Assembly: GCA_016869195.1 (NCBI GenBank)
Contig: VGET01000001.1
Coordinates: 2,800 to 66,799, forward strand
Source: Alphaproteobacteria bacterium
Lineage (GTDB): Bacteria > Pseudomonadota > Alphaproteobacteria > UBA828
Direction: 5' to 3'
Length of the DNA: 64,000 nucleotides
In this document: positions 1 through 64,000 of the stretch, piece after piece
How the letters are laid out: each line of letters starts with the position of its first letter
How positions within the stretch are numbered: the first letter of the stretch is position 1
Notes under the pieces: generated by a model
What the model saw: only the letters and a program-made list of their open reading frames with translations
Told to the model about the DNA's origin: nothing
The model's database searches: none
Translations under genes and position numbers: made by a program

Positions 1-594
1 CCCAAGCCGAAATCGACCGCCGCGCTCAAGAAGGTCGCCGACGATCGTTACCTCTCGACCATGATGCTGCGAGTGTTTCAGGCCGGGCTGAAACACTCCA
101 TGGTTGAGGCCAAGTGGCCTGCGTTCGAGGAGAGCTTTCTCGGCTTCGAGCCGAAGCGCGTGCGGGCGCTCAGCGATGAGGCGCTCGATGAGCGCATGAA
201 GGATACGCGGCTGATCCGCCATCTCGGCAAGATCCGCGCGACCCGCGACAACGCCGCCGCCATGGTCGAGATCAGCGCGGCTCATGGCGGCTTCGGCGCC
301 TATCTCGCCTCGTTTCCGCCTGAGCGCACGATCGAGCTGTGGGACGAGCTCACCAAGCGCTTCAGCCAGCTCGGCGGCGCGTCCGGCCCCTATTTTCTGC
401 GCTCGGTTGGCAAGGACACGTTTCTGCTGACCGAGGACGTGACCAAGGCGCTCGCGCGCTATGCCGGGCTTGAGGCGGGCTTCAAGGGCAAGAAGGCGCG
501 CCTGGAAGCCCAGGAGGTCATCTGTCGCTACGCCGGCGAGGCCGGTCGCCCGCTTTGCCAAATAAGCCGAATTCTGGCCCAATCCGTGGAATAA
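1..594 (+). CDS. tag: DNA-3-methyladenine glycosylase I (Tag family). The 5' end is truncated by the window edge, since the reading frame is open from position 1.
   Basis: The translation (..RYLSTMMLRVFQAGL..LIRHLGKIRATRDNAAAM..) matches the Tag core, cf. E. coli IIRHRGKIQAIIGNARA. There is no stop codon upstream in frame. Confidence 0.6.
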   Translation, partial: PKPKSTAALKKVADDRYLSTMMLRVFQAGLKHSMVEAKWPAFEESFLGFEPKRVRALSDEALDERMKDTRLIRHLGKIRATRDNAAAMVEISAAHGGFGAYLASFPPERTIELWDELTKRFSQLGGASGPYFLRSVGKDTFLLTEDVTKALARYAGLEAGFKGKKARLEAQEVICRYAGEAGRPLCQISRILAQSVE

Positions 595-627
595 CGCTCA
601 GCAACAAGTCATCGAGGGGGGTCGTCA

Positions 628-1160
628 ATGAAGGGTGTAACCTTGCCTGCGGTCGCGCTGGCGCTTGCCGCCGTTGCTACGCTGTCGGCGTGCACGAGCG
701 GCAAAAAACGAGTACCGGAAACGTCGTGCCGGCGCAGACCGCAACGATCAGCACCGCGCCTGAGACCAAAGGCTTCGGTTGCAATTGGTCAACCCCGGTC
801 AACACCAAAGAGCTGCAGAAGCAGGGCGATATCGTGGCTGTGTGTAACGAGCTGCACGCCGGCAAGCGCTATTCGATCTCCTACGAAATCCTGGCCGCCG
901 CAGGCAGTCGGATTGAACGCGGCCGAGATCAGATCGCGTTTAGAGTCATCGCGCCGGGAATTGATGAGGAGGTCGTTGACCGGTTCGATCCGGTGGAGCG
1001 CAAGGCCCTAGGCATCGCTAGTGCGATCCGCACCCGCGCGGAGGTGCCGAGCGATGGCATCGTTCCAATCACGATACGGTCGCTCCGCTGCATGAATGCT
1101 TCCTTAGAGCCGTTCGATTGCCAGCTTGACGTATCGGTGAAAATTTCAGCCAACCGCTAA
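628..1160 (+). pseudogene. Lipoprotein gene disrupted by a frameshift at an A6 run, so the signal-peptide frame and the body frame differ.
   Basis: Frame +1 from 628 gives MKGVTLPAVALALAAVATLSAC (a lipobox) and then degenerates into Arg-rich nonsense. Frame 0 (ORF 555..1160) has protein-like composition from about 705 onward (NVVPAQTATISTAPETKGFGCNW...). The switch point coincides with ggcAAAAAAcg at 703-708. Confidence 0.4.
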
Positions 1161-1241
1161 TTGCATCTCCTTGTTTCGGCACACGTCTTAACGCGGCCTT
1201 AAGGCAAACGCCCGTAACCTTTCACCCAAGAACAATGCTTC

Positions 1242-3365
1242 TTGGGGGGCTCCATGAGCCAATCATTGGGCACGGCCGCGCGGACGACGTTGGCGACGCC
1301 ACCGGGCCGCGCGCGCGTTCGGGACGAGCTTCGGCGTGGCGACATCGAACAGGCGGTCAGGCAATTCAATGTCGGCGATCTCGCGGGCGCCAGCCGGGTT
1401 TTGGCTCAAGTGCTCGAGGCCGATCCGCAATCCGCCGATGCGCTGCACCTGCTCGGGGTGATCGCAGCTCAGCGCGGCGATGCGGAAGAAGGTGTGCGCC
1501 TGATTCAGCGTGCCCTCGCCTCTAGGCCCAATGACGCGGTGCTTTCGAACAATCTGGCGGGCCTTCTGCTCACGCTCGATCGCGCGGCGGACGCCGTCGA
1601 CGCGATCATCCCCGCGCTCGCGCTCAACCCGAATCACGCAGCGCTCCACTACAACCTCGGCAACGCGCAACGCCGGCTCGGCAATAGCGCCGCCGCGCGC
1701 GATGCTTATCGCCATGCGCTGACCACCAATCCGGGCTTCCAGGAGGCCGCGATCAATCTTGTCGCGACGCTGCTTGAGCGGGGCGAGACCGCAAAGGCCG
1801 AGCGCGTCGCGCGCAATGCCCATGCCCGCACGCCGCAATCGTTCGCGCTTCGCCTGACGCTCGGCAGCGTGCTCGCCTCGACGCAGCGACACCAGGAGGC
1901 CCTGCCGCATCTCGAGGCCGCGGCAATCGCCGGATTGGGCGACGCGCGCCACCGGCTCGGCCGCAGCCTGCTCGCGCTCGGCCGTGCGGCCGAAGCGCGC
2001 CGCGCGCTTGAGCGCGCGCTCGCCGACAACCCGAGCTCGGCGGACATTCGCTGCGACCTCGGGGCCACGCTCCTCGCGCTGGATTCGGTCGACGCGGCGA
2101 TTCGATTGCTGCGCGAGACCCTGGCCCGCGCGCCCCATCATGCCGATGCCGAATCCAACCTGTGCGAGGCGCTGCGACGCGCCGGCTCGCTCGATGACGC
2201 CATTCAGGCAGGCGAGCGCGCGACCACCCGTGCGCCGCTTTCGGCCGGCGCCTGGCTCAACCATGGCGCCGCGATGCTCGATGCTGGAATGGCGAGCGAG
2301 GCACGCGCGGCAATCGCCCGCGCGTTGGCGCTCGAGCCCAGCTCGGCGCGTGCCGAGAACGCCTATGGCTCCGCGCTCGAGGCCGAGGGCGATGCGGCGG
2401 CCGCGCTCGTGGCCTATGACCGTGCGCTGGCGCTCGACCCAAGATTCCACGAGGCGCGCTTAAACCGTGCGCTCGCCGAGCTGAAGCAGGGCGACTATCG
2501 AAACGGCTGGGCCGATTATGAGGCTCGCCGCAAGCTCAAGAGCTTTCCCGCGGTGCCGCGCGACGCAGCCGAATGGCACGGCGAGACCTTCCGCACCAGC
2601 ACACTCCTGCTGTTCACCGAGCAAGGCTACGGCGACACGTTGCAGTTCGTGCGCTTCGCGCCGTTGGTCGCGGCGAAGGGCGGCAAGGTCATTCTCGCCT
2701 GCCAACGCGCGCTGGTCAGCCTGCTTGAAGGCGGACCCGGCCTGAGCCAGGTCGTGCCGATCGACGGGCCCCTGCCGTCCCACGATCTGATCGCGCCCTT
2801 GATGAGCACGCCGTTCCGGCTCGGCTTGACGCTTGAAGCCCTGCCCAAGTCAGTGCCCTATGTCGCGCCACCGCCGCCCATGGCGGTCGAAGCTTCGAAG
2901 GACCAGCTCAGGATCGGCATCGCGTGGGCCGGCAGCGTGGCGAACCGAATCAATCGCCGCCGCTCCTGCCCGCTGATCGCACTCGCACCGCTGGCCGACC
3001 GCAATGATGCAACGCTCTACAGCCTCCAAGCGGGCAGCGAGGCCGGCGCGCTGAAACACCTGCCCTTCGGCGATCGCGTCGTCGACCTGACGCCGCGGCT
3101 CGAGGATTTCCGCGATACGGCGTCCGCGATGATGGCGCTCGACCTGATCATCACCATCGATACCGCAACCGCGCACCTCGCGGGCGCGCTCGGCCGACCG
3201 GCCTGGGTGATGCTTTCGGCCGGCGGCGATTGGCGCTATCTGGAAGGACGGCCGGACAGTCCGTGGTATCCGTCCATGCGCCTGTTCCGCCAGTCGACGC
3301 CCGGCGATTGGGACGGCGTCATCCGCGAGATCAATCGCGCGCTCGACGCGCTTCCCCGGAAATAG
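1242..3365 (+). CDS. Tetratricopeptide-repeat protein with a C-terminal glycosyltransferase family 9 (heptosyltransferase-like) domain.
   Basis: The N-terminal ~450 aa carry repeated TPR-like LG.A....G....A motifs. The C-terminus (GYGDTLQFVRF..IGIAWAGS..DLIITIDTATAHLAGALGRPAWVML) is GT9-like. Confidence 0.6.
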   Translation: MGGSMSQSLGTAARTTLATPPGRARVRDELRRGDIEQAVRQFNVGDLAGASRVLAQVLEADPQSADALHLLGVIAAQRGDAEEGVRLIQRALASRPNDAVLSNNLAGLLLTLDRAADAVDAIIPALALNPNHAALHYNLGNAQRRLGNSAAARDAYRHALTTNPGFQEAAINLVATLLERGETAKAERVARNAHARTPQSFALRLTLGSVLASTQRHQEALPHLEAAAIAGLGDARHRLGRSLLALGRAAEARRALERALADNPSSADIRCDLGATLLALDSVDAAIRLLRETLARAPHHADAESNLCEALRRAGSLDDAIQAGERATTRAPLSAGAWLNHGAAMLDAGMASEARAAIARALALEPSSARAENAYGSALEAEGDAAAALVAYDRALALDPRFHEARLNRALAELKQGDYRNGWADYEARRKLKSFPAVPRDAAEWHGETFRTSTLLLFTEQGYGDTLQFVRFAPLVAAKGGKVILACQRALVSLLEGGPGLSQVVPIDGPLPSHDLIAPLMSTPFRLGLTLEALPKSVPYVAPPPPMAVEASKDQLRIGIAWAGSVANRINRRRSCPLIALAPLADRNDATLYSLQAGSEAGALKHLPFGDRVVDLTPRLEDFRDTASAMMALDLIITIDTATAHLAGALGRPAWVMLSAGGDWRYLEGRPDSPWYPSMRLFRQSTPGDWDGVIREINRALDALPRK

Positions 3366-3437
3366 CGCCAGCGTCGGAGCCTCTTCCCCGGGGCCAATCA
3401 GCCACTATGATGAGCCTCCCTTGCAAGGAGGCCATCG

Positions 3438-4235
3438 ATGAGCTTGTCCGCCGAGGCGATCAACCAAGCCACCCTTATGCTCGAACGCCTGAGGCTCGAC
3501 GGCGGGCCGCTTGAGGCGTTGCCGGACACCTGCCGCCCGCGCGACATCGACGAGGCCTACGCCATTCAAGGAGCCTTGAACAAACGGCTGGGCGATGCCG
3601 GGCTCGGCCCGGTGGTCGGCCACAAGATCGGCTGCACCAATGCCCGCATGCAGGCCTATATGGGCATCCATCACCCGGCCTCGGGCGCGGTCTATCAGCG
3701 CATGGTCAAGAACCAGCGCGGCGAATTCCGCTTCGATACGTTCGTCAAGCCGGGCGTCGAATGCGAGCTTGCGGTCAGGCTCTCGACCGGCCTACCGCCC
3801 GAGCGCGCACCCTATGATCGCACGAGCGTCGCGGCCGCGGTCGACTGCATCATGCCGTCCTTCGAGATCGTGGATTCCCGCTTCAGCGATTTCCGTGCGG
3901 TCGGTGCCCCGACGCTGATCGCCGATGATTTCTTCGATGCCGGCTGCGTGCTCGGCACGCCCATGGTGAATTGGCGCAGTCTCGACCTCGCGGCGCTGAA
4001 CGGTAGCGTCAGCATCAATGGCACGGTCGTCTCGACCGGCGTGAGCGGCCAGGTCATGGGCCATCCGTTCGAGGCGCTCGCCTGGCTCGCCAACGATTTT
4101 GCGCGACGGGGGCGCGGCCTCAAAGCCGGCGAGTTCGTGCTGACCGGCTCGATCGCCGACGTGATCTGGGTGTCGCAGGGGGACGTCGCGGTCGGCGAGA
4201 TCGCCGGGCTCGGCAGCGTCACCGCGCGCTTTTAG
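3438..4235 (+). CDS. 2-keto-4-pentenoate hydratase / 2-oxohepta-3-ene-1,7-dioate hydratase family (MhpD/HpaH-like, fumarylacetoacetate-hydrolase fold).
   Basis: The N-terminal DEAYAIQ motif is present, and length and composition are typical for the family. Confidence 0.5.
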   Translation: MSLSAEAINQATLMLERLRLDGGPLEALPDTCRPRDIDEAYAIQGALNKRLGDAGLGPVVGHKIGCTNARMQAYMGIHHPASGAVYQRMVKNQRGEFRFDTFVKPGVECELAVRLSTGLPPERAPYDRTSVAAAVDCIMPSFEIVDSRFSDFRAVGAPTLIADDFFDAGCVLGTPMVNWRSLDLAALNGSVSINGTVVSTGVSGQVMGHPFEALAWLANDFARRGRGLKAGEFVLTGSIADVIWVSQGDVAVGEIAGLGSVTARF

Positions 4236-5179
4236 AGGCGTTCGGTTGGCAGGCCGGCGTGCAACAGCCGGCCGACGGCAATCATCTCCGGGATGAGACC
4301 GGCAAAGGCATCGAGCGTTTCGACCGGCGAGCCGGCGGCCGCACCAGAGGGCCGACGCGCGAGGTCGAGCCGCGGCAACACGTGGGCCAGGAGCCCCGGA
4401 AGCTCGGCCTCGGCCGCCTCGCGATAACGCGCGACGGCCTTCTCGACCGCGCCGAGGCGGTAGACCGGCTCGAGCCGCGGCGGCAGAAGCGCAAGATAGG
4501 TTGGCCAGTGCGCCAGATGGCGATAGAGGCTCGGCGTCAACGCGCCCGAGGCGGGGCGGCCATAGTGCGCCAAAGCGGCGAGCGCAGCCGACGTCTCAGG
4601 CGGAATCGCGGACGCCGGCAAGATCTGCGGAAGCGGCGCCAGGGTGGGACGTACCTTTCGCATCGGGCGCTCGCTGTCCCGCATGTGGGGCTGGTCGGGC
4701 TGTGGTGTGCCGAGCAGGATCGCGCGCACCAACCGCGCGATCACGAGGTTGATCGGATTGGCGCGATCATAGGCCGCCAGCACCGATTCGATGGTGGAGC
4801 GATCCGCCGCCGTCAGACCGGCTGAACGCCACTCGGCACCCGAGATCGCCTTGAACGCGGGCAACACCGCCGTCTCCGCGACCCGTTCCGCCGCATCACT
4901 GATGGTGCCCGAGGCGAGAACCGGTCTTAGGCCCGGCCAGAGCCAAGGGAGCACACCGTCACGCGTCGCCAGATGGCGATAGAGCAGCGCGACGAACGGC
5001 ACGCGGGCGAAGGTCTTGATCTCGCCATAGATGACCGCAATGTCGCCACGCGCCTCCGCTTCCGAAAGCTCGGGCAGGGTCGCCTCGAAGCCTGCCATGT
5101 CGCGTGCCGCCTTTTCCTGCCTTATGATGTCCTGAAGATAGACCGTGAGGCCCCGTATGACGACGCTTCGCACCATCAC
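4232..5179 (-). CDS. Hypothetical protein, possibly DehI-family (group I alpha-haloacid dehalogenase-like), with a two-repeat architecture.
   Basis: My recollection of the DehI pattern (..Y.DI+..LRVP.VA..R.LA..PG.LP.AW.. and a second ..Y...NP..L.I..L) fits IYGEIKTFARVPFVALLYRHLATRDGVLPWLW and AAYDRANPINLVIARLV. This is not verifiable without a search. Confidence 0.3.
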   Translation of the reverse strand: MMVRSVVIRGLTVYLQDIIRQEKAARDMAGFEATLPELSEAEARGDIAVIYGEIKTFARVPFVALLYRHLATRDGVLPWLWPGLRPVLASGTISDAAERVAETAVLPAFKAISGAEWRSAGLTAADRSTIESVLAAYDRANPINLVIARLVRAILLGTPQPDQPHMRDSERPMRKVRPTLAPLPQILPASAIPPETSAALAALAHYGRPASGALTPSLYRHLAHWPTYLALLPPRLEPVYRLGAVEKAVARYREAAEAELPGLLAHVLPRLDLARRPSGAAAGSPVETLDAFAGLIPEMIAVGRLLHAGLPTERL

Positions 5180-5642
5180 CGCACGGCCGATCGACGCCGC
5201 GGCGTTTGCGCCGTTCGGCCAGTTGCTCGAACAGCCCGCGAGTGGCAGCCGCGATGACTATGTCGGCAAGATAGAGGCCGACCAGACCGGCCGGCGCGCC
5301 AACCTCGCCGTCATCCGCGCGACGCCGCGACCTTTGCCGTTGCACATCGACGCGATGGAGCGGCACCCGCACTCCTCGCAGGCCTTCATGCCGCTCGCGG
5401 TCGAGCGTTATCTCGTGCTGGTGTGCCCGAGCGAGGCCAACGGCAAGCCTGATCTCGACCGCCTCGAAGCCTTCATCTGCCGCGGCGGCCAGGGCATCAA
5501 CTACAACCGCGGCACCTGGCACCACCCGATGACCACCATCGGAGCGCCCGGCACCTTCACCATGCTCATGTGGGACGATATGAGCCCGCGCGACACCGAG
5601 TGGTCGAAGGTGGATCGGCCGATCGTCGTGTCGGTCGACTAG
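5145..5642 (+). CDS. allA: Ureidoglycolate lyase (AllA, cupin fold).
   Basis: The ERHPHSSQAFMPL motif is present and the protein is about 160 aa, matching AllA. Confidence 0.55.
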   Translation: MRPRMTTLRTITARPIDAAAFAPFGQLLEQPASGSRDDYVGKIEADQTGRRANLAVIRATPRPLPLHIDAMERHPHSSQAFMPLAVERYLVLVCPSEANGKPDLDRLEAFICRGGQGINYNRGTWHHPMTTIGAPGTFTMLMWDDMSPRDTEWSKVDRPIVVSVD

Positions 5643-6217
5643 ACTCGCTCCGACAGCCAGATCGCGAGGCGCGTGCCGGCCTTGATGGCGCGCGTGAGGG
5701 GCTGATAGGCCGGCGCGAGCTCGGCCTCATGGGCGAGCGCGGTCTGCCGGTGACCCGCCTCGTCGGCGCCGTAGCGCTCGAGGCGCGCGCGCAACGCCGC
5801 TTCATCGTCGCCCAGCTGATCGGCCTGGCGCTGATAGTGCCCCTCGATCACTTCTTCCACGGCGGCGGTGCAGGCCATCGCGGCCCGCTCGCCCATGAGC
5901 GCGGTGGCGGCGCCGAGCGCAAAGCCCGCGACGTGCCAGAAGGGTTGCAGCGCGGTCGGCCGCACGCGCCGCTCGATCATCAGCCGCTCGATCTCTTCGA
6001 GATGCTGGCGCTCGGCCTCCGCCATGGCGCGAATGGTCTCGCCGCTGGCCGAGTGTCCGAGCACGGCCAACTGCCCCTCATAGATCCGCCGCGCACCATA
6101 TTCGCCGGCCTGATCGACCCGGATCATACGCGCGATCAACGCCTCCGGCCCGGGGTCGCCCGGCAGGCGCGTCTCGCCGGTCTGCTTAGGTCTTGCCGTC
6201 TGCTCAGGTTCGGACAT
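5639..6217 (-). CDS. coq7: Demethoxyubiquinone hydroxylase Coq7 (2-nonaprenyl-3-methyl-6-methoxy-1,4-benzoquinol hydroxylase).
   Basis: The Coq7 signature IARMIRVDQAGEYGA and di-iron ligand E..H repeats are present. The start is uncertain between 6217 and 6259. Confidence 0.7.
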   Translation of the reverse strand: MSEPEQTARPKQTGETRLPGDPGPEALIARMIRVDQAGEYGARRIYEGQLAVLGHSASGETIRAMAEAERQHLEEIERLMIERRVRPTALQPFWHVAGFALGAATALMGERAAMACTAAVEEVIEGHYQRQADQLGDDEAALRARLERYGADEAGHRQTALAHEAELAPAYQPLTRAIKAGTRLAIWLSERV

Positions 6218-6728
6218 AGGCACGCGCTCCAGCCTGCGGACGGTTTCGCCACGCAGCATAGAGCGCGGCGAGCGCCATCACCACCGAAAGAATGCCGTTC
6301 CAACCTGCCATCGAAACGCCGAACAGGCTCCAGGCAACGTCGTCGCAGCGCGCTGTCGGAGCGGCGAGGATACGGGCCTTCAGATCCTCGATCGAGCCGG
6401 CCGGCCCCTGTCCGGCGCAGGCGGACTGAAAGTGGCCGCCCTCGACCCCGACGTGAAAGGCGGCATAGCCAGCGCCGGCGAGGTAGGCCGCCGCAATCCC
6501 CACCAGGAGCAGTGCGGTGATCGCGCGTCGCTTGCGCCCGAACACGATGGCGATCAGCGCGAAGCCGAGCACGATGAAATGCGGGTAGCGCTGAATGACG
6601 CACAGATGGCAGGGCTCGAGCCCGCCCAGATGCTGAAACATGTAGACCGTGAGCAGAAGTGCGGCGCTGACCGCGAGGAACGCAGCCGGTGCCCAACGAG
6701 TCACTCGGTTGAGGTCAGGAAGTCCCAT
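6204..6728 (-). CDS. dsbB: Disulfide bond formation protein B.
   Basis: There are four predicted TM helices, a CHLCVIQR motif and a second Cys pair (CAG..C..RCDD). Confidence 0.6.
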   Translation of the reverse strand: MGLPDLNRVTRWAPAAFLAVSAALLLTVYMFQHLGGLEPCHLCVIQRYPHFIVLGFALIAIVFGRKRRAITALLLVGIAAAYLAGAGYAAFHVGVEGGHFQSACAGQGPAGSIEDLKARILAAPTARCDDVAWSLFGVSMAGWNGILSVVMALAALYAAWRNRPQAGARAYVRT

Positions 6729-6776
6729 GTCTGCGTCGCAACCCTTCCGACAATGCGCTGGCCGCCGATTCGAAGC

Positions 6777-7712
6777 TCAAATCCTGCCATGGCGGCTGTG
6801 CCAGAGCGCGAACACCGAGAGCGCGATCGCGCCGAGGCTCGCCCCAAAGGAGAATGTGGCCTCTGGCCCGACATAGTGCCAGAGGACACCGGCAATCGCG
6901 CCGGCGGGAAGCGCCGTCATCCCGACCACGAGATGATAGAGGCCGAAGGCCGTGCCGCGACGGTCGGCTGGGACGAGATCGGCCACGATCGCCGGCATCA
7001 GGCCCTGGGTCATGCCGAGATGAACGCCCCACAGCACGGCCGCGAGGAAGTACGGCCAGGCGGCATCCGCCACCGCCAACACCGCATAGGCGGCAATCAG
7101 CGGCGCGAAGCCGGCATAGAGGATGCGGCTCCGCCCCTCGCCCTTGGCATAACGTCGATCGGCGGCCCAGCCCGCGCCATAGGCTGTCGCGGCATAGACC
7201 AGGTTCATGACGATGAGAAGTGTCGGCACCAGGCCGGCGCTGAGGCCGAGCTCGGCGCCGCGCAACAGCATGAACGCCTCGCTGAAAATGGCGAGGTGCA
7301 TGACGCCGGCGATCGCGAGGAAGCCGACGAAGCCGGGGCCGAGCGCGCGCAGCCGCCAGAGTGGCGGGCGCTCGGCCTCATCGGCCGGCCGGTGCCGCCG
7401 CACCGGCTCGCGCACACCAAATCCAAGCAGGAGCACGCACAGCACGGCTGGAATGACGGCGAACCAATAAACCGCGCGAATGTCATCGTCGAACGCGGCC
7501 ATGAGAAGGAGCGCCAACAACGGCCCGAGCGTCGCCCCGGTCGAATCGAGCGCCTTGCGCAGGCCGAAGGCGACGCCGCGCTTGCCCTCGGGGGCCAGGT
7601 CCGCCAGCAGCGCATCGCGCGGCGCCGCGCGCACCCCCTTGCCGATGCGATCGACGAAGCGAGCCGAATTTCCGGTGCAGAGAAAGAGGATGTTGAAGAC
7701 TCGATCAGCCAT
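6777..7712 (-). CDS. MFS transporter. It is short at 311 aa and may lack the first two TM helices.
   Basis: The MFS loop motif DRIGKGVRAAPRDALLADLAPEGKRGVAFGL is followed by six hydrophobic helices. Only 41 nt separate the start codon from the stop of phoB, so there is no room for a longer N-terminus. Confidence 0.5.
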   Translation of the reverse strand: MADRVFNILFLCTGNSARFVDRIGKGVRAAPRDALLADLAPEGKRGVAFGLRKALDSTGATLGPLLALLLMAAFDDDIRAVYWFAVIPAVLCVLLLGFGVREPVRRHRPADEAERPPLWRLRALGPGFVGFLAIAGVMHLAIFSEAFMLLRGAELGLSAGLVPTLLIVMNLVYAATAYGAGWAADRRYAKGEGRSRILYAGFAPLIAAYAVLAVADAAWPYFLAAVLWGVHLGMTQGLMPAIVADLVPADRRGTAFGLYHLVVGMTALPAGAIAGVLWHYVGPEATFSFGASLGAIALSVFALWHSRHGRI

Positions 7713-7752
7713 GTCTCATCTCGGTGGCGCGACAGGAGAGCGGTTCGCCTCA

Positions 7753-8487
7753 TCAGGCCGGCACTGAATCGGCATCGAAGGAGTAGCCTGCAGCCCGCAC
7801 GGTTCGAATGAAGTCAGTGTCATTGGGGCCATTCAGTGCCTTGCGCAGTCGCCTGATATGGACATCGACGGTGCGAGGCTCGACATGAATGCTGCGGCCC
7901 CAGACGGCTTCGAGCAGATGGTCGCGCGAGAACACCCGGCCCGGGTGTTCCATGAAATAGCGCAGCAGGCGAAACTCCGTCGGACCAAGCGGAATCGGCT
8001 GACCCTTCCGCGTTGCTCGATAGCGGGTCAGATCAATCGCGATGTCGCCGATCTCGATGGTATGTTCCTCGAGCGTCGATCGAACCCGCCTGAGCACAGC
8101 GCGCACCCGCGCAAGCAGTTCGCTGACCGAGAATGGCTTTGCGATGTAGTCGTCAGCGCCGTGCTCGAGCCCGCGAATACGGTCCGACTCCTCGCTCCGC
8201 GCCGTCAGCATGATGATCGGGAGATCCCGCGAGGTCGCCGACTGTCGAACGCGCCGGCAAATCTCGAGACCGGAATATCCCGGCATCATCCAATCAAGCA
8301 GCACGAGGTGGGGGCGCTCCTGCTCGATTTTTTCGAGCGCGGTGCGGCCATCCGCGGCTTCAACAACTTTGTAACCTTCGCGCTCGAGGTTGTAGCGAAG
8401 CAGCGTCACAATCGCCGCTTCGTCCTCAGCGATCAGAATGGTACGAGCATTCTCACCGGTCATCGGAGCCTCATTCTCGATCAGCAC
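7753..8487 (-). CDS. phoB: Phosphate-regulon response regulator PhoB (OmpR family).
   Basis: A receiver domain (LIAEDE..LLDWMMPG) is joined to a winged-helix domain, and the gene is adjacent to pstS. Confidence 0.75.
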   Translation of the reverse strand: MLIENEAPMTGENARTILIAEDEAAIVTLLRYNLEREGYKVVEAADGRTALEKIEQERPHLVLLDWMMPGYSGLEICRRVRQSATSRDLPIIMLTARSEESDRIRGLEHGADDYIAKPFSVSELLARVRAVLRRVRSTLEEHTIEIGDIAIDLTRYRATRKGQPIPLGPTEFRLLRYFMEHPGRVFSRDHLLEAVWGRSIHVEPRTVDVHIRRLRKALNGPNDTDFIRTVRAAGYSFDADSVPA

Positions 8488-8522
8488 GATCGATCTCGCT
8501 CGAGCGCGAAGGCCTCTCCCGC

Positions 8523-9572
8523 TTATTTGTCGAGCTTCAGGTTTTCCATGGCGCCGGACGCAGCGCGCTGGGTCTCGCGCTGCTCATCCGGCAGGGCGAT
8601 CAGGCCCTTGTCGGAAAGAAAGCCCTCCGGCCCGAATGTCGAGTCCTGGGTCCAGAGCTCGACATACTCCTTCAGGCCTGGGATGACGCCGACATGGGGC
8701 TTTTTCACATAGAAATAGAGTGTCCTCGAGATCGGGTATTTGCCCGACGAGATGTCGTCATATGTTGGCTCGACACCGTCGATCGGCGTTGAGACCAGTT
8801 TGTCCCTGTTTTGATCCAGGAAGCTGTAGCCGAATACCCCATAGGCGTCCTTGTTGGCCTCAATCTTCTGCACGATCAGATTGTCGTTCTCGCCGGCTTC
8901 GATATAGGCGCCATCCTCGCGCACGGTCTGGCACAGCGCCTTGTACTTCTTCTCGTCCTCCTTCTTGAGCGCCTCGGCCTCCGAGAAGGTCTTGCAGCCG
9001 CCTTCCATCGCCAGTTCGTTGAACGCATCGCGCGTGCCCGAGGTCGGCGGCGGGCCGATCACCTCGATCTTGGTATCGGGCAAAGAGGAATCGATCTCGG
9101 ACCACTTCTTGTAGGGATTGGGCACGATCTTGCCGTCGACGAGCACGTCCTTGGCCAGTGCCTGCCAAATCGCCGCAAGCGTAAACCCCGCCGGCTTGCT
9201 GTCCTTGGCATGGGCGATGACGATACCGTCAAAGCCGACCTTGACCTCGTGGATCTCAAGGATGCCGCCCTTTGCGCAGGCTTCGATCTCGCTCTTCTTA
9301 ATTCGGCGCGAAGCATTCGCGACGTCGGGCGAATCGACCCCGACGCTCTCGCAGAACAGCTTGAGACCGCCGCCGGTGCCCGTGCTTTCAACTACGGGAG
9401 TCTTGAACGATCCACCCTTGCCGAATTCCTCGGCCACCGCCGTTGCAAATGGAAATACGGTCGATGAGCCGACAATCCGGATTTCGTCCCGGGCCTCAGC
9501 CGAACCGGCTAATGCGGTAGCGGCGACAATGGCGAGAGCGGCAATGCCCGCATAGCCGAGCGATTTCTTCAT
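8523..9572 (-). CDS. pstS: PstS-family periplasmic phosphate-binding protein. It is a lone gene, with no pstCAB in the window.
   Basis: It has a signal peptide (MKKSLGYAGIAALAIVAATALA) and the PstS motifs GSSTVFPF and TGTGGGLK. The ORF track start at 9632 is an upstream in-frame extension; the likely start is 9572. Confidence 0.7.
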   Translation of the reverse strand: MKKSLGYAGIAALAIVAATALAGSAEARDEIRIVGSSTVFPFATAVAEEFGKGGSFKTPVVESTGTGGGLKLFCESVGVDSPDVANASRRIKKSEIEACAKGGILEIHEVKVGFDGIVIAHAKDSKPAGFTLAAIWQALAKDVLVDGKIVPNPYKKWSEIDSSLPDTKIEVIGPPPTSGTRDAFNELAMEGGCKTFSEAEALKKEDEKKYKALCQTVREDGAYIEAGENDNLIVQKIEANKDAYGVFGYSFLDQNRDKLVSTPIDGVEPTYDDISSGKYPISRTLYFYVKKPHVGVIPGLKEYVELWTQDSTFGPEGFLSDKGLIALPDEQRETQRAASGAMENLKLDK

Positions 9573-9627
9573 TCCCTGATCCTCCTGTTGTTCTCGAAGG
9601 CATCGGGGACAAAGCCTCACCCTCGCC

Positions 9628-9648
9628 TTCATGACGCGTCTTGACGTG
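9628..9648 (-). promoter_or_regulatory. Candidate Pho box upstream of the pstS-like gene.
   Basis: On the coding strand, CGTCAAGACGCGTCATGAA contains two GTCA(A/T)G half-sites 11 bp apart, about 55-75 bp upstream of the start codon. Confidence 0.25.
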
Positions 9649-9905
9649 GCGAGACGCTATTCGGGCGCAGCGATGGATTTGATACGGCCGTGTTACGGTT
9701 TGTTGACCGAGGGGCTGTTGGTTGAGGTAGTCGACGCCCTCGCCCGGAGCCAGCGGCCATCTAAGCTGATGCTCGACGCAGAGTCCTCCTTTCGCCTCGC
9801 GCGCAATGTTCGACATTCGATCGGAACCATTTGTTGCTCTGCATTCATATGGTAGGAGTTGGCCAACAAGAAGTTCGCGCGCGTCGAGGCGCGCGGTGAC
9901 TTGGG

Positions 9906-10331
9906 GTGGGGCGCAAATCAATGAGCCGGGTTGTCCGGTTTCGATTTACCCAGCGGCGACGACGGCAAGCCACGGCGTGGCTTGCGCTCCTTTGCCTGTT
10001 CGCCTCGCTCCTGTCCGGCGTCGCAAATCACCTGGCGCCTTTGAGCGCTGCAACCGCTGTCGACGCGGTCGAGATCTGTTCGGCGGACGGCATCAAGCTG
10101 GTCGATCCCATGACGGGCGAGGCGCCGACCAAGAAATCGGACCACTACCACGATCACTGCCTGGGGTGCCTCGCTCATCAGGTGAGCGTGGGGTATCTCG
10201 CCACCACGATCGTTGCGTTTCTCCCGGCCGCTCCGGCCTTGCCTGTCTTCGCACAGGACGACGCGGAGTCACGCGCGCTTTCCCCACCGCTGCTGCCGCA
10301 GCTCAGCCGCGCCCCACCTTCCCAGGCCTGA
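9906..10331 (+). CDS. DUF2946-like small protein of copper-receptor operons.
   Basis: It has an N-terminal TM/signal segment and a C...H.HDHC..C metal-binding pattern, and sits immediately upstream of a TonB-dependent receptor. Confidence 0.45.
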   Translation: MGRKSMSRVVRFRFTQRRRRQATAWLALLCLFASLLSGVANHLAPLSAATAVDAVEICSADGIKLVDPMTGEAPTKKSDHYHDHCLGCLAHQVSVGYLATTIVAFLPAAPALPVFAQDDAESRALSPPLLPQLSRAPPSQA

Positions 10332-10387
10332 CAGCCGACTGATTCGACGCATGTCGCCCTCCCAACCCGAGGGCGTGCAGCTGCGCG

Positions 10388-12580
10388 TTGTCGTCCGTCT
10401 TCCTTGATGTGGGGATCAACATGAATCTCTTTCGCCTGCGGCCGGCGCTCATCGGCGCGCGTCCGCTCTCCTACGAACGTTTCGCCTGGGGCGCCCTGCT
10501 GGCCGCCACCGCCTTCCTGCTTGCCGCGATTCTGCATCCGCTCCTCGCGGAAGAGCCCGACGCGACCTTGCCGGAGATCCGGATCGAGGATCAGGCGAGC
10601 CCGACCCTCACGATTCCCGGCCCCGCCGAGGCCGCCGAGACGCTGAAAACGGTTCCGGGCGGCACGGCGGTGGTTGAACCCGAGCGCTATGCGAGCCAAG
10701 CACCGAAGACGCTGAAAGACACGCTCGATTTTGTGCCCGGTGTGTTCGTACAGCCGCGGTGGGGCGAGGATTCAAGGCTATCGATCAGAGGGTCCGGCAT
10801 TGCGCGCAACTTCCACCTGCGTGGTGTTCAGGTGATGCAGGACGGTGTTCCCTACAACCTCGTCGACGGGCAGGGTGACTTCCAACAGCTCGATCCTCTC
10901 GCCTATCAATATGCCGAAGTGTTCAAGGGCGCGAACGCGCTCGAATACGGCACGGCGAGCCTGGGCGGCGCGATCAACTTCGTCTCGCCGACCGGCTATA
11001 CCGCCGATCCCTATGTTCTTCGCGCCGAGATCGGCTCCTTCGGCTTCAGGCGATTTCAGGCGCAGGCCGCGGGCGTATCGGGTGATGTCGACTATTTCAT
11101 CACGCCGACGCTGCTACTTTCGGATGGCTTCCGCGACAGCACGGAACAGGACAGCCGGCGCCTTGCGGCCAATCTCGGCTATCGGGTGAGCGACGACGTC
11201 GAGACGCGGTTCTTCCTCAATCTCAGCGACATCGATCAGGAAATCGTCAGCGCCCTGTCCAAGGACGACGCACTGCGAAACCCGGAGCAAGCCGGCCCAT
11301 TCGACGAGTTCTTTGGCGGCGCCCATGACATCACCGCCCAGCGCCTTGCAAACCGGACCGTGATCGAACTGGAGGAGGGTACGCTCACCTTCGGCGCCTA
11401 TGGCTACCACTGGGAGCTGTTCCACCCGATTCCGGGCTTTCAGCTGATCGATCAGGAGTCGTTGGCCGGTGGAATATTCGGCAGCCTTCGCGGCGAGGAA
11501 GAGCGGGACGGGCGGCGCAATCGTTGGGTGGTTGGCCTCAATGCCAGCTATGGCGAAACCGATGACCAGCGATTCACGCCGGCCGCCGGCGGACAGAAGG
11601 GCGCGCGGGTGGCCGATCTGCTACAGACCGCCTCGAACGCCTCGATCTATGGCGAGTTCTCGTGGGGTGTCGCCTCCGATCTCTGGCTCGTGGTCGGCGC
11701 GCAAGGGGCACTCAACGGCCGCGCAACCGATGATCGGGTTCTCACTGATGGCGATCAGAGCGATGACGAATGGTTCCGCGGGCTGAACCCGAAGCTCGGC
11801 TTGCTCTGGGAGCCGTCGAGCAGCACCCAGGTCTTTGCCAATCTCAGCCGCAGCTATGAACCGCCCGACCTCATCGACCTGCCGAACTTCGTCTTCCCGG
11901 CGTTCGATTTCCAAGGCTTCAACGACGTCAAGGCCCAGCGCGCGACGACGGCCGAAATCGGTACACGAGGTTCGTTCGCGGCCATCGCCTGGGATGTCAG
12001 CCTCTATCGGGCCTGGCTCGACAACGAGCTGCAGTGTCAGAACTTCTCCGGGGTGTTCGGCGTAAATCAATGCACCGTGCGCAATCTGCGTGAGACGGTG
12101 CATCAAGGCATCGAGCTCGGCCTTGAGATCGAGCTTCTCGAGACGTTGGCCGGCGCCGACGCGACGCGTGGCGATCGCCTCGTATTGCGCCAGACTTACA
12201 CGCTGAGCGACTTCTTCTTCGACAACGACCCGACCTTCGGCGACAACGAGATCCCCGGTGTGCCGCGGCACTACTACCGGGCCGAGCTTCGCTATAGCCA
12301 TCCTGATGGCTTCTTCTTCGGGCCGAACGTCGAGTGGGTCCCCGAGGCTTATTTCGTCGACAATGCGAACACGCTGAAGACAGAGGCCTATGCGCTGCTT
12401 GGCTTCACGCTGGGTTATGAGGCACCGAACGGCCTCCGCCTCTTCCTCGAAGGTCGCAACCTGACCGATGAGACCTACATCGCGCTCACCGATGTGATTC
12501 CGGGTCCAGCCAATGATCCCGCGATCTTCTACCCCGGCGATGGCCGCTCCGTCTTCTTCGGGGTCAGCTATGCCTGGTAG
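10388..12580 (+). CDS. TonB-dependent outer-membrane receptor, probably a copper receptor of the OprC/NosA type.
   Basis: There is a plug domain, a beta-barrel with repeated aromatic-terminated strands, and a C-terminal ..FFGVSYAW. The gene context is DUF2946/YcnI/CopCD. The start may instead be at 10430 (MNLFRL). Confidence 0.75.
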   Translation: MSSVFLDVGINMNLFRLRPALIGARPLSYERFAWGALLAATAFLLAAILHPLLAEEPDATLPEIRIEDQASPTLTIPGPAEAAETLKTVPGGTAVVEPERYASQAPKTLKDTLDFVPGVFVQPRWGEDSRLSIRGSGIARNFHLRGVQVMQDGVPYNLVDGQGDFQQLDPLAYQYAEVFKGANALEYGTASLGGAINFVSPTGYTADPYVLRAEIGSFGFRRFQAQAAGVSGDVDYFITPTLLLSDGFRDSTEQDSRRLAANLGYRVSDDVETRFFLNLSDIDQEIVSALSKDDALRNPEQAGPFDEFFGGAHDITAQRLANRTVIELEEGTLTFGAYGYHWELFHPIPGFQLIDQESLAGGIFGSLRGEEERDGRRNRWVVGLNASYGETDDQRFTPAAGGQKGARVADLLQTASNASIYGEFSWGVASDLWLVVGAQGALNGRATDDRVLTDGDQSDDEWFRGLNPKLGLLWEPSSSTQVFANLSRSYEPPDLIDLPNFVFPAFDFQGFNDVKAQRATTAEIGTRGSFAAIAWDVSLYRAWLDNELQCQNFSGVFGVNQCTVRNLRETVHQGIELGLEIELLETLAGADATRGDRLVLRQTYTLSDFFFDNDPTFGDNEIPGVPRHYYRAELRYSHPDGFFFGPNVEWVPEAYFVDNANTLKTEAYALLGFTLGYEAPNGLRLFLEGRNLTDETYIALTDVIPGPANDPAIFYPGDGRSVFFGVSYAW

Positions 12581-12629
12581 CGGAGCGCCTCGTCCCATCA
12601 CTCGATCCGGCCATCAGGGGTTCACTTCC

Positions 12630-13166
12630 ATGACATTGGTTCTGCGCGCTGCATGTTTCGTACTCTCGACTATCAGCGTCGGCGCATTCGCAACATCGGC
12701 CTTTGCCCACGCGGTGCTCGAACGGGACCATGCACCGGCCGGCAGCTTCTACAAGGCCGTCATTGGCATTCCGCACGGATGCGCCGGCACGGCTACGCAC
12801 ACCATCCGCGTGTTGATGCCCGATGGCGTGAGGCAGCCGAAACCGATGCCGAAACCTGGATGGTCGCTGGAGACGCGCCTTGAGAAGCTCGCCGCGTCCT
12901 ATGACTGGTACGGCACGACCATCACGGAAGATGTGCGCGAGATCGTCTGGAGCGGTGGTTCGCTCCGGGGAGATTTCTATGACGAATTTGTCTTCATGGT
13001 GAAGCTGCCGGATACCCCGGGAGAGATCCTCTACTTCAAGACGGTCCAGACCTGCGAGAACGGGGAGCATCGCTGGGTCGAAGTGCCGGAGCCGGGCAAA
13101 ACCCTCGGCCACGACGCCGAGCCGGCGCCGAGCCTGACTCTCACCAAACCGGAAGCGTCACACTAG
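12630..13166 (+). CDS. ycnI: YcnI-like (DUF1775) periplasmic copper-binding protein.
   Basis: After the signal peptide the mature protein begins HAVLERDHAP.., consistent with a histidine-brace N-terminus. It lies between the receptor and copCD. Confidence 0.5.
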   Translation: MTLVLRAACFVLSTISVGAFATSAFAHAVLERDHAPAGSFYKAVIGIPHGCAGTATHTIRVLMPDGVRQPKPMPKPGWSLETRLEKLAASYDWYGTTITEDVREIVWSGGSLRGDFYDEFVFMVKLPDTPGEILYFKTVQTCENGEHRWVEVPEPGKTLGHDAEPAPSLTLTKPEASH

Positions 13167-13209
13167 AAGCGGAAAGAGGGAACGGCGGGCGCAGCATAGG
13201 GCCTCATCC

Positions 13210-14832
13210 ATGCGGCGGGCACAAAGGTGTCTGATCTGGCTCGTGCTGGCACTGGTCATTGGCCTGACAATGGCCACGCCCGCCGCCGCCCATGCCGTCT
13301 TGATCGAATCGAACCCGGCCGCCGGGGCAACAATCGAGCGGGCTCCCAGCACGATCACGCTCCGTTTCAATGAGCCCGTGTCATTGACCTGGTTGCGTCT
13401 CTTGGACGGCGATGGCACCGAGATCACGCCGGCTTCGCCCGCGCAAGCAAGAGACGCGGTGGTGACGCTGACGCCACCCGATTCCCTATCGCGCGGCTGG
13501 TATGTCCTCTCCTTTCGGGTCGTTTCGCTCGATTCCCACCCTGTGAGCGGCAGCATCGCGTTTCACGTTGGCGAGGTGGCCGAAGGCATCGAGCGGCCGC
13601 GCGTCGCGAATGAGGCCGCAACGAGCCACATGGTCTCGGCCTTGGCTTGGATCCTGAGGGCGCTGCGCTACGGTGGCATCCTGCTGGCCGCCGGCCTCGC
13701 GATGCAGCTTGCGCTCGACGGCCTCGGCGACGTGATCAAGCGCCGCATTATCCGAGCCCTTCGGATTACCGGGACCGCCGCCATCATGGCCGGGATCCTC
13801 GAGGTCGGGCTGGTCGGTGCCACCCTCGCGGGCGACGAGCTCGCTGGCATCTTCCGCGCTGAGGCATGGCGCCTCGGTGCGAGCGGCTCGCTTGGGCAGA
13901 GTATCGGCCTGGCGCTCCTCGGAATTGTTACCGCCACAATCGCTGCCGGCCGGAACGGTCGACCTGAAGCTCGCCTTATCGCAACCGGTGGCGCGACCAT
14001 CGCCCTCGTGAGCGTCGCCGTCACCGGCCATGCGTCATCGGCACAGCCTACATGGCTCGTGGCGGCGATGATCGTCATTCATGCCGCAACCGCCGCCTTC
14101 TGGCTCGGCGCACTTTGGCCACTCTTGCTCAGCCTTCGCCTCGAGCCAACGACCGTCGCCGCCGAGCGCCTGCGCATATTTTCCCGGCAGGCGGTTGTGC
14201 CGCTCCTCTGGCTTCTCGCATCGGCGCTGTTGCTTGCGATCATTCAGCTTTCAAGGCCTGGGGCACTGGTCGAGACCGATTACGGTCTCCTGCTCCTCGC
14301 CAAGATCGGCGCCGTGCTCGGCCTTCTTGCCTTGGCATCACTCAATCGCTGGCGCCTCGTGCCACGCTTGGGCCGCGGCGAAGCCAGGGCGGCGCATGCA
14401 TTGAAGGCGACTATCGCCATCGAGTTCGCCGTCTTTGCCATCGTCATCGCGTTGACCGCGGGCCTTGGTGTGATGACGCCGCCACGTGCATTGCCGGCCG
14501 CCCCGGCGACAATCGTTCGAGACCTGGCCGACGGTGACATCAAGGTCACGCTTCAGATGAGCCCCGGGCACCCGGGGCGCAATCGCGTGACGCTCGAATT
14601 CGATACGTCCGACGAGGTGCCACGCACGCCGCACGAGATTCGCCTCCGCTGGTCCTTGCCGACGAGCAACATCGAGCCCCTCGAGCGGATGCTCATCCCA
14701 CAGGGCGACCAACGCTACGCGACAAGCGACGTCACGGTGCCAATCGCCGGCGACTGGCAGTTCGAGATCGTCCTATGGCGCGACCTCTTCACCAAATCGT
14801 CGCTCGTAACACGGATCCGTGTCACCCCCTGA
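13210..14832 (+). CDS. CopC-CopD fusion protein (YcnJ-like copper importer or resistance protein).
   Basis: A signal peptide precedes a CopC domain beginning HAVLIESNPAAGA, and about eight TM helices typical of CopD follow. Confidence 0.65.
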   Translation: MRRAQRCLIWLVLALVIGLTMATPAAAHAVLIESNPAAGATIERAPSTITLRFNEPVSLTWLRLLDGDGTEITPASPAQARDAVVTLTPPDSLSRGWYVLSFRVVSLDSHPVSGSIAFHVGEVAEGIERPRVANEAATSHMVSALAWILRALRYGGILLAAGLAMQLALDGLGDVIKRRIIRALRITGTAAIMAGILEVGLVGATLAGDELAGIFRAEAWRLGASGSLGQSIGLALLGIVTATIAAGRNGRPEARLIATGGATIALVSVAVTGHASSAQPTWLVAAMIVIHAATAAFWLGALWPLLLSLRLEPTTVAAERLRIFSRQAVVPLLWLLASALLLAIIQLSRPGALVETDYGLLLLAKIGAVLGLLALASLNRWRLVPRLGRGEARAAHALKATIAIEFAVFAIVIALTAGLGVMTPPRALPAAPATIVRDLADGDIKVTLQMSPGHPGRNRVTLEFDTSDEVPRTPHEIRLRWSLPTSNIEPLERMLIPQGDQRYATSDVTVPIAGDWQFEIVLWRDLFTKSSLVTRIRVTP

Positions 14833-14846
14833 TCGGAGATCAAGTC

Positions 14847-15338
14847 ATGCGTGTTGCCTCGCTCACTATCGTCGTCGCCCTCATGCTCGCCTCCATGTCG
14901 ACGTCACTCGGCGCAAAAGGAGGGGAGGATGATGCGATCGTAGCGATCGTGGCTCTGATGCGTGAAACCTGGGAACGACCCGACGCGCCATTGAGCGTGA
15001 CGCCGGTGGTCGTCGATGGAGATTACGCGATCGCCGATTGGACGCAGGGTGACCAAGGCGGCCGCGCACTGCTCGCCTATCGCGAGGATGGCTGGCGCGT
15101 CGTTTTGTGCGCCGGTGAAGGCCTGAAGGACGTGGCCGTTCTGCATGAGGCCGGCCTGTCGGTGGAGCAGGCGACACGTCTCGTGGCGGCACTGAATGAA
15201 GCAGAGCGCGCGATTGAGCCAGAGAGGCTGCAGCTCATCGCCAGCTTTCAGGGATTGGTCTCGATGGACGAGACGCCGCGCGAATCGAGCCAGGGCGGCG
15301 CGCACCTGCACGGGCATTCCGGGTCTGACCACGAGTAG
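14847..15338 (+). CDS. Secreted hypothetical protein with a His-rich C-terminal tail.
   Basis: It has a signal peptide (MRVASLTIVVALMLASMSTSLGA) and ends ..GGAHLHGHSGSDHE. It sits inside the copper cluster. Confidence 0.4.
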   Translation: MRVASLTIVVALMLASMSTSLGAKGGEDDAIVAIVALMRETWERPDAPLSVTPVVVDGDYAIADWTQGDQGGRALLAYREDGWRVVLCAGEGLKDVAVLHEAGLSVEQATRLVAALNEAERAIEPERLQLIASFQGLVSMDETPRESSQGGAHLHGHSGSDHE

Positions 15339-15341
15339 CGC

Positions 15342-16457
15342 GTGCAGCGAATTGCCACATCGGAGCCCCGCCGTCGCCTGCGATGGCACGTGGCGATCGC
15401 GCTGTCGGTGCTTGTTCATGGCAGCGCGGCGGTGGCGTTGCTCACCGTGGACCGGCCCACGACAACGGAAGAATTCGTCGTGGTGTCATTCGTCGAGGAG
15501 CAATTGGAAACCGAGATCGCCGTAGTCGACGCAGCGCCCGATCCTGCACCAGCAGCGGTGGCGATGGCTGAACCCGGGCCGGATACGGCGTTGCGTGAGC
15601 CGCCTCTTATCGACGAGTTCAAGGAAGTGCCCCTTGCGCCGGACGATCCGCAGAGCCCGGCGATCGAAGAAACCCGCCCATCGTCACCCGGGTTTCCGTC
15701 ACCGGACCTGCCGTCTGTCGCTCCGGCGGAGTCATTGCCTCCGCCGCTCCCGCAAGAGCCCGAGCCCGCGCCCGCGGCGACGGAGTCAGAGGCCGCGAAC
15801 CAACCGCAGGCCGCAGCCCCATATGTCCCCCTCGACCCCGTCGCGGCCATGCCGGCGAGACCGCTCGTCAACGTCGAGCCAGAGGTCGTTCCCCCGCCGG
15901 AAAAGTCGAAGCCGGAACCACGGATGAAGCGAACGAGGAAGTCTGTTGTCGCCGCGGGTGAGCCTACGCAACCGACACGACCACGCCGCGACACCCCGGA
16001 CCCATTGGAATCGCCTAGTGGAGATGAGACAGCCGACGAGCATCACAAATCCGAGGTACGCAAGTCGGAGCCCGAACGGCTGGAGGCGCCCTCTGCAACC
16101 GTGGATGACGCGAGACCTGAGGACAGACCCGTTGTCGCACAGGTCAGCACGCCAACAGTGTCAGCCGGTCTGTCGGATGCCTATCGCCGATCTCTCGTTC
16201 GCTGGCTTGAGCGGCGCAAGAGCTATCCACCGGCGGCCCGTCGCGCGCGCGCGGAGGGGCGGGTCGTTCTGCGCATCGTGATTGCCCGCGACGGCACTGT
16301 CCTCGGTGCCTCGATCGTTTCGAGCAGTGGTCATCAGGCCCTCGATGAAGCTGCATTGCTGCTCGTTGAACGCGCCGGAACCGCGCCGGCGGCTGGACCC
16401 GAGTCCACCGCCGATCGAATCATCCTCGACGTGCCGTTGAGCTACGCACCGAAGTAA
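15342..16457 (+). CDS. tonB: Energy transducer TonB.
   Basis: An N-terminal TM segment is followed by a Pro/Glu-rich spacer and a C-terminal TonB domain (VVLRIVIARDGTV..LDEAAL). Confidence 0.65.
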   Translation: MQRIATSEPRRRLRWHVAIALSVLVHGSAAVALLTVDRPTTTEEFVVVSFVEEQLETEIAVVDAAPDPAPAAVAMAEPGPDTALREPPLIDEFKEVPLAPDDPQSPAIEETRPSSPGFPSPDLPSVAPAESLPPPLPQEPEPAPAATESEAANQPQAAAPYVPLDPVAAMPARPLVNVEPEVVPPPEKSKPEPRMKRTRKSVVAAGEPTQPTRPRRDTPDPLESPSGDETADEHHKSEVRKSEPERLEAPSATVDDARPEDRPVVAQVSTPTVSAGLSDAYRRSLVRWLERRKSYPPAARRARAEGRVVLRIVIARDGTVLGASIVSSSGHQALDEAALLLVERAGTAPAAGPESTADRIILDVPLSYAPK

Positions 16458-17158
16458 GCAGGCGGCAACCCACTAGGGGCCCTGCTGTCCATGAGGTGGA
16501 ATGGTCAGCACCACGTTTTTGATTGACACGTCTCGGCTTGGCCAAGCGCGACTGCTGGTGTTTCTCACTAGGTCCGCACAGACGATGAGGACGCATGGGA
16601 ATCGGTTGATCAATAGGAATCTCCCAATTCCGAGGATGTCGTAGTCACACATTGGACGGCCCGCTTCCTCCAAAGGGGCTCGGCACGTACTTGTTTCATC
16701 GAAAGAAGAGAGCCCGGGAAACCTGTCACGCGAGCAATTCATCCTGAAGTCGCTCGACCTGGATCTATTTTTCCAAGCGACTTGTTTTTTTCTCGGAGCT
16801 GACCGGGTGCTCTCGGTCGGCGTTGGCATGGTTCCGCCAGTCGGCAGGCGAGACGCGCCCCCTTGAGGTGCTCACGGAGGCCGCGCTCGGGTTTGTTGGC
16901 GGAGCGAATGCTGCGAGGGACGGCAGCCAATGTAGAGGCGGGGTTTGGCCGCCATCGAATATGTTCGATCTCTTGATCCCGGAACGTAACGAGCGATCGT
17001 CAAACTTGACGATCAATTCTTCCTGCCGACAGACACCTCGATCGGCGCGTTGTAGCCACTGGATGGTGCATGGCTGGGATGTATTCCTAATCTGCGCCTT
17101 TACGCAATGGCTGCGTATATCCGCATCACTTGCTAAATGACCTCCGGGGGGGTCCTGC

Positions 17159-17419
17159 ATGCCGATTCGCTCGTCCGATCTAATCGAGAGTGTCGCGAAG
17201 GGATGCGAACTCGATCCCGGGATTGTTCGCCGATATTGGCGCACGCTGCGGGAGGCCGAGCTTGTCCCCGCCGGTCGCAGCGGACGTTCCGGGAGCGAAG
17301 CGCCGGTGGAGCCGATCCATACCGCAACTTTGCTCGTAACTCTGCTCGGCAGTGAGACCGCAATTGGATGCGTTTCCGCAGTCGCAAAGATCCGAGCGCT
17401 CAAAGGACCCCGCGTGTAG
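17159..17419 (+). CDS. Hypothetical small protein within the islet.
   Basis: It is an ORF with protein-like composition and no recognisable family. Confidence 0.25.
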   Translation: MPIRSSDLIESVAKGCELDPGIVRRYWRTLREAELVPAGRSGRSGSEAPVEPIHTATLLVTLLGSETAIGCVSAVAKIRALKGPRV

Positions 17420-17633
17420 GTCGCGCCCGTTCGAGTCCGCAGTGGCTCGGATTTGATCGTTCATGAAGTGTCGATAGCTCCCCAAGGAGCTACGGTCGAG
17501 GATGCCCTGGAGGCGCTGATCAATCTCGAGCGGGGGGGATAACTCTTTTGCGAGCAACTTTGCCGCGATTTCGGTTTCGACCTGTCGAGCAAAGACGTGG
17601 GCCCGGATCGACATCAGCAGTCGGCGAAGCCAA

Positions 17634-17912
17634 TTGAATGCTCGCGAGTTAGTGGCTGAGCCCGACTACCCCTCAGCGTTCCATTTCTGCGGTGAAGATC
17701 GCGAGCCTGTCGGCCCCGACGAGGATTTCCACCCGATGTACTCGCCAGGACCGTTTTTCAGGACGACCAGCATTGCAATAGATGCAATTTTTCCGGTCGC
17801 CGAATGTTTCGGGCGCTTGAATGAGGTGGAGTTCAGGCGCCTCGCCTACCCCCGGCTCCACTATGCCACCTACGATGGTGATGACCTAAGCAAAGGCAGG
17901 GTTGCCAAATGA
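17634..17912 (+). CDS. Hypothetical small protein within the islet.
   Basis: It is an ORF of 92 aa with no recognisable family. Confidence 0.2.
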   Translation: MNARELVAEPDYPSAFHFCGEDREPVGPDEDFHPMYSPGPFFRTTSIAIDAIFPVAECFGRLNEVEFRRLAYPRLHYATYDGDDLSKGRVAK

Positions 17913-18051
17913 ACGGGAACCCGCTGATGCGACGGTTGGGTGTTGCAGATCGAGAAACCGTGGATTCGATGCCGGGAAGCGGTTGGGCGTTCCCCTCGCT
18001 TCAAGCAATGCATCTCGCCAAGCCGTTGGTCCCTAAAATCGGACGTTCGAC

Positions 18052-18312
18052 ATGACGAAACCACGAAAACATCTGGTCGTTGAGCCAGCGACAATGACGT
18101 GGGCCGAGGTTTCGGAGTATGCGTTCCGCAAGGGCGAAAGCTGGCTCCGCGCGCATCTGACGGACTTCACCGACTTCCCGCGGCCCGACCCGTCGCTCGG
18201 CCTGTTTCGGAAGCTCGACGTCGATCGCTGGCTCGGTCGTCGTTTCGGTGAAGTGACATCGGACGTGGTACAGCTCGAGTCCGAGCTAATCCGGAGGGCG
18301 CGCCGTGGTTAG
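18052..18312 (+). CDS. AlpA/excisionase-like DNA-binding protein.
   Basis: It is 86 aa and overlaps the integrase start by 8 nt. It contains an HTH-like TMTWAEVSEYAF segment and a ..LDVDRWL motif. Confidence 0.4.
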   Translation: MTKPRKHLVVEPATMTWAEVSEYAFRKGESWLRAHLTDFTDFPRPDPSLGLFRKLDVDRWLGRRFGEVTSDVVQLESELIRRARRG

Positions 18313-19372
18313 GGTGAAGGTGCGCCATCTGGTCGACAAGCCGCGTAAGGACGGCCGCTCGCGCTACTACTGGCAACCGACCGCCAAGCTCCGCAGGGCG
18401 GGTTTCGTCCCCATTCGCCCCGAGGATGACCTCTCGGTCGCGGTGAAGCACGCGGAGGAGCTGAATGCGGAGGTTGATCGGTACTACCGGGGTGATCAGC
18501 CGGTCGCCGTGAAGCCCGACAGCGTCAAGGCGCTCCTGCTCACCTTCGAGCGCGACAACGCGTTTCAGAGGCTCGCCGCTCGCACCCAGCGAGACTATCA
18601 GCAGGCCTTCGTACACATCCTCGAGTGGGCAGGGGACATGCCGGTCCGGGCGCTGACGCGCAGGGCGATCAAGGAATATCAGCGGTCCATCGAAGCGAAG
18701 CGCGGCCGCCACGCGGCGCACCATATTCTGATGGCGCTCAGCGCTGCGCTCAGCCTGGCCGTCGACGAGGGCTGGATCGAGACGCATCCCGGCCGAAACC
18801 TGAAAATTAGCCTGGGTGATGGCCGGTCCGTAGTTTGGGCGCACGCTCAGGTGGAGAAGTTGATTCAGGCGGCCGAGTTAGAGGGGCGCCCCTCGGTCGC
18901 CTTGGCTGTGATGTTGGGCTGGTGCCTCGGTCAACGCCCGGCGGATCTTCTGGCGCTGACTTGGTCCGCCTACGACGGGGCAACGATCACGCTCCGCCAA
19001 AATAGGACCGGGGCCCGACTGCCGCCGATACCGGTGCTCCCAAGCCTCAAGGAGCTGCTCGACCGGAGGCCTCGGCGCGCGGTGCAGATGGTGATCTCCG
19101 AGGCGACCGGGCAGCCCTACAAGCTCGACCGATTCCAGCGTTTCTTTGGGCAGCTGCGGGCCAAAGCCGGTTTGCCGGCCAACCTCTACTTCGCGGACCT
19201 GCGGCGCACTGTCGCCACCCAGCTCGGCAAAGCGGGCTGCAGCGAGGACGTGATTCGCTCCATCACCGGGCATCGAAGCCGCGAGGTGCTGCGCCGATAT
19301 GTTCGGCCCGACGGGTCTTTTTCGGAGCGCGGGATCGGCGAGCTGAAACGGCTTCGCGAGAACAAAGAATGA
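18305..19372 (+). CDS. int: Tyrosine-type site-specific recombinase (phage integrase family).
   Basis: It has an N-terminal SAM-like/core-binding region and a C-terminal catalytic region containing ..ADLRRT.. and ..GHRS..Y. It has a GTG start. Confidence 0.7.
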   Translation: MVRVKVRHLVDKPRKDGRSRYYWQPTAKLRRAGFVPIRPEDDLSVAVKHAEELNAEVDRYYRGDQPVAVKPDSVKALLLTFERDNAFQRLAARTQRDYQQAFVHILEWAGDMPVRALTRRAIKEYQRSIEAKRGRHAAHHILMALSAALSLAVDEGWIETHPGRNLKISLGDGRSVVWAHAQVEKLIQAAELEGRPSVALAVMLGWCLGQRPADLLALTWSAYDGATITLRQNRTGARLPPIPVLPSLKELLDRRPRRAVQMVISEATGQPYKLDRFQRFFGQLRAKAGLPANLYFADLRRTVATQLGKAGCSEDVIRSITGHRSREVLRRYVRPDGSFSERGIGELKRLRENKE

Positions 19373-19428
19373 CGTTGAGTTGGAATTTTTCTCTGAATCC
19401 GGCTAGGAGAGTTGGAACGAACGGCCGG

Positions 19429-19515
19429 GCCCGGGTGGCGGAACCGGTAGACGCACCGGACTCAAAATCCGGCGGTGGCAACACCGTGCGAGTTCAAGTC
19501 TCGCCCCGGGCACCA
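19429..19515 (+). tRNA. tRNA-Leu (anticodon CAA), with a long variable arm and an encoded CCA end.
   Basis: The acceptor strand GCCCGGG pairs with CCCGGGC, followed by discriminator A and then CCA. The anticodon loop is CUCAAAA, and the D-arm GUGGCGGAAccGGUAGACGC is nearly identical to the E. coli tRNA-Leu D-arm. Confidence 0.8.
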
Positions 19516-19549
19516 GGGTCGTGCATCGCGCAAGCATGATTGAAGGCGC

Positions 19550-20461
19550 TCATGGACGCGTACCGCCGCGCTCGGCCTGAAGGCCACGCCCGGCTCGCCA
19601 GCCTTGCCGTGCGCCATAGAGCGCGTTCGCAATCACCGCGATCAGGACGGCGATCACGCCGCCGAGCGTCAGCCCGACCGGCGCTTCGCCCGCGCCGAGC
19701 CAGGCCCAAACCACGCCGCCGACCGACTCGATCAACATGATCAGGCTGAGCGGCGCGACAGGCACATGGCGACTCGCGATGGTCACCAGCGCGAGCCCGC
19801 TCGCCTGCTGCACGACGCCAAATACGATGAGGAACGGCAAGGCCTGCCAGGTGATGTCGAACGGCAGGCCGAGCGGCAGGGAGACGATTCCGCCGATCAC
19901 CACGGCGATCAAGGTGGCCGGCAGCATATCGACCGACTTGGCCCGCCTGATGGTGACCAGATAGCCCGCGTAGCAGATGGCGATGGTCAGCGCGAGCACG
20001 ATGCCGAGCCAGCCCTCGCCGCCCATCGATTGCGCGACGATCATGAGAATGCCGGCAAGCGCCAACACCATGCCGAACCACGTCACGAGGCCGATGCGCT
20101 CGCGCAGCACGATCCAACCGATCAAGGCCGTGAGGAAGGGCGCGATCGCGAGGCAGGCGACCACATTGGCCACCAGCGTCGCGTTCAGCGCGATCACATA
20201 GGCGCTCGTCATGTAGGCCAAGGCTGCGCCGGAAAAGAGGCCGGCGCGGCCCGTGGCGATGACCGCAGCGAGGACGCGACCCTGGTGCCGCACGGCCAGG
20301 AAGAAGCCGAGCGCCACCGCACCAAAGACACAGCGCCAGAACACGATTTCCCAAGGGTCGAGTGTGATCCAACGCATTAGAAGACCTGCGAGCGAGAAGC
20401 AGAGCGCCCCGCTCACTGCGCAGAAGACGCCGAAAGGAAAATTGGCGGAGGTTGCCATGGC
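19550..20461 (-). CDS. DMT-superfamily transporter (EamA/RhaT type).
   Basis: There are ten predicted TM helices in two EamA-like repeats. The likely start is MATSANF. Confidence 0.6.
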   Translation of the reverse strand, partial: AMATSANFPFGVFCAVSGALCFSLAGLLMRWITLDPWEIVFWRCVFGAVALGFFLAVRHQGRVLAAVIATGRAGLFSGAALAYMTSAYVIALNATLVANVVACLAIAPFLTALIGWIVLRERIGLVTWFGMVLALAGILMIVAQSMGGEGWLGIVLALTIAICYAGYLVTIRRAKSVDMLPATLIAVVIGGIVSLPLGLPFDITWQALPFLIVFGVVQQASGLALVTIASRHVPVAPLSLIMLIESVGGVVWAWLGAGEAPVGLTLGGVIAVLIAVIANALYGARQGWRAGRGLQAERGGTRP

Positions 20462-20523
20462 AAGGTGTCGCGCCGGTCCGGCCCCGTTCGCCTTCAACCG
20501 GCGAACGGGCGATTCAGGCGGGG

Positions 20524-21225
20524 CTACTCGACGTCCTGGTCCGGTTCGGCGAGGGTGCGCAACCGATCCATATCAAGAATGCGCACTGTGCGGCCCTTGC
20601 GCTCGAGAATGCCGCCCTTCACCAGCTGAGACAGCACGCGCACCACGGTTTCACGCGAGGTGCTGGCGCGTCGTGCCAGCTCACGCTGCGTGGGAATGGG
20701 CGAGATGATCGTCGGGTCACCGCCGGTCGACTGCGCCAAACGCATGACCTCGACATAAACCCGCTGCACCGCCTTGAGCGTGCTCAAATCCATGATGCGC
20801 TCATCGGCCGTGCGGATGATGTGAGCCAGGCGACGCATTACGTTGAGCGCAACGCTCGGATTGCTGGTCAACGTGTTGTTGAACACGTCGGGCGGCATGA
20901 CAGCGACAAGGCTTGGCGCGCTCGCCACCACATTGGCTGAGCGGCGACGGCCATCGATCGCCGCGAGCTCGCCGAAATAGCCGCCGGCCTTCACCTGGCC
21001 GAAAGCAACTTCGCGGCCGGTGATCGAGTAGTTCACCACCTCGACCGCGCCTTCGATCACGAGGAAAACGTCGCGCGAATCGCTGTCGCGATCCAGAATC
21101 TGCTCCTCGGGCGCAAAGCGGCGCCAGCGGCACCGCCGCTCGATGGCCTGCAACTGGGGGGCCGGCAGCTCGCGCAGCAATTTGATGGCCGAGAGTCGCT
21201 CAACCGGAACCTGTGTGGTCGCCAT
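20524..21225 (-). CDS. Crp/Fnr-family transcriptional regulator.
   Basis: A cNMP-binding beta-roll (GYFGELAAIDG) is joined to a C-terminal HTH (RETVVRVLSQLVKGGIL). Confidence 0.7.
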   Translation of the reverse strand: MATTQVPVERLSAIKLLRELPAPQLQAIERRCRWRRFAPEEQILDRDSDSRDVFLVIEGAVEVVNYSITGREVAFGQVKAGGYFGELAAIDGRRRSANVVASAPSLVAVMPPDVFNNTLTSNPSVALNVMRRLAHIIRTADERIMDLSTLKAVQRVYVEVMRLAQSTGGDPTIISPIPTQRELARRASTSRETVVRVLSQLVKGGILERKGRTVRILDMDRLRTLAEPDQDVE

Positions 21226-21369
21226 GCCTCAATCCTTGCTTGAGGGCGCGCCCATCGAGCGCGGTAGGCTCTCCAAATTCGGCGTTCTTGCGCTGCCTCT
21301 TCGCCGTCAGGGACTTTCACGGTGGCGCCTCGGCCCAGTGTGCCTCAAACCACACCCTGGCGGCCACGG

Positions 21370-21412
21370 TTAACGCGACGTTAATATATTGAGGTCAAGG
21401 TTGTGGTCAACG
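21370..21412. promoter_or_regulatory. Cluster of short palindromes in the divergent intergenic region between the crp-like gene and the HPt remnant.
   Basis: TTAACgcgacGTTAA (5-5-5), TTGAggTCAA and GTTGtggtCAAC all lie within about 45 bp. Confidence 0.25.
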
Positions 21413-21458
21413 CAGCTTTCTGCCCGCGCGGATAGGTATTCTGAGGCCTCAGCGGCTT

Positions 21459-22124
21459 ATGCGAGGCCCCCGCCGCGGCCGGGTAGGTGATGAACCGGAG
21501 CAGCCTTCGGTGCCAATCGATGACGAGCGTCCGGGTTCCCTGACGCCGACGCAGCCCGAGGAGCCCGCCGCAAAGATACCCATCATCGCGATGACGGCCA
21601 ATGCGATGAAGGGCGATGATCAGATCTGCCTCGACGCAGGGATGGACGACTATTTGGCGAAGCCGGTCAACCGCCACAAGCTGTATGACCTCGTCGAAAA
21701 GTGGGGCACGAAGGCCCGAAGGACGGCGCCGGAAAGCCCGGCAGCGCCATTGGAGCCGCTTCGTTCCGTCGTGATGCGCGACAAACTGCTCGATGATCTC
21801 GAAAGCCAGCTCGGCCGCGAGGCCGTGGCGAGCCTCCTGGCCGAGCAGATGCGCGATACGCTGAACCGGATCAACGAGATCAAGGCGGCGCTGGCCGCCT
21901 GCGACGTGGAGACGCTGCGCCAGATCGCCCACGGTTTGAAGAGCACCGCCGGCAGCTTCGGCCTTGAGGCGCTCTCCGAGCGCGCCGGCAAGGTGGAGCG
22001 CGCCTGCCGCGAAGGGCAGCGCGCGGCCGCGCTCAGCCTCGCCTCCACCCTCGAGGCCATCGCGACCGAATCGATCGAGCTGTTGCGCGCCCGCTACCCC
22101 GAAACCGCACGCCTCGTCGCCTGA
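21459..22124 (+). pseudogene. 5'-truncated remnant of a receiver-HPt signalling protein. Only the last third of the REC domain and an intact HPt domain are present.
   Basis: ..KIPIIAMTANAMKGDDQICLDAGMDDYLAKP is the C-terminal end of a REC domain (conserved T and K), but the phospho-acceptor Asp region is absent. The HPt motif HGLKSTAGSFG is intact. The upstream frame hits a stop at 21390 with no REC-like coding. Confidence 0.55.
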
Positions 22125-23206
22125 TCGCGTGCCTTGGCGCGCCGCCAGCCGCGGCCAAGCACATGCTCGACCACCTTCTTGGTCATGGTCGGCATGGCAA
22201 GTCGGTGAAAATCCTTCGGATGTGACCACAGGCCCTCGGGCGCGCGGGCGGCGGTGACCCGCCCTTTCAGCACCACGAGATCGATATCGAAATGCGTGAA
22301 GCCGTGTGCCACCACGCCCTCGAGCCGTCGCCACTGGACACGCGCGGGCGCCGCCCCAGCTGACTCGTCAGGTTCTTCGGCGGCATCGCGCCAGGGACCG
22401 GACGGGATTTCGATCATGCCGCCGAGCAGCCCGTTCTCCGGTCTACGGCGCAGGAGCACAGCGCCGTCATCGCGCTCGAGCCAATAAACCACGGCGTAAC
22501 GCTTCGGCTTCGCCTTCGCGATTGCGCGGCGCGGCAACTCGACGGCAATACCGCGCTGCCTCGCCACGCACAACTCCGCGAGCGGACAGGCGAGGCAACC
22601 CGGCGAGCGCGGCGTGCAGACCATGGCGCCAAGGTCCATGAGCGCCTGAGCATAGTCGCCCGCGCGTAAGGACGGCACCAACGTCGCCGCGCGTTGCCTG
22701 ATCTCGATCTTGGCGCCGGGCAAAGGCGCCTCGATCGCGAAGAGCCGCGCGACCACCCGCTCGACATTGCCATCAACCACATTGGCCGGCTGATCGAACG
22801 CGATCGCGCGGAGCGCAGCGACTGTGTAGTCGCCGATCCCGGGCAACGCCCGCAAGGCGGCCTCATCGCGCGGCAGAACGCCACCATGCCGGCGCACGAT
22901 CTCGCCGGCCGCCCGATGCAGGTTGCGCGCCCGGGCGTAGTAGCCGAGGCCCTGCCAGGCGTGGAGCACGTCATCGAGCGGCGCGTCAGCCAGCCGTTCG
23001 ACGGTCGGGAAGCGCGCGACGAAGCGTTCATAGCGCTCGGCCACGGTTGGCACCGTGGTCTGCTGCAGCATGATCTCGCTCAGCCAGACCCGATAGGGAT
23101 CGGCGGCCTCGCCCGGCTCGGCCCGCCAGGGCAACCGGCGGCGATGACGATCGAACCAGGCGAGCAGCCGCGCCGCGGGCGACCCGTCAAGCTTTGCCAC
23201 AGCCAT
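22094..23206 (-). CDS. mutY: Adenine DNA glycosylase MutY.
   Basis: It has the HhH-GPD motif, a 4Fe-4S Cys cluster (C..C..C..C) and a C-terminal Nudix-like domain. The 554-aa ORF in the track is an upstream extension; the real start is MAVAKL at 23206. Confidence 0.8.
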   Translation of the reverse strand: MAVAKLDGSPAARLLAWFDRHRRRLPWRAEPGEAADPYRVWLSEIMLQQTTVPTVAERYERFVARFPTVERLADAPLDDVLHAWQGLGYYARARNLHRAAGEIVRRHGGVLPRDEAALRALPGIGDYTVAALRAIAFDQPANVVDGNVERVVARLFAIEAPLPGAKIEIRQRAATLVPSLRAGDYAQALMDLGAMVCTPRSPGCLACPLAELCVARQRGIAVELPRRAIAKAKPKRYAVVYWLERDDGAVLLRRRPENGLLGGMIEIPSGPWRDAAEEPDESAGAAPARVQWRRLEGVVAHGFTHFDIDLVVLKGRVTAARAPEGLWSHPKDFHRLAMPTMTKKVVEHVLGRGWRRAKARDQATRRAVSG

Positions 23207-23263
23207 AGTTTTGCCACCTCCGCGCACCAAGATAGAATCCATCGCCCGACTCGCAAAACCGCC

Positions 23264-23791
23264 ATGGCAGCTCGCTCCCAGAATCCACCCGTAACCCGCC
23301 GCCTCGGCCTGAGGCGGCTGGCCGATGCCACGCGGCTGGCCAGCCGGCCGGTGTTGCGCGAACACGGCTTCGCGCTCCCGGCGATCCTGACCGATTGGGC
23401 GGCGATTGTGGGTGCGGAGCTCGCCAGCGATTGCGCCCCCGAGCGTCTGTCGCGCAGCGGCAGCCTGACCATCCGGGTTGCCGGTCCCTGCGCGCTTGAG
23501 TTGCAGCATCGGACGCCCGAGATCCTCGAACGGATTGCGGGTTATTTCGGCCATCGCGCGGTGACCCGGCTTCGCCTCGTCCAGGGCCCGTTGCCAAAAT
23601 CGACCCCCCTTGCGCGCGCGGCCCTGCCCGCGCTCAGCACCGCCGACAGCGCGGCGCTCCAATGCGCAACCGCCGTGCTTGCCGAAACCCCGCTTAGGCG
23701 GGCGATCGAGCGATTGGGCCGCGCCGTGCTGGCCGACGATGCACGCCGAAGCCGCCAACGACTTGAACCAAGGAATGGGCCATCCCTATAA
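23264..23791 (+). CDS. DUF721-domain protein, divergent from mutY in the conserved alphaproteobacterial synteny.
   Basis: It is about 175 aa from the internal ATG of the 365-aa ORF, with conserved placement between mutY and the dsbA-like gene. Confidence 0.45.
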   Translation: MAARSQNPPVTRRLGLRRLADATRLASRPVLREHGFALPAILTDWAAIVGAELASDCAPERLSRSGSLTIRVAGPCALELQHRTPEILERIAGYFGHRAVTRLRLVQGPLPKSTPLARAALPALSTADSAALQCATAVLAETPLRRAIERLGRAVLADDARRSRQRLEPRNGPSL

Positions 23792-23798
23792 TCCCGCC

Positions 23799-24464
23799 AT
23801 GCGCAAGAACCGTGACGACCAGAACCTGATCAGCCGACGCGGCGTGTTGACCGCGTTGTCGAGTTCCGCCTTCGTGGCGGCGACCGCGAGCTACACGCTG
23901 TCCTATGTTTGGGCGAAGCCCGCCAATGCGTCGTCGTGGGAGAACCCGGACGACAACGCCATTGGCAATCCCGAGGCGCCGGTCGTGGTGATCGAATATT
24001 TCTCGCTCACCTGCCCCCATTGCTGGCGTCATCACCGCGACATCTACCCCGCGTTCCGCCGTGATTTCGTCGACACCGGCAAGGTGCGGCTCATTCTGCG
24101 CGACTACCCGCTGAACGCGCCGGCCCTGCACGCCGCTCAGCTCGCCCATTGTGGCGGCAAGGAGCGCTATTTCCCGTTCGTGGAAACGCTGTTCCAGCAG
24201 TTCGAGCAGTGGACCCAGTCTGACAATTACATCGTCGCACTCACCAAGATCGGTGAGCTTGGCGGCGTGTCCGAAGCCCAGTTCAAGGCCTGCCTAGCCG
24301 ACAAGGAGCTCGAAGCCCACATCCTGAAGGTTGCGCTCGATGGCGAGCAGAAGTATGCCGTGCAGTCGACGCCGTCCTTCATTTTCAACGGCAAGCTCCA
24401 TGCCGGTGAAATGACCCTCGAGAAGATGGCCAAGATCGTAAACGGCGTAATGCCGGAGGCCTGA
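23799..24464 (+). CDS. DsbA-family periplasmic thiol:disulfide oxidoreductase.
   Basis: It has a signal peptide (RRGVLTALSSSAFVAA), a CPHC thioredoxin motif, and an upstream RBS AGGAA. Confidence 0.7.
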   Translation: MRKNRDDQNLISRRGVLTALSSSAFVAATASYTLSYVWAKPANASSWENPDDNAIGNPEAPVVVIEYFSLTCPHCWRHHRDIYPAFRRDFVDTGKVRLILRDYPLNAPALHAAQLAHCGGKERYFPFVETLFQQFEQWTQSDNYIVALTKIGELGGVSEAQFKACLADKELEAHILKVALDGEQKYAVQSTPSFIFNGKLHAGEMTLEKMAKIVNGVMPEA

Positions 24465-24581
24465 GTGAACGCCCGTCTTCTTGTTTCGAGGCGCTTTGTG
24501 CGCCGTCTCCGTGCGCCCGCAGGCCGGTCAGGGCTGCGGGCGCGCGGCCGCCATTTGTAGACCGTCGGGCGGGGCGGTCGG

Positions 24582-27500
24582 GTGCATTTCACCAAGCTTC
24601 GGCTTACCGGATTCAAATCGTTCGTCGAGCCGAGCGAGTTCCAGATCGAGCGCGGCATGACCGGCGTTGTCGGGCCGAACGGCTGCGGCAAGTCGAATCT
24701 GGTCGAGGCGCTGCGCTGGGTGATGGGCGAGACCTCCGCTAAGCAGATGCGCGGCGGCGAGATGGACGACGTCATCTTCAGCGGCACCGAGGCGCGCGCC
24801 GCCCGCAATGTCGCCGAAGTCGTGGTCACGCTCGACAATGCCTCAAGGCGGGCGCCGGCGGCCTTCAATGAGAGCGAAATGCTCGAGGTCGTGCGCCGCA
24901 TCGAGCGGGGCTCCGGATCGAATTACCGGGTCAACGGCGTCGATGTCCGGGCGCGCGATGTTCAGCTTCTGTTCGCAGACGTCGCGACCGGTGCGCATTC
25001 GACCGCGATGGTCGGCCAGGGCCGCATCAACGACATCATCAACGCCAAGCCGGCCCAGCGCCGCTTGGTGCTCGAAGAGGCGGCCGGCATCACCGGGCTT
25101 CACGCGCGGCGCCACGAGGCCGAGCTCAAGCTGCGCGCGGCCGAGGCCAATCTGGGCCGCGTGCACGACGTGCTCGGCACGCTTGATGCCCAGCTTGTCG
25201 GCCTGAAGCGCCAGGCCCGGCAGGCGAGCCGCTATCGCCGCCTTTCAGAGGCGCTCAGGCGTCTGGAGGCGTTGCTTCTGCATCTGCGTTGGCAAGGTGC
25301 GAGCGCGGCCGCGCGCGAGACCGAGCGTGTGCTTGACGAAGCCAACCGGCAGGTCGGCGTGCTGACCGCGGAGGTGGCGGCCGCCACAACTGCCGATGCC
25401 GACGCTTCGGCAGCCTTGCCCGCGCTTCGCCAGGCCGAGGCCGAGCTTGCCGCCGCGCTCCACCGGCTGGCGCTCGCCCGGGATGGCCTCGATGCCGAGG
25501 AACGTCGCCTGGTCGATGAGCGCAATTCGCTCGAGACCCGCGACGCGCAGATCAAGGGCGACCTTGAGCGTGAGCGCACCTTGGCCGCCGATGGCAACGC
25601 TGCGGTGCAGCTGATTTCGACCGAGGCGGAAGGGTTGATTGCCGCGCGCGACGGCCATGGCGCGGCCGAAGCCGAGGCCGAAGCGGCGCGGGAGAGCGCG
25701 AATGCCGCGGCCCGCAATCTCGAGGACCGGCTGACCCGCCTGCTCCAGGATGTGGCCGCGACCGAGGCCAAGCGTGCTTCGCTCGAGCGCAGCCTCGGAG
25801 ACTTTGGCGAGCGCCACCGTCGGCTCGAAGCCGATCGCGGCGGTATTGAGGGCGAGCGCACTGCGCTCCTCGCCCGCGCCAAGGAAGACGGCGAGCGGCG
25901 CGAGGCCGAGGCCCTGGTGATCGAGGCCCAGCGCGCGGTCGGGGCGGCGAAAGAAGACTCGGAGGGGCGCGAGCGGGCGCGTCAGGATGCGCAAATCCGC
26001 GCCAACGCGGCGCGCGACCTGTTTCAGTCGATCGATGCGAGGCTGGCACGCCTCAAGGCCGAGCGGGACGCGCTCGATGGCGTGCTCGGCAAGCGCGAAC
26101 CCGGCTATGGGCCATCCATCGTCGATGTCATTTCGGTCGAGCCCGGCTACGAGGCGGCGCTCGGCGCGGCGCTCGGCGATGATCTCGACGCGCCGGAGAA
26201 TGCGCGCGCTGCGATCCACTGGGCGACGCTTGATCCTATCGCCAATCCGCCCTCCTTGCCCGAGGGGGCCGAACCGCTGAGCGCGGTCGTGGTCGCGCCC
26301 CGGGCGCTGGCACGCCGGCTGTCGCAAGTGGGGGTGGTCGAGGAGGCGGACGGCGCGCGACTGCGCATCGAGTTGGCGCCGGGCCAGCGTCTGGTATCGC
26401 GCTCGGGTGCGATGTGGCGCTGGGATGGCTATACCCTTGCGCCCGACGCGCCAACCGCCGCCGCAACCCGCCTGAAGCAGCGCAACCGGCTGACCGCCCT
26501 GGCCGCTGAGATCGGCGAGATCGAGGCCGAATACCAGCTTGCCGGCACGCGCAACGCCGCGGCCGAGGCGGCGCGCAAGGCCGCCGAGGACGAAGCCCGG
26601 GCGGCCCGCCAAGTGGCGGACACGAAGCGCGACGCTCATCAGGTGGCGCTTGACCGCAAAGCGCGACTCGATGCCGCAGCCGCAGCCGACGCCTCGCGGC
26701 TTGCGGCGCTGGGCGAGGCGCTTGAGCGGCTCGCCAACCAAGTCGCCGAGGCCGAAGCCGGCAGCACCGAGGCGAGAACGGCGCTCGCCGCGTTGCCACC
26801 GCTCGAGACCGGACGGAATGAGGTGGCGGCCCGGCGCGAAGAGCTTGGTGCCGCGCGCGCCCATTTGGACGACCGCGCGAGGCTGCACGACCAGCTTGTG
26901 CGCGAGCGCAGCGCACGCGAAAGCCGCCTCGAGCGGCTCGAAAAAGACGCTGAGATCTGGCGGGAGCGGCTTGGCGCCACGGCCCGGCGGATTGAGGAGC
27001 TGGGCCAGCGCGGCGCCGATATTCGTGCGGCCCTGGTTGCGCTCGAAGGCAAACCTGATGAGTTGGCGGCCAAGCGCCAGGCGCTGCTGAGCGAGATCGA
27101 CGCGATGGAGGGCCGGCGGCGCGACGCCGCGGATGCGCTCGCGCGCGGAGAGGAGAAGGCTTCGGACAGCGCCCGCGCGCTGAAGGCTGCCGAGCAGGCG
27201 CTCTCTGGCGTGCGCGAAGAGCGCGCCCGGCTCGAGACCCGGCTCGACCATGCCCGCCAGGAAGAGGCCGAATCGGTGGCGCAGATCGCCGAGCGCCTCG
27301 AATGTGCACCCGACGAAGCGCTGGCCCGGGCCGAGCCTGAGCCCGACGAGCCCTTGCCCGAGCTTGTGACCGTCGAGGAGCGGATCGCCAAGCTCAGCCG
27401 CGAGCGCGACGGCATCGGGCCGGTCAATCTGCGCGCCGAGATCGAGGCGAAGGAGCTAGAGGAGCAGATCGAGACGCTGAACCGCGAAAAAGGTGACCTA

Positions 27501-28040
27501 GAGGCGGCGATCGCCCGGTTGCGCCAGGGCATCAGCTCGCTCAACCGCGAAGGGCGCGAGCGCGTGCTCGCGGCCTTCACCCAGATCGACCGGCACTTCC
27601 AGGAGCTGTTCACCCGGCTGTTCGGCGGCGGCCACGCCCACCTCGTGCTGGTCGACTCGGATGATCCGCTCGAAGCCGGGCTCGAGATCATGGCGAGCCC
27701 GCCGGGCAAGCGGCTGCAGACGCTTTCGCTGCTCTCGGGCGGCGAGAAGGCGCTCACCGCGCTGGCCTTGCTGTTTGCCGCGTTTTTGACCAATCCGGCG
27801 CCGATTTGCGTGCTTGATGAGGCGGATGCGCCGCTGGACGAATCGAATGTCGGGCGCTTCTGCAGCCTGATCGAGCATCTGGCGAAGACCACGGAGACCC
27901 GCTTCATCGTAATCACCCACAACCGGATCACGATGGCCCGTGTCGACCGGCTCTATGGTGTGACCATGGCGGAGCGTGGCGTCTCGCAATTGGTTTCGGT
28001 CGACCTTGAGACCGCGGAACGTCTGCGCGAGAGCGCCTGA
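24582..28040 (+). CDS. smc: Chromosome partition protein Smc.
   Basis: There is an N-terminal Walker A (GPNGCGKSN), long coiled coils, a hinge, and a C-terminal LSGGEK signature with Walker B (LDEAD) and a DA-box. Confidence 0.9.
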   Translation: MHFTKLRLTGFKSFVEPSEFQIERGMTGVVGPNGCGKSNLVEALRWVMGETSAKQMRGGEMDDVIFSGTEARAARNVAEVVVTLDNASRRAPAAFNESEMLEVVRRIERGSGSNYRVNGVDVRARDVQLLFADVATGAHSTAMVGQGRINDIINAKPAQRRLVLEEAAGITGLHARRHEAELKLRAAEANLGRVHDVLGTLDAQLVGLKRQARQASRYRRLSEALRRLEALLLHLRWQGASAAARETERVLDEANRQVGVLTAEVAAATTADADASAALPALRQAEAELAAALHRLALARDGLDAEERRLVDERNSLETRDAQIKGDLERERTLAADGNAAVQLISTEAEGLIAARDGHGAAEAEAEAARESANAAARNLEDRLTRLLQDVAATEAKRASLERSLGDFGERHRRLEADRGGIEGERTALLARAKEDGERREAEALVIEAQRAVGAAKEDSEGRERARQDAQIRANAARDLFQSIDARLARLKAERDALDGVLGKREPGYGPSIVDVISVEPGYEAALGAALGDDLDAPENARAAIHWATLDPIANPPSLPEGAEPLSAVVVAPRALARRLSQVGVVEEADGARLRIELAPGQRLVSRSGAMWRWDGYTLAPDAPTAAATRLKQRNRLTALAAEIGEIEAEYQLAGTRNAAAEAARKAAEDEARAARQVADTKRDAHQVALDRKARLDAAAAADASRLAALGEALERLANQVAEAEAGSTEARTALAALPPLETGRNEVAARREELGAARAHLDDRARLHDQLVRERSARESRLERLEKDAEIWRERLGATARRIEELGQRGADIRAALVALEGKPDELAAKRQALLSEIDAMEGRRRDAADALARGEEKASDSARALKAAEQALSGVREERARLETRLDHARQEEAESVAQIAERLECAPDEALARAEPEPDEPLPELVTVEERIAKLSRERDGIGPVNLRAEIEAKELEEQIETLNREKGDLEAAIARLRQGISSLNREGRERVLAAFTQIDRHFQELFTRLFGGGHAHLVLVDSDDPLEAGLEIMASPPGKRLQTLSLLSGGEKALTALALLFAAFLTNPAPICVLDEADAPLDESNVGRFCSLIEHLAKTTETRFIVITHNRITMARVDRLYGVTMAERGVSQLVSVDLETAERLRESA

Positions 28041-28095
28041 TCGCGCCGCCGAGAAATTCAGATTAAGCTATATCTTTCAGATACTTACAGCCGGG

Positions 28096-28124
28096 TCACA
28101 AGTTCTTGACAGGCCGGGGGCCGG
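28096..28124 (+). promoter_or_regulatory. Sigma70-like promoter for the atpI-atpB-atpE-atpF'-atpF operon.
   Basis: TTGACA (28096-28101), a 17-bp spacer, then TATGGT (28119-28124), about 50 bp upstream of atpI. Confidence 0.4.
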
Positions 28125-28176
28125 TCCGTATGGTTCGGCCGGCTTTTGACCACGGCCAAGGCGGAGCGGGGGTCAA

Positions 28177-28542
28177 ATGACGCGTGAAGACAAGCCTCCG
28201 CCATCGCTAGAGGATATCGACTCCCGTCTGCGCCGGGCTCGCGGCAAGGAACAGCCCAGCGACGGCCTGAAGACCCCGACCAGCAATCTGGGTCGCGCTT
28301 TTCATCTCGCCATCGAGATGGCCGCAGGATTGGCGGTGGGCGGCGCGATCGGCTGGTTTCTCGATAACCGGGTGTTTGATACCAAGCCGTGGCTGCTCGT
28401 CGTGTTCCTGTTTCTCGGGCTGGGTGCGGGCGTGCGTAATGTGATGCGCACGATCGGCCGTTTCAACGCGGAGCTCGAGCACAAAGAGCGCGAGGCCAAG
28501 GAACAGGCCCGCGACGAGACAACGAAGGACGATCGGGGGTAG
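28177..28542 (+). CDS. atpI: ATP synthase protein I (AtpI/AtpR).
   Basis: It is a small two-TM protein directly upstream of atpB, with a conserved Arg in TM1 context. Confidence 0.6.
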   Translation: MTREDKPPPSLEDIDSRLRRARGKEQPSDGLKTPTSNLGRAFHLAIEMAAGLAVGGAIGWFLDNRVFDTKPWLLVVFLFLGLGAGVRNVMRTIGRFNAELEHKEREAKEQARDETTKDDRG

Positions 28543-28550
28543 CAACGACC

Positions 28551-29366
28551 GTGCTGGGATTCGCACTTGCAGCCGAGGAAGCGGTAGCCACCGCCGTCGA
28601 GCACGGCGCCGAAGCCGCTGCGCATGCCGCCGAGCACAGCGAAAAGCACGGCCTCTTGGATCAGTTCAAGATCCAGCGCTTTGTCGACATCGACCTCGGC
28701 TTCGACGCCTCTTTCACCAATTCCAGCGCGATGATGGTCGCCTCCGTGGTGCTCATCTCGCTGTTCATGATCCTCGGCCTCGGCCGGGGACGGCTGATTC
28801 CCGGGCGCATGCAGTCGGTCGTCGAATCATCCTATGAGATGATCGCGCGCATGCTGGGCGACACGGTGGGCGGCAAGGGGGCGGAGCGCGCCTTCCCCTT
28901 CGTGTTCTGCCTGTTCATGTTCCTGCTGTTCGGCAATCTGCTCGGGCTGATCCCCTACGCCTTCACCTTCACCAGCCACATCGTCGTCACCTTCCTGTTC
29001 GCCGCCGTCATCTTCGTCGGCGTGACGCTGCTTGGGCTGATCATCCACCGGCACCACTTCTTCAGCTATTTCGCGCCCTCGGGCGTACCGATCTTCCTCA
29101 TGCCGGTGCTGGTGCCGATCGAGATTGTCTCCTACATCGCGCGCCCGATCAGCCTCTCTGTTCGTCTGTTCGCCAACATGATGGCGGGTCACACCATCCT
29201 GCACGTGTTCGGCACGTTCATCGCCGCGCTGACCTTCTTCGGCTTCCTGCCGTTCGGCTTCATGGTCGCGCTCTACGGTCTCGAGATCCTGGTAGCCTGC
29301 CTCCAGGCCTATGTGTTTGCGATCTTGACCTGCCTTTACATTCGCGACGCGATCCACCTCCACTGA
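28551..29366 (+). CDS. atpB: F0F1 ATP synthase subunit a.
   Basis: It has five TM helices and the essential Arg in ..LSVRLFANMMAGH. Confidence 0.9.
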   Translation: MLGFALAAEEAVATAVEHGAEAAAHAAEHSEKHGLLDQFKIQRFVDIDLGFDASFTNSSAMMVASVVLISLFMILGLGRGRLIPGRMQSVVESSYEMIARMLGDTVGGKGAERAFPFVFCLFMFLLFGNLLGLIPYAFTFTSHIVVTFLFAAVIFVGVTLLGLIIHRHHFFSYFAPSGVPIFLMPVLVPIEIVSYIARPISLSVRLFANMMAGHTILHVFGTFIAALTFFGFLPFGFMVALYGLEILVACLQAYVFAILTCLYIRDAIHLH

Positions 29367-29432
29367 GAAGCGGCGGATTCGCGGCGGGAGAACCACTCAC
29401 TCAATCAACTTCGAAGCGAAGGGAAGACGATC

Positions 29433-29669
29433 ATGGATGCGGAAGCGGCAAAGTCGCTCGGACAGTTCATCGGCATGGGCCTCGCCACCATGGGCGTGGC
29501 GGGCGCCGGCGTCGGTATCGGTATCATCTTCGGCAATTTCATCTCGGCCGCAGGGCGCAACCCGGCCGCGGCGCCGAAGCTCTTCGGCAACGTGCTCCTC
29601 GGCTTCGCGCTGACGGAAGCGACGGCGCTGTTCGCGCTCGTCATGGCGTTCATCATCCTCGGCAGCTGA
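29433..29669 (+). CDS. atpE: F0F1 ATP synthase subunit c.
   Basis: It is a 78-aa helical hairpin with the conserved carboxylate in ..[11 protein letters not shown].. Confidence 0.9.
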
Positions 29670-29733
29670 GCCGGATCACGCGAGGCTTTGGGGCGGCCGG
29701 CAGCTTGGCCGGCGTCCCCAAGGGGGTAGTGCC

Positions 29734-30225
29734 ATGCCGCAGATGAATTCCGACGACTGGCCGACCCAGATCGCCTGGCTGATCGTCACCTTTGCCGCGC
29801 TTTTGATCGTGATGTGGGCGTTCGCGCTGCCGCGCGTGCGCCGCGTGCTCGATCGGCGTCGCGAGCGCATTTCGTCCGACCTGTCGCGGGCCGAGGCCTT
29901 GAAGGCCGAGGCCGAAGGCGCGCTCAAGGCCTATCAGGCAGCGCTCGCCGACGCCCGCGCCAAGGCGCAGGCGCTCTTGGCCGAGACCCAGGCCCGGCTC
30001 GACAAGGAAGCGGCCGAAAGCCGCGCGCGCCTCGATGCGGAGCTCGCCGCCAAGTCGGCCGAGGCCGAGGCCCGCATCCGCCGCGCCCGCGACGAGGTGA
30101 TGGCGAATCTCAAGGACGTTGCTGCCGATGCGGCGCGCGACGTGACGCGGCGTCTGATCGGCATCGAGCCCGATCGCGCGACTGTCGATGCCGCGGTCAG
30201 CCGCGCCATCGCCGGGCGCAATTGA
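29734..30225 (+). CDS. atpF2: F0F1 ATP synthase subunit b'.
   Basis: It has an N-terminal TM segment and a long Ala/Glu/Arg-rich coiled coil, and is the second b-type gene in the operon. Confidence 0.8.
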   Translation: MPQMNSDDWPTQIAWLIVTFAALLIVMWAFALPRVRRVLDRRRERISSDLSRAEALKAEAEGALKAYQAALADARAKAQALLAETQARLDKEAAESRARLDAELAAKSAEAEARIRRARDEVMANLKDVAADAARDVTRRLIGIEPDRATVDAAVSRAIAGRN

Positions 30226-30244
30226 AGCGCGAGGGAGCGCAGCC

Positions 30245-30817
30245 ATGTTGAAGAAGGCGACGCGCAGCTGGCGCTTCTGGGTCTTCATCGCGTTCTGCGC
30301 GCTCGCGGCCGTGCTCGGCGGCATCGCGACGGAAGACGTCGAGAACGCCAATATCTGGATCCTCGCGGCCTTCATCTGCTTCATCCTGGTATTCGGCACC
30401 ATGGCCTATGGCCGGGTGATCGCGACGCTGGATGGCCGGGCCGAGCGCATCAAGCGCGAGCTGGACGAGGCCCAGAAGCTGCGCGAGGACGCCCAGGCGC
30501 TGCTCGATGACTATAAGTCGAAGCGGGCCCAGGCCGAGGCCGATGCGCTCAGGATGGTCGAGCATGCCCAGGTCGAGGCCGAGCGGCGCGCCCAGGCCGG
30601 CAAGCGCGAGCTCGAGGCCGCTATGGAGCGGCGGGCGCAGATGGCGCTGCAGCGGATCTCGCTCGCCGAGGCCGATGCCCTACGCGAGGTGCGCGCTGCC
30701 GCGGGCTCGCTCGCGGTGCGGGCCGCCGGCCGCCTGATCGCCGAGAGCATGGGCGCGGATCGCGCCGAGGCGCTGGTGCAGGAATCGATCCGCCAGGTGC
30801 AGCAGAAGCTGCACTAG
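30245..30817 (+). CDS. atpF: F0F1 ATP synthase subunit b.
   Basis: It has an N-terminal TM segment and a coiled coil. The start is at MLKKAT. Confidence 0.8.
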   Translation: MLKKATRSWRFWVFIAFCALAAVLGGIATEDVENANIWILAAFICFILVFGTMAYGRVIATLDGRAERIKRELDEAQKLREDAQALLDDYKSKRAQAEADALRMVEHAQVEAERRAQAGKRELEAAMERRAQMALQRISLAEADALREVRAAAGSLAVRAAGRLIAESMGADRAEALVQESIRQVQQKLH

Positions 30818-30890
30818 GCGGTCTATCCACGATGAAGCGCCCCTACTCCCTTATCGGGAGGAAGGGACTGGGATGGAGGGTAACCCCTCA

Positions 30891-30914
30891 AAGCGGCCGC
30901 AAGGCCGCTTTTTC
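30891..30914 (+). terminator. Rho-independent terminator after atpF.
   Basis: GCGGCC-gcaa-GGCCGC hairpin followed by TTTTT. Confidence 0.6.
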
Positions 30915-31008
30915 GTTACACGGTCTCTGCCAGTCGGTTGCGCTATCATGAGCGAATGACGGCTACGCCGCCCAATACGTACCGCCTCTGGACGGAGCTC
31001 GGCCTACC

Positions 31009-32805
31009 GTGACCCGGCTCGACGACGGCAAGGGCAAGCCATCGCAAAGCGCCTGGCCGATCTTCAAGCGCCTCATGCGCGAGCATGTGCGCCCGCACCT
31101 CGGCAAGCTCGCGCTCGCCGCGTTGTGCATGATCGTCGCCGCAGCTGCGACCGCGCTCACCGCACAGGTGATCGAGCCCGCGCTCGATGAGGTCTTCATC
31201 GCGCGCGATCGAGAGATGCTGATCTGGATTCCGCTCGCCGCGCTCGCCATCGCGATCGCGCGCGGCCTCGCGAGTTACGGCCAGGCGGTGCTGATGTCCT
31301 GGGTCGGGCAGCGCATCATCGCCGATTTGCAGATCAAGGTATTCGCCCACCTGATGCGGCTCGAGCTTGCCTTTTTCCACGACACCGCGTCCGGCAAGCT
31401 GATCTCGCGGCTCACCAACGACGTGAACGCGATGCGGGGCGCCGTGTCGAACGCGCTCACCAGCATGGTGAAGGATATCTTCACCCTGCTCTTCCTGGCC
31501 GGCGTGATGATCGAGAAGGACTGGAAGCTCTCGCTCATCGCCTGCGTGCTGTTTCCGGTCGCGGCCTATCCAATCATGCGCATCGGGCGGCGCATGCGCA
31601 AAGTGTCGAAACAGGCCTTTGCCGAACTCGGCGTCTACACCGCGCGGCTGAACGAGGCGTTTCAGAGCACGCGCCACGTCAAGGCCTATGGTCGGGAAGA
31701 CTTCGAGTCAGCGCGCACGGCCAAGCTCACCGAGAGCGTCTTTCGCCTGATCTTCAAGGCGCTGCGCGTGCGCGCCGGTTCGGCGCCGATCATGGAGACA
31801 CTCGGCGCGCTGTTCATCGCCGCAATCATCGGCTATGGCGGCCTTCAGGTGATCGACGGCACGCTGACCGCGGGCGCGTTCTTCGCCTTCATGACCGCCG
31901 TGCTCTTGGCCTATCAACCGCTGAAATCGATCGCCACCCTCAACATGAACCTGCAGGAGGGGCTGGCCGCCGCCGAGCGCGTGTTCGACCTGATCGATAC
32001 CGAGGCCACGATCAAGAATCGGCCGAATGCAAAACCGCTGGCCCGGCGTGGGGGTTCGATTTCGCTTCGCGATGTCACGTTTTCCTACGGCTCAGGCAAA
32101 GGGGCGCTGCATCAGCTGAGCCTCGAGGTGCCGGAAGGACGTACCGCGGCGCTGGTGGGGGCCTCGGGCGCGGGCAAATCGACCGTGCTCAATTTGATCC
32201 CTCGCTTCTACGACGTTGATGGAGGCGCGGTGCTGATCGGCGGCACAGACGTGCGCGACCTGACGCTGGAATCGCTCCGCGCACAGATCGCCCTGGTGAG
32301 CCAGGAGGCCGTGCTGTTTGACGACACAGTGCGTGCCAACATCGCCTATGGGCGGCTCGAGGCGAGCACCGCGGAGATCGAGGCGGCAGCGCGCGCGGCG
32401 GATGCGCACGAGTTCATCGCGCACCTGACCAACGGCTACGACACCGTGATCGGCGAGCACGGCGTCAAGCTCTCGGGCGGACAGCGCCAGCGAGTTCTCA
32501 TCGCGCGCGCCATGCTGAAGGACGCCCCGATCCTCTTGCTCGATGAGGCGACCTCGGCGCTCGACAGCGAGAGCGAGCGTCAGGTGCAGGTGGCGCTCCA
32601 GGTCCTGATGAAGGGCCGCACCACGCTCGTGATCGCCCACCGGCTCTCGACCGTGCAGGACGCCGATGTGATCTTCGTGCTCGACGAAGGCCGTGTCATC
32701 GAATCGGGCACGAACGCCGAGCTTCTGGCGCACGGCGGCGCGTATGCGCGCTTCCACGCGCTGCAATTCGACACCACGCCTGAGGCCCGAGCGGGAACAG
32801 CTTGA
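31009..32805 (+). CDS. msbA: ABC transporter ATP-binding/permease protein (MsbA-like lipid A flippase).
   Basis: Six TM helices precede an NBD (GASGAGKST, LSGGQRQR, LLLDEATSALD). It is adjacent to the lpxXL cluster, as in Rhizobium. Confidence 0.7.
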   Translation: MTRLDDGKGKPSQSAWPIFKRLMREHVRPHLGKLALAALCMIVAAAATALTAQVIEPALDEVFIARDREMLIWIPLAALAIAIARGLASYGQAVLMSWVGQRIIADLQIKVFAHLMRLELAFFHDTASGKLISRLTNDVNAMRGAVSNALTSMVKDIFTLLFLAGVMIEKDWKLSLIACVLFPVAAYPIMRIGRRMRKVSKQAFAELGVYTARLNEAFQSTRHVKAYGREDFESARTAKLTESVFRLIFKALRVRAGSAPIMETLGALFIAAIIGYGGLQVIDGTLTAGAFFAFMTAVLLAYQPLKSIATLNMNLQEGLAAAERVFDLIDTEATIKNRPNAKPLARRGGSISLRDVTFSYGSGKGALHQLSLEVPEGRTAALVGASGAGKSTVLNLIPRFYDVDGGAVLIGGTDVRDLTLESLRAQIALVSQEAVLFDDTVRANIAYGRLEASTAEIEAAARAADAHEFIAHLTNGYDTVIGEHGVKLSGGQRQRVLIARAMLKDAPILLLDEATSALDSESERQVQVALQVLMKGRTTLVIAHRLSTVQDADVIFVLDEGRVIESGTNAELLAHGGAYARFHALQFDTTPEARAGTA

Positions 32806-32818
32806 TACCAGACGCGTG

Positions 32819-33757
32819 CTATGCCGCGCGATCGGCCGGGATTGGGCGCCAGCGCCGATGCATCCAGAGCCACTGCTCGGGATACTCCCGCACCCAGGAT
32901 TCGACCACCGCCGTCATCGCCGTCATCGCGCCAGTAACGTCGATCCTGCCCTCCGCATCGCGCGGCAGATCGAGCGGCGGGGTCAATTCGATCCTGAAGC
33001 GATGACCGGGCAGGCGAATCACACGCGCGCCATGGACCGGGCAGTCGAAGCGGCGCGCCAGCTTGGCGAGCAGCGGATTGGTCAGCGCCGGCCGGCCCAT
33101 GAACGGCGTCACCACCCCGCGTGAAAGATGCTGATCGATCAGCGCACCGACATGGCCGCCGCGCTCGAGAATGCCCTGAAGCGCGAACACCATGCCGGGG
33201 CGCGACGCCTCGAGTCCACCCATCGTCTTGCCGCGAATCTCAGCAACTACGCGGGCTGCAACCAGGTCATTCGGTGCGCGAAACACGGCGGTGGTGTCGA
33301 GCCCATAACGCTGGGCGATGATGGCCGGCAGCTCCCAGTTGGCGAGATGCGCCGAGAAGATGATCGCGGGGCGGCCGTCATCCCGAAGCGAGAGGAAATG
33401 CTCGACGCCTGAAACCTCGACCCGCCGATCCGGCCTCGGATCGTCGGGGTCATAGTCGATCAGCTGGTCGAGATGCGGATATTCGAACGCGGTGCGGCCA
33501 AGATTGTCCCACGCGCCAAGAGCGAGCTGCCTGATCTCGCGCTCGCTCTTCTCCGGGTAGGCGGCCTTGAGATTCGTGATCGCCTTGCGATGGACCGGCA
33601 TGAACGGCCCGAGCGTACGCGCCAGAAAGCCGCCGAGATCGGCCGAGCGATTGGGACCAATGAGGCGCGCGAAGGCGAAGAACCCACGGATCAGGGTGAT
33701 CATGACGACGCCCAGCGCGATCGAGCCCGGCCCCGGCTTCTTGCGTCGTGCGGCCAT
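32819..33757 (-). CDS. lpxXL: Lipid A biosynthesis acyltransferase (LpxL/HtrB family), the probable very-long-chain acyltransferase LpxXL.
   Basis: It has an HtrB-family fold with the H(X4)D-type motif region (SAHLANWE), and it terminates the acpXL cluster. Confidence 0.65.
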   Translation of the reverse strand: MAARRKKPGPGSIALGVVMITLIRGFFAFARLIGPNRSADLGGFLARTLGPFMPVHRKAITNLKAAYPEKSEREIRQLALGAWDNLGRTAFEYPHLDQLIDYDPDDPRPDRRVEVSGVEHFLSLRDDGRPAIIFSAHLANWELPAIIAQRYGLDTTAVFRAPNDLVAARVVAEIRGKTMGGLEASRPGMVFALQGILERGGHVGALIDQHLSRGVVTPFMGRPALTNPLLAKLARRFDCPVHGARVIRLPGHRFRIELTPPLDLPRDAEGRIDVTGAMTAMTAVVESWVREYPEQWLWMHRRWRPIPADRAA

Positions 33758-33758
33758 G

Positions 33759-34847
33759 CTAGAGCGTGAGGATCACTTTGCCGAAGACTTGGCGCCCCTC
33801 GAGCCGCGCGATCCCCTCTTCAAAGCGCTCGAGCGGAAACACCGAATCGATCACCGGTGTCATGCCGGCCGCCATCTTGTCGAGCGACTCTCTGATGTTG
33901 CGCATCGAGCAGCCGAACGAGCCGAAGATCCGGTATTGCTGCTGAAACAGCTGCATCAGGTTCATCGTGGTCGAGACGCCACTGGTCGAGCCGCAGGTGA
34001 CCAGGCGCCCGCCCTTCCTGAGGCAGAGCAGCGAGCCATTCCAGGTTTCCGTGCCGACATGCTCGAACACAACGTCGACGCCCTTGCGCTTGGTCAGGCG
34101 CCTGACCTCGCCCTCGAAGCGCTCGGTTCGATAGTTGATCACATGGTCGGCGCCGAGCGCTTTCGCCTTCTCGGCCTTGGCGTCGTCGCCGACCGTCGTG
34201 TAGATCGTGCAGCCCAGCGCCTTCGCCATCTTGATCGCGGCGGTGCCGATGCCGGAGCCGCCGGCATGGATCAGGATCGATTCGCCGGGCTCGAGCTTGG
34301 CGTTGTCGAACAGCATATGTTGCACGGTGCCGAAGCCGATCGGCGCGCTGGCCGCATGTTCGAGCGAGACCGCGTGCGGCACGGGCACGGTGAGCCGCGC
34401 CGGCCGATTGAGCCGCTCACGGCCATAACCATCCACGTGAAAACCGAGGATGCCGCCGACGTTCTCGCACAGATTGTCGCGGCCCTCCGAGCAGGCGCGG
34501 CAGGTGCCGCAGGTTTCCGCGCCATACATGGTGACCTTCTGGCCGAGCGTGAACTGCGTCACGCCCGCGCCGAGCGCGGCCACCTCGCCCGCCGCCTCGA
34601 CGCCGACGATCTGCGGCAGCTTCCTCTTCGCAAACGCCATGCCGCGAAAACCCCAGACATCGAGGTAATTGAGCGCGAGCGCGCGCACGCGCACCTGCAC
34701 CTCGCCCGCCGCTGGTGCGGGCGGGTCAGCGACCTCCTCGAGTCGAACGTCGCGATTGCCATGGAGCACCATGGCGCGCATCAGCGACGCTCCCGAAGAA
34801 CGACCACGCTCACCGGTGGATGCCGAGCTGCGCGGTGAGCGCGCCAT
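33759..34847 (-). CDS. Zinc-binding alcohol dehydrogenase / MDR-family oxidoreductase (adhA2XL-like).
   Basis: It has GroES-like and Rossmann domains, a structural-zinc Cys cluster (CGTCRACSEGRDNLC) and a GGSGIG nucleotide-binding motif. Confidence 0.6.
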   Translation of the reverse strand: MARSPRSSASTGERGRSSGASLMRAMVLHGNRDVRLEEVADPPAPAAGEVQVRVRALALNYLDVWGFRGMAFAKRKLPQIVGVEAAGEVAALGAGVTQFTLGQKVTMYGAETCGTCRACSEGRDNLCENVGGILGFHVDGYGRERLNRPARLTVPVPHAVSLEHAASAPIGFGTVQHMLFDNAKLEPGESILIHAGGSGIGTAAIKMAKALGCTIYTTVGDDAKAEKAKALGADHVINYRTERFEGEVRRLTKRKGVDVVFEHVGTETWNGSLLCLRKGGRLVTCGSTSGVSTTMNLMQLFQQQYRIFGSFGCSMRNIRESLDKMAAGMTPVIDSVFPLERFEEGIARLEGRQVFGKVILTL

Positions 34848-35574
34848 CGACCGGCAGCACCGCCCCGCTCACATAGCCGGCGGACGGCGACATCAAATAG
34901 GCGACGAGCCCCGCAATCTCGCCAGGTTGCGCGAAGCGGCCGAGCGGAATCTGCTCCTCCATGCGCGCGCGATGCGCGGCGTAGGGCGCCATCATGTCGG
35001 TGTCGATGAAGCCCGGAGCCACGACATTGACGGTTACGCCGCGCTTCGCGGTCTCGACCGCGAGCGTCCGGCAATAAGAGATCAGCGCACCCTTGGACGC
35101 CGCGTATGCCGCATTGCCGGCGGTCGCCTGAAGCGCCGCGACCGAGCCGATCGCCACGATCCGCCCGCGGCGCGCGCGGATCATGCCGCGCACCACGCTC
35201 TTGGCGAGCCGCGTGAACGACCAGAAATTGACCTGCATCGCCGCCGCGGCCTTGTCCTGCGCCAGCATCGCGGCAAGCGCGTCATAGGGCTGGCCGGCAT
35301 TGTGCACGAAGCCGAAATACTCCTCGCGCTCGAGCGCCGTGGCGAAGACCTCGACCGCCGCACGATCGGCGAGGTCGAGCGCCTGTGCCGTGACCCGGCG
35401 TGAAGGGGCGACCGTGGTCAGTTCTTTTTTCAGCGACTCTGCCTCCGTGGTCGCGCTGCGAAAGGTGAAATCGACATCGCAGCCGGCCTCGGCCAACGCG
35501 CGCACGATGGCGGCGCCGAGCCCGCGCCCGCCGCCCGTGACGAGGACGCGCCGAGTCCCTCCGCCTGTTGTCAC
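34810..35574 (-). CDS. SDR-family oxidoreductase (FabG-like 3-oxoacyl-ACP reductase).
   Basis: TGGGRGLG nucleotide-binding motif and the catalytic YAASK motif. Confidence 0.65.
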   Translation of the reverse strand: MTTGGGTRRVLVTGGGRGLGAAIVRALAEAGCDVDFTFRSATTEAESLKKELTTVAPSRRVTAQALDLADRAAVEVFATALEREEYFGFVHNAGQPYDALAAMLAQDKAAAAMQVNFWSFTRLAKSVVRGMIRARRGRIVAIGSVAALQATAGNAAYAASKGALISYCRTLAVETAKRGVTVNVVAPGFIDTDMMAPYAAHRARMEEQIPLGRFAQPGEIAGLVAYLMSPSAGYVSGAVLPVDGALTAQLGIHR

Positions 35575-36851
35575 GAAACCGGCTCCGCCGTGAACACGAG
35601 ACAGGTGTTCTGACCACCGAAGCCGAATGAGTTCGACAACACCGCGCGCACCTTGGCGTCGCGCGCAACATTGGGCACGACGTCGAGCTCGATCGCGGGG
35701 TCAGGCAGTTTGTAGTTGATGGTCGGCGGCAGGCGACCATGCGCGATCGTGAGCAGCGAGAACACGGCCTCAACCGCGCCCGCCGCGGTCAAGGTGTGCC
35801 CGACCATCGACTTGTTGGATGATATGGGCAGGCGGCTCATGCGCTCGCCAAAGACTGCGCGACAGCTCATGCACTCCATCTTGTCGTTCTCGGGCGTCGA
35901 GGTGCCATGCGCGTTGATGTAGTCGATCTGATCCGGCACGAGGCCGGCATCGACGATCGCCGCCTGCATGGCGAGGATCGCGGGCCTGCCGTCGGGGCTC
36001 GAGCGCGTGCGGTGGAAGCCATCACCCTTCTCGCCGCAGCCCGCGACGATGCCGATGATCGCGGCGCCGCGCGCAAGCGCGTGGTCGTAGTCTTCGAGCA
36101 CGAGCGCGCCCGCGCCTTCGCCCATGACGAAACCGTCGCGGTTTTTCGAGAACGGCTTGGCGGCCTCCTGCGGCGGATCGTTCTGGGTCGAGAGCGCGGA
36201 GAGGAGCGAGAAGCGAATCAGGGATTCGGCCTGCACCGAGCCGTCCGTGCCGATCGCGAGCGCGACTTGCGTCTCACCCCGGCGAATCGCCTCGACGCCG
36301 AGCTGAATGGCGGTCGCGCCCGACGAGCAGGCGGTCGAGAGCGAGATCGGCGACCCCTTGGTGCCGAAGCGCTCGGCCGTGCGCTCGGCGACGCCGCCAA
36401 ACATGAAACGGTCGTGGATGACGTGGAAGCGGCCGCTCTCGGCTGCCGCCAGCATCGCGTCGTAATCGGCCGGCTCTCGGCCAGAGGCCTTGGCGAGAGC
36501 AAGCCGGTCGGGCCACTCAACCTCGACCGGTGGCACCGCCATGAAGAGCTCGCCCGGGAAATCACCCTTGCGCCCGAGGCCGCTCATCGTGATCGCTTCA
36601 TCGGCCGCGAGCGTCGCGAGCTGCTCCGAGAGCTCCGGCGACGAGCCATCGCCCCGTGGCAGAAAGTCGACCGTCCCCGCGACCGTGGTGCGGAGACCGA
36701 CCGTCGAAAACCGGTTGATCGCGTGAACGCCCGAGCGCCCGGCGGTGAGCCCTTTCCAATTGTCGTCCCGCCCCTGGCCGAGCGAGGTGACGATGCCAAG
36801 GCCGGTCACCGCCACCACGGGGCGCCCAAATTTGTCGCGATGCGTTGACAT
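35571..36851 (-). CDS. fabF: Beta-ketoacyl-ACP synthase II (fabF1XL-like).
   Basis: It has a KAS fold with active-site Cys (TACSSG), His (HGTST) and a GHTLTAAGAVE motif. The start is at MSTHRDKF. Confidence 0.75.
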   Translation of the reverse strand: MSTHRDKFGRPVVAVTGLGIVTSLGQGRDDNWKGLTAGRSGVHAINRFSTVGLRTTVAGTVDFLPRGDGSSPELSEQLATLAADEAITMSGLGRKGDFPGELFMAVPPVEVEWPDRLALAKASGREPADYDAMLAAAESGRFHVIHDRFMFGGVAERTAERFGTKGSPISLSTACSSGATAIQLGVEAIRRGETQVALAIGTDGSVQAESLIRFSLLSALSTQNDPPQEAAKPFSKNRDGFVMGEGAGALVLEDYDHALARGAAIIGIVAGCGEKGDGFHRTRSSPDGRPAILAMQAAIVDAGLVPDQIDYINAHGTSTPENDKMECMSCRAVFGERMSRLPISSNKSMVGHTLTAAGAVEAVFSLLTIAHGRLPPTINYKLPDPAIELDVVPNVARDAKVRAVLSNSFGFGGQNTCLVFTAEPVS

Positions 36852-36868
36852 CTGACCGTCCTTTCGCC

Positions 36869-38011
36869 TCAGCGTCCAGGCGCGATCAACTTGGCCGCGC
36901 CCTCGCCGCGCCAATGACCGGCGCCGGTGACCAGCGCCTCCTTGGCATCGCCGGCATCGATCATCGCCGCCGCCAGCGCCACCGCCGCCGGGAAAGCGGC
37001 TTCCATGGCGTGGCCGAGCACATCGCCGCTGGCATGGATCGGCGCGTGGGCCAGCGCATCCGCAGCGGCCTCGCGTTCCTCACCGCTCCAGGGCGCGACG
37101 CCGCTCGCCGCCGAGAGCCCGAGACTGTTCGCGCCGAAGCTGCCGAGCGCACCGATCAGGCGCCGAAACTCCGAGGCGACCGCGCCTTGCTCACGCCGCG
37201 CGCGCCCGGCCCGCACGCCCGCAATTTCGGCCCTCACGCGCGCGCCCCGCTTGGCCGCAAGCTCGGCCGCCTCCAGCAGCAAGAAAGCGCCGACGCTCCC
37301 GGTAATCATGCCGCCACGCTCCGGCGCAAACACCGGCGCGAAGCTCGGCTCCTTGCGCAGATTGCCGCCCGCGGCCAGCAACAGGAGCATGTCGCGCCGC
37401 TCGGCATTGTAGGCCGCGCCGACCAGGATCGTATCGGATTGGCCGGAGGCGATGCGGCCCACCGCGAGGCGCAGCGCATCGACGCCGGCCTGTTCCTCGC
37501 CCATGAAACTGCACGACCCGCCGGTGACGCCGTGCACGATGGAAATATTGCCAGCCAGAAGATTCGGTAATTGGGCGAGAAAGAGAGTCGGCCGCAGATC
37601 CTTCATCAGGCGCTCGTTGAGAAACGCCGCCGGGTCGGCCGCCGTGCGCAGGCCGTTGACGATGGCGTCGTCTACCTGGTGATCGCGCTCGCCGCCCCCC
37701 GCCGCGACGAACATCTCGAGCCTGTCGAGCGCCGCCGCGTCGCCCTTGAGCCCGGCGTCGTCGAGCGCCAGGCCCGCGGCATAGACGCCGATGCGCTGCC
37801 ACGGCTCCATCTGGCGCTGATCGCTCTTCTTCGGAATCTGCTTCTCAAGCTCGAGCGGCGCCATCACGTGCACCGGGTAGGGTGCGAAGGCCTGGGTGTC
37901 GACCACGGGAGGCGCCCCGCTCTTGAGCGCCGCACGATGAGGCTCGACGCCTTCGCCCAGGCTCGAAACGAGCCCGATGCCGGTGATCGCGACGCGGTGC
38001 AAGGAGGCCAT
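36869..38011 (-). CDS. Divergent beta-ketoacyl synthase-like protein (fabF2XL-like).
   Basis: It has a KAS-like N-terminus (VAITGIGLVSSLG) and a GSCSF region. The C-terminal GHAMEAA region resembles the second His motif, but I did not see a canonical HGT motif by eye. Confidence 0.5.
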   Translation of the reverse strand: MASLHRVAITGIGLVSSLGEGVEPHRAALKSGAPPVVDTQAFAPYPVHVMAPLELEKQIPKKSDQRQMEPWQRIGVYAAGLALDDAGLKGDAAALDRLEMFVAAGGGERDHQVDDAIVNGLRTAADPAAFLNERLMKDLRPTLFLAQLPNLLAGNISIVHGVTGGSCSFMGEEQAGVDALRLAVGRIASGQSDTILVGAAYNAERRDMLLLLAAGGNLRKEPSFAPVFAPERGGMITGSVGAFLLLEAAELAAKRGARVRAEIAGVRAGRARREQGAVASEFRRLIGALGSFGANSLGLSAASGVAPWSGEEREAAADALAHAPIHASGDVLGHAMEAAFPAAVALAAAMIDAGDAKEALVTGAGHWRGEGAAKLIAPGR

Positions 38012-38023
38012 GAGCGTCGAGCC

Positions 38024-38485
38024 TCAGGCCGCGACCGGCGTCAGGCCGATCGCCGCGATCCGGCTCTTCATCAGGGCTTCGAGCGCCGCCGGAAATGGCA
38101 TCAGACGAAAACGCAGCTCGGCATTGGCGATTTCTTTGCCCTCGCTCAGGATTGCCGCCTTGGTCGCGCTATAGCCCGAGCCCTCGACGGCAAGCGTGGC
38201 GCTCGCTTCCAGCCGTGCGCCGGGCTCGACAAACGCCCTGAACCGCGCGGCATCGACGGCCATCAGGAACGGCATCTTGGTGAGCCCGTTCAGCGCGAGG
38301 ATGAGGTAGCCGGAGGCTTGGGCCATCACCTCGGTCAATAGCACACCGGGCACCAGCGGATGGCCCGGAAAATGCCCTTCGAACACCGGGCTCGACAGCG
38401 GCACGGTGGCCTCCGCCTTGATCGAACGCGCGGTGGCGTCGAAGGCCGCCACCCGATCGATCATCTCGAAATACTCGAGCCTCAT
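38024..38485 (-). CDS. fabZ: FabZ/FabA-family hot-dog dehydratase (fabZXL-like).
   Basis: ..HFPGHPLVPGVLLTEVMAQ.. is a hot-dog-fold active-site region. Confidence 0.7.
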   Translation of the reverse strand: MRLEYFEMIDRVAAFDATARSIKAEATVPLSSPVFEGHFPGHPLVPGVLLTEVMAQASGYLILALNGLTKMPFLMAVDAARFRAFVEPGARLEASATLAVEGSGYSATKAAILSEGKEIANAELRFRLMPFPAALEALMKSRIAAIGLTPVAA

Positions 38486-38522
38486 CGAGGGGGCCGCCCC
38501 CACGCCTCGCCCGGACGAGGCC

Positions 38523-38858
38523 TCAAGACGCCTTCGCCGCGATCAGCCCGTCGATCCGCTCGCACAGATTGCGCATGACGAAATACTGCTCGGCCGGCGC
38601 CTTGCCGCTGTTGACCTCCTCGGTCCACTGCTCGAGCGGCAGGGTAATGCCACAGGCCTTGTCGATCGCGAAGGCGATATCGAGGAAGGCGAGCGAATCG
38701 ATGCCCAGATCCTCGATCGCGTGGCTATCGGGCGTGATCTTCTCGAGCGGGGTGTCACACACCTCGGAGATGATGTTGGCGACGGTTTCGAAGGTGGACG
38801 ACATGGCTATTTGGGACGCTCCCGATCGGCGTTCGGCTGTCGCACGGGCACGGCACAA
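38523..38858 (-). CDS. acpXL: Acyl carrier protein for very-long-chain fatty acid synthesis (AcpXL).
   Basis: It is an acidic protein of about 100 aa with the phosphopantetheine-attachment motif [10 protein letters not shown], and it heads the fab/lpx cluster. Confidence 0.75.
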
Positions 38859-39033
38859 CTTGCCCGGACGCCCTTAGCATCGAGCCTGATACCCCTAGAA
38901 TCTCCATGCGCGAAGCCAAGGTCAAGCCGAATTGGCTAGGCGGAACTCGGGGGCTCGCATGCGGGGCCAATGGGCCGTGGTTTCGCCCAGCAGGCTCGAC
39001 TAACCTGCCGCCGGGTCGAGGGAGGGAGCCATC

Positions 39034-39750
39034 ATGAGTCTCAAGAACGCAACCGTCGTGGTGCTGGGCGGGTCATCGGGCATCGGGCTGGCGACGGCCC
39101 AGGCCGCGCAGGCGGAGGGCGCCGAGGTGATCGTCACGGGGCGGGACGAGGCGCGCCTCAAAGCCGCCCGTGCGTCGCTCGGGCCGGCGGCCCGCACGGT
39201 CAAGCTCGATGCCGGCGATGAAGCGGGCACGCGTGACCTGTTCGCCGGCCTCGCGAAGGTCGACCACGTGTTCATCACGGCGGGCACGCTCGTGAAGGAC
39301 CCGCGCCTTGCGCCCGACAGAGCGACTCTCAACCCCGCCCTCGACGTGCGCTTCTGGGGCGCGGCCTATGCCGCCAAATACGCGGCCCCAAAGATGCCAG
39401 CCGGCGGCTCGATCGTCTTCATGTCGGGTACGGCGGCGGTGCGGCCGATCCTCGGCGCCGCGGTCGCAACGGCGAGCTGTGCCGCGGTCGAGGCCTTCGC
39501 GCGCGCTCTCGCCGTCGACCTCGCGCCGATCCGGGTGAACGTGATTCAGCCGGGTTTTGTCGACACGCCGCTCCTGGATGGGCTGCTCGGCAATCGCAAG
39601 GCCGATGTGTTGGCGAGCGTCGCCGCCAAGCTGCCGGCGAAACGGATCGGCCGCTCCGAGGAGGTGGCCGAGGCCGTGCTGTTCCTCATGAAGAACGGCT
39701 ATGTCACCGGCGTGACCCTGACCATCGACGGCGGCGGGCTCCTGGTCTGA
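39034..39750 (+). CDS. SDR-family oxidoreductase.
   Basis: GGSSGIG nucleotide-binding motif with a Rossmann layout. Confidence 0.6.
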   Translation: MSLKNATVVVLGGSSGIGLATAQAAQAEGAEVIVTGRDEARLKAARASLGPAARTVKLDAGDEAGTRDLFAGLAKVDHVFITAGTLVKDPRLAPDRATLNPALDVRFWGAAYAAKYAAPKMPAGGSIVFMSGTAAVRPILGAAVATASCAAVEAFARALAVDLAPIRVNVIQPGFVDTPLLDGLLGNRKADVLASVAAKLPAKRIGRSEEVAEAVLFLMKNGYVTGVTLTIDGGGLLV

Positions 39751-39773
39751 CGGAGCGCTGTGGAAACACCAAG

Positions 39774-40580
39774 ATGAAACATCGGACGGTTGGCATCGCG
39801 GGCCTGGGCGCGATCGGGCAGAAGGTCGCGCTCTGGCTGCGCGAGAATCAGGACGGCTTCACGCTAAGCGCAGTCGCCTCGGGCGATGCGGAAAAAGCCA
39901 AGGCCTGGCTCGCAGCGGCACGCCTCACCGCGCCTGTGGTCGCGCCGGCCGAGCTCGCCAAGCGCGCCGAGATCATCGTCGAGGTCGCGCCGGCCGCCGC
40001 CTTTGCCGCGATCGCACGGCCCGCGATCGAGGCCGGGCGCGTGCTCATGGTGCTGACCTCGAGCGCGCTCCTGACCCATGGTGACCTGATGGACCTGGCC
40101 GCCAAGCGCGGCGCCCGCATCCTGGTGCCGACGGGGGCGCTGCTCGGCATGGACGCCGTGGTCGCGGCGGCCCAGGGCCCGGTCGAATCGGTCATGCTCT
40201 CGACGCGGAAACCGCCGCGCGGCCTGGCCGGCGCGCCCTACCTCGTGACGCACGCGATTGACGTGGCCGCGATCACCGGCCCGACCCGCGTGTTCGCCGG
40301 CAGCGCGCGCGAGGCGGCCGCGGGCTTCCCTGCCAATGTCAACGTCGCGGCGACGCTCGCGCTGGCCGGCATCGGGCCCGACCGCACCCAGGTCGAGATC
40401 TGGGCGGACCCGAATGTCAGCCGCAACATCCACCGCATCACCGTGCGCGCCGAGGCCGCCAATTTCTCAATGGAAATCGAAAACGTGCCGTCGGAGAACC
40501 CGCGCACCGGGCGGCTCACACCGCTCTCCGTGATCGCCGCGCTGAAGCGCCTCGACGCGCCGGTGGTGATTGGTACCTGA
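39774..40580 (+). CDS. nadX: L-aspartate dehydrogenase-like protein (NadX/DUF108 family).
   Basis: It has an N-terminal GIAGLGAIG Rossmann motif, is about 268 aa, and has an overall NadX-like layout. Confidence 0.5.
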   Translation: MKHRTVGIAGLGAIGQKVALWLRENQDGFTLSAVASGDAEKAKAWLAAARLTAPVVAPAELAKRAEIIVEVAPAAAFAAIARPAIEAGRVLMVLTSSALLTHGDLMDLAAKRGARILVPTGALLGMDAVVAAAQGPVESVMLSTRKPPRGLAGAPYLVTHAIDVAAITGPTRVFAGSAREAAAGFPANVNVAATLALAGIGPDRTQVEIWADPNVSRNIHRITVRAEAANFSMEIENVPSENPRTGRLTPLSVIAALKRLDAPVVIGT

Positions 40581-40581
40581 C

Positions 40582-41196
40582 CTAAGCCCGCGGCCGGCGC
40601 ATCTCGAAGATGGTCTCGACCACCGTGAAGTCGTGATAGCCGAGGCGCGCGATCGGCCTGACCAGCGACAGATCGACGCGTCCGTTGCGGATCACCTCAT
40701 CCGCGATATGCACGCCGACGACGCGCCCGATTCCGACGGCGTTGCGCTCTTCGGGATCGTTCGAGGGCAGCTCGATGGTCTGGTGATAGACGCATTCGAG
40801 ATGGATGGGTGATTCGGCGACCCGCGGTGGCTTGACCAGGCGCGAGGGCACGGGCGTCAGGCCCGCCAGGGAGAGCTCGTCCACCTCGGGCGGTACCGGC
40901 GCCGAGGTGCGGTTCATCTGCTCGCGCAGCTTGTAGGTCGCGAGGTTGAAGACGAACTCGCCGGTCGCCTCGATGTTCCGGAGCGTATCCTTCGGGCCAT
41001 GCGGGTCGCGCCCGGTGGTGGCGAACATCACCATGGGCGGGTCTTCGGCCACCGCGTTGAAGAAGCTATAGGGCGCGAGGTTGACGATGCCCTCCCGCGA
41101 CAGGGTGGTGAGCCAGCCGATCGGGCGCGGCGCCACACAGGCCTTAAATGGGTCGTAGCTGAGCCCATGCGCCATGGTGGCGGTCTCGTAGAACAT
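40582..41196 (-). CDS. Flavin reductase-like FMN-binding domain protein.
   Basis: ..FKACVAPRPIGWLTT..GIVNLAPYSFF.. is typical of the HpaC/NTA-MoB flavin reductase family. Confidence 0.6.
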   Translation of the reverse strand: MFYETATMAHGLSYDPFKACVAPRPIGWLTTLSREGIVNLAPYSFFNAVAEDPPMVMFATTGRDPHGPKDTLRNIEATGEFVFNLATYKLREQMNRTSAPVPPEVDELSLAGLTPVPSRLVKPPRVAESPIHLECVYHQTIELPSNDPEERNAVGIGRVVGVHIADEVIRNGRVDLSLVRPIARLGYHDFTVVETIFEMRRPRA

Positions 41197-41415
41197 CGCG
41201 GGGTCTCCTCGTTCGATGCTTGATCATGGCCCGGCCGCCGGCCCCAAGTCACGGCTGGTCGCGCGCCCTGGTCTGACCTCCCCTCGAGCGCCCCACCGGT
41301 TGCCAGTGGGCCGAATCGTGTAATAACGTGGCGCCCAAGCCGAGCGCAGCGGCACGCCAAAGTCGCCGGCTCGAGGGGCTGCGCACCCGGGGCTGGCAAC
41401 AATGAGCGGGAGGAC

Positions 41416-42651
41416 TTGATGGCATTCTCACGCAGGCGGTTCTTGCAGGCCTCGGGCGCCGGCCTCGCGATCGCAGGGTTCCCGGCGATCATCCGGAGCG
41501 CGCGCGCCGATGATGTGGTCAAGGTCGCGGCCATGCATGACCGCACCGGCAGCCACGGCATCTACGGCAAGGAAATGGATGACGCGGCCAAGTTCGTGAC
41601 CGAGGAGATCAACGCCGCCGGCGGCGTGATGGGCAAGAAGATCGAGCTGACCGCGTTCGACACCGGCTCGAACATGCAGAACTACGCGCAATACGCCCAG
41701 CGCGTGGCGACGCAGGACAAGGTGTCGGTCGTGTTCGGCGGCATCTCCTCCGCCTCGCGCGAGACCGTTCGCCCGATCTTCGATCGTTACAAGATGCTGT
41801 ACTTCTACAGCACGTTCTATGAGGGCGGCGTGTGCGACAAGACGGTGTTCGTCAATGCCGAGACACCGGCGCAGATGATCGGCCCGGCGCTCGAATATTC
41901 GACCGGCAAGTACAACGCCAAGAAGCTCTACACCATTTGGGCCGACTACAATTACGGCCAGATCTGCTCGAAGTGGCTGAACGGCTTCGCCAAGCAGAAG
42001 GGCTATGAGATCGTGGCGGCGGAGTTCTTCCCGCTCGACGTGTCGGACTTCTCCTCGACCATCACCAAGATCCAGCAGGCGAAGCCTGACATGGTGGTGT
42101 CGGGCCTCGTCGGCGCCGCGCACATCGGCTTCTACCGCCAGTGGCCGGCGGCCGGCATGCTCGGCAAGATCCCGCTGCACTCGACCGTGTTCGGCCCGTG
42201 GGAAAAGGCCGCGCTCAAGGCCGAGGAAATCGAGGGTCTGGTCACCTCGTTCCACTATTTCCAGACCGTCGATTCGCCCGCAAACAAAGCGTTCATCGAG
42301 AAGTGGCATGCCAAGTTCGGCGCCGACTATGCCGAGCTCGGCACGCTCGCGGTCTGCACCTACAACTCGTTCTACCTGTGGAAGGCCGCGGTCGAGAAGG
42401 CCGGCAGCTTCGAGCGCGAGAAGGTGATCGAGGCACTCGAGAGCCCGGTCTCGTTCGACGGCCCGGGCGGCAAGGTGACGGTGCATACCGGCAGCCACCA
42501 CTCGAACATGGCGATCAACATCACCGAGGTGACGGGCGGCCAGTTCAAGATCATCAAGACGGTCGATAACGTCGAGCCGTCGGACACCTCATCGGTCTGC
42601 GACCTGATCAAGAACCCGAACCAGGCAACCCAGTACATCCCCGAGGGTTGA
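41416..42651 (+). CDS. Periplasmic substrate-binding protein of a Liv-type ABC system (UrtA/FmdD/AmiC-like amide, urea or amino-acid binding).
   Basis: It has a Tat/Sec signal (RRRFLQASGAGLAIAG) and a type-I PBP fold, and is followed by LivH/LivM-type permeases. Confidence 0.6.
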   Translation: MMAFSRRRFLQASGAGLAIAGFPAIIRSARADDVVKVAAMHDRTGSHGIYGKEMDDAAKFVTEEINAAGGVMGKKIELTAFDTGSNMQNYAQYAQRVATQDKVSVVFGGISSASRETVRPIFDRYKMLYFYSTFYEGGVCDKTVFVNAETPAQMIGPALEYSTGKYNAKKLYTIWADYNYGQICSKWLNGFAKQKGYEIVAAEFFPLDVSDFSSTITKIQQAKPDMVVSGLVGAAHIGFYRQWPAAGMLGKIPLHSTVFGPWEKAALKAEEIEGLVTSFHYFQTVDSPANKAFIEKWHAKFGADYAELGTLAVCTYNSFYLWKAAVEKAGSFEREKVIEALESPVSFDGPGGKVTVHTGSHHSNMAINITEVTGGQFKIIKTVDNVEPSDTSSVCDLIKNPNQATQYIPEG

Positions 42652-42767
42652 GCACGGTTCGACCGCTGGCGAAAGAATGCCCCGGGCTCGGAGGCCCGAG
42701 CTCGGGGTCACCCCTCGGTGTTTCGCCTAGTCCTCTTTTCCTGACTCAGGGAGGCTGATCGCCCGAC

Positions 42768-43634
42768 ATGGACGTCGCCGCGATCACCATCATCCAGATC
42801 ATCAACATGATCTCGATGCTCGCGCTGATGAGCATCGGGCTCGCGGTCATTTTCGGCATGATGCGCGTGATCAATCTCGCGCATGGCGAGTTCCTGATGC
42901 TGGGCACCTATGCGGTGCTGGTGCCAGCCAAGCTCGGCGTCAACATCTGGATCTCGATGTTCATCATCGCGCCGATCTTCGTCGGCCTAGTGGGCGTGTT
43001 GGTTGAGCGCATCATCGTCCGCCGGCTCTACGGCCGCATGATGGACACGCTGCTCGCAACCTGGGGTCTCAGCCTCCTGATCATCGGCATCATGACGACC
43101 ATCTTCGGCAACACGATGGAAGGCGTCTCGACGCCGTTCGGCAATTTCTCCATCGGTGAGATCGCCGAGAGCCAGTACAAGTTCTTCATAATCGGCATCG
43201 CGGCGGCGCTGATGGCAGCCGTCTTTGTCGTGCTGAAATACACCAAGCTCGGCCTGATCGCGCGCGGCACCATGCAGAACGCCAACATGGCGAGCGCGCT
43301 CGGCATCAGCCCCTCGACCGTCTACACCGCGACCTTCGGCATCGGCGCGGCGCTGACGGGCTTCGCCGGCGCCGTGCTCGCGCCCGTCATCGGCGCGGCG
43401 CCCACGCTTGGCGTCGCCTATGTCGCCAAGGCCTTCATCACGGTCATCGGCGGCGGGCAGGCGATCCTCACCGGCACGGCGAGCGCCTCCGGCGTGTTCG
43501 GCGTGATCAACCAGGTCGTGACGTACTTCTCCACACCGGTGCTGGGCGAGGTCGCGCTCCTGATCGGCGCCGTCCTGCTATTGCGTGTGCTGCCACAAGG
43601 CATCACGGGACGGTTCTTCCGGAGGGGCCTGTGA
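42768..43634 (+). CDS. Branched-chain amino acid/urea-type ABC transporter permease (LivH/UrtB-like).
   Basis: It has about eight TM helices and a LivH family layout. Confidence 0.65.
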   Translation: MDVAAITIIQIINMISMLALMSIGLAVIFGMMRVINLAHGEFLMLGTYAVLVPAKLGVNIWISMFIIAPIFVGLVGVLVERIIVRRLYGRMMDTLLATWGLSLLIIGIMTTIFGNTMEGVSTPFGNFSIGEIAESQYKFFIIGIAAALMAAVFVVLKYTKLGLIARGTMQNANMASALGISPSTVYTATFGIGAALTGFAGAVLAPVIGAAPTLGVAYVAKAFITVIGGGQAILTGTASASGVFGVINQVVTYFSTPVLGEVALLIGAVLLLRVLPQGITGRFFRRGL

Positions 43635-44662
43635 GCCTGTTTCAGACGCGCTGGAGCGGCCCCTTGATGGTGCTCGTGATCGCAGCGCTGTTGCTCACGC
43701 TGATCCCGGCCTTTGCGCCGGCCTATGTCGCGCTTCAGCTCACGCTTTACTTCTCCTTCGGCATTCTGGGCCTCAGCCTCGCCTGGGTGTGGGGCTATGG
43801 CGGCATCTTCTCCTTCGGCCAGGCGGCCTTTTTTGGCCTTGGCGGCTATTCCTATGCGGTCGCCTCGATCAATCTCAGCGGCTCGACCGTGGCGATCCTG
43901 ATCGGCCTCGCGGTGCCGACCGCGTTCGCCGTGCTGCTCGGCTATTTCATGTTCTATGGGCGCCTGAGCGGCGTGTACCTCGCGGTGATCACGCTCGTCG
44001 TGACGCTCGCGATCCACAAATTCCTCGGCCACACCGCGGGCTTCGAATATCGCATCGGCACCGCCCATCTCGGCGGTTACAACGGCATGCCGGCGCTGCC
44101 GCCGATCAACGTGCCAGGCGATGTCTCGAAGTTCCTCTGGCCGGAGGACATGTACTACGCGACCGGGATCATGCTGCTCGCGGTCTATTTCGGCCTGCGC
44201 TGGCTGCTGACCACCGCCTTCGGCCGGCGTGTCATCGCGGTGCGCGAGAACGAGTTGCGTGCCGAGCTGCTCGGTTATGACACGCGGCTCTATAAGCTCG
44301 CGACCTTCGCGCTCGGCGCGTTCATCGCGGGGCTCGGTGGCATCCTGTTCGCCAATTGGAACTCGTTCATCGACCCGCATGTGTTCGAGCTCGGCTTCGG
44401 CGCGCAGATCATCATCTGGGTGGTCGTCGGCGGGCTTGGCACTCTGATCGGGCCGATATTGGGCGCGATGCTGCTCGGCTTCGCGGCCGTCGAGCTCGGC
44501 ACGCAGCAAACGATCGACCCGAACGTGATCCTCGGCGCGATCCTGCTCGTCTTCGTGTTGATCGTTCCGCAGGGAGTCGTGCCCTCGGTTCGCACCGTCA
44601 TGGCCTGGTGGAAACAGGTCAGGGCCAACAAGCGAGCATTGGCCGCTGCTCAGGTCCGATAG
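43631..44662 (+). CDS. Branched-chain amino acid/urea-type ABC transporter permease (LivM/UrtC-like).
   Basis: It has about nine TM helices, and its start overlaps the upstream stop codon. Confidence 0.65.
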   Translation: MSLFQTRWSGPLMVLVIAALLLTLIPAFAPAYVALQLTLYFSFGILGLSLAWVWGYGGIFSFGQAAFFGLGGYSYAVASINLSGSTVAILIGLAVPTAFAVLLGYFMFYGRLSGVYLAVITLVVTLAIHKFLGHTAGFEYRIGTAHLGGYNGMPALPPINVPGDVSKFLWPEDMYYATGIMLLAVYFGLRWLLTTAFGRRVIAVRENELRAELLGYDTRLYKLATFALGAFIAGLGGILFANWNSFIDPHVFELGFGAQIIIWVVVGGLGTLIGPILGAMLLGFAAVELGTQQTIDPNVILGAILLVFVLIVPQGVVPSVRTVMAWWKQVRANKRALAAAQVR

Positions 44663-45525
44663 CGCTTTTCGAGCGCGTCCCACGCGGGCTTATTCACGAC
44701 CCGTTGGCGCTCGGCGAAGCTCGCCAGCCGATCGCCGACGCGATCGAGCCCGCCATCTGCTTTGAGCGCTGAGAGCACCTCCTGCATCGCCTTGACCGCG
44801 GCTTGAAGCGCCGCGTTGGCGTAAAGCACGAGCCCGAAGCCAAGGCCCGCAAGCTCCGCCTGGGAGAGCGCTGGCGTGCGGCCGCCAAACACCATGTTCG
44901 CCAGCTGCGGTACGCTGAGCGTACGCGCAATCTGGGCCAGCTCGTCGCGGCTCTCAGGGGCCTCGACGAAGGTCGCGTCCGCGCCGGCCTCGATGTAGGC
45001 GCCCGCGCGATCGAGCGCAGCAGCGAGGCCCTGAACCGAACGCGCGTCGGTGCGCGCGATGATGAGAAAATCACGCGAGGTGCGCGTATCGACCGCGGCT
45101 TTCACCTTCGCGACCATCTCCCCGGTCGGAATTACTTCCTGGCCAGAGAAGTGCCCGCAGCGCTTCGGGAACACCTGATCCTCGACCTGGATCGCATTGG
45201 CGCCGGCGCGTTCCAACGTACGCACGGTGCGCACCATGTTGAGCGGGTTGCCGAAGCCAGTGTCGGCATCGACCACGAGCGGCAGATCGCAGATCTCAGC
45301 GATGGTGGTCACCGTGTCGGCCAGCTCGCTCAACGTGACGAGCCCGATATCGGGCAGGCCGAGGCGCGTATTGGCGATGCCGGCACCGGTGACATAGACG
45401 GTCTCAAAGCCGGCATCGGCGATGAGGCGTGCGGTCAGCGCATTCGCTGCGCCGGGCGCCAGCACCGCGCGCCGCGCTTCCAGCAAGCCGCGCAGGCGCG
45501 CGCCCTTGGTCACCTCACTCGCCAT
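44650..45525 (-). CDS. Isocitrate lyase/PEP mutase-family enzyme (2-methylisocitrate lyase / carboxyvinyl-carboxyphosphonate phosphorylmutase-like).
   Basis: ..ANALTARLIADAGFETVYVTGAG.. and ..IARTDA.. are motifs of the ICL/PEPM superfamily. Confidence 0.55.
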   Translation of the reverse strand: MASEVTKGARLRGLLEARRAVLAPGAANALTARLIADAGFETVYVTGAGIANTRLGLPDIGLVTLSELADTVTTIAEICDLPLVVDADTGFGNPLNMVRTVRTLERAGANAIQVEDQVFPKRCGHFSGQEVIPTGEMVAKVKAAVDTRTSRDFLIIARTDARSVQGLAAALDRAGAYIEAGADATFVEAPESRDELAQIARTLSVPQLANMVFGGRTPALSQAELAGLGFGLVLYANAALQAAVKAMQEVLSALKADGGLDRVGDRLASFAERQRVVNKPAWDALEKRYRT

Positions 45526-45532
45526 GCCAGCC

Positions 45533-46813
45533 TCACTCCCAAGATTGCGCGAGCCGCAAAGGGTCGGGCGGCGGCAGCGGCTTCAGTTTTGTTCGTGGAA
45601 CATAGAGCTGTCCGGCCATGAGCCGACGCGCGGTGCGGAACACGGTCGCTGTGCCGGCACGGGCCGTGCCATTTTCGATTCGCACCGAGGCATCGACCGG
45701 CAGCACGCCCGAGGGATGGCCGATACGCACCGGCGCGCCGGCCGATTCAGGCGGACGACAGAGCGCATGCACGAGCGTGCCGGGCACGCGCGCCGCAACC
45801 GCCGCACACATGGCGCCGGTCAAGGGAATCGCGTTGTGCGGCACGCCCATCGAAATCATGCGGATCAAAACGTCGATCGACGCCGCCGGCAGGCGCCGCC
45901 CATCCAACAGGCGTGACTCGGCGGGCGCGGCCACCATCGCCACCTTCGGGCTCGAGGGCGTGCTTGTGGTCGCCTCCTCGGCGTTGCGCGCCAGCCCCAT
46001 CATCACCGCCGCCGCGCCGCGAATGGCTTCGAGGGTGCGCATGATCATGGCGTTGGCGCGGATCTGACTGGGTTGCTCCGTCGCACTTGCGCCAAGCGCG
46101 CGCGCCTCGACGAACAGCACCGGGTTGGTGGCATCGACCAGCGAGCCCTGGATCTTGCGCCCATCAGGCAGTGCGAACTCGTCGATCGTATTTCCGGTCG
46201 GCAGCAACCGCCCCGACACGGCGCCACCCGGATCCTCGAAATCGAGGCGGATGCGGGACCCCGCACCCGCGACGCCATCGATCGTGAAGCCACCGTCGAT
46301 CGCCGCCGCGCCGCCCCGTGCCTCGAGATGACACAGCACGCGCTTCTTCGTGTTGGTGTTGAACATGCGCACGGTGCACGGGCCATCCTTGGCCGTGACG
46401 AGCCCTTCATCGAGCGCGAAGGCGCCGACCGCGGAGGAGAGATTGCCGCAATTGGAGCGGTAATCGACCATGGCGATATCGACCGCGACCTGCCCGAACG
46501 TGTAGTCGATATCGCAATCAGGCCGCGCCGAGGGCTCGATGATCATCACCTTGGAGAGCGAGGAAATGCCGCCGCCCATGCCATCGAGCTGGCGGCCATA
46601 GGAATCCGGGCTGCCGAGCGCGGCCGTGAAGACGGCGTCCCACAGCGCGCGCTCGATCGGCAGATCGCGCTTGTGGAAAAAGAGCCCCTTGCTCGAGCCG
46701 CCTCGCATGAAGATGGCGGGCAGCGTCGTTTGATCCACGCCCCTGCCCTCGCGCTCAGGCCGCCGAGGGCTGGCGCACGCGCGCCGCCGCATGCTGTCCT
46801 GCAGCCCGGCCAA
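45533..46813 (-). CDS. PrpF-family isomerase (2-methylaconitate/aconitate isomerase-like, DUF453).
   Basis: ..LPAIFMRGGSSKGLFF.. matches the conserved PrpF N-terminus. The true start is probably internal (GTG near 46738). Confidence 0.55.
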   Translation of the reverse strand: MAGLQDSMRRRACASPRRPEREGRGVDQTTLPAIFMRGGSSKGLFFHKRDLPIERALWDAVFTAALGSPDSYGRQLDGMGGGISSLSKVMIIEPSARPDCDIDYTFGQVAVDIAMVDYRSNCGNLSSAVGAFALDEGLVTAKDGPCTVRMFNTNTKKRVLCHLEARGGAAAIDGGFTIDGVAGAGSRIRLDFEDPGGAVSGRLLPTGNTIDEFALPDGRKIQGSLVDATNPVLFVEARALGASATEQPSQIRANAMIMRTLEAIRGAAAVMMGLARNAEEATTSTPSSPKVAMVAAPAESRLLDGRRLPAASIDVLIRMISMGVPHNAIPLTGAMCAAVAARVPGTLVHALCRPPESAGAPVRIGHPSGVLPVDASVRIENGTARAGTATVFRTARRLMAGQLYVPRTKLKPLPPPDPLRLAQSWE

Positions 46814-48254
46814 AGACCGCGCCGCGCAGCACCGAGGTTGCCCCGGTATAGGTCCCGTAATAAAGGCCGATCACCTCGCCGCCCGCGTAAAGGCCGGGGA
46901 TCACCACGCCATCACCGTCAAGCACCTGGGCGTCGCGATTGACCTTTAGGCCGCCGAAGGTGAAGCAATTGGCGCAGATGATCGGATAAGCGAGGAACGG
47001 CGCGCGATCGATCGGCCGTGCCCAGTTCGATTTCTTCGGGTCGAGCCCATGGGTCGCGAGACCGTCCGTCGCGAGCGGCTTGAACGGGGCATTGCTCGTG
47101 CAGGCCGCGTTGTAGCGCGCGATCGTCTCGCCCAGCGCCGCGCCATTGATGCCGAGCTGCTCCGCGAGCGAAGTGATGCTTGGCGCGCTGATCGGTGGCC
47201 GATCCGTGCGCACCGATTTCTTCCAGTTCGGCACATCGTCAATTTTCGAATCAAGGATGACCCACGCGATGCCCTCGGGCTGATGCCAGATGCGCCGCGT
47301 GATCCCCTCATAGGTGGCATCCACCGTGCTGGGCGCCTCATCGAGGAAGCGCTGACCGAGCCTGTTCACCAGAATGCCGTAGTTGAACACCATGATGACG
47401 GGCTCCGGCTGGCCCGAGCGTGGATCGATCGGCTCGGCATGGAACGCGCCATAGTCGCCCGATGGGCACGCGCCGATCTCAAGCGCCATGCGAATGCCTT
47501 CGCCCTTGTTGTAATAGCCGCCGCGCGCGACCGGGCGGATATAGCGCGCCTCAGGCCCGACATAGCGGGCCAGCATCTCCGGGTTTCCCTCGAAGCCGCC
47601 TGAGGCCAGAATGATCGAGCCGCCGATGAAGCTGCGGGTCGCGCCGGATTTGTCCGTAGCGCGCACGCCGATGACGGCGCCGGCCTCGTTGCGCACCAGC
47701 GAGCGCGCCGAAGTTTCATAGAAGATCTCGATGCCGTTGGCCTCGGCCCAGCCGGCGAGCGCCTCGACCAGCGCGAGGCCGCCGCCGATCGGCGCGATGC
47801 GCGTGGTGCAAGTGGTGATGAAGTAATTCGGCAGAAAGTCGAACTTCAGCCCGAACGACTTCAGCCATTGCAGGGTCGGCCCGGCACGCTCGGCGAAGCT
47901 GCCGATCAGTTCAGGATCGGTGAAACCTAGGGTCTTCACAATCGAAGGCCAGTGCTCATAGGCGTTGCCGGCCTCGCGCACCAGCGCGGGATCAAGGTAG
48001 TGGCCCGAGTTTTCGGCCAGATGATGTTCGAAATCATCCGCCACTTCGTGCTCGCTCTTCATGCGCATGAAGGCCTCGGTCCAGCGCGTGTTGCCACCGC
48101 GCTCCTCGCGCGGCGCGCGCTCGAGCACGGCGACCCGGGCGCCCGCCTGCCGCGCCGAGACCGCGGCGGACAACCCGGCAATGCCGCAGCCGACCACCAC
48201 CACGTCGTACGTTTGTGACCCCATGACCGACCCTATCTCGCCCGCCTGTTTCAC
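46755..48254 (-). CDS. FAD-dependent oxidoreductase of the fumarate reductase/succinate dehydrogenase flavoprotein type (TcuA-like).
   Basis: It has an N-terminal DVVVVGCGIAGLSAA dinucleotide-binding motif and a C-terminal ..GLYAGGEV.. motif. The likely start is 48224. Confidence 0.5.
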   Translation of the reverse strand: MKQAGEIGSVMGSQTYDVVVVGCGIAGLSAAVSARQAGARVAVLERAPREERGGNTRWTEAFMRMKSEHEVADDFEHHLAENSGHYLDPALVREAGNAYEHWPSIVKTLGFTDPELIGSFAERAGPTLQWLKSFGLKFDFLPNYFITTCTTRIAPIGGGLALVEALAGWAEANGIEIFYETSARSLVRNEAGAVIGVRATDKSGATRSFIGGSIILASGGFEGNPEMLARYVGPEARYIRPVARGGYYNKGEGIRMALEIGACPSGDYGAFHAEPIDPRSGQPEPVIMVFNYGILVNRLGQRFLDEAPSTVDATYEGITRRIWHQPEGIAWVILDSKIDDVPNWKKSVRTDRPPISAPSITSLAEQLGINGAALGETIARYNAACTSNAPFKPLATDGLATHGLDPKKSNWARPIDRAPFLAYPIICANCFTFGGLKVNRDAQVLDGDGVVIPGLYAGGEVIGLYYGTYTGATSVLRGAVFGRAAGQHAAARVRQPSAA

Positions 48255-48308
48255 CTGATCGACAGGCGGCTAGATTGATGCTTAGGTCCGGCCACGGCAA
48301 CCCCTCGG

Positions 48309-50669
48309 ATGCCCTCGCGCCAGATGAACCCCGCCGCCATCGGACAGCCCCTCCGCCGGGTCGAGGACGAGCGCTTTGTGCGCGGCCTCGGCAGCTATGC
48401 CGAAGACATCGTGCTGGCGGGCGCGCTGCACGGCGTCGTGCTGCGCTCGCCCCATGCCCACGCTCGAATCGCGTCCCTAGACGCGTCGGCCGCCCGCGCG
48501 GCGCCCGGCGTCGTCGGGGTTCTCACGGCCGATGACCTGGACCGCGACCGGATCGGCCCCATGCCGTGCGCGAGCCTCGCGACCGGGCTCAAGGGCGTCG
48601 GCGGCAAGCCACCGATCATGCCGGCGCATTTTCCGCTGGCGCGCGGCACCGTGCGGCATGTGGGCGAGGCGGTCGCCTTCGTCGTCGCCGAATCGGAGGC
48701 GCAGGCGCGCGAGGCCGCCGAGCTGATCGCGGTCGAGTACGAGCCATTCGAGGCGGTCACAACTGCCACAGCGGCGGGAGACGACGGCGCGCCGCAGCTT
48801 TGGCCCGAGGCGACGCGCAATCTCGCGCTCGTCTGGGAGAACGGCGATGCTGTGGCGACCGAGGCTGCGTTCGCGCGTGCCGCGCACATCGCGCAGCTCG
48901 ATACGCTCAACAACCGGCTGATCCCGACGCCGATCGAGAACCGCTCGGCGCTCGGCGCCTTTGAGGCCGGCACCGGCCGCTACACGCTGTGGAGCCAGAC
49001 GCAAGGCGGCCACATGCTGCGGCGCCTTTTGGCCGAGAGCGTGCTCGGCGTGCCGGAGAACCGGGTGCGCGTGATCACGCCCGATGTCGGCGGCAGCTTC
49101 GGCATGAAGATGTACCTCTACCCCGAGCAGGCGCTGGTGCTCTGGGCGGCGCGGCGCTTCGGCCGGCCGGTGCGCTGGGTCGCCGAGCGCGGCGAGAGCT
49201 TCCTCGCCGACAGCCATGGGCGCGATCAACACATTACGGGCGAGCTCGCGCTCGATGAAGGTGGCCGAATCCTGGCCTTGCGCGTGCGCACCGAGGCGAA
49301 CATGGGCGCCTATTTCTCGACCCTCGCACCGATCATCCCGACCGCAGGCGGCACGCGCGGCCTGACCGGCGTCTACGACATCCCCACCGCGCACGTGCGC
49401 GTCAGACTGCGCTTCACCAACACCGCGCCGATCGATGCCTATCGCGGCGCGGGCAGGCCCGAGGCGGCCTTCCTGATCGAGCGATTGATCGAGATCGCCG
49501 CGCGCGACACGGGGCACGACCCGCTCGCGCTGCGCCGCCTGAACCTCGCGCGCATCGACAATACGCCGTACAAGACCGCGCTCGGGCTTAACATCGACAG
49601 TGGTGCGTTCGGGAAGAATCTCGACGACGCGCTCCACGCCGCCGATGCCACAGGGTTTCCAGCCCGCTGCGCCGCCGCGCGCGCACGTGGCCGGCTTGCC
49701 GGCCTCGGCGTCTCGCTCTATGTCGAACCCTGCGGCGGCGGGCGCGACCAATTGGCCGCGCTCCGCTTCGACCCGAGCGGCTCGGTGACCGTGCTGATCG
49801 GCTCGCAATCAAACGGCCAGGGCCACGAAACCGCGTACGCCCAGATCGTGGCCGATCGTCTGCAGCTCCCGATCGAATCGATCCGTGTGGTGCAGGGCGA
49901 CACCGACGCCGTGCCCTATGGTCGCGGCACCAGCGGCTCGCGCTCACTTCCGATTGGCGGCAATGCGCTGGCCGGTGCCGCCGAGCGTGCGCTCGCCAAG
50001 GCGAAGCTCATCGCCGCGCATCTGATCGAGGCGGCGGAAGCTGACCTTCGGTTCGAGGGCGGGCATTTCCGTGTCGCCGGCACCGACCGCGCGATCGCCA
50101 TGAAAGCCGTCATCGAGACCGCGTTCGAGCCAGCCCGCCTGCCGCCCGGCATGGCGCCGGGCCTCGACGAATCCCTGCATCACAACCAGGCGGCGCTGAC
50201 CTTTCCGAACGGCTGTCATGTCTGCGAGCTCGAGGTCGATGGCGAGACCGGCGTTGCCGAGATCACGCGCTACACCGTGGTCGACGATTTCGGCCGGCTG
50301 ATCAATCCGCTGCTGGTCGAGGGCCAGGTCCATGGCGGTGTGGCGCAGGGCATCGGCCAGGCGCTCTTCGAGCATGGCATCTATGACCCCGAGGGCGGGC
50401 AACTTTTGACCGGCTCGCTGATGGACTATGCTTTGCCCCGCGCCGATGCGTTGCCCGCGATCTCGCTCGGCTTCAACGAGGTGCCGTGCCGCACCAACGC
50501 TCTCGGCCTCAAAGGCTGCGGCGAGGCCGGCGCGATCGCGGCGCCCGCGGCCGTGATCAACGCGCTGGTCGATGCACTCAAGGAATTCGGCGTGCGCCAT
50601 ATCGAGATGCCGGCGACGCCTGAGCGACTCTGGCGCTTGATGCGGAACAGCAAACTCCAGGGCTCGTAG
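48309..50669 (+). CDS. Molybdopterin-binding large subunit of the xanthine dehydrogenase/aldehyde oxidase/CoxL family. It is an orphan, with no FeS or FAD subunit genes adjacent.
   Basis: It is 786 aa with an N-terminal Ald_Xan_dh_C-like region (PLRRVEDERFVRGLGSYAEDI) and MoCo-binding domains. Confidence 0.65.
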   Translation: MPSRQMNPAAIGQPLRRVEDERFVRGLGSYAEDIVLAGALHGVVLRSPHAHARIASLDASAARAAPGVVGVLTADDLDRDRIGPMPCASLATGLKGVGGKPPIMPAHFPLARGTVRHVGEAVAFVVAESEAQAREAAELIAVEYEPFEAVTTATAAGDDGAPQLWPEATRNLALVWENGDAVATEAAFARAAHIAQLDTLNNRLIPTPIENRSALGAFEAGTGRYTLWSQTQGGHMLRRLLAESVLGVPENRVRVITPDVGGSFGMKMYLYPEQALVLWAARRFGRPVRWVAERGESFLADSHGRDQHITGELALDEGGRILALRVRTEANMGAYFSTLAPIIPTAGGTRGLTGVYDIPTAHVRVRLRFTNTAPIDAYRGAGRPEAAFLIERLIEIAARDTGHDPLALRRLNLARIDNTPYKTALGLNIDSGAFGKNLDDALHAADATGFPARCAAARARGRLAGLGVSLYVEPCGGGRDQLAALRFDPSGSVTVLIGSQSNGQGHETAYAQIVADRLQLPIESIRVVQGDTDAVPYGRGTSGSRSLPIGGNALAGAAERALAKAKLIAAHLIEAAEADLRFEGGHFRVAGTDRAIAMKAVIETAFEPARLPPGMAPGLDESLHHNQAALTFPNGCHVCELEVDGETGVAEITRYTVVDDFGRLINPLLVEGQVHGGVAQGIGQALFEHGIYDPEGGQLLTGSLMDYALPRADALPAISLGFNEVPCRTNALGLKGCGEAGAIAAPAAVINALVDALKEFGVRHIEMPATPERLWRLMRNSKLQGS

Positions 50670-50792
50670 AGCCTTGGCCGGCGCGACTGCGTTGCGCGCT
50701 TTGGCGCGCGCACCAGCACGCGACGCCGCCTTTGCGGCGGAAGCCAAGCGAGCGGAGCGAGCGCCCGGCACGTCAGGGCGTCTCGATGATCA
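50670..50792 (+). repeat. Palindrome-rich intergenic repeat element, copy A (RIME-like).
   Basis: It shares GCCTTGGCCGGCGCGACTGCG ... GCCGCCTTTGCGGCGGAAGCCAAGCGAGCGGAGCGAGCGCCCGGC ... AGGGCGTCTCGATGAT with copy B, and has a 33-nt extra hairpin segment. Confidence 0.6.
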
Positions 50793-50814
50793 CTCTCGAT
50801 CAACGAGACTGACG

Positions 50815-51591
50815 TCAAGACGACCCGTCCTTCGACTCCGGCACAAGCTGCCCGCCGTCGACCACGATGGTCTGACCGGTGATGTAGGCGGCCTCCTTGG
50901 TGGCGAGGAAGAGCGCGGCATAACCGAGGTCCTCGACCGCACCAAGACGGCCGAGCGGGATCGCTGCCTTCGCCGCACGCCAATAGTCCTCGCCCATGGC
51001 GGCACCGCCCTCGGTCATGATGTTGCCCGGCAGCACCGCGTTCACCGTGATGCCGTATTTGGCGAACTCCAAGCAGGCCGCGCGCATGAAGCCGAGCTGG
51101 CCCGCCTTGCTCGCGCCGTAATGGCCGAAGCCGGGGGTCGAGGTAAATGGGCCGGTGATCGAGGAGGTCAACACGATGCGGGCCTGCTTGCTTTTCTTCA
51201 GGTGAGGCAGGCAGGCCTGCACCGACAGGAACGTGCCCTTCAGGTTGGTCGCCTGAACCTCGTCCCATTGCGCCGCCGTCATCTCCTCGATGCGCACCAT
51301 CGGGAACACGCCGGCATTGGCGCAAAGGATGTCAACGCCGCCATGGCGCTCGTCAGCGGTGCGGGCCATCGCCAATGTTGCCGCTTCATCCGAAACGTCC
51401 GCCGCAAAGGCCGAGGCGACATGGCCTGCCTTGACCAACTCGGCCGACGCCGCTTCGGCCGTCGCGCCGTCGCGCGCCACGATCAGCACCTTGGCGCCGT
51501 GCTCGGCGAACACGCGTGCGATGCCCTTGCCGATACCCTTGCTGCCGCCGGTCACGATGACGGATTTGCCCCTGATCGAATCAGCCAGCAT
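50815..51591 (-). CDS. SDR-family oxidoreductase.
   Basis: TGGSKGIGKG nucleotide-binding motif and the catalytic YGASK motif. Confidence 0.65.
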   Translation of the reverse strand: MLADSIRGKSVIVTGGSKGIGKGIARVFAEHGAKVLIVARDGATAEAASAELVKAGHVASAFAADVSDEAATLAMARTADERHGGVDILCANAGVFPMVRIEEMTAAQWDEVQATNLKGTFLSVQACLPHLKKSKQARIVLTSSITGPFTSTPGFGHYGASKAGQLGFMRAACLEFAKYGITVNAVLPGNIMTEGGAAMGEDYWRAAKAAIPLGRLGAVEDLGYAALFLATKEAAYITGQTIVVDGGQLVPESKDGSS

Positions 51592-51618
51592 CGCGGCCCT
51601 CCCGGTTCGTGCGCTCGT

Positions 51619-52947
51619 TTACGCGTCGAGCGATTGCTCCAGCGCCTCGATCAGCGTCGCGATATGCTCGCTTTTGAAGCAGAGCGGCGGGCGGATCTTG
51701 AGAATATTGCCGAAGCGCCCGGCCGCGCCGATCAGCACGCCGCGATCGCGCATGCCATTGATGACGCGCGTCGCCGTTTCCGCATCGGGGCGCGCGAGGT
51801 CACCGTCATGGCTGAATTCGACGCCGATGAAGAGGCCGGCACCGCGCACCTCGCTGATGCCCGGACAGCGTTGCCTCAGGGCCGCGATGCGCTCACGCAA
51901 TTCGGCACCGATGACGCGCGCATTCTCCTGCAGGCCCTCGTCGCGCAGCACGTCGAGCACGGCGAGGCCGGCCGCCGCCGCCACCGGATTGCCACCGAAG
52001 GTGTTGAAATAGCCGACCTCCGTGCAATAGGCCGCGAGCCGCTTGGGCGTTGTCGCGAGCCCGGCGATTGGAAAGCCATTGCCCATCGGCTTGCCCATGG
52101 TGACGATATCGGGCGTCAGACCATGGCGGCCGAAGCCCCACATGTGATCGCCCGTGCGGCCAAAGCCGGGCTGCACCTCATCGGCGATGAACAGCCCACC
52201 GGCCGCGCGCATGGCCTTCACCGCCGGCGCCATGAAGCCCTTGGGGTCGGCGAACACGCCGTCGCTCGAAAAGATCGAATCGCAGATCAGCGCCGCCGGC
52301 TTCAGCCCATCGCGCGCCAACGCCGCGATCGCCTGCTCGACCGCCTTGCCGAAACCACCCGCGATGTCATCGCCGTAGGCCGCGCGGCCGGGTGCCGGCA
52401 CAAGCCTTACATGGCGCCTGAGCCGGCCGGGCTTCAACGCCGAGGGCGAAATCTCGGTCACCGCGGTCGTGTTGCCGTGATAAGCGGTCTCGGTGACGAT
52501 GAAGCCCTCGGCGCCCGAGGCCGCGCTCGCGATGCGCATGGCGAGGTCATTGGCCTCGCTCCCCGAGCAGGTGAGCGCGACGTTCGACAGGCTCTTCGGC
52601 AAGGTCGCCTTGAGCCGCTCTGCATAGGTCTCGATGATCTCGTTCAGATAGCGCGTGCTGGTGTTGACGGTGGCGGATTGCTTCGCGATGGCCTCGGCGA
52701 CGCGCCTGTGGCTGTGCCCGATCGAGGGCACGTTGTTATAGGCATCGAGATAGCGCCGGCCATCGGCCGCGACCATCCACGCGCCCTCCGCCGCCACGAT
52801 GTTGAGCGGCGCGCGATAGAACAGCACGGAGGCCGCGCCGAAATTGCGCTCGCGTCGTTCCAGGAGCGCCTTGGTCTCAGCGTCGAGCCCGGCCTTGGCC
52901 TCGCGCTCGAAGGCGTTCAGCGACAACGCGTGTCGGACCTCGGCCAT
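51619..52947 (-). CDS. Class-III (AGXT2-like) PLP-dependent aminotransferase-fold enzyme, possibly an aminoalcohol-phosphate phospho-lyase.
   Basis: It has a PLP fold-type I class III layout (..LTCSGSEANDLA.. and ..DEVQPGFGRTG..). The start is at MAEVRHA, internal to the 488-aa ORF. Confidence 0.55.
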   Translation of the reverse strand: MAEVRHALSLNAFEREAKAGLDAETKALLERRERNFGAASVLFYRAPLNIVAAEGAWMVAADGRRYLDAYNNVPSIGHSHRRVAEAIAKQSATVNTSTRYLNEIIETYAERLKATLPKSLSNVALTCSGSEANDLAMRIASAASGAEGFIVTETAYHGNTTAVTEISPSALKPGRLRRHVRLVPAPGRAAYGDDIAGGFGKAVEQAIAALARDGLKPAALICDSIFSSDGVFADPKGFMAPAVKAMRAAGGLFIADEVQPGFGRTGDHMWGFGRHGLTPDIVTMGKPMGNGFPIAGLATTPKRLAAYCTEVGYFNTFGGNPVAAAAGLAVLDVLRDEGLQENARVIGAELRERIAALRQRCPGISEVRGAGLFIGVEFSHDGDLARPDAETATRVINGMRDRGVLIGAAGRFGNILKIRPPLCFKSEHIATLIEALEQSLDA

Positions 52948-52975
52948 GCCCTGCCTCCCAAGCTGATGCGCCGCC

Positions 52976-53977
52976 TCAGCCGAAGCGCGCGAGATAGCGC
53001 TCGGCGAGCTCGCAGCTGAACGAGCAATAGCCCGGGCCCGCGGTCTGCGCCAGCACCGTATCGGCGTGCGAGCCGAACCAAGCAAACACGGTCAGGCGGC
53101 GCAGCATGATGAAGGTCCAGATCTCGGCCTCATCCGCCGCGGAGAGCGGCCGCACCCGCCGATAGCCCTCGAGCCAGGCGGCCAACAGCGCGTCGAGGTT
53201 CGGGTCGTTCTCGATCAGCGAGACCGCGGTGGCGATGTCGTAGAGAAACCAGCCGAGGCCGCAATCATCGAAGTCGATGACGCGAACGTCGCCCTGGTGG
53301 ATCAGCAGATTGCCAAGGCGAAAATCAGCATGGATCAGGCCGAAGCGATCGGGCGCCGTGCCGTAGGCCCGCAGGCGCTTCCCGATCGTCGCGACCGCGC
53401 GCTCAAAGATCGGCCGCTGCTGGTGGGTGAGCTCCGGCCCGTCTTGCCACGGGCCCCAGTTTGGCGTGGCACCCAGGCAGTGCTCGAAATCCCAAGACAG
53501 GCGCTCGAAAAAGGGCGGCCGGCGCCAGCCCACACTGTGAACGTGGGTGCGCGCGGCCATCTCGCCGAGCTGGCGAAAGGCCGGCACGAGGTCGTGCTCG
53601 GGCGAAGGCTCGCGGCCGTCGATGAACTCGAAGAGCACGCAACGGCGCGGCGTCGGTACGCTTGGATGCGAAACGACCTGAATGTCCTCGCCATTGCGCG
53701 CCGGAATCGCCTGCGGCGTCTTGATCCCGGCCTCGGCCTGGAGCGCACGCATCCAGGCGAGCTCGGTGCGGATGCCATTGGTCGTGTTGTAGCCCTCGCG
53801 ATGCACGCGAAGGATGACGGGGCGACCACCACCGCGCGGCTCGACGCGATAGATAGAGTTTTCGGTGCGGTTGATCGGGCGCAGCGTGGCGCCCTCGAGC
53901 CCCCAATGGCCGAGCGCCGTCGCCGCCAGCGCATCGACATTGACGACGATCGGGGTGGGCGAGAGGACGTTGGTCAT
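52976..53977 (-). CDS. Aminoglycoside-phosphotransferase-fold small-molecule kinase (APH/choline kinase/homoserine kinase II family).
   Basis: It has the Brenner motif region HADFRLGNLLI and DFDDCG. Confidence 0.55.
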   Translation of the reverse strand: MTNVLSPTPIVVNVDALAATALGHWGLEGATLRPINRTENSIYRVEPRGGGRPVILRVHREGYNTTNGIRTELAWMRALQAEAGIKTPQAIPARNGEDIQVVSHPSVPTPRRCVLFEFIDGREPSPEHDLVPAFRQLGEMAARTHVHSVGWRRPPFFERLSWDFEHCLGATPNWGPWQDGPELTHQQRPIFERAVATIGKRLRAYGTAPDRFGLIHADFRLGNLLIHQGDVRVIDFDDCGLGWFLYDIATAVSLIENDPNLDALLAAWLEGYRRVRPLSAADEAEIWTFIMLRRLTVFAWFGSHADTVLAQTAGPGYCSFSCELAERYLARFG

Positions 53978-54349
53978 CAGATCAGGTCTGCCGGACGGAT
54001 TCTGGGCGCCCAGTCTTGCCGATCCCGGGCGCCCGAGCCAAGGGCACAGGCGTCACCCGTTGCGATCCATGGGGACACTTCTTTGCCATTGCCTTCAAAG
54101 GCTAAAGGTGTCTCGCCAATACGTACATTCCTACACGCTCGGACGAGCGGAAAGGGCACGCGACCAAGCCGCACGGAAAACGCTGAAGAACTTGGTTCTC
54201 CCGGTACGGTTGCCAGCGGCCGAGTGTAGATAGCGCGAAGTGCACTGCAGAACGCCCTCCGAAGGCGTGAGCCCTTCCGCGGCATAGCGACCCCGTTATT
54301 CGTCAGAAAATCGAGCTTATACCAAGGCGCGATGAGCTTGACTCATCGG

Positions 54350-54440
54350 GCCTTGGCCGGCGCGACTGCGCCGCGCCGCCTTGCGGCGGGAGCCAAGCGA
54401 GCGGAGCGAGCGCCCGGCGTTTGAGGGCGCCTCGATGTTC
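54350..54440 (+). repeat. Palindrome-rich intergenic repeat element, copy B (RIME-like).
   Basis: It is a direct repeat of copy A. The 21-nt left arm and the 28-nt core AGCCAAGCGAGCGGAGCGAGCGCCCGGC are identical. Confidence 0.6.
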
Positions 54441-54639
54441 GGTCACGATCATCGAGGTTTGGTATTACAAGGTGGATCCGTTCGAACCGGGGCGGATCAC
54501 GGTCAGCCAGGGCTGTCCAGCCCCTGGCAAGCACCCTTGTCCCCATCTAACATCCCGCACCGGCTCGGCGTGGAGAGCGGCCCGAACACGACATTCCTGA
54601 GCCTGGCCGGAGTCCGACGGGCCACGATCAGGTGGATCC

Positions 54640-55440
54640 ATGTCTTCGATCAATCTTCGCCAGCACGAGATTCTCGCCATCGCCCGCCAGTCGGGCAAGG
54701 TCACCGTTGAAGGCTTGGCGTTGCATTTCGATGTCACGCCGCAAACCATTCGCAAGGACCTGAACGAGCTCTGCGAGCAGCGGATGCTGACCCGCACCCA
54801 TGGCGGGGCGCTGCTCTCCTCGGGCGTCGAGAACGTGGCCTACGAGGCGCGGCGCCAGCTCGCCGCGGGAGAGAAACACCGCATCGGCCGGCGTGCCGCT
54901 GAGCTCATTCCCGACAACTGCTCGCTCTTCGTCAATATCGGCACCACTACCGAGGAGGTCGCCCGGGCGCTCGTGCAGCACGAAGGCCTGCTGGTGATCA
55001 CCAACGACCTGCACGTGGCCACCCTGCTTACCCCCTGCCCTGGCATCGAAGTGATCGTGGTCGGCGGCGTGGTGCGGCGCGCCGACGGTGGCATCGTCGG
55101 CGAGGCCGCGGTCGACTTCATCCGGCAGTTCAAGGTCGACTATGCGGTAATCGGCGTCTCCGCGATCGACGACGACGGAGCGCTTCTCGACTTCGATTAT
55201 CGCGAGGTCCGCGCGGCGCAGGCGATCATCGCCAACGCCCGCCACGTCATCCTGGTGTCGGATGCGATGAAGTTCACGCGCTCAGCGCCCGTACGGATCG
55301 GCCACATGAGCCAGGTCAGCACCTTCGTCACGGACCAGAAGCCGCCGGACGCCATTCTCGAGGTCTGCCGTGGCCATGATGTCAGCGTCGAGGTCGCCTC
55401 AAGCCCAGAAGAGGATGGCCAGGATCGCCCTGCGGCCTGA
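54640..55440 (+). CDS. glpR: DeoR-family transcriptional regulator (GlpR-like).
   Basis: It has an N-terminal HTH (RQHEILAIARQSGKVTVEGLA) and a C-terminal sugar-phosphate-binding domain. Confidence 0.7.
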   Translation: MSSINLRQHEILAIARQSGKVTVEGLALHFDVTPQTIRKDLNELCEQRMLTRTHGGALLSSGVENVAYEARRQLAAGEKHRIGRRAAELIPDNCSLFVNIGTTTEEVARALVQHEGLLVITNDLHVATLLTPCPGIEVIVVGGVVRRADGGIVGEAAVDFIRQFKVDYAVIGVSAIDDDGALLDFDYREVRAAQAIIANARHVILVSDAMKFTRSAPVRIGHMSQVSTFVTDQKPPDAILEVCRGHDVSVEVASSPEEDGQDRPAA

Positions 55441-55593
55441 CGTTCGAATTTTCGATTGTCTTTCGATTTCATTTCGTATTTCATCGTTTCCTGGACGAGA
55501 CCGGGAAATCGTCCGGAATTTCGTAAAGATTTGTTCGCAGCTGCAAAAAACGAAAAAAACAGAAATCTGGGTGATGGCCGTCGGGGAGGCTCG

Positions 55594-57135
55594 ATGCCGA
55601 GTGGGGATGGCCCCTACGATCTCGCGATCATCGGCGGCGGCATCAATGGCTGCGGCATCGCGCGTGACGCCGCCGGTCGCGGGCTCAAGGTATTTCTTGC
55701 CGAGCAGGACGATCTCGCCCGCGCGACGTCCTCCGCCTCGACCAAGCTCATTCACGGCGGGCTTCGCTATCTCGAGTATTTCGAGTTCCGCCTTGTGCGG
55801 GAGGCGCTGATCGAGCGCGAGGTACTGTTTCGCGCGGCGCCCCACATTGTCAGGCCGCTCCGCTTCGTGCTGCCGCACCACAAGGGCCTTCGTCCCTGGC
55901 CGATCCTGCTCTTCGGCCTCTTCCTCTATGACCATCTCGGCGGGCGCAAGATCCTGCCGCCGACGCGCGTGGTGGACCTTAGGCGCGACCCGCTCGGCGA
56001 GCCCCTACGGCCGAACTATGTACGAGGCTTCGAATACTCCGACTGCTGGGTCGACGATGCGCGCCTGGTCGTGCTGACCGCGCGCGACGCGGCCGATAGG
56101 GGCGCCGACATCAGCCCACGAACCCGCTGCCTGAAGGCACGACGCGACGGCGGCCTGTGGCGGTTGACGATCGAGCAGGCCGGATCAGACGGCGGCCACG
56201 CAATTGCGGCGCGCGCGCTGATCAACACCGCCGGACCCTGGGTCAGCGAAGTGCTCGGGTCTGTCATCGGGGTGCGCCAGCCGGACAGGATCAGGCTGGT
56301 CAAGGGCAGTCACCTGGTGCTCGACAAGCTCTATGCGCACGACCGCTGCTATACCTTCCAGAACGCGGATGACCGGGTGTGCTTCGCGATTCCCTACGAG
56401 GACGAGTTCACCCTGATCGGCACGACCGACGAGGACTATCGGGGCGATCTCGCGTTTCCGGCGATCTCCGACACGGAGCGCGATTATCTGCTCGAATCGG
56501 TCGGCACCTACTTAAAGCGGCCGGTAACGCGCGACATGGTGCGCTGGAGCTATTCCGGGATCAGGCCGCTGTACGACGATGGCGCAAGCAAGGCGCAAGA
56601 AGCCACACGCGACTATGTCCTGAAACTCGACGCCCCCGACGGGCACCCGCCGCTCCTCTCGGTGTTTGGCGGCAAGATCACCACCTACAGGCGCCTGGCC
56701 GAGGCGGTGATGGCCAAGATCGCACCGTTCTTTCCCACCGCTGGCCCGCCTTGGACGGCGACCGCCGCGCTGCCGGGCGGAGACTTCCCGCATGCCGAGT
56801 TGGAGCAGCGCGTCGCGGAGTTCGGCGCGCGCCACGCGTTCCTCCCGCCGCTTGAGCCGCGGCGCCTCTTTCGTGCCTATGGCACGCGCGCCGAGCGCAT
56901 CTTCGAGGGCGCGAGACGGGTCGAGGACATCGGCCAGCGCTTCGGCCCCTTGAGTGAGCGGGAAATCGACTACCTGATCGCAGAGGAATGGGCTCGCTCG
57001 GCCGACGACATCCTTTGGCGCCGGTCTAAGCTTGGGCTGCGCCTCGACCGCACGCAGCAGGCCGCGTTGTCGAGCCTCTTGGCGGCGCGGGGACTCGAGG
57101 CGCCGGCCCCACGGGCCGGTGCGGGCCGTGGGTGA
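55594..57135 (+). CDS. glpD: Glycerol-3-phosphate dehydrogenase (FAD-dependent, GlpD).
   Basis: It has an N-terminal FAD motif DLAIIGGGINGCGIARDAAGRG and is GlpD-like throughout. The start is at 55594, internal to the track ORF. Confidence 0.8.
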   Translation: MPSGDGPYDLAIIGGGINGCGIARDAAGRGLKVFLAEQDDLARATSSASTKLIHGGLRYLEYFEFRLVREALIEREVLFRAAPHIVRPLRFVLPHHKGLRPWPILLFGLFLYDHLGGRKILPPTRVVDLRRDPLGEPLRPNYVRGFEYSDCWVDDARLVVLTARDAADRGADISPRTRCLKARRDGGLWRLTIEQAGSDGGHAIAARALINTAGPWVSEVLGSVIGVRQPDRIRLVKGSHLVLDKLYAHDRCYTFQNADDRVCFAIPYEDEFTLIGTTDEDYRGDLAFPAISDTERDYLLESVGTYLKRPVTRDMVRWSYSGIRPLYDDGASKAQEATRDYVLKLDAPDGHPPLLSVFGGKITTYRRLAEAVMAKIAPFFPTAGPPWTATAALPGGDFPHAELEQRVAEFGARHAFLPPLEPRRLFRAYGTRAERIFEGARRVEDIGQRFGPLSEREIDYLIAEEWARSADDILWRRSKLGLRLDRTQQAALSSLLAARGLEAPAPRAGAGRG

Positions 57136-57284
57136 GGGCATGACAAACCCGCGATCAGGTTTCCACGAGGCTTTCCGATTCGCGCACGGGACCGAAGGCG
57201 GGCGCGAATCACGGTTCGACCGGGCGAGCGTGCGCTCCGGTTGGGCTCCAAAATCAAGCCGCACGCACTAGGGAGGACAGAGCG

Positions 57285-59027
<1,743 letters not shown>

Positions 59028-59137
59028 TCGCGACTTCTTCGCTCGCGATACACTCCCGGAGAGTCCCCTGTGCTCTCCGGGAGTTCTGCGTCACATTGAG
59101 ACGATCCGTCACGGGGGCTTGGGGATAGGGCTCGCGG

Positions 59138-60211
59138 ATGACACTCGAGCTGAGACAGGTGAGCAAGCGCGTGGGTGCCGATGTGCACATCCACGAGACC
59201 AGCCTCATGCTGGAGCCCGGCAGCTTCAACATCCTGCTCGGCACGACCTTGGCCGGAAAGACCACGTTGATGAAGCTGATGGCGGGGCTCGATCGGCCGA
59301 GTACCGGCTCGATCTGGTTCGACGGCCAGAACGTGACCGGTGTTTCCGTGCAGAAGCGCAATCTCTCGATGGTCTATCAGCAGTTCATCAACTACCCGAA
59401 TCTGAGCGTCTACGAGAATATCGCGTCGCCCCTGCGCGTGGCCGGCGTTGCACGACGTGAGATCGATGCGCGCGTCCAGGAGGTGGCGGAGCTCTTGCGG
59501 CTGACTCCCATGCTGAAGCGCCGGCCGAGCGAGCTCTCCGGCGGCCAGCAGCAGCGCACCGCGCTCGCGCGCGCGCTCGCTAAGGAGTCGAGCCTCATTC
59601 TGCTTGACGAGCCGCTCGCCAACCTCGACTACAAGCTTAGGGAGGAGCTTCGCGACGAGCTGCCGAAGCTCTTCGCCGATCGCAACTGCATCGTCGCCTA
59701 CGCCACCACGGAGGCCTCCGAGGCGCTGCTGTTCGGCGGTAACACGGCGACCCTGCATGAGGGCCGCGTGACCCAGTTCGGGCCGACCTCGACGATCTAC
59801 CGCCGCCCCAATACACTGACAAGCGCAAGAGTCTTCTCCGACCCGCCGATCAACGTCGCGCGGATCCGAAAAGCGGGCGATGAGATCGTCGTCGGCGAAC
59901 GCGTGCGGTGGCCGGTTGGGCGCGCGGCACGTCATCTCGCCGATGGCGACTATTCGATCGGCATCCGCCCGCACCACATCACACCCCATCGCGGCAACGA
60001 GGGTAGCGCGACGATCGAAGGTCGCGTGCTGGTCGCGGAACTGAGTGGGTCGGAAAGCGTCGTCCATTTCGACATGGACGGTCAGACCTGGGTCTCTCAA
60101 TCGCAGGGAATTCACCCGTTCGAGGTCGGTTCGCTGACGCGGCTTCAGGTCGATGTCGAGCGCGGCTTCATTTTCAGCGCGGACGGCGACCTGATGGCTG
60201 GAGGCGATTGA
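59138..60211 (+). CDS. glpS: ABC transporter ATP-binding protein (GlpS-like).
   Basis: It has a degenerate Walker A (GTTLAGKTT), an LSGGQQQR signature and a MalK-like C-terminal domain. Confidence 0.6.
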   Translation: MTLELRQVSKRVGADVHIHETSLMLEPGSFNILLGTTLAGKTTLMKLMAGLDRPSTGSIWFDGQNVTGVSVQKRNLSMVYQQFINYPNLSVYENIASPLRVAGVARREIDARVQEVAELLRLTPMLKRRPSELSGGQQQRTALARALAKESSLILLDEPLANLDYKLREELRDELPKLFADRNCIVAYATTEASEALLFGGNTATLHEGRVTQFGPTSTIYRRPNTLTSARVFSDPPINVARIRKAGDEIVVGERVRWPVGRAARHLADGDYSIGIRPHHITPHRGNEGSATIEGRVLVAELSGSESVVHFDMDGQTWVSQSQGIHPFEVGSLTRLQVDVERGFIFSADGDLMAGGD

Positions 60212-61278
60212 TGGCACGGGTCACCCTTCAGGCACTTCGCCACAGCTACTACCCGAAGCCACAGTCCGACGCGGACTGGGCGCTGAAGAGGATCGACCTC
60301 GAGTGGAGGGACGGTGGCGCCTACGCGCTGCTCGGCCCGTCGGGCTGCGGCAAGACGACGCTTCTCAACCTGATTTCGGGCCTGTTGCAACCGACCGAAG
60401 GCCGCCTGCTCTTCGATGATCGCGACGTCACCAAGGCCTCGCCGGAGCAACGCAATATCGCGCAGGTTTTCCAGTTCCCGGTCATCTACGACACGATGAC
60501 GGTCTACGATAACCTCGCCTTTCCGCTCCGCAACCGCCGGGTTGCCCGCGCCGAGATCGATCGGCGGGTGCGCGAGATTGCCGCCATGCTGGATCTCGAC
60601 CACATGCTGACCAAGCGGGCCTCTGGCCTTACCGCCGATGGCAAACAGAAGATTTCGCTCGGGCGGGGGCTCGTTCGCTCCGATGTCAACGTCGTCATGT
60701 TCGACGAGCCGCTGACCGTGATTGACCCGCACCTCAAATGGGTGCTGCGCTCGAAACTGAAGGAGCTGCACTACCGGATCAACCGGACGATGATCTACGT
60801 GACTCACGATCAGACCGAAGCGCTCACCTTCGCCGACCAAGTGGTGGTCATGAAGGATGGCGCGGTCATGCAGGTTGGCACTCCGGTTGAGCTGTTCGAG
60901 CGTCCGCGACACACGTTCGTCGGTCATTTCATCGGCTCGCCGGGCATGAACGTGCTGCCCTGCGAGATCCGCAACGGCAAGGTGGTGTTCGCCGGCTTGG
61001 CGTTGGACGGCCTGAAGGTCGGCTCGTACCGGGACGAGGGCAAGCGGCTCGAGCTCGGCGTTCGACCCGAGTTCGTGCATTTCGCACCCGCCGGCATCCC
61101 GGTGCAGGTCGTCAAGGTTGCCGATGCCGGACGTCACCGCATCGTCGAAGCACGCCACGCTACGCACGTGATCAAGCTCCTGGTGCCGGAAGGCGAGGCG
61201 ATTCCGGCTGAAGGCGCCTATGTCCGCTTCGAGCCGGACCGAACGCAGGTCTACCAGGACGGCTGGATGGTGACGTGA
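60208..61278 (+). CDS. glpT: ABC transporter ATP-binding protein (GlpT-like).
   Basis: It has a Walker A (GPSGCGKTT) and a degenerate signature region. Confidence 0.6.
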   Translation: MMARVTLQALRHSYYPKPQSDADWALKRIDLEWRDGGAYALLGPSGCGKTTLLNLISGLLQPTEGRLLFDDRDVTKASPEQRNIAQVFQFPVIYDTMTVYDNLAFPLRNRRVARAEIDRRVREIAAMLDLDHMLTKRASGLTADGKQKISLGRGLVRSDVNVVMFDEPLTVIDPHLKWVLRSKLKELHYRINRTMIYVTHDQTEALTFADQVVVMKDGAVMQVGTPVELFERPRHTFVGHFIGSPGMNVLPCEIRNGKVVFAGLALDGLKVGSYRDEGKRLELGVRPEFVHFAPAGIPVQVVKVADAGRHRIVEARHATHVIKLLVPEGEAIPAEGAYVRFEPDRTQVYQDGWMVT

Positions 61279-61282
61279 GCGC

Positions 61283-62151
<869 letters not shown>

Positions 62152-62152
<1 letters not shown>

Positions 62153-62952
62153 TGGGACGCGCCCGCGGCCTGGTGCCGGCTGTCTACATTCTCTTTGTGC
62201 TGCTGCCGATCTACTGGCTGCTCAACATGTCGTTCAAGACCACGAACGAGATCCTCGGCTCGTTCACGCTGTTCCCGAGCGAGTTCACCGTCGAGAACTA
62301 CACCAAGATTTTCAGCGACCCGACCTGGTATGGCGGTTATATCAACTCGCTGATCTACGTCGTCATCAACACCGTGCTGTCAGTCGCCGTCGCGCTGCCG
62401 GCCGCCTATGCCTTCTCGCGCTATCGCTTCCTCGGCGACAAGCACCTCTTCTTCTGGCTGCTCACCAACCGCATGGCGCCACCGGCGGTGTTTGCCCTGC
62501 CCTTCCTCCAGCTCTATTCTGCGGTCGGCCTGTTCGATACCCCGATCGCCGTCGCGCTCGCGCACACGCTCTTCAACGTGCCGCTCGCCGTGTGGATTCT
62601 CGAGGGCTTCATGTCAAGCGTGCCGAAGGAACTCGACGAGACCGCCTACGTCGACGGCTATTCGTTCTGGCGTTTCTTCCTTCGCATCTTCGTCCCGACC
62701 ATCGCGGCGGGCATTGGCGTCGCGGCCTTCTTCTGCTTCATGTTTTCCTGGGTCGAGCTTCTGCTGGCAAAGACGCTCACCTCCGTCGAGGCGAAACCGA
62801 TCGCGGCGACGATGACCCGAACGGCGAGCACGTCGGGCTACGAGCTTGGCCTGCTCGCGGCGGCCGGCGTGCTCACCATCATTCCCGGTGCCTTCGTGAT
62901 CTATTTCGTGCGGAACTACATCGCGAAGGGCTTCGCCCTGGGCCGCGTGTGA
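62152..62952 (+). CDS. glpQ: ABC transporter permease (GlpQ-like, MalG/UgpE type).
   Basis: The ATG overlaps the glpP stop codon (ATGA), and it has the EAA-loop motif ..DETAYVDGYS... It is the real gene within the spurious 545-aa ORF 61315..62952. Confidence 0.6.
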
Positions 62953-62967
62953 AGGGAGGGTTCGGGC

Positions 62968-63261
62968 ATGGAGGGCACCTCGCTGCTTTCGTGGATGGCC
63001 TGGACCTGGCCGACGGCCGGCTTCTTCATCTTCGTCTTCGTTTGCCTTGTCGCCATGGTGGCCTGGGAACGCCTCGCACCCGGCGGAAGCCCGCGCCGCG
63101 GCGTGCTCGGGCTCGATACGACGCGCGGCGACCGGCTGTTCATCTCGCTCCTCGGCAGCGCGTTCATCTTCCTGATCTGGCTTGGCGTGATGGGGGCCCC
63201 GCTCTGGGGCGGGCTCGGAATCTCGATCGTCTTTTGGTTCGCCGTGTTCCGTTGGGTCTGA
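62968..63261 (+). CDS. glpU: DUF2160 small membrane protein (GlpU-like).
   Basis: It is 97 aa with three hydrophobic helices and holds a conserved position between glpQ and glpK. Confidence 0.5.
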
Positions 63262-63286
63262 GGCCGGGGCAGCGGCGGCACACCCG

Positions 63287-64000
<714 letters not shown>

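Follow-up and report, generated by a model that had tools for sequence, protein, structure and literature searches.

Several kinds of short palindromic repeats are known from bacterial genomes. The Rhizobium-specific intergenic mosaic elements (RIME; Osteras, Stanley and Finan, 1995, cited in PMC2573895) are intergenic, palindrome-built elements of about 100-110 bp, which are confined to Rhizobium and closely related bacteria. The REP sequences and BIMEs of the Enterobacteriaceae and the REPINs of Pseudomonas with their RAYT transposases (PMC5581495) consist of short imperfect palindromes that are over-represented outside genes. MITEs such as Correia and NEMIS are non-autonomous elements moved by a DDE transposase; they are non-coding, about 150 nt long, highly folded as transcript or DNA and bounded by terminal inverted repeats. 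Here we compare these systems with two GC-rich repeat copies, A and B, that lie 3.65 kb apart and in the same orientation on the plus strand of the window, i.e. the whole 64-kb stretch of DNA that was analyzed. Both are most probably independent copies of a dispersed, non-coding mosaic palindromic repeat of the REP/BIME/MITE kind.

A 21-nt arm (GCCTTGGCCGGCGCGACTGCG) is exactly shared by A (50671-50691) and B (54350-54370), and so is a 28-nt core (AGCCAAGCGAGCGGAGCGAGCGCCCGGC; 50742-50769 and 54391-54418). Even if up to three mismatches are allowed, arm and core give two matches each in the 64 kb, while 0.01 and 0.00 matches, respectively, are expected in shuffled sequences. No third copy was found in the window by profile searches with family and lineage HMMs, and A and B are its sole substantial repeat. 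Thus, two statements of the preliminary description, that a pair of palindromic repeats in the same orientation is present and that the window holds no other copy, are confirmed: the exact blocks are not expected by chance, and mismatch-tolerant and HMM searches return A and B only. Likewise correct were its coordinates and Pfam assignments for the three minus-strand genes between them: an APH-family kinase (52976-53977; Pfam APH), an enzyme with a class-III aminotransferase fold (51619-52947; Pfam Aminotran_3) and, as last gene of the unit, an SDR oxidoreductase (50815-51591; Pfam adh_short and adh_short_C2, NCBIfam SDR/FabG-like). On the other side of copy A lies the gene for the large subunit of a Mo hydroxylase (48309-50669, plus strand; Pfam). 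Beyond copy B, a DeoR/GlpR-type repressor gene (54640-55440, plus strand; Pfam, NCBIfam) opens a glycerol-3-phosphate dehydrogenase and ABC-transporter cluster, which is outside the three-gene module.

The repeat extends well beyond this window. The imperfectly palindromic core of the family (GCCAAGCGAGCGGAGCGAGCGCCCGG) recurs as an exact 26-mer in at least 117 8-kb blocks and, among the matches listed, in 27 alphaproteobacterial assemblies, with at least 22 core-bearing blocks in a single 4-Mb MAG; the blocks listed comprise 136 exact core copies and 178 profile matches. As in REPs and REPINs, the palindrome is over-represented outside genes: 103 of the 118 classifiable core copies among the matches listed are intergenic, lying between 35 convergent, 51 co-directional and 17 divergent gene pairs, and so are all copies of the window's own lineage. 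The preliminary description, which considered the repeats as possible boundaries of a mobile cassette, had named genome-wide dispersal as evidence to the contrary, and such dispersal was largely found, across assemblies and in all gene contexts. The host MsbA shares 67-70% identity with its counterparts in the MAGs that carry the repeat family. Its nearest relatives come from MAGs of uncultured Alphaproteobacteria, a few of them labelled Rhodospirillales, and the best named homologues of the kinase are from Dongia. Rather than a Rhizobium, the host is an uncultured bacterium of Rhodospirillales-like affinity, and the repeat family is a clade feature of uncultured Rhodospirillales-like Alphaproteobacteria, among which it is common; it seems to be uncurated. 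The subfamily of the window's lineage looks rare; four further sites of it were detected in metagenomes of the same lake, a collection that missed a contig known to carry both A and B.

The preliminary description had likened the architecture to that of RIME. Since the repeat is intergenic and mosaic in build, the analogy to RIME and BIME fits as far as architecture is concerned. The points of likeness to RIME are intergenic position, a length of about 100-150 nt, large palindromes in mosaic combinations and tens of copies, and copy B with its 147 nt, four hairpins and palindromic core agrees with this build. Membership, however, does not follow: the host is outside Rhizobium, and no Rhizobium or Sinorhizobium plasmid in PLSDB matched the element.

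In each repeat unit, several short GC hairpins are stacked ahead of an imperfectly palindromic core (26-28 nt), and a short tail comes last. In the lineage of the window, two longer hairpin arms with inverted termini (ATACCAAGG...TTTGGTAT) enclose this unit. Copy B (54319-54465, plus strand) represents this full-length form and is situated in the 662 nt that separate the divergent kinase and DeoR/GlpR genes. It had been located correctly before, but its extent is longer than described. Its ends, 54319 (ATACCAAGGCGCGATGAG...) and 54465 (...CATCGAGGTTTGGTAT), were set by terminus searches and by alignment with five copies of the same lineage (L132, L133, L135, L137 and L008). They constitute imperfect terminal inverted repeats, a MITE trait that is present in copy B and the lineage copies and lost in A. 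From left to right, copy B comprises a left terminal hairpin (CCAAGGC-g-CGATGAG / CTCATCG-g-GCCTTGG; 54322-54356), two short GC hairpins (CGGCGC-GACT-GCGCCG and CGCCGC-CTT-GCGGCG; 54358-54388), the core identical to that of A, and a right hairpin (CCTCGATG...CATCGAGG; 54430-54458), which was recovered by fold, terminus search and lineage alignment alike. The right terminus TTTGGTAT comes 3' of the latter and ends at 54465. What was previously called an arm turned out to be the 3' half of the long terminal hairpin, and L008 retains this hairpin with GCGACA/TGTCGC as its stem instead. The same type of arm, without the core, is found in a repeat present in 17 copies on a Pannonibacter plasmid. 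The fold of copy B reaches z = -6.6 as DNA and -5.9 as RNA. Its closest relative, L137, is 99.1% identical, yet has a different flank and thus occupies another locus, which we assume to be part of the same genome as the window. Judged from these features, copy B is a recent, intact insertion between two divergent genes.

Copy A (50670-50812, plus strand; delimited by alignment with copy B and the five lineage copies) differs from this picture. It separates the convergent Mo-hydroxylase and SDR genes, whose stop codons are at 50669 and 50815, and as described before it starts directly 3' of the former. With 83-88% identity to every other copy, B included, it is the most diverged one, and its RNA fold is z = -3.9. 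Both termini are missing, while the left edge merges with the final codons and the stop codon of the Mo-hydroxylase gene. The 21-nt block shared with B covers the 3' half of the stem of the terminal hairpin and the first part of the GGCGC-GACT-GCGCC hairpin. It is followed by a GC-rich hairpin module (GCGCGC-TTTG-GCGCGC and linker; 50692-50723) that aligns with a gap in copy B and all other lineage copies; the previously reported insert is therefore present, although its size is about 30 nt instead of 33. Extra or duplicated hairpin modules were also seen in other family members. The core itself has the form GCC-aa-GCG-ag-CG-gag-CG-ag-CGC-cc-GGC. By its sequence, copy A is an old, terminally truncated insertion. 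After landing at the junction of the convergent genes, it would have lost both termini and acquired the extra hairpin, and the new stop regions of the two genes would derive from it.

Of 135 family copies, 129 have a hairpin next to the core, with 29 different stems among them. Compensating variation is also seen in the hairpin one step further upstream, and the core pairs as an 8-bp interrupted hairpin (RNAalifold). If these compensating changes are considered together with the exact recurrence of the core in 27 assemblies among the matches listed, the repeats might be regarded as genes for structured small RNAs or as cis-acting regulatory RNA motifs, whose RNA-level function would preserve core and covarying hairpins. 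The tail (in most lineages CTGAGGGAAATGA) is RBS-like and sometimes stands directly 5' of a start codon, which would suit such a role. Nevertheless, we consider it very unlikely. Rfam gave no family match even at E <= 5, and no promoter match was found in the repeats. Orientation bias is weak, with 65 upstream genes pointing at the element and 38 pointing away. Since only exact matches were scanned for, the apparent invariance of the core is in part an artefact. Besides single copies, tandem arrays, head-to-head doublets (L006, L083) and stacked tail-only fragments occur, which is typical of repetitive DNA; an insertion sequence landed inside one head-to-head doublet.

The orthologous locus of a close relative, L126, with 88% nucleotide identity, carries the same kinase, phospho-lyase (i.e. 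the aminotransferase-fold enzyme), SDR and Mo-hydroxylase genes. Its convergent SDR and Mo-hydroxylase genes have 4 nt in common, so there is no repeat at the site of copy A. At this site, the window comprises about 164 nt more, and the C-termini of both gene products differ, that of the Mo hydroxylase being ...LWRLMRNSKLQGS in the window vs. ...LWRLIHKI in L126. The empty site is given by this one close relative; precise loss of the repeat in the lineage of L126 is less parsimonious than insertion in that of the window. The conserved gene order thus crosses the boundary at copy A that a cassette would require. Furthermore, all contigs from several lake samples that span either junction retain the module, the GC content of which equals that of its flanks. 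Considering the empty site, the retained module, the matching GC content and the closer similarity of B to a copy at another locus, A and B are likely independent insertions of different age.

This bears directly on the mobile cassette of the preliminary description, in which the direct repeats serve as recombination substrates or capture scars and the 3.65-kb three-gene segment is gained, lost or duplicated as a unit. Such a scenario draws on the direct orientation of A and B, on their exact 21-nt and 28-nt blocks and on the fact that just one operon-like unit lies between them. In addition, the gene order upstream of the kinase varies: L126 has another neighbor there, its similarity ending at window position 54040, and relatives of the DeoR/GlpR locus resemble the window exactly from the DeoR start codon onward and differ upstream. 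If the family were truly rare in this genome, the spacing of 3.6 kb would also be closer than random (P ~0.03-0.1 by rough estimate). However, the gene-order break at about 54040 is about 280 nt away from copy B rather than at it, A and B are not sister copies, and no deletion, duplication or junction variant was seen among the lake-sample contigs spanning the junctions. Elsewhere, kinase and phospho-lyase are paired in many contexts that lack the repeat. With 28 bp, the identity block is close to the shortest that RecA-dependent recombination can use; thus an exchange between A and B would be rare. Together with the gene order in L126 and the unremarkable composition of the module, these points make the cassette highly improbable. 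The location of A and B on both sides of the operon would rather be a by-product of the available intergenic DNA. An integron cassette was considered as well and rejected, as three genes lie between the repeats, instead of the one promoterless ORF of a cassette near intI, and the sequence read holds no attC core sites (RYYYAAC ... GTTRRRY). The sole integrase of the window (18305-19372) is of phage type and sits beside a tRNA gene, 31 kb away.

The repeat most likely spread as non-autonomous DNA that would be mobilized by an enzyme whose gene lies elsewhere in the genome and would land in intergenic DNA. Similarity to REPs and REPINs is found in the mosaics with other motifs, in the coexistence of single, tandem and head-to-head copies and in the preference for gene 3' ends. 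GTAG, which like CGTC is a conserved head next to REP palindromes, extends into the first core base in 53 of 140 copies; the window copies have GAAG or GGAG instead. In contrast to REPs, the version of this lineage bears terminal inverted repeats, and the inverted-doublet layout of REPINs does not apply to the direct pair of the window or to most copies, which are single or in tandem. Neither a transposase nor a RAYT, the Y1 transposase that REP/REPIN systems encode in a single-copy gene flanked by the repeats, was detected by Pfam among the scanned ORFs of the window, several of which have no Pfam match at all, and a crude motif search gave no RAYT in 0.94 Mb of repeat-bearing loci. No transposase-like protein family recurring near the copies stood out when the sequences were judged by eye. 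As in MITEs, intergenic insertions can abut or alter gene ends, and copies differ in age. Other aspects differ from MITEs: the five sites for which both flanks are available show no target-site duplication, and across lineages the center of the element is conserved rather than its termini, whereas the reverse holds for a typical transposase-defined MITE. In the 64-kb window, the termini occur only at copy B, and no parent insertion sequence sharing them was found. The IS5-like gene in L083 is bounded by different ends of its own.

Once inserted, the copies might have been co-opted for regulation, A as a two-way transcript-end hairpin for the Mo-hydroxylase and SDR genes, B as a protein-binding or attenuating element in the control region shared by the kinase operon and the DeoR gene. 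This would be compatible with independent insertion. The exact position of copy A between the two stop codons and its strong fold, as well as the fold of copy B (z = -6), speak for such roles. So does the family as a whole, in which convergent sites are over-represented (35 of 103) and divergent ones under-represented (17 of 103), the same pattern as in REP elements. REPs of E. coli stabilize upstream mRNA and can end transcription, and the hairpins of copy A might protect or end both convergent transcripts in the same way. On the other hand, neither A nor B contains a match to a T-run terminator or a sigma-70 promoter, which does not support the terminator or operator function considered in the preliminary description. 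L126 does without the element at the same junction, and locus-specific regulation is unlikely, as over 100 unrelated loci share an identical core, in either orientation. We therefore regard co-option as possible, yet doubtful.

The genes between the repeats deserve a comparison of their own, which concerns the cargo and not the repeat. What had been described as aminotransferase-like does have the class-III fold, but belongs to the phospho-lyase subfamily: its best PDB matches are the Arthrobacter phospho-lyase 5G4I ('phospholyase', E = 5e-100) and the human ethanolamine-phosphate phospho-lyase ETNPPL (6TOR, E = 9e-93), while GABA transaminases score far weaker (E ~1e-47), and a transaminase identity was thus rejected. 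The best solved-structure match of the kinase is 6EF6 (E = 1e-84), which we take to be the (S)-1-amino-2-propanol kinase of Mycobacterium smegmatis. Its substrate is probably an amino alcohol, either 1-amino-2-propanol or ethanolamine. The enzymes of the module match these amino-alcohol proteins far better than transaminases or aminoglycoside kinases. Given the phospho-lyase, the kinase/phospho-lyase/SDR module is predicted to be probably involved in amino-alcohol catabolism; no microcompartment genes were found near it. Among known amino-alcohol systems, fusion proteins of kinase and phospho-lyase exist, and the product of 51619-52947 also matches the C-terminal part of NCBIfam kinase-aminotransferase fusion models.

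Two GC-rich palindromic repeats in the same orientation, copy A at 50670-50812 and copy B at 54319-54465, were confirmed where the preliminary description had placed them. They share an exact 21-nt arm (50671-50691 and 54350-54370, + strand) and an exact 28-nt core (50742-50769 and 54391-54418, + strand). With up to 3 mismatches allowed, core and arm each matched twice in the 64-kb window, while dinucleotide-preserving shuffles gave expected values of 0.00 and 0.01 for the two patterns. The claim that the window holds no other copy withstood all searches as well: a repeat search of the whole window delivered no further substantial repeat, and profile HMMs of the family and of the lineage revealed no additional copy, diverged ones included. 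Between the copies lie three minus-strand genes whose coordinates had been given correctly, encoding an APH-family kinase (52976-53977), an Aminotran_3 protein (51619-52947) and a short-chain dehydrogenase (SDR; 50815-51591). They are flanked by a Mo-hydroxylase gene (48309-50669, +) on the side of copy A and a DeoR/GlpR gene (54640-55440, +) on the side of copy B.

The size first attributed to the element, about 100-120 bp, did not hold. To define the full unit, copies A and B were aligned with the Lake Tanganyika metagenome copies and one MAG copy (L008). Copy B is longer and more modular than described, with 147 nt from 54319 (ATACCAAGGCGCGATGAG...) to 54465 (...CATCGAGGTTTGGTAT) and imperfect inverted termini. 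The lineage-specific tail was found in at least six metagenome loci representing at least four further sites, all from Lake Tanganyika samples; this site count is a lower bound, since the same scan overlooked a contig known to carry both window copies. On the + strand, copy B folds into a long left hairpin (54322-54356), two short GC hairpins (54358-54388), the core (54391-54418) and a right hairpin (54430-54458), with a fold z of -6.6 for DNA and -5.9 for RNA parameters. The 21-nt arm corresponds to the 3' half of the left hairpin and the beginning of the next one. Both termini are missing from copy A. Its left edge merges with the final codons and the stop of the Mo-hydroxylase gene, and the copy does contain the additional hairpin module noticed before, with approximately 30 nt instead of 33 nt.

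The direct repeats had been proposed to bracket a mobile or captured cassette, and several lines of evidence leave this idea unsupported. All four genes recur in a related locus, L126: kinase, phospho-lyase, SDR and, convergent to them, Mo-hydroxylase. The kinases of L126 and the window share 91% identity, and DNA identity over the three module genes is 88%. There, the SDR and Mo-hydroxylase genes overlap by 4 nt and the repeat is absent. Thus a conserved gene order runs across the supposed cassette boundary. At this junction the window is approximately 164 nt longer than L126 and the C-terminal residues of both proteins differ. The simplest reading is that copy A was inserted into a pre-existing gene junction, and this insertion seems to have provided or displaced the stop regions of both convergent genes. 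The Mo-hydroxylase terminates with ...LIHKI in L126 and with ...LMRNSKLQGS in the window (50641-50669), the SDR with ...PESKEATP and ...PESKDGSS (50815-50828), respectively. The ages of the two copies differ as well: copy B is 99.1% identical to L137, a copy with another flank, and 93-94% identical to two further sites, while identities between copy A and all other copies, B included, amount to 83-88%. Judged by these identities, the two arose separately and form no sister pair. Furthermore, the GC content is even over module and flanks (0.66-0.69).

When the exact kinase, SDR, DeoR and Mo-hydroxylase proteins were looked up, contigs from several samples were returned, and wherever these span a junction they all retain the module; none among them joins DeoR to Mo-hydroxylase. 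Short-read contigs break at or near the repeats, and L139, L141 and L142 begin 130-205 nt upstream of DeoR. One contig (L120, Logan SRR7052762_10123) matches window 50700-54348, from within copy A to just before the shared arm of copy B, and its 3,649 nt equal the repeat spacing. Since short-read assemblies stop at such elements, a 3.65-kb contig or graph bubble is an assembly effect and no sign of a circle, yet at this locus it could be mistaken for an excised unit. Identity blocks of 21 and 28 bp are about the minimum usable by RecA-dependent exchange, which would make deletions by this mechanism rare. If the lineage subfamily is really as scarce as the few metagenome matches imply, a spacing of 3.6 kb between two of its copies is somewhat tighter than expected at random (P approximately 0.03-0.1, own estimate). 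A reading as integron attC sites was rejected on sequence and context.

On the side of copy B, similarity to L126 stops at approximately 54040, roughly 280 nt from the repeat. Two relatives of the DeoR gene become similar at the start codon (54640), while their upstream DNA is unrelated and free of the repeat, and consequently they yielded no empty site for copy B. The breaks at approximately 54040 and 54640 mark the gap between kinase and DeoR as a lineage-specific breakpoint region, with copy B as no more than a possible cause. The DNA preceding the closest DeoR orthologue (91% amino acid identity; L157 1-430) contains a putative fragment of an integrase-core (rve-type) transposase, judged by eye, which indicates that the region upstream of the DeoR operon varies between lineages. 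At a distance of 31 kb from the repeats, a phage-type tyrosine integrase gene (18305-19372, +) adjoins a tRNA gene (19429-19512, +); ORFs at 16473-17614 are without Pfam match, and the integrase/tRNA region may mark the boundary of an integrated island. By the tests of the cassette idea, the repeats do not render the operon mobile; they are properly annotated as dispersed repeats and have little consequence for the locus.

Beyond the window, exact matches to the 26-nt core GCCAAGCGAGCGGAGCGAGCGCCCGG were present in at least 117 8-kb blocks, which belong to at least 27 assemblies among species-representative genomes. Within the matches listed, the hosts are nearly all uncultured Alphaproteobacteria, labelled Rhodospirillales, Magnetospirillaceae, Niveispirillum or Roseococcus, and one 4-Mb MAG alone comprises at least 22 core blocks. 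Complete MAGs with many copies of the element include OY763937, OZ243972, OZ253557 and CBDCKM. The usual layout is, in order, CCGGGCC-loop-GGCCCGG, CGGCGC-GACY-GCGCCG, a variable GC hairpin, the core and a CTGAGGGAAATGA tail. A hairpin next to the core was present in 129 of 135 copies from the matches listed, built from 29 different stems, and the hairpins are thus kept by compensating changes. RNAalifold identified the core as an interrupted palindrome and recovered, from a 140-copy alignment, the core hairpin alone; the variable hairpins are missing from this result because they are misaligned by length, and the direct count was used instead. The invariance of the core in the alignment is partly forced, as the scan demanded an exact match; in the core-bearing blocks listed, a profile search obtained 178 copies compared to 136 exact ones.

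Copies are arranged singly, in tandem or as head-to-head doublets, with tandem units of 62 nt in Magnetospirillaceae and 90-100 nt elsewhere. In the Magnetospirillaceae MAG JAWLGJ01, the core forms tandem arrays of 60-63-nt units that consist of hairpin CCGCCGTTGAGGCGGCG, core and AGGGCACAA...; tandem arrays are found at L017 7706-7791, L033 6098-6185, L047 5435-5560, L063 3141-3229 and in L107. A CRISPR reading of the 62-nt arrays was rejected, because the "spacers" are constant. Partial copies comprising the 3' end only (GCGCCCGGCGNCTGAGGGAAA...) often follow a full copy in stacks of one to three, and such 5'-truncated units lie downstream of the core in L003, L006, L009, L030, L035, L040, L043, L044, L048 and L051. 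According to a crude gene finder that relies on GC3, 103 of the 118 copies that could be classified among the matches listed are intergenic (35 between convergent, 51 between co-directional and 17 between divergent genes), while most of the inspected cases among the 15 "inside gene" copies sit at ORF edges.

Rfam gave no relevant match, either at gathering thresholds over the whole window or at E <=5 over 50600-54700, and no paper on the core sequence was found by full-text literature search. BLAST of the family consensus against PLSDB plasmids was without match, for which low-complexity masking is possibly responsible; copy B as query gave two weak matches, one of them an arm repeat of Pannonibacter. 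The family is apparently new, of the REP/BIME/MITE kind, and seems uncurated. It is abundant in poorly studied freshwater and soil Alphaproteobacteria and missing from Rfam; a family model would help annotation and repeat masking, and the family could act as a lineage marker.

The match to Pannonibacter concerns the left arm of copy B, which is 87.5% identical over 40 nt to a repeat located between genes of a Pannonibacter phragmitetus plasmid. This repeat of approximately 105 nt (L152 1498-1612, corresponding to NZ_CP013069.1 292062-292176) has the termini ATACCAA...TTGGTAT as in copy B and two large hairpins, without any core, and is found at 17 places on the NZ_CP013069.1 plasmid and at 13 on a second Pannonibacter plasmid. 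An arm shared without the core means that, in the window lineage, the clade-wide core unit is nested in the arms of another repeat type, making the repeat, by sequence comparison, a mosaic.

Dispersed, intergenic and palindromic, with copies of differing age, an empty site and near-identical copies elsewhere, the repeat behaves like REP, BIME or MITE elements and would represent non-autonomous repetitive DNA of this kind. The preliminary description had likened it to Rhizobium-specific RIMEs. While the RIME/BIME-like architecture stands, membership is unsupported, as the host is not a Rhizobium: its MsbA shares 67-70% identity with the MsbA of repeat-bearing MAGs, some labelled Rhodospirillales, and among named organisms Dongia provides the best kinase homologues. 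The window lies within a 71,467-nt MAG contig, and 99.9% identical sequence was found in several Lake Tanganyika metagenomes and one ENA assembly.

Among the scanned window ORFs, no transposase or RAYT was detected, and a regular expression for RAYT motifs, a crude test, gave 0 matches over all loci (0.94 Mb) and the window. When 743 predicted proteins of repeat-bearing loci were clustered, no transposase-like recurring neighbour became visible by eye; the recurring clusters comprised a small protein of phage-like appearance and abundant paralogues of metabolic enzymes (hydantoinase B-like, SDR). Named by eye, 19 hydantoinase/oxoprolinase B-like genes in 14 loci and 15 SDR paralogues in 14 loci were counted among the core-bearing loci L001-L117, a frequency probably caused by large paralogue families in these genomes. 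A gene between inverted copies in L029 was dismissed as candidate, since it belongs to a large-ORF cluster judged phage-like by eye. In L083 (600-2300), an IS5-like DDE transposase gene (789-1922, by eye) lies between head-to-head copies, has its own inverted ends and is accompanied by three stacked tail-only fragments on its left; it represents an insertion into the repeat doublet, of the sort known from REPs. No target duplication is visible at the lineage copies, though inverted termini are present. Across lineages the centre of the element is conserved and the termini are not, and thus REP-like recognition of the core hairpin region would fit better than MITE-like recognition of the termini.

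It is conceivable, though we consider it rather unlikely, that the repeat belongs to an undescribed REP-like system of the whole clade with a partner protein outside recognisable RAYT or DDE types. In such a system, the interrupted palindrome of 26-28 nt would be accompanied by stacked GC hairpins that vary in a compensating manner. The system may have been retained across Rhodospirillales-like Alphaproteobacteria, in at least 27 genomes at the species level, and may undergo recombination with hairpin arms unrelated to it, for instance the Pannonibacter-type termini of the window lineage. If true, a novel DNA- or RNA-binding enzyme would recognize the core, and the window pair would be one ordinary instance of the system. 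A terminator or operator role, as suggested previously, gained no support: the repeats contain neither a T-run terminator nor a promoter match, and L126 does without the element at the SDR/Mo-hydroxylase junction. By analogy, protection of mRNA ends at copy A or another secondary role is plausible.

The genes between the repeats deserve better names. The class-III aminotransferase-like gene indeed encodes the Aminotran_3 fold, while the transaminase name fails: among solved structures it best matches two phospho-lyases, 5G4I (E = 5e-100) and 6TOR, the human ethanolamine-phosphate enzyme (E = 9e-93), whereas true transaminases match far more weakly (approximately 1e-47). The kinase, publicly annotated as 'RdoA/aminoglycoside phosphotransferase', has its best PDB match in 6EF6 (E = 1e-84), which we take to be a mycobacterial (S)-1-amino-2-propanol kinase, deposited under the name aminoglycoside phosphotransferase; literature searches on 6EF6 or aminopropanol kinase gave nothing useful. 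NCBIfam models of fused kinase-aminotransferases match both the kinase and the lyase gene, and the pair is conserved in relatives in varied contexts without the repeat. Kinase, phospho-lyase and SDR (50815-53977, minus strand) therefore look like a putative amino-alcohol catabolic unit, most likely predicted to convert an amino ketone or amino alcohol to its O-phosphate and further to aldehyde, ammonia and phosphate. Consequently, "amino-alcohol kinase" and "phospho-lyase" are preferable to the misleading "Aminoglycoside phosphotransferase" and "aminotransferase". In L128, hydantoinase A/B genes adjoin the kinase and lyase pair. In one lake sample (L138 4337-5338 / L145 3615-4616; JGI 3300020200, Ga0194121_10001831), the kinase gene is called as two ORFs of 284 and 43 aa in an otherwise identical sequence, which could reflect a frameshift or nonsense variant or an assembly error.

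Follow-up and report, generated by a model that had tools for sequence, protein, structure and literature searches.

The locus lies within a 64-kb window, by which we mean the whole stretch of DNA that was analysed, and comprises three genes on the minus strand in the order APH-fold kinase, PLP enzyme and SDR (Table 1). The initial annotation had described a kinase followed, 28 nt downstream, by an enzyme of the class-III fold, and the gap between the two genes is indeed exactly of this length. Together with the 27-nt gap in front of the SDR and the GGGAGG ribosome-binding site found in each gap, this spacing supports an operon structure, and we infer that the three genes are co-transcribed as a single operon. 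The kinase ends at a TGA stop codon (52978–52976), as given by both the ORF listing and the translation. For the PLP enzyme, the mechanical ORF reaches back to a TTG at position 53085, and the start was placed at the ATG at 52947. Judged by its homologues, the resulting 442-aa form is the real gene product, because it is 100% identical over 442 aa to a database protein (P0001) and the homologues measure 436–454 aa. GC3 values of 0.84–0.85 in the kinase, the PLP enzyme and the SDR indicate that all three are real coding frames.

Table 1 Features of the three-gene locus and its upstream region (positions in the 64-kb window).
Feature	Position	Strand	Description
Window kinase	52976..53977	-	333 aa; amino-alcohol kinase, aminopropanol-kinase (APK) subfamily of the APH fold; operon gene 1
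HADFRLGNLLI	53300..53332	-	Residues 216-226; HxDxxxxN catalytic loop of APH-fold kinases; aligned with HADLRLANLLV of 6EF6
DFDDCG	53258..53275	-	Residues 235-240; metal-binding DFD motif; same letters in 6EF6
Kinase-PLP enzyme gap	52948..52975	-	Exactly 28 nt; ribosome-binding site GGGAGG at 52954-52959, sequence read directly
Window PLP enzyme	51619..52947	-	442 aa; ETNPPL/A1RDF1 (AGXT2L-like) clade, class-III fold; predicted amino-alcohol O-phosphate phospho-lyase
Lys286 codon	52090..52092	-	PLP Schiff-base lysine in TMGKPMGNG; aligns with GabT K268, invariant in 234 homologues
Lys417 codon	51697..51699	-	Takes the place of the arginine that binds the carboxylate in class-III transaminases (GabT R398)
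PLP enzyme-SDR gap	51592..51618	-	27 nt; GGGAGGG at 51597-51603, sequence read directly
Window SDR	50815..51591	-	258 aa; 6CI9/6CI8-group SDR; final operon gene
Intergenic region, kinase to divergent glpR-like gene	53978..54639	.	662 nt; presumed operon promoter/regulatory region, inferred only

The intergenic region upstream of the kinase holds one copy of a dispersed repeat; a credible ORF, an Rfam match and a sigma-70 consensus are all absent from it. Near the operon, no Rfam match was obtained, the cobalamin riboswitch included, and the only terminator-like matches lie inside genes and occur at the shuffle rate. A 102-aa ORF abutting the kinase start (53977–54285) was rejected as a gene: it has no Pfam match, failed the GC3/GC2 coding-frame filter and is not called in contigs of the same organism. 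DeoR genes flank homologous gene pairs in Oharaeibacter, Thalassospira and Roseospira. The DeoR protein of the window was nevertheless discarded as an orthologous pathway regulator, being only 28–31% identical to these flanking regulators, scoring best as GlpR and having glpD as its next gene, although it may possibly co-regulate the operon. Our search of the 64-kb window gave neither an aldehyde dehydrogenase nor a dedicated regulator, and transporters of the types present in related loci were absent as well.

The assignment of the first gene product to the APH fold, made in the initial annotation on the basis of the motifs HADFRLGNLLI and DFDDCG, holds, with both motifs located and a Pfam APH score of 99.6 bits. 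Among solved structures, its sole strong match is PDB 6EF6, the aminopropanol kinase of M. smegmatis (287 bits, 44% identity over 320 aa), for which this name is given in PMC7314540. Amicoumacin kinase follows with 64 bits, and aminoglycoside-resistance kinases are absent from the matches in this set. Likewise, the kinase stays far below the cut-offs of the NCBIfam models for homoserine kinase II (thrB_alt; 37.8 bits, cut-off 255.9) and for SrkA-type proteins (51 bits, cut-off 194), and a neighbour-joining tree without bootstrap places it inside the family containing 6EF6. By these comparisons, the closest characterised relative of the window kinase is APK, with homoserine kinase II, antibiotic kinases and SrkA more distant; the grouping with homoserine kinase II or antibiotic APHs that had been named as speaking against a kinase and phospho-lyase pair was not found. 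1-Amino-2-propanol would be the expected substrate, although the kinase is no more than 44% identical to the characterised enzyme.

The second gene product matches Pfam Aminotran_3 with 242 bits. In public annotation, it is labelled as an aminotransferase or as 4-aminobutyrate aminotransferase-like. Its best matches are A1RDF1 of Arthrobacter (5G4I; 338.7 bits, 43% identity) and human ETNPPL (6TOR; 314.7 bits, 40% identity), both of which are phosphoethanolamine phospho-lyases, whereas GabT and all other solved class-III transaminases, racemases and decarboxylases reach at most 164 bits and at most 30% identity. This placement was derived from PDB-wide score gaps, NCBIfam scores and active-site columns, with AGXT2, the true transaminase family nearest to the phospho-lyases, lying outside the comparison. 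The NCBIfam PbfA model stays at 187 bits, below its cut-off of 525, and the C-terminal domains of PRK06148, a kinase-aminotransferase fusion family, and of PRK06149 match with 449 and 390 bits, respectively.

The active-site columns point in the same direction. Residues that bind PLP are kept (K286, D256, Q259, T316 and Y156, corresponding to K268, D239, Q242, T297 and Y138 of GabT); these positions, i.e. the Schiff-base Lys, the Asp to the pyridine N, the Gln, the Thr and the stacking Tyr, are invariant in 234 homologues. Residues R398, E211 and R141 of GabT are replaced by K417, S228 and N159 in the window protein, by K/T/N in A1RDF1 and by K/C/H in ETNPPL, and the Lys at the R398 position recurs in 234/234 homologues. 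The alignment suggests that this loss pattern may mark the phospho-lyase family. The window PLP enzyme is a member of this clade of phospho-lyases and is predicted to eliminate phosphate and ammonia. The earlier proposal of an AGXT2L-like phospho-lyase instead of a transaminase has so far survived every sequence test run, both in the scores and at the carboxylate-handling positions, and a clustering with omega-transaminases, which would have weakened it, is not seen by score (114 bits to the omega-amino-acid:pyruvate aminotransferase 4UHM).

For the third gene product, we found motifs of the SDR fold (TGGSKGIG at residue 14, YGASK at residue 158) and a match of 266 bits (~58% identity) to PDB 6CI9/6CI8, compared with at most 157 bits to ordinary FabG structures. 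The top-scoring NCBIfam model, NF004202, is named only 'FabG' (362 bits, cut-off 333). We take 6CI8/6CI9 to be an aminopropanol dehydrogenase and the partner of the 6EF6 kinase, an assignment that fits the pattern in actinomycete loci, where a 6EF6-like kinase is directly followed by a 6CI9-like SDR. Since the characterised enzymes to which the window kinase and SDR are related are a 1-amino-2-propanol kinase and dehydrogenase, the SDR most likely acts before the kinase, interconverting aminoacetone and aminopropanol. The SDR is not obligatory, because the close relatives L086 and L087 and also locus L001 carry the pair of kinase and PLP enzyme without an orthologous SDR.

The linkage of these genes extends well beyond the window. 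In all five independent PLP enzyme homologues that were sampled (60–71% identical), an APH gene lies directly upstream, which argues against chance adjacency of the two genes, and an SDR is nearby in three. An APH gene is also present in the same cluster as relatives of A1RDF1 in Paenarthrobacter and Mycolicibacterium. Starting from the kinase, we compared 87 related loci, 55 of which hold an SDR orthologue (at least 50% identity) near the kinase and 51 a class-III enzyme of either of two types. Combined with the kinase, the ETNPPL-like lyase occurs in 15/87 loci, in none of which microcompartment genes were seen; a different, putrescine-aminotransferase-like enzyme occurs in 36/87, including 29 loci with microcompartment genes. 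The two types are never found together (0/87), as expected if both serve the same reaction downstream of the kinase. At the position of the transaminase arginine, the ETNPPL-like enzymes carry Lys (234/234) and the putrescine-aminotransferase-like enzymes Gln (28/28). Kinases partnered with the ETNPPL-like type fall into at least five separate places in the kinase tree (neighbour-joining, without bootstrap). One explanation, to which we give about even weight, could be that two unrelated class-III lineages each became a phospho-lyase acting after the aminopropanol kinase and repeatedly displaced one another.

Altogether, the observed gene order, the families to which the three proteins are assigned, the active-site pattern of a lyase and the linkage conserved across loci make it probable, in our estimation, that the genes constitute a single operon for the catabolism of aminoacetone and 1-amino-2-propanol, in a version of this route that does without a microcompartment. 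The initial annotation had left the substrate open; this can be narrowed, as the homology of the kinase and the SDR points to these two compounds. In the proposed route, the SDR would use a nicotinamide cofactor to interconvert aminoacetone and 1-amino-2-propanol, probably towards the latter, and the kinase would use ATP to phosphorylate the hydroxyl group, which yields 1-amino-2-propanol O-phosphate. The ETNPPL-like enzyme would then form an external aldimine with the amine and release phosphate by 1,2-elimination, and the enamine/imine produced would be hydrolysed to propionaldehyde and NH3. Phosphoethanolamine may be a further substrate of the lyase, yielding acetaldehyde. The aldehyde would be oxidised by an enzyme encoded outside the operon. 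Two neighbouring sets of genes were considered for this role and set aside: a convergent molybdopterin protein that resembles CoxL and glyceraldehyde dehydrogenase and scores below every cut-off, and PrpF-like and PrpB-like genes beside TcuA, which remain under the equivalog cut-offs. We claim no link to the pathway for either.

Several alternatives agree with parts of these data. The same kinase and phospho-lyase mechanism could serve ethanolamine as the physiological substrate, which would be converted via phosphoethanolamine to acetaldehyde, NH3 and Pi, with aminopropanol at most a side substrate. This fits A1RDF1 and human ETNPPL, which are the characterised proteins nearest to the PLP enzyme and act on phosphoethanolamine, the SDR-free pairs in L086 and L087, and the classical bacterial amino-alcohol kinase and phospho-lyase, both of which accept ethanolamine as well as aminopropanol. 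However, an SDR has no role in ethanolamine breakdown, yet one of the 6CI9 family (~58% identity) lies in the same inferred operon, and the sole close characterised relative of the kinase is the aminopropanol kinase, so that we consider this alternative unlikely.

It seems still less probable that the operon handles another hydroxylated amine, such as 5-hydroxylysine (cf. HYKK/PHYKPL) or glycerol-derived serinol or 3-amino-1,2-propanediol linked to the glycerol genes. The ETNPPL-like clade does include enzymes of differing specificity, and the kinases beside A1RDF1-type lyases are only ~32% identical to the window kinase, indicating that such modules have diversified. In addition, glpR-glpD and a glycerol-type ABC transporter are encoded divergently to the operon, and in the three other genera mentioned above the homologous pairs have unrelated DeoR regulators beside them. 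On the other hand, the window DeoR has low identity to those regulators and, with glpD starting 16 nt after it, looks like an ordinary GlpR, and in no other locus is the pair linked to glp genes. The kinase domains of PRK06148/PRK06149 also match the window kinase at only 32–60 bits, compared with 287 bits for the aminopropanol kinase.

The reduction or oxidation of the aldehyde by the downstream SDR, as suggested in the initial annotation, fared less well. That the SDR acts on the product of the lyase instead of before the kinase is unlikely, and we regard it as very improbable, even though it is encoded by the last gene of the operon and an aldehyde dehydrogenase gene is absent nearby. The protein sits in the tight 6CI9 subfamily and is distant from FabG, as its scores indicate, and this subfamily accompanies the kinase even in loci with their own aldehyde dehydrogenase. 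Furthermore, the SDR of the RMM/Aut locus, one of these loci, was demonstrated experimentally in the literature to be a 1-amino-2-propanol dehydrogenase.

We give hardly any credence to the view that the class-III enzyme is a genuine omega- or beta-alanine:pyruvate-type aminotransferase, which would turn aminopropanol into lactaldehyde or aminoacetone into methylglyoxal with the kinase acting elsewhere: it runs against the scores to lyases and transaminases (339/315 versus at most 164 bits), the Lys in place of the keto-acid carboxylate arginine with E211 and R141 also replaced as in the two lyases, and the transaminase activity that was reportedly absent in the A1RDF1 study, and it leaves the tight conserved coupling to the kinase unexplained. 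In its favour are the public annotation, schemes proposed in the literature in which the class-III enzyme encoded with the microcompartment is a transaminase, and a plant AGXT2-type protein, 36% identical to 5G4I, that was described as a real alanine aminotransferase.

The aminoacetone and 1-amino-2-propanol route, which we thus retain as the preferred reading, has its closest counterpart in the Rhodococcus-Mycobacterium microcompartment (RMM/AAUM/Aut) locus. According to the literature, this locus is induced by aminopropanol and encodes a 1-amino-2-propanol dehydrogenase, an APH phosphotransferase and a class-III enzyme. It shares with the window the same kinase family (44%), the same SDR family (~58%) and the same proposed chemistry from aminoketone via amino alcohol and O-phosphate to aldehyde. 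In contrast to it, the window contains no CoA-acylating aldehyde dehydrogenase, no permease, no AraC/GntR regulator and no shell proteins; tblastn with Pfam-confirmed representatives of PF00936 and PF03319 revealed none in the 64 kb. Moreover, the RMM/AAUM class-III enzyme is putrescine-aminotransferase-like and only ~25% identical to the ETNPPL-like one, the sole match in the window to a microcompartment-type class-III query (25.6% identity).

For the PLP enzyme, the closest solved structure is that of A1RDF1 (PDB 5G4I/5G4J) from Arthrobacter aurescens TC1, with the same PLP residues and a common pattern of Lys for Arg, Ser/Thr for Glu and Asn for Arg. Its orthologues are clustered with an APH kinase, a dehydrogenase and an amino-acid permease, but the neighbouring kinase (~32% identical to that of the window) and SDR (~31%) belong to other subfamilies, and its demonstrated substrate is phosphoethanolamine. 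The animal enzymes ETNPPL (AGXT2L1), PHYKPL (AGXT2L2) and HYKK (AGPHD1) share the lyase clade (40% to human ETNPPL) and the order of reactions, i.e. phosphorylation followed by elimination of phosphate and ammonia. They differ in that their genes are unclustered and their substrates are phosphoethanolamine and 5-phosphohydroxylysine. In the ~1000-aa fusions PRK06148/PRK06149, an N-terminal APH kinase is joined to a C-terminal class-III domain. Similarity to the window is high in the latter, but the window has two separate genes, its kinase matches the fusion kinase domain weakly (60/32 bits), and its proteins miss the whole-protein cut-offs of 1128/973 bits.

The oldest description of this chemistry comes from Pseudomonas and Erwinia, in which an amino alcohol kinase and an amino alcohol O-phosphate phospho-lyase (EC 4.2.3.2) were characterised biochemically in the 1970s, without genes. 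Their two-step route is identical, converting aminopropanol into propionaldehyde or ethanolamine into acetaldehyde, and by analogy the window gene pair may correspond to these activities. The mechanism would not surprise a specialist, nor is the pairing newly inferred from the animal enzymes. Those enzymes were reportedly identified in 2012 by following the clue given by kinase/AGXT2L-like pairs and fusions in bacteria, and the aminopropanol kinase is said to have been noted in 2018 as often associated with a candidate phospho-lyase. To our knowledge, the aminopropanol-phosphate phospho-lyase step has no experimental tie to any gene, and we know of no ETNPPL-like enzyme acting on aminopropanol phosphate.

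For the freshwater alphaproteobacterium, the sequence comparisons most likely mean that it carries three genes for the breakdown of aminoacetone and 1-amino-2-propanol by a route that is already known; the operon is a further example of this route, without the protein shell often encoded with it. The practical value lies in better annotation, as the labels 'aminotransferase' or GABA-aminotransferase-like and 'FabG' hide a catabolic pathway. As sources of nitrogen and carbon, this pathway would make available the threonine breakdown product aminoacetone and also aminopropanol or ethanolamine. At the same time, the window offers a simple, shell-free system of three genes for the aminopropanol-phosphate phospho-lyase step. 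The mutual exclusion of the class-III partners bears on the question, in the microcompartment field, of which reaction the RMM/AAUM signature enzyme carries out. If two class-III lineages did replace one another at this step, the shell-free operon would constitute independent genomic evidence that the signature enzyme is a phospho-lyase and not an aminotransferase.

The initial annotation described an APH-fold kinase gene immediately followed by a gene for an AGXT2-like enzyme. The open reading frames, kinase motifs, spacing and Pfam matches agree with this description and with its coordinates, but the claimed two-gene pair is part of a three-gene unit that includes an SDR. The kinase stop (52976) and the ATG of the PLP enzyme are separated by exactly 28 nt containing GGGAGG, and a 27-nt gap containing GGGAGGG leads on to the SDR gene. 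GC3 is 0.84–0.85 in all three frames, which are presumably co-transcribed. The unit is flanked on one side by a convergent molybdopterin-subunit gene and on the other by a 662-nt region, across which it diverges from a glpR-glpD-glycerol ABC cluster. A TTG-initiated form of the PLP-enzyme frame (to 53085) was rejected, because the 442-aa form is identical to the database protein P0001 and homologues measure 436–454 aa. P0001 is annotated as 'MAG ... Alphaproteobacteria', and identical contigs are found in JGI samples 3300020198 and 3300020200. At L088, a locus of the same organism from another sample with an identical lyase, the kinase (1971-2972) was called in two pieces of 284 and 43 aa, for which either a variant with a frameshift or faulty assembly may be the reason. 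In the window and at the related loci L089 and L090 the kinase gene is undivided, at 333 aa. The kinase of a further homologous locus, L086, is likewise split (259 aa and 43 aa).

Features of the operon and its surroundings, with dehydratase examples from homologous loci
Feature	Position	Strand	Remarks
TcuA-type / PrpF-like / PrpB-like three-gene cluster	44650-48254	-	
Lipid A acyltransferase and Zn-dependent alcohol dehydrogenase, then ORFs of 254, 447, 380, 159 and 111 aa	32819-38858	-	Pfam (first two genes)
Molybdopterin-binding subunit, stand-alone, 786 aa	48309-50669	+	CoxL/xanthine-dehydrogenase family; convergent with SDR
GC-rich mosaic repeat, two copies of ~120-150 nt	50663-50810 and 54316-54465		same orientation; bracket the three-gene operon
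SDR, 258 aa	50815-51591	-	third gene of the unit
PLP enzyme, 442 aa	51619-52947	-	ATG at 52947; Aminotran_3, 242 bits
Kinase, 333 aa	52976-53977	-	Pfam APH, 99.6 bits
HADFRLGNLLI	kinase residues 216-226	-	translation
DFDDCG	kinase residues 235-240	-	translation
Glycerol utilisation cluster	54640-63261	+	divergent from operon
B12-type dehydratase examples	L032:12834-15116, L044:12467-12895		also at many Hyphomicrobium-type loci

Scored against every PDB sequence, the PLP enzyme reached 338.7 bits with the Arthrobacter enzyme A1RDF1 (5G4I/5G4J, deposited as 'phospholyase') and 314.7 bits with the human ethanolamine-phosphate phospho-lyase ETNPPL (6TOR). The transaminase GabT scored 164 bits and omega-amino-acid:pyruvate aminotransferase 114 bits, and the other class-III transaminases, racemases, epimerases and dialkylglycine decarboxylase also fell below GabT. 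BLASTP identities follow the same order, with 43% to A1RDF1, 40% to ETNPPL and 30% to GabT. The best NCBIfam scores (449 and 390 bits) were to PRK06148/PRK06149, in their C-terminal part. The window kinase matches the N-terminal part of these ~1000-aa families, which thus represent a fused form of the pair. The NCBIfam model for the PbfA ammonia-lyase gave 187 bits, far under its cut-off of 525.

The active site was examined in an alignment of the window enzyme with 234 homologues, the two lyase structures, GabT and 28 class-III enzymes of the microcompartment type. The PLP residues K286, D256, Q259, T316 and Y156 are retained. At the positions that handle the substrate carboxylate in GabT, R398, E211 and R141 are replaced by K417, S228 and N159; the corresponding residues are K/T/N in A1RDF1 and K/C/H in ETNPPL, and the R398 position is Lys in all 234 homologues. 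Judged by the PDB score gap and by these replacements, the enzyme does not cluster with beta-alanine:pyruvate or omega-transaminases among enzymes of solved structure, to which AGXT2, the genuine transaminase family closest to the lyases, does not belong. For an alanine aminotransferase of the AGXT2 type from a plant, the reported identity to 5G4I is 35.8%, less than the 43% of the window enzyme.

The only strong PDB match of the kinase is 6EF6 (287 bits, 44% identity over 320 residues). Homoserine kinase II (37.8 bits against a model cut-off of 255.9) and the next-best structure, amicoumacin kinase (64 bits), lie far below it, and the kinase therefore does not cluster with homoserine kinase II or antibiotic APHs, the relatives that the initial annotation had set against its reading. 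The SrkA-type model likewise gave 51 bits against a cut-off of 194. 6EF6 is named aminopropanol kinase (PMC7314540). [quoted passage not shown]

For the SDR, 6CI9/6CI8 scored 266 bits (~58% identity) and two mycobacterial structural-genomics SDRs 265 bits, versus at most 157 bits for ordinary FabG structures. [quoted passage not shown] Five actinomycete loci, in which the gene directly after a 6EF6-like kinase (51–52% identity) encodes a 6CI9-like SDR (56–66% identity), provide an independent check on this identification. Instead of acting on the aldehyde product, as originally proposed, an SDR of this family would be expected to interconvert aminoacetone and 1-amino-2-propanol.

In the pathway we propose, the SDR would carry out this interconversion, the kinase would phosphorylate the hydroxyl group of aminopropanol, and the PLP enzyme would eliminate phosphate from the external aldimine, yielding an enamine/imine that would hydrolyse to propionaldehyde and ammonia. 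Family membership, the active-site pattern and the conserved linkage are observed; which substrates are used, which way the flux runs and what becomes of the aldehyde we infer. It is very probable that the pair is a kinase plus a phospho-lyase acting on a small amino alcohol. The initial annotation named no substrate; the 6EF6-type kinase and 6CI9-type SDR relatives point to aminopropanol/aminoacetone, which we consider a likely assignment. The main alternative, or an additional route, would lead from ethanolamine via phosphoethanolamine to acetaldehyde: phosphoethanolamine is the substrate of the closest lyases that have been assayed, and the SDR is missing in some relatives.

The linkage of the genes is conserved. 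At five sampled loci with close lyase homologues (Oharaeibacter, Thalassospira, Roseospira and two metagenome contigs; 60–71% identical to the window lyase), an APH kinase with 44–46% identity to 6EF6 lies directly upstream, and an SDR 58–59% identical to that of the window is nearby in three. The Paenarthrobacter orthologues of A1RDF1 (95% and 87% identity) are accompanied by a more distant APH kinase (~32% to the window kinase), a permease, another SDR and a TetR regulator, with an aldehyde dehydrogenase at one of the two loci. Two mycobacteria encode A1RDF1-like lyases (61–62%) beside an APK-like kinase (42% to 6EF6), a permease and a Zn-dependent dehydrogenase, without shell genes. Altogether, the score gaps, active-site columns and conserved linkage indicate that the core of the earlier reading, an amino-alcohol kinase followed by a phospho-lyase, was right.

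In addition, a kinase-seeded genome scan yielded 80 loci, mostly from Alphaproteobacteria with some actinomycetes (kinase identity 45–71%), whose neighbouring ORFs were called, clustered and named by Pfam. The SDR orthologue is the most constant partner. The kinase is usually followed by a different, 429-aa class-III enzyme, which is ~25% identical to the window enzyme and has putrescine and ornithine aminotransferases as its closest relatives; just 8 of the 80 loci have the ETNPPL-like enzyme as partner. Downstream of the 429-aa enzyme lie an aldehyde dehydrogenase, BMC-H (PF00936) and BMC-P (PF03319) shell genes and a putative tandem-domain shell protein, surrounded by AraC-type regulators, PotABCD-like or amino-acid permease transporters and an isochorismatase-family hydrolase. 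This arrangement is the RMM/Aut microcompartment locus (PMC4207490, PMC6620236). Some loci also encode a B12 diol-dehydratase. Across 87 non-redundant kinase loci, a B12-type diol/glycerol dehydratase, with fused large and medium subunits (760 aa) and a separate small subunit (142 aa), stands beside kinase, SDR and permease in 22, and the isochorismatase-family hydrolase occurs at 25. The dehydratase recalls the RMM2 locus type; at all six of L029, L032, L044, L046, L048 and L079 it is found without shell genes, together with an ETNPPL-like lyase.

Within 8-kb flanks of these 87 loci, the microcompartment-type class-III enzyme occurs in 36 and the ETNPPL-like enzyme in 15, and the two are never found together (0/87). 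As 7 of the 15 ETNPPL-like loci came via the lyase search, the proportions are biased, but the exclusivity is not. Shell or microcompartment aldehyde dehydrogenase genes accompany 29/36 microcompartment-type loci versus 0/15 ETNPPL-like loci. In a neighbour-joining tree without bootstrap, kinases with an ETNPPL-like partner fall in at least five separate places, and the window kinase, with those of L001, L086 and L087, adjoins Dongia-type microcompartment-locus kinases (60–64% identity). The R398 position is Gln in 28/28 microcompartment-type enzymes, so the transaminase arginine is absent there, too. This either/or distribution and the common arginine loss argue that both class-III lineages are phospho-lyases, the step being filled by non-orthologous displacement.

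Between the two repeat copies, blocks of 76 and 35 nt match at 86% identity, and copy A carries a ~30-nt insertion. Their 28-nt core is exact in both, found nowhere else in the 64-kb window and shared by 90 metagenome contigs; ~11 unrelated contigs from the same series of lake samples carry the whole element at 84–98% identity. The element can form several hairpins (copy B, z = -5.4 and -5.6), matches no Rfam family and looks like a dispersed REP/RIME-like intergenic repeat. Near the operon no Rfam family matched, riboswitches included, and neither a promoter nor a terminator consensus was convincing; the 64-kb window contains no aldehyde dehydrogenase, shell protein, or transporters and regulators of the related loci. 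The adjacent DeoR was rejected as an orthologous pathway regulator: it is of the GlpR type, and the DeoR genes that flank the pair in other genera are not its orthologues. Besides this regulator and GlpD (730 bits), the glycerol cluster encodes two ABC ATPases, a permease, a solute-binding protein of 580 aa and a small DUF2160 membrane protein. The molybdopterin subunit best fits glyceraldehyde dehydrogenase alpha (595 bits, cut-off 790), with no adjoining FAD or 2Fe-2S subunit genes; at L001, a homologue with 37% identity lies ~5 kb away from the kinase. The TcuA-type FAD tricarballylate dehydrogenase (380.7 bits) exceeds its cut-off of 369, and the PrpF-like isomerase and PrpB-like lyase (PEP-mutase family) are under their equivalog cut-offs; this is probably a tricarboxylate catabolic cluster, which we could not tie to the propionaldehyde product. 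The lipid A acyltransferase run resembles, by size and order, the Rhizobiales acpXL-lpxXL very-long-chain fatty acid lipid A cluster. G+C drops to ~0.60 at 8000-10000 and 16000-19372 (0.65–0.70 elsewhere in the window), where a phage-integrase-family gene (18305-19372), with a CopC/CopD copper-resistance fusion and a TonB-dependent receptor nearby, may mark a small integrated element.

Amino-alcohol kinase and phospho-lyase activities are known from 1970s work on Pseudomonas and Erwinia. Bacterial AGXT2L-like proteins that are fused to, or paired with, APH-type kinases reportedly gave Veiga-da-Cunha et al. (J Biol Chem 2012) the clue to what animal AGXT2L1/2 and AGPHD1 do. Mallette and Kimber, in 2018, are said to have found aminopropanol kinase widespread and commonly associated with a candidate phospho-lyase, with a non-microcompartment paralogue in a parallel pathway. 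The operon of this uncultured freshwater alphaproteobacterium thus adds one more member, without a shell, to a known kind of pathway. What we have not seen stated before is that two unrelated class-III partners are distributed in a strict either/or manner and have both lost the arginine.
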